From NCBI GenBank assembly GCA_032718475.1, contig JAUCBJ010002198.1, forward strand, positions 1-37,708: a stretch of DNA of 37,708 nucleotides. The letters are read 5' to 3'. The notes beneath the pieces are model-generated. The model was not told the DNA's origin. It was given only the letters and a program-made list of their open reading frames with translations, and did no database searches. Made by a program: the position numbers and the translations under genes. This DNA is from Nemertoderma westbladi. Its lineage: Eukaryota; Animalia; Xenacoelomorpha. This document shows positions 1 through 37,708 of the stretch, one piece after another (position 1 is the stretch's first letter; every line of letters begins with the position of its first letter).

Positions 1-227
1 CTCCGCCTTTCTTGTTTGGCGACTTCTTCCAGTCGCTTCTCCTCAAGTCTATCCGCTTCCAACTTCTCCCACCGCTGATATGGTGTATCCACCTCCCTGT
101 CTACTAGATGCCGGTTGTTGTAGTACACCGACTCGCCCTTCAGCCCCGGGTGGTCTACCAGACCTTTGAAGGCCACCTTGAAGGCTCTTCTGTAGTTCGG
201 GGGTGGTCCTGATATTCTTAAATTCAT
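1..227 (-). CDS. N-terminus of an extra 3' ORF (ORF3) of element A, truncated by the window edge
   Basis: Manual translation from ATG at 227 is open to position 1: MNLRISGPPPNYRRAFKVAFKGLVDHPGLKGESVYYNNRHLVDREVDTPYQRWEKLEADRLEEKRLEEVAKQERR. It resembles the start of the ORF at 22858 (RRxF...PGxKxxxVYYxxR). Confidence 0.7.
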   Translation of the reverse strand, partial: MNLRISGPPPNYRRAFKVAFKGLVDHPGLKGESVYYNNRHLVDREVDTPYQRWEKLEADRLEEKRLEEVAKQERR

Positions 228-396
228 TTTATTCTATCCATGTTCCCCCTATCTGCGCTATTATCGTACCTACCTCTCTAGCTGTTTCTTACTACGTACT
301 TACTACTAACTACTATGGTATGTTGTATCCATATGCCATATTCTCTACTCTATTGCTGCTAACTCTACTAACTCTACTAACTCTACTAATTCCAAC

Positions 397-612
397 GGTA
401 CTATGTACCCTCCTCCTACCCTCGTGGTATGTCTCTATACCACACTCCCTGTTCTTCTAAATCTAACTCTCACGGTACTATGTACCCTCTTACTCCCGTG
501 GTATGTCTCTATACCACACTCCCTGATCTCTAACTTCTAACTCTCATGGTACTATGTACCCTCTTACTCCCGTGGTATGTCTTTATACCACACTCCCTGT
601 ACTTCTAACTCT
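397..612. repeat. Three tandem ~74-77-bp units, each with two short hairpins, within CTAACT/CTACT low-complexity sequence
   Basis: Units start at 397, 474 and 548. Each has GGTAC-tat-GTACC and GTGGTAT-gtctyt-ATACCAC. Confidence 0.9.
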
Positions 613-864
613 AACTTTCCAACTTCTTACTTCTTACTAACTTCTGCTAACTTTCTAACTACTACTAACTTCTGCTAACTTTCTAACTATTACTTAGTGC
701 TACGTACTATGTACTACTATCACTTTCTGACTTTCTCCTTTCTCACTTTATTTTCTATTATTTTATTTTATTGTTTTATTTTATTTTTTTTTTATATTTT
801 GTGTGGGAAGGGCGTTTCTCCCTCAATCCCACCCCCCTCATTCCAACACTTGGACGACTAAACT

Positions 865-3288
865 CTATGGTGCCCCTTCTAGCAGGCAGCACTTTCCTAC
901 AGCCCTCCTGTAGGTCTTCCTATCCTTTGCTCCTATCTTACCCCCTATCCGCACTTCCACCGATCGGACTCTTCCGTCCTCGTCGGGGTAAGTGTCTACT
1001 ACTCTCGCTAGCCTCCACTGGTTGTTGATGATTGTGTCGTCGGTGACGATAACCAAATCACCTTTCTTTAACTCTCTAGTGGTGTTTCTCCACTTGCTTC
1101 TCCTGTGTAATGTGGGTAGATATTCCTCGACCCACCTCCTCCAATACTCTGCGCTTATCACCTTGGCGACTTTCCAACTCTGTCAGGAGTGTATGTCATC
1201 TGGGTCTACACCCCGCATGTCGATGGTCGCTGGCCTTTCCATCAGAAAGTGGCTCGGTGTTAGCACGTCTAGTGATTCGGGGTCGTCATTCTCTGGATAT
1301 AGCAGTCTGCTATTGATGATTCCCTCGCACTTAGCTAGCACCGTCCTTAGTATGTCCTCTGTCACCATGTGGGTGTTCATCAACTTCGTCATCAGATGCT
1401 TGGAACTACACACAAGTCTCTCGACGCATCCTAAAGTATGCGGCGCATACAGCGTCCTCATTTCCCACTTCACCTGTCGTCTCCTCATGGCTGCCCTGAC
1501 CTCTTCTCCTTCTAGGATGTCCAAGGCCTCTGCCAACTCGTTCTCTGCTCCCACAAAGTTGGTCCCATTGTCGGAATAGATCACTGCGATCGTTCCACCT
1601 TTGCGGTCCCTGAATCTCGCTAAGGCATTGATGAATGCCGATGCCATAGCGTCCTGGGCGAGTTCTATTCCTACCGCCCTTGTGTTGTTACATACGAAGA
1701 TGATGCAGTAGCGTTTCTCCGTGTGTAGCATCACCTTGATCTTGATCGGCCCGAACATGTCTACGCCGCAGTGCGTGAATGGCGGGTCGTGCTGTCTCAC
1801 CCTACTGGCCGGTAATGGCGCCATCTCCTGTACGGCCCGCTCCTTTCTCATCCGTCGGCAGGTCTGGCACCGCCCCACTACCGCCTTCACCTTCTTTCTT
1901 AGCTGCGCGATCCAGAAGGTCCTCCGTATCTCTGTGAGGGTCTGGTTGGTGCCTCCGTGCAATATCGACTTGTGGGAGTCCCAAACGATCTGGTGGACTA
2001 TCGGCGATCTGTTGGGGATGATAATGGGTTTTGGTGGGATGATAAGGCTGTTGTTATTCAGCACTCTGGAATTCATCACCAGAATCCCGTCATTGTTGAG
2101 TTGTGGTGACAGCGTGATGAGCTCGCTGTCCCGACGAAGATTTTGTTGCTTGCTAACTCGATCCACTTCGTCGCCGTAGTTCTTTCTCTGTTCGTTCCGT
2201 ATCATGGCCTTAGCCGCTCCCTCCGGATCGATGTTTGGTTTCCTCTTGGCGTCTTTGCCAACTCCCTTGAGGAAATCGCCGTAGGCCCTCCAGTACACCA
2301 CCAACTTCTTGGTCTTGTACCAGCTGGAGCTGTAGCTAAGTAGCCTATCTGTCGGGATGTCGCATGGCTCTTCTAATTTCGGTTGCACCTCCCTGACTTC
2401 CCTCACCATCTGACTATATATCTCTTCTCCTTCTGAGTATTCTTCCTCTCCCCCTGGTGCTACTTCCTCTGAGCCCGGGTCCACCTTCTTCATTGGTGGC
2501 CAGGCCGATCTATCGTTCAGGAAGTGTGGCCCCTGCTGCCACAACACTTCCTTCTTTAAGAAAGTGTGGCGTGCCACGCCCCTCGATAACAGGTCTGCTG
2601 GGTTCTCGTCCATTGGGCAGTAGTGCCACCTTTCCAAGTCTGTCGTCGCCCATATTTCGTCCACCCTATTCGCGACGAATATAGGGTATCTCGTCTTCTC
2701 ATTGTGCAGCCACCCGAGCCCTACCATGGAGTCCGTCCAGTAATGTTTCTCCACTATGTTGGGTATTGCGTCTGTCAAGTAGGCCGTGGCCCTTACTCCT
2801 AATCTCGCAGCTGTCAACTCGAGTTTCGGGACTGATGCTGAATCTGGCGGCGTCGACTTTGCTTTACTGAATGCGAGTCTGGGCTTATGAGCCCCCTTTC
2901 GCTGTACCAGGTAGAGTGCCGCTCCGTATGCTTCCAATGATGCATTGGAGAACATGTGTAGGTCCAGATCCATCATGTCCCCATCCGGGAAATACAATGT
3001 ACGTATGCTGTACAATGTACGCATGCTGTACGTCCCCTTCTGTTCTAAACTCCCCGTCCACTTACTCCATTGCTTGCTAATTTCTTCCAGGACCTCTGTA
3101 TCCCACTCATCCTTCAACTTATATACTTTCTTAAGTATCTGTTTCCCTGTGACTAACAGTGGGGATGCTAGGCCTAAGGGATTGTATATCCTAGCTATGT
3201 ACGATACATAGCCCCTCTTTGTGTGGATGTCTGCGCCCTCCTGGCTCAGTTGGTACCGTACTTGAACTCGTCTGTCTCCTGGTTCCAC
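865..3288 (-). pseudogene. Element A pol: Pao RNase H (peptidase A17 region), integrase and DUF5641-like C-terminus
   Basis: LHMFSNAS..AYGA, PKLELTAA, YWTDS, NPADLLSRG; integrase Zn finger H-x3-H...CQTC; catalytic VDMFGP, SDNGTNF, ERLV; LTPSHFL; WRRWVEEYLPTL...WRLARV. In-frame TGA at 1183-1185. Confidence 0.93.
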
Positions 3289-3992
3289 ACGATCCCCAGC
3301 GCCTTTTGCTGAGACTCTACTCTCTTGGCCGCCATGTCCTGTCCCTTGGCTGTTGTGGGGTTGTCCATGGTCGACTCTGGCCGTCTGTCCTCTATGGCTT
3401 TCATGAACTCCTCTGAGCTGGATTGAAACTTCGTCAAGTTATATCCGGATCCTTTCAGGATGTCGCGAACCTCGTGCCCTGTATCCAGCAATTCTTTAAC
3501 CGTGTTTCCAGACTCCATCCCGTCATCTACATAGAAGCCGCGTCGAATCATATCGATCGCTTTGGCGTTATACTTCCCCTCTTTGCCCTCTACTGTATCT
3601 CTTACAGCCACAGTCGTCGTAAATGAGGACGACTTGGCCCCCATGTTCTGCACCACCATCTTGTACATCGGTATTATCGACGGTTCCTCGTCGCCGTTGT
3701 ACCATAGGAAGCGCTGGCTGTCGCTGTCCTCCTCCGTCACACGGACTTGGTTGAACATGCCTTCGATGTTGCAGGTGAAGGCGTGTCTCCCATTTCTAAA
3801 TCTCAACAAGACCTCAATCCCCGAGTTGTAGATATTGGGGCCCTCCAGCAGATAGTCGTTTAGGCTTTTGCCATTGGTTTTAGCTGATGCGTCAACCACC
3901 ATCCCCATTGTACCTTTCTTTGGATCTAAAGCCACATGAAGTGGCAGGTAGTAGGTCCTGTCCGTGTTCGGTTCATCGACCGGCAACTCCAC
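3246..3992 (-). pseudogene. Element A reverse transcriptase
   Basis: YYLPLH, VVDASAK, SLNDYLLEGP, CNIEGMFNQV (first catalytic D changed to N), QRFLW, FYVDD. Frameshift near 3270. Confidence 0.93.
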
Positions 3993-4080
3993 CCAGAGCC
4001 CATCTTTTCTCGACGTACTTCTTTATCATCTTATGGATGTACTCATCCTTCTCGGGGCTCCGTTTCAGGGTTTGCTTCAG

Positions 4081-5163
4081 TTAGCAAAGCCACGTGAGTA
4101 CCATCCTCTTGTTGTCAGGCAACGGTAACTTCGGCTGTTTCCACACCATGCCTATGGTGTACCGTCCCTCGTCGCATCTCATCGAATCCTTCACACTCTG
4201 TACTGCCTGTTTATCCTCTACCGAGGTTCCGACCCCGGTCTCCTTCAGTCCTTCAAAATCCTGCCTCAATAGTCTCTTCAGCTGTTCCTCTGCACCTTCA
4301 TCTTCCATCTCCCTCATAGTTCCTGCGAACATGCACCCCGATGTCTCCGACATCCTAAATGGAATTTTGGTTTTGATTGGGCCGCTCAGCGTCCATCCGA
4401 ATGGCATGAGGATTGCCATCGGATCACGCCGTCTGTCTTCCCCGAAGATCATCTGTACTCTTTCGTGGGCCGTCGGGCAGTCCATTCCCACTATGATGGA
4501 TACCTTCCTGACGTCCACCTCCGGTATCGAGAAATCGATGTCGTCCAGGAATCTGTATTGCTCGACCTCGATGTTGGTTGGTCGCCTGGCATTTATGTTG
4601 ATCGATTCTATCACCTGGATGGGGTCGATGGTCGCCCCATAATCGCATCCTGGTGCTATCGCTGATATCTCCCACCATCCCGTCCTCATCTCCAGGACCT
4701 CATCTTTGCTGGACATGGTTGTTACCGCCATCCTACTTGGCCTCGTCTTTAACCCTATCTCTTCGGCCACCCAATTCTCCACCAATGTGAAGGCTGCTCC
4801 GCTGTCAACCAGCATCAGCGTAATAACTGATCGACCACCTTCTCCTATCATCCTCACTGGCACTACCCCGAGTAGTACCGTTCCCCTTTTCTTCGCCCCT
4901 ATGGTGCTTGTCACCATTGTTTGACCTCTGCCTTGACCGAATCTTACTGGTGTCTCCTTACACTCTTCAACCTTGTGTCCTCCTATCACACATCTGTGAC
5001 ATATTCCATTCTTATCTGCATAGGCTTTCCGATCTTGTTCGGGTAGCGCCTGCCAATGCTTACAGTCCATGGTCTTATGGGTTCTGTCTTTATGCAATTG
5101 AAATTTGTATTCTGGGTTGTAACGTTCCCTATATAGCCCTACACATATTGCGCATAGGTTCAC
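4081..5163 (-). pseudogene. Element A Gag zinc knuckles and aspartic protease
   Basis: CAIC...H..C and CHRCVIGGHKVEEC knuckles; protease LVDSGAAFTL; IIVGMD; PFGWTLSGP. Confidence 0.9.
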
Positions 5164-6016
5164 GTCTACCGGTTTGGTGTCTACCAGCTATCTGTGGACT
5201 TGCAGTCCCCTGTGTCGCCGCATATGGTAGGGATTGTCTTAATTTTGGCAACGCATTTGCCGCCTTATGCTCTGGTTTCGGCCTGTTGTATTTGACCCTC
5301 GGCGGCTTCCCCAGACTATCCTCGCTGTAGACTGGGTCTGTGATTAACTCTGCTTCGTAGTTGAGGAAGTTCGACATTTCCTCTAGGCCCAGTTCCGCAC
5401 CTTTCTTCTCCCGGGTGGAGAAGGCGATCTTTCTCCATTTATTGCGCAGCCAGATCGGCAGTGCCTGCGCTATCGTTGTGATATTATTAGATGCGTTGAG
5501 TTCGTATGGCGTGTCCAGTGTTTTCAGCACGATTAACGCCTTCTCAACCTTGTTCGCGAAGTTCTTTATGCTAACAGGGTTATCCTGTAGGCCACCCGAT
5601 GTTATCCCCCTCAAGGTCTGCCGGATGATCTTGGCTGGGTGTCTGTATTCCCTGTCTAGGGCCCGCCATGCAATCGTGAAGCCACCCTCGATGCCCTGAT
5701 ACTGCCTCACAATGTCGTACGCTGGGCCTCCTGTATATACCTGTAGATATTTTAGGCACTCCGCCTGCGTCAGGTTCTTAGTTAATATCTTGTTGCTGTA
5801 CATGCGCCGGAATTGCAGGTATTCTTCTGGCCTGCTTCCGTCGAATTTAAATGGCTCTACAGGTGGTAGCTCGATTCTAGTCTTGAGCGCATCGAGAAGT
5901 GTCGCCATTCCCATTGCCTGTGCTTCCAATGGGTTCGAGGGATGCTGTACAGATTCTCCTGTTGGGTGCGGTCCACCCGTCGGGCCTGTTGACTTTCTTT
6001 GCGTCGGATATACCAT
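5129..6016 (-). pseudogene. Element A Gag core (DUF1759-like)
   Basis: LPPVEPFKFDGSRPEEYLQF...KYLQVYTGGPA...AWRALDREY...ALPIWLRNKW, typical of BEL Gag. Confidence 0.88.
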
Positions 6017-8837
6017 TGGGGGTAACGACCCCCTCCATATCTCCGTGTCGCAAGATCTGTTCTTGTCCAGGGGGTTCGATGTTCTTATTCCTGGTTGAGT
6101 TTATTGCTGACATTGTAATGGGGGAATGTCACCCTGCCCCCCCCCCCCCCACCCCACCGGTGTTATGTTTGGTACTGGGGTTGATGTTAATATATTGGGG
6201 CCCATACACCTATCCGCAATAACTCTCCCCTCCCCTGGATATATGTTATGTCCCGGCATGTGTCCTTCCGGACCGAAGTTTAACCTTCTCGAATAATCTA
6301 AGAAGTCCTCCCCGCAACTACCGTACTCTCTATCGGCAGCTATATCACGTCGGGAAGTTTCTCTCCGATCCCCCCTCCTGTTCTCGTCCTCGTACCGGTA
6401 CATTCTGTACCCCTCTCCCGGCGTATGATATATCTCGCCAGGCTGCGTCTCTCCGGGGCGACGGCAAACTCCCGGAGCCTACTACCGACGGCTTGCTATC
6501 CGTCCTCGCTCTCCGGTCGCTCATAGCGACGCTTCTTCTATTCTCTTCTCTCCTTCTCTCTTCAGTGTAGCGTCCCTGCTCATGAGATCTCTCGTCGACC
6601 TCCTGGTTAAACTCCACTGTTCTTCTTCCGTCTTCTGACTGGGCTCGACGTCTCGTCGCTCGCCCGCTCACGACGCCAACCTCCCTCTCTCTAGCCGGTT
6701 GGATGCTGCTGGGGATATTCGTAATCCCCCTACTATTCTCCGTCGCCGGGTGCTGCAGTTCACCTAACTCGCCCCGCGCATTATCCGCCGATGTCTGTGG
6801 GACATTCTCTGCCCCCCCCTTCTCGCCACTAATCTGCCGTGGTGGGGCGCCTGTAGCCCCCCCCCCCCCCCCACTCACCACCTAACACTTGACTATCTCT
6901 TGCTTCGCTTCTACGCCCCTCTCTAGTCGACACACTATCTCTACTGCGGCTGGTTCTATTCACCCCCGCATCTCCCTCTACCACTGCGTGGCCTTGCAGG
7001 CTCCCGTCGGGTTGACTCACCCCCGCTACTCCCTGTGTAGTAACTACGTGGCCTTGCAGGCTCTAGCTGGTTGGACCACCTACGTCTGCTGCGTTCACAT
7101 TAATAGCACCATTATCAACAACATCAATGCCTAAATTATTTAAATTATTTGAATTATGTTCTGAATTCGGATTATTATTTAAATTATTTTGTATATTTAG
7201 ATTGGAATCGGGAATATTTTGCTCGTTTGAATTAAAATTATTATTTAGATTATTCTGCATATTTAAATTTAAATTATTTGAATTACTCTGTATATTTGAA
7301 TTTAGATTGTTATTTGAATTATTTTCTATATCTGGATTAAAATTATTATTTTCGGGCAAAATATTATTTCCTGCAATGAAAGTTTGATTAGGGTTGTCTA
7401 CTACGGTACTATTAATATTAATGCCTTCTAACGTATTATTATTACTACCCCCCTCCCCCCCCCCCCCCCCACCCATACGATTACACCAGTCTTGGGTCTG
7501 TCGTCCGGTCCCTATAAGTGGGGTATTAACAAACGTTTCCATTACTTCTGGCTCCTTGTAAATACTACCCGAGCCAGCCTCACTCTCTGATAGCCCCAAC
7601 TGCACCAGTTCTAATCGGCGTTTTTGTTTGGCCTGATATTGCATAAGCCCCCTTAACCGGGCGTGCATATCATCCCGCATACATTTCCCAGCTCTCTCTC
7701 TCTCTCTCCATCCTCTCGCAGACTTTGGTCGGCCAACTCTGCCTCCCTTGCCTCCTGCTCTCTACGCTCACTCTCTACTTTTGCCTCTCGCTCTCTACGC
7801 TCATTCTCTACTTTTGTCTCTCGCTCTCTACGCTCGTTCTCTACTTTTGTCTCTCGCTCTCTACGCTCATTATCCACTCTCGCCTCCCGTTCCTCATGCT
7901 CTCTAAAGTTTCTCGCGACCCTCTCAGCCCTCTCTTTATTCTCTCTCGCCAACTCTCTCTCTTTCTCTAACAACGCAGTTCCCTCATCCAACTGCCTCTC
8001 TAATTCTTTCTGGTCTAGCGCCACCATGTCTAGTTGACACACCAGATCTATCTCTAACACCCTTCTTGCTTTCGCGGAGGATGTAGTGGACTTATCGCTC
8101 GCGACGGACTCCCATCGCCTCTCTGTCCTACTAACTTTCCCCCGCTTTCTGGGGTTCTCGCTAACCGACGAGACCGAATCCTCGGGGTTAACCTCGGGTT
8201 CGCCCTCGTGCGGATCTGCCCAACCCACTAACTTAACTCCCCTGGCATCCACTAAATACGGCCCTACGTACACTATTTCAGGCTCCCTAACCCCGAATTG
8301 CCACAGTTAGAATAGTTCGGTGGCGACCCCCCTCACTCTCTCATTCGCCAGTTCTCTCTGCCCAAAACGAACTAGATACCAAAAATGTTTATTCGACTCA
8401 TCTAGCCGCTGGCTCAACTTTCCCTGGTTTACCTTCTCTCCCTCTTTGGCCTCCTTTAACAATTTCTTAGTGGCGTTGTAGGCCCGTCGAAGCCGATCGC
8501 TGGTCCCGACGTCCTCTTCGCCGACATCTCCTCCTCTCCTGGTTCGGCGTCGTACCGGCGGCCCCACCATCGCCGTTCCGGTGGGCCGTCCGTCGCCCTC
8601 GGCCTGTGGCTGGCCGGCGACTTCGGTACTCCGACCGCCGTCGTGTGTCGACTCGTCCCTTCCTTGAGGTAAACGGCCGCCCTCCGCTTGGGCTACCGGA
8701 TCGTCCCTCGTCGGCGAATCCGGCGTCGCTGGCCGATACCGTCTCATCGTGGCCTCGCGGATCGTTTGGTTGGTGTCATCCGGGGTCCGCGGCGGCATTC
8801 TCTCTCCCTCTAATAATCGGGGTTCTCCTGTGCTCAT
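6017..8837 (-). pseudogene. Element A long low-complexity Gag N-terminus (coiled-coil and Asn-rich), broken into pieces
   Basis: ORF pieces 8307-8837, 7653-8273 (11-aa ENERRERETKV repeats), 7063-7680 (Asn-rich), 6345-6881 and 6101-6403. Several breaks lie near poly-C tracts. Confidence 0.7.
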
Positions 8838-8936
8838 CTTTGATAGCGTCTGGCAGTCACAGTTCAGTTCATGTGGAATTCATTGTGATGGGATCAAGGG
8901 ATCCCGACCGGATAAATCAGCTACGCGTCACCGTTT

Positions 8937-9614
8937 TGTCTTAGGGGTGGTGCTGGCAGCTTGGCCGAGGCTGATGTGGGAAAAACAATGGGAGTTCGAT
9001 GTTGTCTCTTGATGTTGTCTAATAATAATAGGCCTAATAATAATAGCACAGTAGAGTAGTGAATAATCAAACTGGTATGCTAGTAGAATATTGGTGATGG
9101 TGAAGGATGTCACCAGTCTGCACTAAAACCAATAACTGGGTAACTGAATAACTGAATAATCAGACCGGTAACGGCATAATATACAGTATGTATAATACTT
9201 CTATATTACTGTGGCCTCTTTCCCAGTGGATGCCCTCCTTCGCCCCTATTGGCTAATAACCTAGTTCACGCCTTTCTCTCTCTGGGAGTGTTCCCCCCCC
9301 CCCCCCCCTCCTGTTACTGGCCCCTGCTGGTTGTTTCCCCTTCCGAGGTGGTTTGACCTCTAACCCTCCCTTTGTGTGTGGCTTTGGGGTTGTACTGTCC
9401 CTGATATTGGTTGTGATACGAGATTAGTTACTGCTAATCTCGTATCTCCAATATATTGCTGAAAATGCCACTGTCCCAACTTTGTGAGGGTAATGCGGCG
9501 GAATTGAATCTGCTTACAAAAACACAATGTTTGTGTAATTATTAATAGAATAAATATTAGTTTATTTTCATTTATTAGTTTAATTAATAATTAATTAGAC
9601 ACATAATCACGACA
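8937..9614 (-). repeat. Putative 5' LTR of element A
   Basis: Minus strand begins TGTCGTG at 9614 and ends AAGACA at 8937 (TGTC...GACA), 100 bp upstream of the gag ATG. It is followed by AAA-CGGTGACGCGTAGCTGAT, a weak PBS-like sequence. The partner LTR is outside the window, so the boundaries are inferred. Confidence 0.55.
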
Positions 9615-9879
9615 TAATGATGTTCCCATTTTAGGTCAAGCCAAATCCCAGAATATAGACCGGTATGGGGCAACAAAACTGAGAGCTGAGAGTTGACTGT
9701 TTCATGCACATTGACGGCATTTAGTAAAGTGCGTTAGGAAGACTGTGTTTATAGTGAAACAAAGCATGTTATATACGATTCAGATCTTTGGCTTTGGTAG
9801 ACCGAGGGCGGTTAGGGAACAAACATTATAATGTGATACTACTGTAGAACATGTATGATAATCTGATTTTATGATATAA

Positions 9880-10091
9880 ACCCAGCTTACAGGTGTTGTA
9901 AAAATCTGCTTCAAAAGCTACTAAGAACAGTACTAAGAATAAACTGGCTCCAAATCCATGAAAGGGTTCACCAAAGGTATCGTGACCAGCATGCAGGCAT
10001 GTACTGATGTACAAGATATATCATGGAACTTCACCTGGCTATCTAACAGACATCATTAAATATTGTGAAACTCGTACCTCTTTAGGACACT
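9880..10091 (+). mobile_element. Decayed LINE (CR1/L2-like) ORF2 C-terminal fragment, left half
   Basis: Plus-strand pieces LQVL*KSASK, RINWLQIHERVHQR and VLMYKIYHGTSPGYLTDII match the LQxxQNxAAR, LxWLPxxxR and MYKxxHGxAPxYL motifs of CR1/L2-group ORF2 tails. Confidence 0.65.
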
Positions 10092-11401
10092 TGTTAAACA
10101 GGGGCGATCAGGAGCGCGCTATTACTACTGCACTGCTGCTAAACACAAAACTGCTTCTCACCGCTGGATGGCGCTAACCTGCCGTCCGCTAATAATTTTA
10201 CTAATTTTGTACGGCTCCTGCAAATTGCTTGTTCCTTTCTCTACCGATCACTCAATAGAGAGCTATCTGTTCGAATCTATGAGCCACGCGGGAATAACCA
10301 AAACAATAAACCCGAGACGGCTCCCTAGGCTACTTAAAACGAGTGTTAGAGGCTTACACTCAGAGTGTTCACTTATCGCCTAATCGCAAATACTGGGGTT
10401 CCCTAACGGAATGTATGAATGTGAGAATGTTTAAATAACTCAAAGTGTGACAGAATGTCCTATCGGGACTGGTACTGTGGGTCTAAACTTGCCTTCGGCT
10501 GGCTTTAGGCCAGCAACTTACTACTGCGTACTGAATACTGCTATCTAGCTTATTGCCCGCTATTTTCAAATAACCGCCCAGCGTGAATAGTTTACAGTAC
10601 TCCAAATAATTACTTTAACTACTCTCCGCTATGCTGCGTACAAATTCTTAATTTTACTAAATAATTACAGTCACAAATATGAAACAGCGTACTAATTACT
10701 AAGTGTTCCAGGAGCAATTCTAATTTATTACGCACCGGGTTACACTAGTACTGTAACAGCCTAATTACCGTATTATTTTGACCTAATCAGTAATTATTTA
10801 TTGTAAACTAAGAAATAGAAATCAATCAAGGGAAAAGGGCGCCTATCTAAGCATTCATAATTTAAGAATCAGGCACACTTTAGCAATAGACAAATCAGCG
10901 TAACAATCAATAGCCAATACTCTACAATAATCCTCTGATTGGTTCCCCAATCCGCGCTACCATTAGACCAACCTGGAAGCAGCTAGGCCAATAAGGAAGC
11001 CGGATTGTGAACCTATTCCCCTCCAGAATCACAAATTACCACCATATATGGAAACATTGGCGTTACTTAATTTAGCGGTACTAAAAGCACAGTACATACC
11101 ATCTAATTTAGCGCAAATATAATGGAAATTAAAGCAAATATACAGTTAGTCCTATTGATGCCAATAACAGCAAGATTACATCAAGGGTTTTATAGGAAAC
11201 TTGCTACTGTAGAACTATTTATTTATATTTCATTACAAAATTACATAGGTAGGGCTACATACTGTACAAAATGGATAAGATTCACGAATATGGGCATTTT
11301 ATTCTGCTTATCTAAATATGGTTGCGCGTCATTATAGCTTATCTAAATAATTATACTATATAACGGGCTAATAATGGTACACAGCGCCATATATCGTAAC
11401 A
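10092..11401 (-). repeat. 3' LTR of element B (~1.3 kb)
   Basis: Starts TGTTACGATATATGG at 11401 and ends TGTTTAACA at 10092. 10326-10921 matches 34028-34621 and 11247-11401 matches 35152-35306, about 97% by eye. Confidence 0.85.
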
Positions 11402-11410
11402 CCGCTCCAA
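11402..11410 (-). other. Short degenerate polypurine tract
   Basis: Minus-strand TTGGAGCGG directly abuts the LTR start TGTT. Confidence 0.4.
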
Positions 11411-11927
11411 GGGAAACAAGCAATGTTTCCCTCCAATTGTAGAAGAATATAGGGCGATGTAAACAAACAAAATAAAATTTCCTTCAAATAATCTAAATAA
11501 CTTGGTACTATAATAGTTCTAAATATTTACAAAATATTGCATATATATTGCATAATGGGTTTACATAGAAATCAAATTTACAAAATATTATCTCTCTCAC
11601 TGTTTGATGATTACTAAATACAAATTAAATTTACAAAAATATTGCTTTCTTTTACTACATATTGATTACTACATACAAATTAAATTTTTCAAAAATATTG
11701 CTTTCTAATAAAAAAGAAAACCCTGGCTAGGGCAGGTGAAAGGAGTAAGCCAAACCCGCAGGTTTGTCTCCCCAATCACCTCCTTTGCCTCTCTCATAAT
11801 ATAAAATTCCAAATGAATACGACTAGTGAATATGAGTCCAGTTGAATGTTTACTAAAAGGCTACGATATACATCAGAGCGACGATGATGTATATGTCTAG
11901 AGTCTGTCGCTCCGTGATACGATCGCA

Positions 11928-13512
11928 CTATCGACTTGCTCCTGGGTTCTTCAGGCTCGCTCCCCTCTTTCGCCCCCTCCCCAGATACACCAGTCTTCCT
12001 CCTGTCGACTCTGTTGACGGCGTCCGTGAGGCGTCACTTCCCGGAACCGGCGATGATGTTCCCTGGGCCCCGACTGTTTCTCGGCTGGTACTCCTCCCTC
12101 AGCCTAGTCCCATTTGTCGTGTTCCCGTGGTCGCCTCCACCAACTCCTCCTTCTGCAGTTGCACGCGCGCCTTTTTGGACGCCCCCTGTGCCCTTCGCTG
12201 CAGACGTTGTGCTTCAATAATAGAATGATAGTGGTCGTCCTTGACTTGACGCTTGTCCAGGACCCCTCCTTCTGGTACTTGCCGCGAGCTATGAACTCCG
12301 GCGGTTGTCGCTGTGGGCGCTGCGGTTCATTGCTCCTCTATCCGTTCGGTGGTCAATGACCCCACCGGTACATGAGTCAACAGAAACTCATTGCTGTATT
12401 GTATAGCTGCCATCCTCCAATCTCCTCTCGCGCGCACCACCTTTCTAGTCTCCGAAAATAGACTTTTGGTTATACAGTCGCAAATAGCAACAAAGTTCCA
12501 AGTATATTTATTGTCCATATTCAATTGTCTAAAATATTCTCGAACAACGATTACTCCAGTATTCTGCGGAAGGTCTTGAGCAGTTAGTATCAGCTCCTGA
12601 TATTGCGGTAGTGATTGCAAATAAGGCTCATACGCGACGTGTGAGGGATCTACCGCCCAGAACCCGTATCATGCTTTAAACGGCAACCAACGCATTTGTG
12701 CTTGGATGTGGTAATCAGCCACACCCTCCCACTTGTCTAACATTTCCCGGAGTAGGTTGGCGCTGTGGTTTTGGAAAGAATCATCACGCAGTTGACATTT
12801 TGTGCTACGATGTCCCTTTACCCCACAATAAATATCCACATTGAGAAATGAAGATGGTGCATGTATGGAATGAGTGATCTGTCTCGTTGCACCAACGGCA
12901 GACCTTATGCGCCGCCTCTACTACAGCGTCGCACGACTTTTGACTATGCCTTGTGCTGCCGCACAACTTGCATCTACGCGCTTGTGGAAACCAGGCCCTC
13001 TCATATATGAGGTCTCCAATCGGCTTCGCACTCCCTTCCTTCCCAATGTCTAAAACGATGTCGTCCTCTCCGGTCAGAGGTTGTCGATCCGGAACAAAGT
13101 AAACATCCTCGCCTTTGTCCTCTATCTCCAATATTTCCTCCCGCTTTCGTTTTGGATATGTCTTCTCCACCGGGAGATCCACTCCGAACACCTCTACTAA
13201 TGTCTCCGGCCAACCCTCTCTAACGGGTCTATCCGCCTCCAAGTGGACGGGAGTACCAAACCCGTGGGTTTGATTCCCGAACCACTTCGCCAAGGCCTCT
13301 GGTGTCAGATACTCCATCGACGGTTGGTCTCCCAAATCTCCGATGTTCTGTCGATATACTCCTTCGAATATCGCTCATCCTCTCCTAACCATCGATGTGT
13401 TCTCTAGCGATTTTTTGAAGAACGGGGTTAAGAAACGCTTCATCACGTTGGATTGGATTCCCCCTTTCGAGCGAACGTATTGATCTCCTCCGAACACCAA
13501 TGGATGACGCTT
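11928..13512 (-). pseudogene. C-terminal part of element B ORF3 with three CCHC zinc knuckles
   Basis: CKLCGSTRHSQKSC and CRWCNETDHSFHTC. Removing a 4-bp TTAT duplication near 12830 gives a third, CGYCGVKGHRSTKC. The frame then continues through TGA stops into 12327-12620 and a basic disordered tail ending near 11928. Confidence 0.75.
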
Positions 13513-13524
13513 GGACGCAATGGA

Positions 13525-15205
13525 GTCCGCGCACTCCAAACCTGTGGGTTCGGTTCGCCAAATACTCGGCCTGTCGGAGTTTCTTCTCTAAACTCCTCCT
13601 CCCGATAATAATTGCGTTGTAGCGCGCCGTCCTGATGGCGTGGATCCTGCGCAATGGGTGAAGCACTAATACCAACCGGCGTGTGATATGTAGAGAACGG
13701 TTTAGCGATCCGAGTACTCGTAATAGCTGGACCGGGTATAGGAATGCTGGTCGTCGTCGACTCGCGTATAGTCGGAGTTCTCGCCTCCTGTTCGGCCTTC
13801 TGCTGTGCGAACAGTTCTCGCAACTCGGTACCTACACTCGCCCCACATTCTTCAATCATTCGCATCCCCTTCTCGGCGATTTCATTCGCCTTCCTGGTCC
13901 GTTCTTTGCTCTCTAGGTTTAGTCTCGCACTTTCCAACTGCGCCAACTTACGTTGTTCTTCTTCCCTCGCAAGTCTCGCTGCGCTCTCCTCTTCCAGTCG
14001 CGCCTTCTCTTCGTATAGCGCACGTTGCTCTTTTTCGATCTCGAGTTCTCGTTGCTTGCGCTCGCGTTCGAGTTGAAGCTTGCTTTCCTTCTGTTTGCAT
14101 TTGAATTCCTTGCGCTCGCGTTCGGCTTGTAGTTCGCATTCCTTGCATTCGCGTTCGGCTTGAAGTTCGCGTTCCTTGCGCTCGCGTTCCGCTTGCTCAC
14201 GCTTACATATATCCTCCAACTCTCGCAGTTTTGCGTCTAACTTACGTGTGCGCTCCTGTTCCCGCTCGGCTTCCTTCCGTGCTTCCGATGCACGCAAAAC
14301 TTCTGCCTGTTCTTCGTCTAGTCGGCGTCTTCTCTCCTCCGCCGAGTTGTGAGAAACAAGGGACCTGAGAATCGCCACTGTCTCTAGATGCGTCGTCGGG
14401 TGGAGTTAACGTCCTCTGTTGGATGTTGTCCGTCGTCGGTAGCACCTGACCCGGTACCACCACTCCAGTCTCCATCAGCCAGCTGGTGACTTCCCTCTGA
14501 TACTTTCGCTCTTCCTTGTCTTGGGTCTCTTCCCACTCCACTAAGTTCCACCACTCCGCGTCGCTTACCTGAGGCGCCTGCGCTTGTGATGCCCATAGCA
14601 ACCAGTTCTCTGTCCTAACTCGTCGGAATCGCTCCGATAACGCGCGGTGTTCTAACAAAGCCGCTAAAGCCCTGTCGTAAAGCCTCGTTGCTACGTCGCT
14701 CGACTGAGACTCCACTGCTCTCTTCTCTAGGACTGCAAGCTCCTCCGTCTGCTTGAATAACGCTGAGTTGTATCCCTTTCTAATCTCTACTAACCCTTCC
14801 CTTCCAATGTTACCAGAGTCGGCTAGCATCTTCCTTACCTTGTCCGTCGTCCGGGTTATATGTCCGGCATGCGCGCGAAGTTTCTTCTTTATCGCGATGT
14901 CCAGTTGCTGTTCGCTTACCTGACTTACACTCGCTGGACTTGAAGGATTATTACGGGAACTACGGGTACTCCGTACAGCCGCTGAGGCCACGGCACTTAC
15001 CATACCCACAGGTCTGGAAACCGGGCTCCGGGCTCTCGCTTCTGCTATACTACTTTCCCTATCACTCATCTCTGGCCGGGCTGCTGTGCAATCCTTCCTT
15101 ACAGTAGCGGTAGGGGATCCTAATACTATTATCTCACCTGGCTCATCCTCACTGGTTACTGTCTCGTCCTCCTGTTCACTTACGTCAGCGTCACTCGCTG
15201 CGTCG
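13525..15205 (-). pseudogene. Duplicate of element B Gag N-terminus and coiled-coil
   Basis: Nearly identical to 31884-33564 (offset 18,359); I saw one SNP (ELREL vs ELREQ). Confidence 0.9.
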
Positions 15206-15218
15206 CTCGCTGCGTCGC

Positions 15219-18200
15219 TGGGTTCTACCCCCAATTCAATGTCTCCGCTCCCGCGATCTTTCACCGGGAACGATTCTAATAGGGCCTCCGAGTTGGTGGT
15301 GAACTTGGTCAGTGGAAAACCCCCTGTAGCCAAGCACTCCTGTAGGCTGTGAGCCACTTCTATGGCTTGTTCCGCTGTGTCCTTGGACACCAATCTGTTG
15401 TCCATGTAGAAGTTTCTCAGGATGGACTCGATAACGTCTACTGGATACTTACCAATCTGGGCCGTTGCCGTTTTCTTTAGAACAAACAGCGTGCCGTTGG
15501 GACTATCGCGGGCACCGAATATCCTGACATACATCTGGTATGTAACCACTGGGCCGGATAGGTCTTCATTCTCAAACCAGAGAAATCGGAGACTATCCTG
15601 GTCCGCCTTGCAGGCTCTTACCTGGTGAAACATCGCCTCGATGTCGCAAGTAAAGGCGAATCGCCGCTGTTTAAAGCGTAACAGTATCCTTATTAAGTAG
15701 TTATTTAAGTTGAGACCATCCATCAACTCTGAATTCAGGGACATACCTCTATAGACTGCTGCGCAGTCATTGACTACTCTGACCTTGTCTGGTTTGTCAG
15801 GGTGAGTCACATAGTGGTGTGGGAGGTAATAAGTCTGGTCCGCCACTAAGTCTGGGTCCTCTACCTTCCCAGCAAATCCCTTGGCAAAATAGTTGTTTAT
15901 CTGGGCGCAATACTTCTCCCTAACGTCTGGATTCTTCAGCAACCAAGCCCTTACTCCGTTCAATCTTTTCAAAGCCAAGTTGTAGTTGTTCTCCAACTTA
16001 AGAGGTTGTCGACGCCACAACATTCCAACTTCAAAATGTCCTGTCGGTAGCAGACGTATGGTATCTTCCATCATCTCCAGCGACCGTTTCTCGTCAGTGG
16101 ACATGGTTAGGTCATATCCACCGGGTTCCATTGCGTCCCTATCCAGCCATTCGACGGTTCTAGCTCCTGTCTCGAGGTCCTGGCGTATCAATTCCTTCTG
16201 CAACTCCTCCTCACTGTATTAGAAAATGTCGAGGTCTCGATATTTAGCCACCTGACCCTCCACTATGTCGGTATAAGTCAAAATGTTACTCAAATAAGTG
16301 GCGTGGGCCGCTGAACCAGACCCACGGGTCTGATAACAGTACTCCTCGGGTTCACTATCTGTCTGGTCGTTGTAGAGTGGTTCCGACAATCTAACATTAT
16401 CGGGAATCAACTCCTCGTCCGACTCGCTAACGTCACTATAGTGGTCAATGCAGGTTCTCCTAAACTCATCTATGTCTGGTGGTTCTACTAACGGTGGTTG
16501 AGTTATAGGCTGTAATCCGTCGCGTCTATCCTTTGGCTTTTCACCACCTGTAAACTCATAAGACATGGGTACTCGTGTATACCAACCTAATATAGTCCTA
16601 TGGGCGTGTGGTCCATTTACATGCGGCTCAGCTGGTCTCGTTTCCCATATTTGGTGCACAATCAGCTGTTCTGCTCCAATTAACATAGACACATTCCTAT
16701 AACCTACCTGGTATCTCGGTATTCTGAGCTTGTCAAAATACCCCTGTGCTATGGGACTCATCGGTGGCACCTTACCTAACTGCCTGCCGAACCCTTTCAT
16801 AGCTAGACACTTGAATCCGTCCAATGGCAACGCTCTCCGTTCTTGGCGAGTGTGCTGGTCTCTCGGGAGTAGGGAGTCTAGTTCTACCGAAATCTTGTGT
16901 CCCTTGAGGTCCCCTACCCCCCGTGCATGGACTTTAACTCTATTTGGATCTCCTCAGCATCCTGGAAGCTGGAAATGGCTCTCGACACTTCCTCGTCTAT
17001 ATATGATAATGTGGACGCAGTGTCTAACATCACATATATTCTCTTTGATCCCTTGTCTCCGGTAAGTTTCACCGGAATCACGCTGAATATTTCCGACGTG
17101 GCCGATGATGAATACGTCCGCGAGCTGGTCGACGAACTATCCGCGGTGAACCCTTGGCAGGTCACCTCTCTCGCGCTTGCCTCACCATCCTCGTCCGACG
17201 AACCTGGTTGATACCCATCATCCTGGATGCCGGTATATGTATTTCTTCTTATTGTTACAGGATCTCTGCCCCCCTTCCTTTGAGGATTTCTCTGTAAGTA
17301 ATGGTCCGTTGTGGTATGGAAATCTGCATGTAGCAACTTGTGATGTAGTCTGCCGCACTCCATGCATCCGTCCTCGCTGTTCGGGCACTGGCGCCATACG
17401 TGACCTGGCGCAAGACATGCCCAACAGGTGTCCAACGTCTGCACTTGAATTATTATCTGTTCCGAAGTTAACTCTTTGAACCGTCTGCAACTGTCTAACT
17501 TGTGGTCGTCCGATCTTACCTCTTTTTGTAAGCAGAATTGGCAACCTACAAATCCATCTGGCAACTCCTGTTGCTTTACCTTAGGTCTATCTGACCGCTC
17601 ACCTGACCATACTCGCGAGTCTGATCTAAAGGCAGGGGTACTCGAATTATATCTGTCTACTGAGTTAAAAGTCACAGTGGTCCTGTCATCGTCAAAACTT
17701 ACCATTGACTTACCGGTAACAAATTTAGACTCCCTCATATTCTCCTCTGAGAAGTTTGATTTCATCTCTGCTACCGCATCTGTGGCTATCATGTCATGGA
17801 TGTGTTGAAGTGTCAACACCTTACCTTGACCCTCTAACTTATTCTCTAATTTGCGCCATTTCTGTCGGTAACGCATGTTTAAACGTCTTATTATGCTCTT
17901 CAAAACTTCAGCGTGATCACCATGATGAGGTAGATTCACCGTCCTCAAGATGTCTAATGCATTCGAAATAGCGTTCACTAAGTTCAACAGCTCTAACGGA
18001 GTTATAATCATTCCGCCCTTACCCAAGTCTTCCACTATCGACTGTGCCATCTTGGTTTTATTCCCGTAGATGTCGCTAAGTGTCTTCATAGCTAATTCAA
18101 AGCTCATTCATTAGCTCTTTCATTGCCGACGAAGTTATCAGCAATGGCTCTAGGTTCTCGATGGAGCATCTGTAGCAGATAGTTGAACTTCTCGTTGGGA

Positions 18201-20731
18201 GTAAAGGTGCTGCTTAAACGTCCTCCAATGTTTATGGTTGCCCATAAACTTCTGGGGTTGTTGCGTCGGCAGTCCTTGTCTAGCGGCAAACTTACCTATG
18301 TCTCTATGGGTTGCGTCGTTCCGGGTTAACAAATTATTTAGTTCTGCAGGGTTATTAAGTCTGGTCATTTCCCGGGGATTCATACTTACCTGCTCCGCGT
18401 CGGTCCTTCTTTCCTTCCGGTTTTGGGACTTCTGACGTCTCATTTCTTCCTCTTCATCACTCGAGTCTGTGTCAGTCCTCAGCGCTCGTGTTGGTTTATG
18501 TGCCGAAGCTCTGACCCAGGCCTCTTGTATAAATCTTTCCGCCGAATTTTCGAAGTTGGGATTATGGATCGTAGGGACGGGCGTTCTTACCTGAGGTCTA
18601 TGTGGTCTAATTCAGGCCTGCTAGGATTAGAATTACTTCTTACCTGGGCTGCTTCCTTTAACTGTAGGTTACTAAGCATGTCCGTTATAGGTTGCATGTG
18701 CGGCGATATAGCTTGCGCTAAACTGGCACTTAACTCCTCCCTCGTAATAAATTCCTGGCTAGGGTTCTGCTGTATTGTCGGCTCTATCTGAATAATCCGC
18801 TGTCTCTCATACGATCCCTCTTCCGGTTTAACCCGGAAGTTCTCCTTCGAACTGGGTCGGCGATCCGTCCGCGCACTCCAAACCTGTGGGTTCGGTTCGC
18901 CAAATACTCGGCCTGTCAGAGTTTCTTCTCTAAACTCCTCCTCCCGATAATAATTGCGTTGTAGCGCGCCGTCCTGATGGCGTGGATCCTGCGCAATGGG
19001 TGAAGCACTAATACCAACCGGCGTGTGATATGTAGAGAACGGTTTAGCGATCCGAGTACTCGTAATAGCTGGACCGGGTATAGGAATGCTGGTCGTCGTC
19101 GACTCGCGTATAGTCGGAGTTCTCGCCTCCTGTTCAGCCTTCTGCTGTGCGAACAGTTCTCGCAACTCGGTACCTACACTCGCCCCACATTCGTTGATCA
19201 TTCGCATCCCCTTCTCGGCGATTTCATTCGCCTTCCTGGTCCGTTCTTTGCTCTCTAGGTTTAGTCTCGCACTTTCCAACTGCGCCAACTTACGTTGTTC
19301 TTCTTCCCTCGCAAGTCTCGCTGCGCTCTCCTCTTCCAGGCGCGCCTTCTCTTCGTATAGCGCACGTTGCTCTTTTTCGATCTCGAGTTCTCGTTGCTTG
19401 CGCTCGCGTTCGAGTTGAAGCTTGCTTTCCTTCTGTTTGCATTTGAATTCATTGCGCTCGCGTTCGGCTTGTAGTTCGCATTCCTTGCATTCGCGTTCGG
19501 CTTGAAGTTCGCGTTCCTTGCGCTCGCGTTCCGCTTGCTCACGCTTACATATATCCTCCAACTCTCGCAGTTTCGCGTCTAACTTACGTGTGCGCTCCCG
19601 TTCCCGCTCGGCTTCCTTCCGTGCTTCCGATGCACGCAAAACTTCTGCCTGTTCTTCGTCTAGTCGGCGTCTTCTCTCCTCCGCCGAGTTCTGAGAAACA
19701 AGGGACCTGAGAATCGCCACTGTCTCTAGATGCATCGTCGGGTGGAGTTAACGTCCTCTGTTGGATGTTGTCCGTCGTCGGTAGCACCTGACCCGGTACC
19801 ACCACTCCAGTCTCCATCAGCCAGCTGGTGACTTCCCTCTGATACTTTCGCTCTTCCTTGTCTTGGGTCTCTTCCCACTCCACTAAGTTCCACCACTCCG
19901 TGTCGCTTACCTGAGGCGCCTGCGCTTGTGATGCCCATAGCAACCAGTTCTCTGTCCTAACTTTCCCGGAGTAGGTTGGCGCTGTGGTTTTGGAAAGAAT
20001 CAACACGCAGTTGACATTTTGTGCTACAATGTCCCTTTACCCCACAATAAATATCCACATTGAGAAATGAAGATGGTGCATGTATGGAATGAGTGATCTG
20101 TCTCGTTGCACCAACGGCAGACCTTATGCGCCGCCTCTACTACAGCGTCGCACGACTTTTGACTATGCCTTGTGCTGCCGCACAACTTGCATCTACGCGC
20201 TTGTGGAAACCAGGCCCTCTCATATATGAGGTCTGCAATCGGCTTCGCACTCCCTTCCTTCCCAATGTCTAAAACGATGTCGTCCTCTCCGGTCAGAGGT
20301 TATCGATCCGGAACAAAGTAAACATCCTCGCCTTTGTCCTCTATCTCCAACATTTCCTCCCGCTTTCGTTTCGGATATGTCTTCTCCACCGGGAGATCCA
20401 CTCCGAACACCTCTACTAACATCTCCGGCCAACCCTCTCTAACGGGTCTATCCGCCTCCAAGTGGACGGGAGTACCAAACCCGTGGGTTTGATTCCCGAA
20501 CCACTTCGCCAAGGCCTCTGGTGTCAGATACTCCATCGACAGTTGGTCTCCCAAATCTCCGATGTTCTGTCGATATACTCCTTCGAATATCGCTCATCCT
20601 CTCCTAACCATCGATGTGTTCTCTAGCGATTTTTTGAAGAACGGGGTTAAGAAACGCTTCATCACGTCGGATTGGATTCCCCCTTTCGAGCGAACGTATT
20701 GATCTCCTCCGAACACCAATGGATGACGCTT
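15219..20731. repeat. 5.5-kb near-identical direct duplicate of 26359-31871 (offset 11,140): RT, PR, Gag and an ORF3 fragment
   Basis: Identical ORF translations, e.g. 16914-18107 = 28054-29247. Only about two SNPs seen (19136/30276 and 20668/31808). Confidence 0.97.
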
Positions 20732-22858
20732 CAAAACTCGCGCAATGATATCCGCTACTAAACAAGTTACCGTATTCGACTCAAGCACCAAATAATATTG
20801 CAGCAACGCACGGGGTGGCGCGCAGATGTTCCAATATACTAATGCTTGCCGCTTGAAGTGGGATTTGAACTCCGCTCCCGGTGGCGTGTTATATTCACCA
20901 TACGCCTCCTCGTATTTCTTTTGCGTCTTTAACTTGAAGTCCCAGTTGTATAACAAATGCGCTATAAAGCCCATACCAGTCTTGGCAGAGTTGGGATACT
21001 CCCTATAAATTCCAATATCCTGTGCCCATAGCAACAATAGGTTGGTGTCGACAAACGGTCTCAGGAATCTATCCTCCAAATCCATCATGGCGTTGAAGTC
21101 GCTCTCCAAATCACTCTGGACTCCCGATCCTACCTTGACGTAATCCTGGTTGAGAATCGCCTCTGTAACTTTCTTGGGTAGCATCCTGGCGTCGATACGC
21201 TCTGCTCCGTGCATACCTCCTCGCCTGCATACCTCGAAAATCTGTTCCCTGGGATCCTTCCCCCGCCGATATTGCGTCGTTATGATGGCCTCCGGTCTCT
21301 CTCGGTCTGCCCTCACGCGCATAAATACGTGAGTCACACCATCGGCCGCGCGAATTTGAATGCACTTACTAGTTATGCACTCTTGATGGGACCCTCCCTC
21401 GTTGTTGTAGAACATCACGCGCCAATCCTGTAGGGATTCCTCCGTCTTTCTCCATTGACGCTGGATCTCGTCGGATGGGGTCCACATGCGCTCAATATCC
21501 TTGTGGTCATCGTATTGGTTATAGGAACCCTTCCTCCTCAGCCACGCCTGATCTACCTCCTCGTCATCCGGAAATGCAGCCACCGCGACCCATACCTTTA
21601 TGTACTTGTCCAACCAACCAAATAATTTGCTCTCCTTCCCTGGAGCTCCAATCTTATCTAACGTGTCGTAATCTGTTATCTGCATCGGGATGTCACGCAA
21701 GAACTTCGAGCATAAAACTTCCCGTAAGCAGTCGACGTTCCAATGATCCGACGACATCACCATCGGCAAGAATCGAATGGCTTCTCGTGACTCCAGGTGA
21801 TCTACCAATATCGCAGGTTCGTTGCCGTCGGAATAATACACCGGTCGGGGTTGAGATACAGCCTGTGGAACAAATCCAGTCACTCTCCTAGTCTCCTCCT
21901 GATGTCTATCCTCGGTCTTATTATACTCCGCTATCCTCTCTTCGAATAACTGCTTCGCTTTCGCCACTCACTCCTCCTGTCGCAACGCATCTATATCGTC
22001 CTGATGCTCAGGCGTGAGATTTCTCGCTCGGTGAGGCGAAGTAAACGTGGTCCAGGGACTCGAGAGCTCCAAACCCGCGGGTTTGGTACCCGAGTCCCGT
22101 GCCGCTTCGTACCGCGCCTCTAAGTCCTTACAGGCTCGGTATAACGAAATGGCCACCGCCGTCTCTATCAAAGCGGGTGTCGAACAGGGTTTAATCTCCG
22201 TATACGGATCTAAAGTCATAACGGTCGGCATAATGGGTCTCGGAGGTCGCTTTCCGCTAAAGTCGATACTGATCATCGGGTTGCTCATCGGGTAACCTCC
22301 CTCGTTGTATCTAAGAAACTGGTGAGCTTGACATCGCGTTAATATCGGTTCAGGATGCTGCTCATTCAGTCGATCGGGAATCGCTATGTCTTGCTTATTC
22401 ATGCATTCACCGCATTTGTAGAACAACTTGTATACACTGAAAACCTTTGGCGTCTCCTGATCCTCGCCTCGAGTCCTCCGGTAAAGGTGCATTCCGTCGA
22501 ATTGATCCCGGACTGCAGGTAGCGGTTCGTCGTATCGTAAATACATGTTCATATGGTACAGACGGGCGATTTCCTCATCTGGGTCCGCGCTAATGTCGCA
22601 TACATCAAGGGCAAAGTCGTAGGGATAACGAGTGCGATACTCCTTCCGTAGAACCTCCATGCGGTCTCCCAATGCTCGCATCCGTTCCCTCCTCAACTCC
22701 TTCTCATACGTGTGCTTATACTTCCCGTTTAACTCCATCACCGATCTCCCATGGTAGTAAACATTCGAATCTTTACACCCGGGTCGGGCGAATGGTAGTT
22801 CTGCCTCCTCTCTGGCGGTGAACCCTCTCCTCAGTTGCGCTCTCATTTCCTTCTCCAT
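19963..22858 (-). pseudogene. Element B ORF3, N-terminal and central part, with a DEDDy (WRN/EXD-like) 3'-5' exonuclease-like domain
   Basis: ORFs 21968-22858, 20594-21967 and 20300-20554 share one frame and are separated by single stops. Motifs VMFYNNEG, CIQIRAADG, LPKKVTEAILNQDYVKVGSGVQSDL, FVDT, TGMGFIAHLLY and YW..PP..QYYLVLES follow WRN-exo motif order. Confidence 0.72.
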
Positions 22859-23616
22859 TTTGCCGCGTATATATACATATATCCAATTGGTCCGTTACGT
22901 AACTAATTACACTGTGGGTAAATCAGTTAGATGATGCTGAAGGACAGACATCCCGAACCCCCCAGCCATCTTCCAGCAGTTCAGGTTCGGCTCTCTAGAT
23001 CCCGTCTCATTCCTAATTACCTTCTAACCTATTCCCATGCATAGCGCAAAAACTTCAGATATAAACTGGCCGTGACCAACTCACTTTTTGATGCCCAAAC
23101 TACTCCCCAATACTTGTACTAGACTACAGTAGGTAGAAAGGACAATAGCTATGGCGTTCGACTATACCAAACCCGCAGGTTTGATAATTGAACACCTCAC
23201 TCCACTGCAAACTACTGAGTGGGGTCTGTGTAAGCCTCTGGTGCTACTAACCTTTAGCACCTTGGCTGTTGTACTGTTGGCACCAATATGTGGAAGTTAC
23301 TGAACTCAATTTACACTCCTACATAATATAGCCATCACCATGGTTTCTAAATGCTATTTTCCAAGCTTCACGACTTTCAAATTACTGTATTTCTATAGAC
23401 GAATTCTAGAATGCGTCTATATGCAGCGTTTGGAATTGTCTTGGGTTCACTTCTAATTTTTAAAATTTCTAATTTTCCGAACATTTTATGAAAATAAAAT
23501 TTTGTTTTGATACCCACCAGACAAATTCTCAACGCAAATCACCACAAACCCGCTCCTATGCATTTCCGAGTATTTGCATACAAGGAATGCATACAAAGTG
23601 AATTTGTGTTCCAACA

Positions 23617-25494
23617 CTAATTTTGGTTTGAGGCAGAAGACAAATTATAGTCTCCTGTCTCGATGCGTGTCTCCTCTAATAACACGATATCTTGGACCGG
23701 TATGTCCAAGGTGTGTAAACCATTAGTTTTACACTTCTTTTGGTTTGGACACTTGCACCTTATTTTTACAGTGATGGTGCGCACTATATTTTGTACGTCC
23801 GGGTGTATGTGCAAGATGACTCCGGTCTCCCAATACTTTCTCTTGACAACTGGTTCGGTTATTAATACGTAGTCTCCTCTTTGGAGGCTCCGAACTGTTT
23901 TGTACCACTTGGATCTGGTGGATATTGTGGGAAGATAATATTCCCGCCAATATTCCCAGAATGTGTACGCAACGAATTGAGTTATTTTCCAGCTCTTTCG
24001 ACTATATAGGTCGGCACTAATGGGTTCTGATGCCGGCACAAGAAACGCTGGACTCTGCATTAGCAAATGATTCGGCGTTAATGCAACACCATCTGGCAAC
24101 ATAGCTATCAGCCTCGAGTTCAATGTAGGCTCGATTTCGATGAAAGCTGTTACCAGCTCGTCGTCGGTAAGTTGTTTGTTTACAGGCAATGTTTTAGCAA
24201 TGTCCTGCTTTATGGAGCAAACCAAACGCTCCCAACTTCCTCCTCTCCTGGGACTTTCTGGAGTGTTAAATTTCCACTCCACTCTTTGCGGCAAAAGTGC
24301 TGCAGAGATTTCTCTATTCTGCGCCGCCCTATGAGCCACGTTCAACTCGCTATTCCCTCCGACAAAGTTTGTACCCTTGTCGGAGTAGAACGCCTTTACT
24401 AGTCCTCTCCTGGCCATAAATCTCTTTAAGGCCAGGAGCAGAGATTTGGTTGACATGTCTGCCACACGCTCTATATGTACGGCTCTACTAGCCATACATA
24501 TCAGTAGCAGGCCCCATCATTTGTGGGTCAGCTGTCCACTCTTTGCCTCAATCGGACCAAAACAGTCCACCCCTGTATTTGTAAAGGGTGGGTCATATGC
24601 CTGCACTCTCGCTTCCGGGAGTTCAGCCATCTCCTGTTCCAATACTCTGGCGTTCACCCTCTTGCAAACCAGACAGGCATCGTACATAGTACCTACTGCC
24701 CTGCTTGGCTGCAATAGAATGAATCGCTGTCTCGCTGCCGACAAACAGTGTAACTTTCCCGCGTGATGCAACCTCTTATGTATATCCCATAGAATCGCTC
24801 TTTGCAATTCTATTGGGTGACTAGGGATTATCACTGGGAACCTAAACTGTGAGTTTATGTCGACAGTCTGGATTCTCGATCTATGACAAATCAAACCCTT
24901 ATGGATTAATGGGCTCCATTTTCTAAGGGGTTTATAGAGAACTGGTCGTTGAGCCGATAATAGATAGAATTCTTTAGGGAAGGCACACATTTGATAATGC
25001 TTCAAATGTTTTTATTCCGCTTGATCAATCTCATCCTCTGTCAGAGGTTGTTTCAATCTCCGAATTCGCTCGCTATTAGCGCTCGTTTGTTCTCCTAAAT
25101 GTTCCGAATGTTTTAAACAAAGGTACGAAACGTATCGGCTTAACCACGCAGTTCTTTTACAAATTGTCAGCCAAGAGGCGGACGAATTTAGTAATTTGTC
25201 ATAAATACTACATGGCTCTAATGTCAGCGACGGTTGCCCGCTAGCTAACGGAAGTTTCGAATCCAAACCCACAGGTTTGGAAACCGTAGGCTCCATTTTG
25301 TCGGTCATTTTCTGTCCGTCACTTACCAATTGTGACCCTTGTGTAGTCTGTAAGGGTGGTTTTATGTCATAACTTACCCTTCCAGACCTTGTAGTCACGT
25401 ACGTCTCTTCGTCTGACAGGTCTCCGGGCCGCTCCAATGACTCTTCAGGCCGCTCCAATGACTCGTGTTTGGCTTTCGACTTAGACTTCTGCAT
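23617..25494 (-). pseudogene. Element B integrase and DUF5641-like C-terminus (stops and frameshifts)
   Basis: HKRLHH...CLVC Zn finger; VDCFGP, SDKGTNF, GSWERLV; LTPNHLL; WREYYLPT...KW. Confidence 0.93.
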
Positions 25495-27343
25495 CCATCG
25501 GCATCGGATTAGTTACTATCTTCAGTCGCTCTGGCCAATGCTCCTGTGTCCTCGTTAGAAAATCAGGTCCATGCAACCAAAACTCCTGGGACTCCTCCTG
25601 ACAGAATTCCGCCGGGATAGCACATCTCGAAGTTATGTCGGCCGGGTTCAACACTCCCGGACAATGTCTCCATTGTTCCTTCGTCGAGAAGTCGATGATC
25701 TGAGCGCGTCTGTTGGCCACAAATGTCTTTAGTGCAATATTATCAGCTGCAATATACACTAACACTAAGGATGCGTCCGTCCAATAGAATAAGGTCAATG
25801 TCATCTCTAACTCCTCTATTATCTGCTTACTTACCTCGACTGAGACTACTGCCGCCTGCAACTCTGCACGAGGGACAGTCATGTATTTGACCGGCATTGT
25901 CTTTGATCTAGAAGTCACAAAGGTCGTCTCAAACTTGTCCTGACTTACCTTTCGGCAAAGGTAGGCTACCATACCAAAGCCGGTGTCACTTGCGTCACTA
26001 AATAAGTGCAGTTCTAAATCAGCTGGAAATACCAGCTGATTCGGAAAGTAGGAGCAGGGTACATCTATATTTTTCAATAGATGTAACTCGGCTTCCCACT
26101 CTCTCCCCTGCTTTGCATGTATGGGGGATATTGGCTCATCCCACTCTAGGTCGGACAACCAAATTTTCCTCATACATATTCGTGCCTGTAATATTACCGG
26201 GCTGATAAAGTTCATCTGGTCAAATAGTCTACTCATTGTCGATAAGCAGATTCTCTTAGTCAAAACTTTGTCCGGACTACTGGGCTCAAACCTAACTCTC
26301 ACCTGGAACTTATCCGTGTTCGGATTCCAAGCGAGTCCCAGTACTCGCGCCATGGGGATGGGTTCTACCCCCAATTCAATGTCTCCGCTCCCGCGATCTT
26401 TCACCGGGAACGATTCTAATAGGGCCTCCGAGTTGGTGGTGAACTTGGTCAGTGGAAAACCCCCTGTAGCCAAGCACTCCTGTAGGCTGTGAGCCACTTC
26501 TATGGCTTGTTCCGCTGTGTCCTTGGACACCAATCTGTTGTCCATGTAGAAGTTTCTCAGGATGGACTCGATAACGTCTACTGGATACTTACCAATCTGG
26601 GCCGTTGCCGTTTTCTTTAGAACAAACAGCGTGCCGTTGGGACTATCGCGGGCACCGAATATCCTGACATACATCTGGTATGTAACCACTGGGCCGGATA
26701 GGTCTTCATTCTCAAACCAGAGAAATCGGAGACTATCCTGGTCCGCCTTGCAGGCTCTTACCTGGTGAAACATCGCCTCGATGTCGCAAGTAAAGGCGAA
26801 TCGCCGCTGTTTAAAGCGTAACAGTATCCTTATTAAGTAGTTATTTAAGTTGAGACCATCCATCAACTCTGAATTCAGGGACATACCTCTATAGACTGCT
26901 GCGCAGTCATTGACTACTCTGACCTTGTCTGGTTTGTCAGGGTGAGTCACATAGTGGTGTGGGAGGTAATAAGTCTGGTCCGCCACTAAGTCTGGGTCCT
27001 CTACCTTCCCAGCAAATCCCTTGGCAAAATAGTTGTTTATCTGGGCGCAATACTTCTCCCTAACGTCTGGATTCTTCAGCAACCAAGCCCTTACTCCGTT
27101 CAATCTTTTCAAAGCCAAGTTGTAGTTGTTCTCCAACTTAAGAGGTTGTCGACGCCACAACATTCCAACTTCAAAATGTCCTGTCGGTAGCAGACGTATG
27201 GTATCTTCCATCATCTCCAGCGACCGTTTCTCGTCAGTGGACATGGTTAGGTCATATCCACCGGGTTCCATTGCGTCCCTATCCAGCCATTCGACGGTTC
27301 TAGCTCCTGTCTCGAGGTCCTGGCGTATCAATTCCTTCTGCAA
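25481..27343 (-). pseudogene. Element B RT and Pao RNase H
   Basis: YYLPHHYV, KVRVVNDCAA, CDIEAMFHQV, LRFLW, FYMDN (YxDD changed to YxDN), VLGLAW, LHLFSDAS, VPRAELQAA, YWTDA, NPADITSR. Confidence 0.95.
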
Positions 27344-27358
27344 CTCCTCCTCACTGTA

Positions 27359-30300
27359 TTAGAAAATGTCGAGGTCTCGATATTTAGCCACCTGACCCTC
27401 CACTATGTCGGTATAAGTCAAAATGTTACTCAAATAAGTGGCGTGGGCCGCTGAACCAGACCCACGGGTCTGATAACAGTACTCCTCGGGTTCACTATCT
27501 GTCTGGTCGTTGTAGAGTGGTTCCGACAATCTAACATTATCGGGAATCAACTCCTCGTCCGACTCGCTAACGTCACTATAGTGGTCAATGCAGGTTCTCC
27601 TAAACTCATCTATGTCTGGTGGTTCTACTAACGGTGGTTGAGTTATAGGCTGTAATCCGTCGCGTCTATCCTTTGGCTTTTCACCACCTGTAAACTCATA
27701 AGACATGGGTACTCGTGTATACCAACCTAATATAGTCCTATGGGCGTGTGGTCCATTTACATGCGGCTCAGCTGGTCTCGTTTCCCATATTTGGTGCACA
27801 ATCAGCTGTTCTGCTCCAATTAACATAGACACATTCCTATAACCTACCTGGTATCTCGGTATTCTGAGCTTGTCAAAATACCCCTGTGCTATGGGACTCA
27901 TCGGTGGCACCTTACCTAACTGCCTGCCGAACCCTTTCATAGCTAGACACTTGAATCCGTCCAATGGCAACGCTCTCCGTTCTTGGCGAGTGTGCTGGTC
28001 TCTCGGGAGTAGGGAGTCTAGTTCTACCGAAATCTTGTGTCCCTTGAGGTCCCCTACCCCCCGTGCATGGACTTTAACTCTATTTGGATCTCCTCAGCAT
28101 CCTGGAAGCTGGAAATGGCTCTCGACACTTCCTCGTCTATATATGATAATGTGGACGCAGTGTCTAACATCACATATATTCTCTTTGATCCCTTGTCTCC
28201 GGTAAGTTTCACCGGAATCACGCTGAATATTTCCGACGTGGCCGATGATGAATACGTCCGCGAGCTGGTCGACGAACTATCCGCGGTGAACCCTTGGCAG
28301 GTCACCTCTCTCGCGCTTGCCTCACCATCCTCGTCCGACGAACCTGGTTGATACCCATCATCCTGGATGCCGGTATATGTATTTCTTCTTATTGTTACAG
28401 GATCTCTGCCCCCCTTCCTTTGAGGATTTCTCTGTAAGTAATGGTCCGTTGTGGTATGGAAATCTGCATGTAGCAACTTGTGATGTAGTCTGCCGCACTC
28501 CATGCATCCGTCCTCGCTGTTCGGGCACTGGCGCCATACGTGACCTGGCGCAAGACATGCCCAACAGGTGTCCAACGTCTGCACTTGAATTATTATCTGT
28601 TCCGAAGTTAACTCTTTGAACCGTCTGCAACTGTCTAACTTGTGGTCGTCCGATCTTACCTCTTTTTGTAAGCAGAATTGGCAACCTACAAATCCATCTG
28701 GCAACTCCTGTTGCTTTACCTTAGGTCTATCTGACCGCTCACCTGACCATACTCGCGAGTCTGATCTAAAGGCAGGGGTACTCGAATTATATCTGTCTAC
28801 TGAGTTAAAAGTCACAGTGGTCCTGTCATCGTCAAAACTTACCATTGACTTACCGGTAACAAATTTAGACTCCCTCATATTCTCCTCTGAGAAGTTTGAT
28901 TTCATCTCTGCTACCGCATCTGTGGCTATCATGTCATGGATGTGTTGAAGTGTCAACACCTTACCTTGACCCTCTAACTTATTCTCTAATTTGCGCCATT
29001 TCTGTCGGTAACGCATGTTTAAACGTCTTATTATGCTCTTCAAAACTTCAGCGTGATCACCATGATGAGGTAGATTCACCGTCCTCAAGATGTCTAATGC
29101 ATTCGAAATAGCGTTCACTAAGTTCAACAGCTCTAACGGAGTTATAATCATTCCGCCCTTACCCAAGTCTTCCACTATCGACTGTGCCATCTTGGTTTTA
29201 TTCCCGTAGATGTCGCTAAGTGTCTTCATAGCTAATTCAAAGCTCATTCATTAGCTCTTTCATTGCCGACGAAGTTATCAGCAATGGCTCTAGGTTCTCG
29301 ATGGAGCATCTGTAGCAGATAGTTGAACTTCTCGTTGGGAGTAAAGGTGCTGCTTAAACGTCCTCCAATGTTTATGGTTGCCCATAAACTTCTGGGGTTG
29401 TTGCGTCGGCAGTCCTTGTCTAGCGGCAAACTTACCTATGTCTCTATGGGTTGCGTCGTTCCGGGTTAACAAATTATTTAGTTCTGCAGGGTTATTAAGT
29501 CTGGTCATTTCCCGGGGATTCATACTTACCTGCTCCGCGTCGGTCCTTCTTTCCTTCCGGTTTTGGGACTTCTGACGTCTCATTTCTTCCTCTTCATCAC
29601 TCGAGTCTGTGTCAGTCCTCAGCGCTCGTGTTGGTTTATGTGCCGAAGCTCTGACCCAGGCCTCTTGTATAAATCTTTCCGCCGAATTTTCGAAGTTGGG
29701 ATTATGGATCGTAGGGACGGGCGTTCTTACCTGAGGTCTATGTGGTCTAATTCAGGCCTGCTAGGATTAGAATTACTTCTTACCTGGGCTGCTTCCTTTA
29801 ACTGTAGGTTACTAAGCATGTCCGTTATAGGTTGCATGTGCGGCGATATAGCTTGCGCTAAACTGGCACTTAACTCCTCCCTCGTAATAAATTCCTGGCT
29901 AGGGTTCTGCTGTATTGTCGGCTCTATCTGAATAATCCGCTGTCTCTCATACGATCCCTCTTCCGGTTTAACCCGGAAGTTCTCCTTCGAACTGGGTCGG
30001 CGATCCGTCCGCGCACTCCAAACCTGTGGGTTCGGTTCGCCAAATACTCGGCCTGTCAGAGTTTCTTCTCTAAACTCCTCCTCCCGATAATAATTGCGTT
30101 GTAGCGCGCCGTCCTGATGGCGTGGATCCTGCGCAATGGGTGAAGCACTAATACCAACCGGCGTGTGATATGTAGAGAACGGTTTAGCGATCCGAGTACT
30201 CGTAATAGCTGGACCGGGTATAGGAATGCTGGTCGTCGTCGACTCGCGTATAGTCGGAGTTCTCGCCTCCTGTTCGGCCTTCTGCTGTGCGAACAGTTCT

Positions 30301-31102
30301 CGCAACTCGGTACCTACACTCGCCCCACATTCGTTGATCATTCGCATCCCCTTCTCGGCGATTTCATTCGCCTTCCTGGTCCGTTCTTTGCTCTCTAGGT
30401 TTAGTCTCGCACTTTCCAACTGCGCCAACTTACGTTGTTCTTCTTCCCTCGCAAGTCTCGCTGCGCTCTCCTCTTCCAGGCGCGCCTTCTCTTCGTATAG
30501 CGCACGTTGCTCTTTTTCGATCTCGAGTTCTCGTTGCTTGCGCTCGCGTTCGAGTTGAAGCTTGCTTTCCTTCTGTTTGCATTTGAATTCATTGCGCTCG
30601 CGTTCGGCTTGTAGTTCGCATTCCTTGCATTCGCGTTCGGCTTGAAGTTCGCGTTCCTTGCGCTCGCGTTCCGCTTGCTCACGCTTACATATATCCTCCA
30701 ACTCTCGCAGTTTCGCGTCTAACTTACGTGTGCGCTCCCGTTCCCGCTCGGCTTCCTTCCGTGCTTCCGATGCACGCAAAACTTCTGCCTGTTCTTCGTC
30801 TAGTCGGCGTCTTCTCTCCTCCGCCGAGTTCTGAGAAACAAGGGACCTGAGAATCGCCACTGTCTCTAGATGCATCGTCGGGTGGAGTTAACGTCCTCTG
30901 TTGGATGTTGTCCGTCGTCGGTAGCACCTGACCCGGTACCACCACTCCAGTCTCCATCAGCCAGCTGGTGACTTCCCTCTGATACTTTCGCTCTTCCTTG
31001 TCTTGGGTCTCTTCCCACTCCACTAAGTTCCACCACTCCGTGTCGCTTACCTGAGGCGCCTGCGCTTGTGATGCCCATAGCAACCAGTTCTCTGTCCTAA
31101 CT
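27359..31102 (-). pseudogene. Element B Gag (coiled-coil, core, three BEL-type Zn knuckles) and aspartic protease
   Basis: CQFC..H..C, CWACLAPGHVWRQC and CMECGRLHHKLLH; protease VMLDTAS; MLIGAE; HRTILGW. Frameshifted. Confidence 0.9.
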
Positions 31103-31871
31103 TTCCCGGAGTAGGTTGGCGCTGTGGTTTTGGAAAGAATCAACACGCAGTTGACATTTTGTGCTACAATGTCCCTTTACCCCACAATAAATATCCACAT
31201 TGAGAAATGAAGATGGTGCATGTATGGAATGAGTGATCTGTCTCGTTGCACCAACGGCAGACCTTATGCGCCGCCTCTACTACAGCGTCGCACGACTTTT
31301 GACTATGCCTTGTGCTGCCGCACAACTTGCATCTACGCGCTTGTGGAAACCAGGCCCTCTCATATATGAGGTCTGCAATCGGCTTCGCACTCCCTTCCTT
31401 CCCAATGTCTAAAACGATGTCGTCCTCTCCGGTCAGAGGTTATCGATCCGGAACAAAGTAAACATCCTCGCCTTTGTCCTCTATCTCCAACATTTCCTCC
31501 CGCTTTCGTTTCGGATATGTCTTCTCCACCGGGAGATCCACTCCGAACACCTCTACTAACATCTCCGGCCAACCCTCTCTAACGGGTCTATCCGCCTCCA
31601 AGTGGACGGGAGTACCAAACCCGTGGGTTTGATTCCCGAACCACTTCGCCAAGGCCTCTGGTGTCAGATACTCCATCGACAGTTGGTCTCCCAAATCTCC
31701 GATGTTCTGTCGATATACTCCTTCGAATATCGCTCATCCTCTCCTAACCATCGATGTGTTCTCTAGCGATTTTTTGAAGAACGGGGTTAAGAAACGCTTC
31801 ATCACGTTGGATTGGATTCCCCCTTTCGAGCGAACGTATTGATCTCCTCCGAACACCAATGGATGACGCTT
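31103..31871 (-). pseudogene. Third copy of the ORF3 zinc-knuckle fragment, wedged between Gag segments
   Basis: Matches 19963-20731 and 12744-13512. Confidence 0.9.
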
Positions 31872-31883
31872 GGACGCAATGGA

Positions 31884-33676
31884 GTCCGCGCACTCCAAAC
31901 CTGTGGGTTCGGTTCGCCAAATACTCGGCCTGTCGGAGTTTCTTCTCTAAACTCCTCCTCCCGATAATAATTGCGTTGTAGCGCGCCGTCCTGATGGCGT
32001 GGATCCTGCGCAATGGGTGAAGCACTAATACCAACCGGCGTGTGATATGTAGAGAACGGTTTAGCGATCCGAGTACTCGTAATAGCTGGACCGGGTATAG
32101 GAATGCTGGTCGTCGTCGACTCGCGTATAGTCGGAGTTCTCGCCTCCTGTTCGGCCTTCTGCTGTGCGAACTGTTCTCGCAACTCGGTACCTACACTCGC
32201 CCCACATTCTTCAATCATTCGCATCCCCTTCTCGGCGATTTCATTCGCCTTCCTGGTCCGTTCTTTGCTCTCTAGGTTTAGTCTCGCACTTTCCAACTGC
32301 GCCAACTTACGTTGTTCTTCTTCCCTCGCAAGTCTCGCTGCGCTCTCCTCTTCCAGTCGCGCCTTCTCTTCGTATAGCGCACGTTGCTCTTTTTCGATCT
32401 CGAGTTCTCGTTGCTTGCGCTCGCGTTCGAGTTGAAGCTTGCTTTCCTTCTGTTTGCATTTGAATTCCTTGCGCTCGCGTTCGGCTTGTAGTTCGCATTC
32501 CTTGCATTCGCGTTCGGCTTGAAGTTCGCGTTCCTTGCGCTCGCGTTCCGCTTGCTCACGCTTACATATATCCTCCAACTCTCGCAGTTTTGCGTCTAAC
32601 TTACGTGTGCGCTCCTGTTCCCGCTCGGCTTCCTTCCGTGCTTCCGATGCACGCAAAACTTCTGCCTGTTCTTCGTCTAGTCGGCGTCTTCTCTCCTCCG
32701 CCGAGTTGTGAGAAACAAGGGACCTGAGAATCGCCACTGTCTCTAGATGCGTCGTCGGGTGGAGTTAACGTCCTCTGTTGGATGTTGTCCGTCGTCGGTA
32801 GCACCTGACCCGGTACCACCACTCCAGTCTCCATCAGCCAGCTGGTGACTTCCCTCTGATACTTTCGCTCTTCCTTGTCTTGGGTCTCTTCCCACTCCAC
32901 TAAGTTCCACCACTCCGCGTCGCTTACCTGAGGCGCCTGCGCTTGTGATGCCCATAGCAACCAGTTCTCTGTCCTAACTCGTCGGAATCGCTCCGATAAC
33001 GCGCGGTGTTCTAACAAAGCCGCTAAAGCCCTGTCGTAAAGCCTCGTTGCTACGTCGCTCGACTGAGACTCCACTGCTCTCTTCTCTAGGACTGCAAGCT
33101 CCTCCGTCTGCTTGAATAACGCTGAGTTGTATCCCTTTCTAATCTCTACTAACCCTTCCCTTCCAATGTTACCAGAGTCGGCTAGCATCTTCCTTACCTT
33201 GTCCGTCGTCCGGGTTATATGTCCGGCATGCGCGCGAAGTTTCTTCTTTATCGCGATGTCCAGTTGCTGTTCGCTTACCTGACTTACACTCGCTGGACTT
33301 GAAGGATTATTACGGGAACTACGGGTACTCCGTACAGCCGCTGAGGCCACGGCACTTACCATACCCACAGGTCTGGAAACCGGGCTCCGGGCTCTCGCTT
33401 CTGCTATACTACTTTCCCTATCACTCATCTCTGGCCGGGCTGCTGTGCAATCCTTCCTTACAGTAGCGGTAGGGGATCCTAATACTATTATCTCACCTGG
33501 CTCATCCTCACTGGTTACTGTCTCGTCCTCCTGTTCACTTACGTCAGCGTCACTCGCTGCGTCGTCATAGTCGGCATTGTCATCAACAGTTATATTGACG
33601 TTAAGTTATCGTAAGTCGGCGGTCCAGCCGCCGTCTCATAGCTATCCTCTAGTGCCTCCTTCTCTGAGACACTCAT
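31884..33676 (-). pseudogene. Element B Gag N-terminus (original 5' copy)
   Basis: Probable ATG at 33676 (MSVSEKEALEDSYE). A frameshift near 33600 leads into the frame of 32601-33428, and a second frameshift leads into the coiled-coil ORF 31802-32737. Confidence 0.75.
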
Positions 33677-34027
33677 AGTCTAAGTATATAATTTGCCTTC
33701 CGGCCAAAATCTCGCAAAATTCGAGATTTATTAATTTAATCGAAAATACGATTAAATTATTTGTCAAATAATTAGTTGGTCTCAAATGTCGAAATAAATT
33801 TGCAATATAATATTATGAATTTAATAGGATATAGTTATAGCAAATACCGGTATAAATATTTAAACAAAAATATTATTCTATAGCTATTATATAGCATTTA
33901 AATACCGGTATGACACAAAATAGTTTCTGAATCTAATTCAAAATATTAAAAAAATGAATTAGTTACCCAAATATTTCTAATTTTATATATATAGCTCTAA
34001 TCGACGTAATTTTAATTTCAAATATTA

Positions 34028-35306
34028 TAGGCTACTTAAAACGAGTGTTAGAGGCTTACATTCAGAGTGTTCACTTATCGCCTAATCGCAAATACTGGGG
34101 TTCCCTAATGGAATGTATGAATGTGAGAATGTTTAAATAACTCAAAGTGTGACAGAATGTCCTATCGGGACAGGTACTGTGGGTCTAAACTTGCCTTCGG
34201 CTGGCTTTAGGCCAGCAACTTACTACTGCGTACTGAATACTGCTATCTAGCTTATTGCCCGCTATTTTCAAATAACCGCCCAGCGTGAATAGTTTACAGT
34301 ACTCCAAATAATTACTTTAGCTACTCTCCGCTATGCTGCGTACAAATTCTTAATTTTACTAATTAATTACAGTCACAAATATGAAACAGCGTACTAATTA
34401 CTAAGTGTTCCAGACTGCGCAATTCTAATTTATTACGCACCTGGTTACACTAGTAACAGCCTAAATACCATATTATTTTGACCTAATCAGTAATTATTTA
34501 TCATGAACTAAGAAATAGAAATCAATCAAGGGAAAAGGGCGCCTATCTAAGCATTCATAATTTAAGAATCAGGCACACTTTAGCAATAGACAAATCAGCA
34601 TAACAATCAATAGCCAATACTTAACAGTTAGCAGCTTGCAGTGTAAAACACGAAGACCTCTCCCAGGTGCATATAGGCTTCCTAACTAAACCAATACCTG
34701 CCCCCCAATACTACAAAATAGAGACAAAATCTGGATCGTCAGCCCCCTAATTACTGTCACGGCTACTGGACTTCAGTCTACACTGCCCTGCTTCCGACCG
34801 CAACGGTGACCCCCCCCCGCCAGCGTTGCTCCGCCTTTGAACCCTCTGCACTCCCTTCGTCGCTACCCCCCGGTGCGCCCACCGCGCCTACCGGTACCTT
34901 AGCCCTCCATTAGAATGAATAGCTACCGTAGAGGCGCATGCAATCACAAACAGTCTGACAGTCTAAAGAAAATCCCATGGGATTATCGCATCTTAAATCA
35001 CATAGAACCATTAATCAAAAGGGTAGAAATTATAGTTCGAATTGTAATTTGCAGTAACCATCAAGATTGATTAAGAAACACAGCAAAGAACAGAGCAGAA
35101 ATTACAAATTTGCGAATTATTGCAAGAAACAAAATATAAGAAAGATTACTGAGGTAGGGCTACATACTGTACAAAATGGATAAGATTCACAAATATGGAT
35201 ATTTTATTCTGCTTATCTAAATATGGTTGCTCGTCATTATAGCTTATCTAAATAATTATACTGTATAACGGGCTAATAATGGTACACAGCGCCATATATC
35301 GTAACA
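34028..35306 (-). repeat. 5' LTR of element B (inner end missing; middle differs from the 3' LTR)
   Basis: Two blocks are homologous to the 3' LTR. 34622-35151 has no match there, and the equivalent of 10092-10325 and a PBS are absent. Confidence 0.85.
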
Positions 35307-35500
35307 GCACTCGACAGCTCGACTAAATCTGTAAATCAAAAGCAACAATTCCCCACCGGCCCGGCACACAAACCGACACAGGTTCGTTATCTTCACTGGG
35401 TCCCCGTCTATGGATTAAGTTTCCCACAAACGTCACATCGGCAACCAGTGTCGAGTCCTTCAAGCATCTCGTGAAAAATTACTATTTAGATTGTCTGATT
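35307..35500 (+). mobile_element. Decayed LINE ORF2 C-terminus, right half
   Basis: Translates to TGSLSSLGPRLWIKFPTNVTSATSVESFKHLVKNYYL, the SFSxxGPxLWNxLP...SxxxFK tail of CR1/L2-group LINEs. Confidence 0.75.
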
Positions 35501-35644
35501 GTATTCGCACCACAGACAACGATGACCATGCAGCCATGTACTGATGTATGGTAAACAGTAAACACCACATTTCTGCATTCATATATTTTAACTATTTTAA
35601 TTTATCATATTCTTTTTTTTCTTTTTATATACAGTAGGGCACTT

Positions 35645-35908
35645 TGTCAATATTGACATGTTGTCAATATTGACATGTTGTCAATATTGACATGTTGTCA
35701 ATATTGACATGTTCCATGTCAAAATTGACATAAATTTTTTAAATATTGCGATTTGAAAAGTAAAAAATGTTTTTTTGTAAAGATAATACCTATTTTACCG
35801 GTAATTAAAATATTGTAGAATCCAACCAATGTATATTGTTGTTTGTAATAATTTTAATGATATGTTTTATTGCATGTCAATTTTGACATCTAATGTCAAT
35901 ATTGACAT
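35645..35908. repeat. Palindromic TGTCAATATTGACA array with mirror-symmetric arms (MITE-like relic)
   Basis: Four 17-bp tandem units at 35645-35712; ATGTCAAAATTGACAT at 35716-35731 and its inverse at 35874-35889; ATGTCAATATTGACAT at 35893-35908. Confidence 0.75.
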
Positions 35909-35954
35909 GAACGCTGGGTTCTTATGTTCATTTCACCCCCACCAAATCTATTTA

Positions 35955-37520
35955 GAGGCCTTCGCGCAGCATCACAAATACTGACAGACTGAAACGAGCT
36001 GTCAAAACGCTTTAGTTAAAGGCATTCTTGCTGCATTATAGATAATGAAAATGCCTTTTCGCCTTCGCGCACCATGTTAAATACTGAAAAAGAGCTGCTA
36101 AATCTGTTCAGAGTCCTTTGTGTAGCATGATAAATGCCGAAAAGTGCAGTTGAAATTGTTCAGAGCATGGTTTCATGCAACATGAGAAAAACTGAAAAGA
36201 ACTGATAAAACTGCCCAGAGGCCTTCGCACAGCCTCTCAAAGCTGCTCAGGCTCAGAGACCTTTGTGCAACATGATAAACGCTGAAAAGAGATGTTGAAA
36301 CTATTCAGAGCCCTTTGTGCAGCGCAGCATGATAAATGCTGAAAAGAGCTGTTGAAACTGTTCAGAGGTCTTCGAGCAGCTTGAGAAGGACTGAAAATAG
36401 GTTTTGAAACTTTCAGGCCTTCGCGCAGAATGTAAAATACTGAAAAGAGTTTATAAAACTGTTCAGAGTCCTTCATGCAGCATGATAAATGCTGAAAATA
36501 ACAGTTGAAATTGTTCAGATGGCTTCGTGCAACATGAGAAATGCTGAAAATTGCTGTTGAAACTGTTCAGAGTTCTTCGTGCAGCATGAGAAATGCTGAA
36601 ATGGGCTGTTGAAACTGTTAAAAGGCCTTCTTTTCTGCATGAGAAATAATGAAAAGAGCTGATAAACTGTTCAGAGTACTTCATGCAGCATGCTAAATGC
36701 TGAAAATAACATTTGAAGTTGTTCAGTGGGCTGTGTGCAATATTACAATGCCGAAAATAGCTGTTGAAATTGTTCAGAGGCCTTCGTGCAGCATGATAAA
36801 TGCTGAAAGGGCTGTTGAAACTGCTAAAAGGCCTTCATGCAGCATGAGTAATACTGAAAAGAGCTGATAAAACTGTTCAGAGTCCTCAAGGCAGCATGAT
36901 AAATGCTGAAAATAACATTTGAAGTTTTACAGAGGACTTCGTGCAATGTGAGAATACCGAAAATAGCTGTCCAATATGATCAAGATCAAAGTCCTTCTTG
37001 CAGCATGAGAAATGCTGAAAAGAGTTGTTGAAACTGTTAAAAGCCCTCGTGCAGCATGAGCAATACTGAAAAGAGCTCATAAAACTGTTCAGAATCCTTC
37101 ATGCAGCATGATGAATGCTGAAAAGAACAGTTGAAATTGTTCCAGGGGCTTCGTGCAACATGAGAAATGTTGGAAATAGCTGTTAGAACTGTTCAGAGAC
37201 CTTCATGCAGCATGAGAAAGGCCGAAAAGAGCTGTTGACACTGTTAAAAGGAATTCGTAAAGCATGACAAATGCTGAAATGAGCTGTTTAAATTGTTCAG
37301 AGGCCTTTGTGCAGCTTGATAAAATACTGAAATAGCTGCGAAATTGTCCAGGCCTTTGCGCAGCATGTGAAATGCTTTGAAACTGTAAAAGGCTTTGAAA
37401 CTGTTCTGAAGCCTTTGCGATCGTCGCAATTTTCCAACCATGCAAACACGAATTGTTGAAACAATTCAGAGGCCTTCGTGCGGCATAGCATGGGAAATGC
37501 TGAAAAGGACTGTTGAAACG
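35955..37520. repeat. Diverged 52-bp satellite, about 30 copies
   Basis: Approximate consensus GTTCAGAGGCCTTCGTGCAGCATGAGAAATGCTGAAAAGAGCTGTTGAAACT. Units start at 36461, 36513, 36565, 36617, 36669 and 36721. Confidence 0.95.
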
Positions 37521-37708
37521 GGTTTATAAGGTATACAGACAGATACTGAAACCAAATGCCAAATGAATATAAATAAGCAGACCGCCCTGCAAGGACATAC
37601 AGTAGATGTTAACATGCCAAGCCAATCGCCAATACTGATAAACAACAACACTCAGACACTGGGAGGTACGAGAGATGATTGGATGGAGAACTACTGTACT
37701 ATTATTTA

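Follow-up and report, generated by a model that had tools for sequence, protein, structure and literature searches.

A predicted DEDDy-type exonuclease with zinc knuckles encoded by a third open reading frame of a BEL/Pao retrotransposon

What kind of protein is encoded by a long additional gene lying behind the integrase of a BEL/Pao retrotransposon, and what could it do for the element? This question is raised by the window (the whole stretch of 37,708 nucleotides of Nemertoderma westbladi DNA analysed here), for which a preliminary description had reported a same-strand frame following the integrase stop from 22858 to 19963, with a 3'-5' exonuclease domain and zinc knuckles. The frame, hereafter ORF3, reads as claimed, after a spacer of 758 bases.

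The host element and the extent of ORF3

Judged by its Pao-type RNase H/peptidase A17 region, the DUF5641 domain after the integrase and its domain order, the host element is a BEL/Pao LTR retrotransposon, with Pfam matches in pol to PF05380 (E 3e-35), PF18701 (E 6e-17) and PF17921 (E 3e-6). The gag-PR-RT-RH-IN order between LTRs is kept in the block 31102-23617 (minus strand); the locus is a scrambled composite in which the window's own element copy is broken by stops and frameshifts, and the element would amount to approximately 15.9 kb once unscrambled. The LTR homology ends without CA, and neither a clear primer site nor a target-site duplication was found. A TGG-type primer site is absent after the end of the LTR homology (the nearest TGG lies ∼60 bases further on), and no LTR-leader pairing of at least 10 bases adjoins the LTR end, for which reason self-priming was dropped. 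A second, distant BEL/Pao family is also found in the window (RT identity 35%).

The ORF3 frame is joined to gag at 19962, a consequence of this scrambling. Its three in-frame stops lie upstream of a 4-base duplication near 20046, which had been noted before and splits the third knuckle. The same duplication occurs in a second, partial copy, which is identical to the main copy at 765 of 776 bases (13512-12737) and through which the frame continues to about 11928, as had been proposed, with three further stops. For the described gene of ∼1,235 residues, the length (∼1,236 codons) is a sum over two partial copies and not that of a single one; the last ∼270 codons and their stops are read in the window only. 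The window's own ORF3 copy is dead. An envelope identity was rejected, in agreement with the preliminary description, as 19-residue hydropathy revealed no membrane segment, peaking at 1.37 within residues 1-936 and at 0.67 within the C-terminal portion.

Table 1. Features of the element and of ORF3 in the window. Residues are numbered from M1 = 22858.
Feature	Positions	Strand	Basis
5' LTR, starts TGT; extent set by homology to 3' LTR	34028..35307	-	homology
Third partial ORF3 copy (knuckle region), within 5.5-kb duplication	31097..31871	-	homology
gag-protease region, interrupted by breaks; has coiled coil, CCHC knuckles and DTA motif	28054..31102	-	read from sequence
pol, BEL/Pao type: RT, Peptidase_A17/RNase H region, Integrase_H2C2, DUF5641; stops and frameshift	23617..28093	-	ORF list and Pfam search
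Spacer between integrase stop and ORF3 start: 758 bases, 13 ATGs, indel-rich among copies	22859..23616	-	copy comparison
ORF3 main copy, about residues 1-965; three stops and frameshift	19963..22858	-	ORF reading
N-terminal 480 residues; C-x2-C...C-x2-H pattern; no family match in searches	21419..22858	-	ORF reading
Predicted DEDDy-type 3'-5' exonuclease domain	20740..21470	-	ESM Atlas features, P0001 relative, profile
ExoI candidate	21418-21398	-	sequence motif
ExoII acid, residue 583	21112-21110	-	alignment
ExoIII Y689...E693	20794-20780	-	sequence motif
CCHC zinc knuckle 1, CX2CX4HX4C, residue 890	20150..20191	-	sequence motif
CCHC zinc knuckle 2, CX2CX4HX4C, residue 914	20078..20119	-	sequence motif
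CCHC zinc knuckle 3, split by frameshift in main copy	20014..20059	-	copy comparison
Second partial ORF3 copy, about residue 710 to end, then 3' UTR and 3' LTR; G/R/S/T-rich tail	11928..13512	-	overlap with main copy
3' LTR, starts TGT; first 171 and last 599 bases common to 5' LTR	10326..11402	-	homology

ORF3 in other copies of the family

Other copies were seen as contigs of public DNA runs, of which X1-X3 come from two studies. With 2067 (X1), 3965 (X2) and 2787 (X3) contigs, the integrase end, the spacer and ORF3 are covered in 30 of 30 bins, and ORF3 is therefore present in other copies of the family, as the preliminary description had expected. The window's three stops are replaced in 98.8-100% of the run depth, and the 4-base duplication is missing from 50% (X1), 97% (X2) and 81% (X3) of it. 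Among the best 12 of 22 rows, a single indel falls in the 2.9-kb ORF3 versus 11 in the 0.76-kb spacer. The variant tables hold the best-supported rows of longer lists (31 and 433 further rows). Non-neutral evolution, a check proposed earlier, is indicated by one diverged contig (X6, itself with a 1-base deletion), in which 24 of the 29 listed changes are synonymous versus an expected fraction of 0.20-0.33 (p < 1e-7). Since synonymous changes are in excess and indels few in other copies, the ORF3 frame is more than a chance one. Collectively, these observations support that ORF3 belongs to a high-copy BEL/Pao family and is under purifying selection.

The putative exonuclease domain and its relative P0001

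The window domain has no match in Pfam, NCBIfam, PHROGs or the PDB, PDB sequence searches of the exonuclease region returned chance rows only, Pfam makes no call on the window knuckles, and an HRDC domain was not detected in ORF3. Its sole match among 1.84 billion proteins is P0001 (E 3.6e-4; 41 of 162 residues identical), which lies on a 9,449-base contig. P0001 shares the layout of ORF3, an exonuclease and a triplet of knuckles in identical order, even though the query did not include the knuckles. The three CX2CX4HX4C knuckles described for ORF3 were indeed recovered, two intact and the third split by the frameshift; those of P0001 (two canonical and one CX2CX3HX4C) match retroviral nucleocapsid structures (E 1e-4). 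Homology of the post-knuckle segment with P0001 was dropped, as 302 of 3000 shuffles scored equally high.

Against a profile built from 12 bacterial DEDDy domains, P0001 reaches 16.6 bits, a score attained by none of 300 shuffles; its ExoI and ExoII fall in register, and its ExoI is a normal D-x-E. The window domain obtains -0.5 bits on this profile, with 8 of 300 shuffles equally high, and the window piece outscores 500 of 500 shuffles when P0001 is added. The PF01612 score of P0001 is 11.9 bits versus a curated cut-off of 23.6, and the window domain has none. ESM Atlas assigned 25 of 30 matches to PF01612 clusters both for the window domain (0.90) and for P0001 (0.94, 171 shared features), scores near the level reached by 4-10% of shuffled proteins. 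Single-sequence models of the two proteins were too poor for use (pLDDT 33.6 and 34.5), and Foldseek and VIA-align on the low-confidence window model gave no nuclease among the matches listed, a negative that does not count against the fold. Word-index protein searches gave no match for the window piece at 251-800 and 801-2285 residues, and P0001 itself only for P0001 at 356-1134 residues. No related locus was found in viral contigs (queries A1, RT region and N-terminus), metagenome contigs (P0001 and window piece) or plasmids (P0001 domain). The DEDDy domain of the preliminary description is thus supported indirectly, through P0001 and the language-model features, and lacks a Pfam, PDB or structural match; by the former two lines, it very probably has a DEDDy RNase H-like fold.

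All motifs listed earlier were found in frame: VMFYNNEG (residues 481-488, from 21418), CIQI (499-502), GSGVQSD (577-583), FVDT (602), GMGFIAHLL (628), W676 and QYYLVLE (687-693). The ExoIII motif needs correction, the announced YxxxD being YxxxE in both the window and P0001; the X6 contig retains the YxxxE, and other residues stand in place of the small ones that normally separate the tyrosine from the aspartate. The ExoII acid (residue 583) aligns to the ExoII D of the bacterial members and of P0001, within a stretch that may resemble the LP...KVG.G...D of the WRN/EXD/mut-7 exonucleases; no EXD1, EXD2, mut-7 or WRN sequence came up in the PDB and protein searches. The first ExoI position is non-acidic in the window copy and carries another base in ∼99% of the X1 and X2 depth, where the codon, read by hand, is acidic. 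CpG decay, suggested earlier as the cause, agrees with this and fits 15 of the 41 listed private sites of the window copy.

The register of ExoI is disputed between methods. MAFFT places it on acid-free segments, at residues 525-529 in one alignment and ∼510-515 in another. The best match within the domain for the beta2-beta3 hairpin is residues 500-511, and the family D-x-E therefore lies 14 residues ahead of the hairpin Q, the spacing seen in the bacterial members, which favours ExoI at VMFYNNEG. Despite the top hairpin z-score, a further, degenerate exonuclease around residues 337-365 scored -3.7 bits and was not accepted. We consider a four-acid active site D-E-D-E (residues 485, 487, 583 and 693) reasonably likely, and class the predicted domain as a DEDDy-like variant rather than a canonical one, with the tyrosine and an acid retained in ExoIII.

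Possible roles and known systems

Since BEL/Pao elements are described as having a single ORF or two, with env a rare addition (PMC3118150), ORF3 is not part of the core machinery. In a virus, innate sensing seems to be suppressed by a dsRNA-digesting DEDD exonuclease (PMC3429428), and by analogy a counter-defence role of ORF3 can be envisaged. We tentatively favour, at slightly less than even confidence, that ORF3 is an accessory 3'-5' nuclease countering host RNA silencing. Its product would likely be a catalytically active 3'-5' exonuclease of DEDDy type, with the three knuckles binding single-stranded RNA while the putative nuclease chews back element RNA ends or small-RNA precursors that otherwise feed silencing. 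Because 13 ATGs precede its start, expression would be from a spliced or subgenomic RNA. To our knowledge, few counter-defence proteins are known from animal retrotransposons.

The same domains might instead act within the particle, where they would remove misincorporated bases or trim the primer RNA, the end of the genomic RNA or the 3' ends of the cDNA, with nucleocapsid-like knuckles. The P0001 knuckles are compatible with such an active replication nuclease, as are the length of the unscrambled element compared to the usual 4.2-10 kb (PMC3118150), the missing TGG-type primer site, and the end processing proposed for rotifer ORF3s (PMC5408684) and Dada transposons (PMC3706591). Yet the majority of BEL/Pao elements need no gene of this kind to replicate (PMC3118150), pairing of at least 10 bases next to the LTR end is lacking, and the LTR end is uncertain, so that the primer site may only seem to be missing; we regard this role as unlikely, if worth keeping in mind. 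Exonuclease folds that are catalytically weak or dead and kept for RNA binding are known from Egalitarian, EXD1 and Maelstrom, and ORF3 could similarly be weak or dead, escorting element RNA or sequestering silencing factors. EXD1 and Maelstrom are also named in PMC5408684. The E in ExoIII with its altered neighbours and the two acid-free ExoI alignments would fit a dead fold; the hairpin register, the ExoII acid and Y-x3-E kept in both proteins at 25% identity, and the normal ExoI of P0001 argue against it, and we hold it to be improbable.

It is very unlikely that the domain falls outside the DEDDy exonucleases altogether, or that ORF3 is a functionless insert that hitch-hikes or decays. A direct family, structure or close-sequence match is indeed missing, and the link consists of one relative and of Atlas scores close to those that 4-10% of shuffled proteins attain; against this stand the synonymous excess and the few indels, the knuckle triplet shared with P0001 beyond the query, and the window piece outscoring every shuffle once P0001 is in the profile. 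Extending the favoured counter-silencing reading, the element may belong to an old, undescribed branch of giant (∼16 kb) BEL/Pao elements with their own D-E-D-E exonuclease-triple-knuckle family suppressing piRNA/siRNA silencing, the window's second family and P0001 being further members, which is a speculative and rather doubtful scenario.

An exonuclease precedent in BEL/Pao was not found in the literature searched (some phrases likely miss the spelling BEL/Pao; Repbase, supplements and subscription papers were outside its scope), and the word exonuclease is absent from PMC3118150 and PMC13524379. Env-carrying BEL/Pao elements (Roo, and mosquito elements with Chuviridae-like glycoproteins) also have a third ORF, but these are membrane fusogens (PMC13524379), whereas ORF3 has no membrane segment. 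Dada DNA transposons likewise carry their own DEDDy domain, there within the transposase and with DEDD kept (PMC3706591). Within the PF01612 family (RNase D, the Pol I proofreading domain, WRN, EXD, mut-7/Nibbler), RNase D-type domains can be aligned via P0001 to the ORF3 domain in the ExoII region, at the P-x-x-D-T motif and at the ExoIII tyrosine; the ORF3 domain differs in being below every curated cut-off, in inserts after beta3 and before ExoIII, and in its ExoIII E, which would extend the range of DEDDy active sites. Being a natural domain without breaks, that of P0001 is suited to an activity and substrate assay.

The closest parallel is found in bdelloid rotifers, where the Juno and Vesta LTR retrotransposons and Athena/Terminon elements carry a DEDDy-exonuclease ORF3 (PMC5408684), so that the rotifer precedent named in the preliminary description is a published one; the nematode precedent named with it was not found among the literature matches listed. 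The rotifer ORF3s and the present one are non-envelope third ORFs after pol that lack a membrane segment; they share an RNase D-like DEDDy domain, here a predicted one, and an altered acid set, DEED in the rotifers (PMC5408684) and a predicted D-E-D-E here. The rotifer ORF3s have no clear link to copy number, and their intragenomic evolution shows no departure from neutrality (PMC5408684). By description, the present ORF3 is set apart by its BEL/Pao host, its ∼1,236 codons, its 480-residue N-terminus and its three CCHC knuckles, knuckles being mentioned for gag and pol, not for ORF3, in the accessible part of PMC5408684. Seen beside the published rotifer cases, ORF3 suggests that LTR elements have repeatedly taken up 3'-5' exonucleases for what may be a shared purpose.

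A degraded gene in a scrambled element

On the sequence evidence, ORF3, the extra gene downstream of pol, is a real, selected and very divergent predicted exonuclease-knuckle gene of a BEL/Pao family, with indirect support for its fold. It begins 758 bases after the stop of the integrase, in an element whose pol carries Peptidase_A17, Integrase_H2C2 and DUF5641 domains (Pfam). The main copy is interrupted by three stops and, after them, by a duplication of 4 bases near 20046 that divides the third knuckle; it runs into gag at 19962 as a fusion. The rest of the frame, to about 11928, comes from a second, partial copy, which matches the main copy at 765 of 776 bases and contains another three stops. 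The GC3 of ORF3 (0.58) is like that of both pol (0.56) and gag (0.53). Every motif named in the preliminary description was found in its place by a residue check; ExoIII, given there as YxxxD, reads Y-x3-E. Its remark that a clear TM segment is lacking agrees with the hydropathy profile of ORF3, in which no membrane segment was found, and the product is soluble, with three CCHC knuckles.

Self-comparison of the window revealed duplications of 5.5 kb (99.96% identity) and 2.5 kb (99.55%), as well as four copies of the gag block. The gag, pol and ORF3 blocks meet at sharp junctions (gag-ORF3, pol-gag), and either recombination between copies or the assembly of repeats could have produced this scrambled locus. 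Unscrambled, the element sums to ~15.9 kb of non-redundant blocks; an excerpt of PMC3118150 gives 4.2-10 kb as usual for BEL/Pao. The two LTRs agree over the first 171 bases (94%) and over the final 599 (96.5%), while their middles are unrelated, both starting near GTAAT and ending near AG, as introns may. No pairing of the leader with the LTR was found close to the LTR end, and no TGG-type primer site adjoins the end of LTR homology.

A second, distinct BEL/Pao family (RT identity 35%) lies in the same window. Some 640 bases after its integrase stop (865), beyond a spacer with short direct repeats, an ORF starts; the 75 residues of it that fall inside the window show a weak likeness to the N-terminus of ORF3 (score 51, 2 of 2000 shuffles). 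Because the window ends there, that likeness is no more than suggestive.

Coordinates of features in and around the two BEL/Pao elements
Feature	Position	Strand
LTR-bounded composite of BEL/Pao element	35307-10326	minus
LTR middle, ~520 bases	34622-35141	
LTR middle, ~315 bases	10922-11236	
Leader, AT-rich	34027-33677	
Nested duplications	12737-33564	
ORF3, main copy	22858-19963	minus
C-x2-C-x23-C-x2-H pattern in unassigned N-terminal part of ORF3, possible zinc site	22320-22415	minus
ORF3 residues 337-365, hairpin-like	21770-21850	minus
17-base sequence, potential short hairpin, in spacer before ORF3	23167-23183	
Same 17-base sequence, in 3' UTR after ORF3	11750-11766	
Degenerate tandem array outside 5' LTR, units ~70-77% alike	35945-37531	
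Second BEL/Pao family	865-8880	
Second family, ORF start	~224	minus
Second family, very long gag region with Asn-rich and charged repeats	6100-8880	minus

Family copies and selection on the frame

Part of the stretch is present in four of the seven listed sequencing runs. Three public runs from two studies (X1, X2 and X3, the last two from one sample) yield 2067, 3965 and 2787 contigs, respectively, on 19900-24000, whose cover extends over all 30 bins, integrase end and ORF3 included; as no single piece spans the whole stretch, the integrase-ORF3 linkage rests on overlapping short contigs. The preliminary description had raised absence from other copies and neutral evolution as grounds for doubt: the copies in X1-X3 do cover ORF3, and a synonymous excess is seen among the listed sites of a contig from run X6. 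This contig, at 20740-21440, has 37 differences in all and a 1-base deletion peculiar to it; 23 of the 29 listed differing sites are at third positions and 24 are synonymous (0.20-0.33 expected, p < 1e-7). Run X4, labelled as another organism, contributed two pieces without gaps, 749 and 741 bases long and ~90-92% identical.

At the three ORF3 stop positions, 98.8-100% of the read depth has another base, which in each case opens the codon, and the 4-base duplication is missing from 50%, 97% and 81% of depth (X1, X2, X3). Among the best 12 of 22 indel rows, the spacer accounts for 11 and ORF3 for one. Of 41 listed sites at which the window copy stands alone, 24 are non-synonymous, 14 synonymous and three at stops, and 15 of the 41 are of CpG type; these lists hold the best-supported sites, beyond which come 433 further rows for 19900-24000 and 31 for 20740-21440. 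It follows from these counts that purifying selection has preserved the frame in the family and that the window copy decayed after insertion.

Predicted exonuclease domain and proposed active site

Direct searches with the window ORF3 (Pfam, NCBIfam, PHROGs, PDB sequences, word-index protein searches) gave no match. With residues 1-852 as query, phmmer over 1.84 billion representatives returned one protein, P0001 (648 aa, E 3.6e-4, query residues 559-720), a single-member cluster from a contig of 9,449 bases. Its exonuclease region, linker and three knuckles follow the order of ORF3, though the query was without knuckles. Against a profile built from 12 bacterial domains (RNase D and Pol I), P0001 reaches 16.6 bits (0 of 300 shuffles), and the D-x-E of its ExoI and the D of its ExoII fall in register with this DEDDy profile; its Pfam score of 11.9 bits is under the cut-off, and in the ESM Atlas it scores 0.94, with PF01612 in 25 of 30 hits. 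The window piece scores -0.5 bits alone (8 of 300 shuffles as high) and 6.1 bits once P0001 is added (0 of 500), so that the DEDDy assignment of ORF3 is transitive, carried through P0001. PF01612 clusters in 25 of 30 ESM Atlas hits for the window domain (~0.90) serve as a lead. Alignment-free structure prediction of the ORF3 domain and P0001 yielded no usable model, and fold searches on the poor window model were uninformative.

The ExoII D and the ExoIII Y-x3-E are common to ORF3 and P0001, and the X6 contig has no listed change in ExoIII. MAFFT sets ExoI at residues 525-529 or ~510-515 (two alignments), both without acids. A beta1-beta3 profile on residues 448-572 has its best match, a weak one, at 500-511 (4.3 bits), which would place the ExoI strand at 481-487 with normal spacing; this register would leave an inserted strand and helix ahead of the LP motif, where P0001 too has a helical insert. 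An ExoI scan left 481-487 outside the top six because the window copy is without the first acid. At that position ~99% of depth differs from the window copy (X1 10420/10484, X2 6215/6258), and the X1 and X2 codon, read by hand, is acidic. The active site is proposed, with reasonable though not strong confidence, to be D-E-D-E. Elsewhere, residues 337-365 resemble a DEDDy beta2-beta3 hairpin with the top z-score, yet at -3.7 bits, possibly by chance or as a trace of a second domain.

Putative role and known systems

ORF3 would encode a 3'-5' exonuclease guided by its knuckles to single-stranded RNA, and may be expressed from spliced or subgenomic RNA, since the spacer contains 13 ATGs. Because BEL/Pao elements normally do without ORF3, we tentatively favour a putative role in counter-defence against small-RNA silencing, somewhat short of an even chance. 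We rank this above the processing of primers or cDNA, which seems rather unlikely, and above an RNA binder that does not cut, which appears slightly less likely still; that ORF3 is no exonuclease at all we hold to be improbable.

Excerpts of the rotifer literature describe DEDDy ORF3s in Juno and Vesta elements and in Terminons (PMC5408684; repeated in PMC5718144, PMC6431247, PMC6338049), with a motif altered to DEED and no activity shown there (PMC5408684), in contrast to the D-E-D-E proposed for the BEL/Pao ORF3. Dada transposons have a DEDDy domain (excerpt of PMC3706591). Passages of a 2026 review of host-transposon coexistence mention exonucleases on the host side only (PMC13269885), and those of PMC7998251 held nothing relevant. 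Literature searches, some weakened by the spelling of BEL/Pao and with Repbase and supplements outside their scope, found no BEL/Pao element with an exonuclease. A DEDDy-type ORF3 is already known in retrotransposons; a BEL/Pao carrier appears new within the literature that these searches covered.
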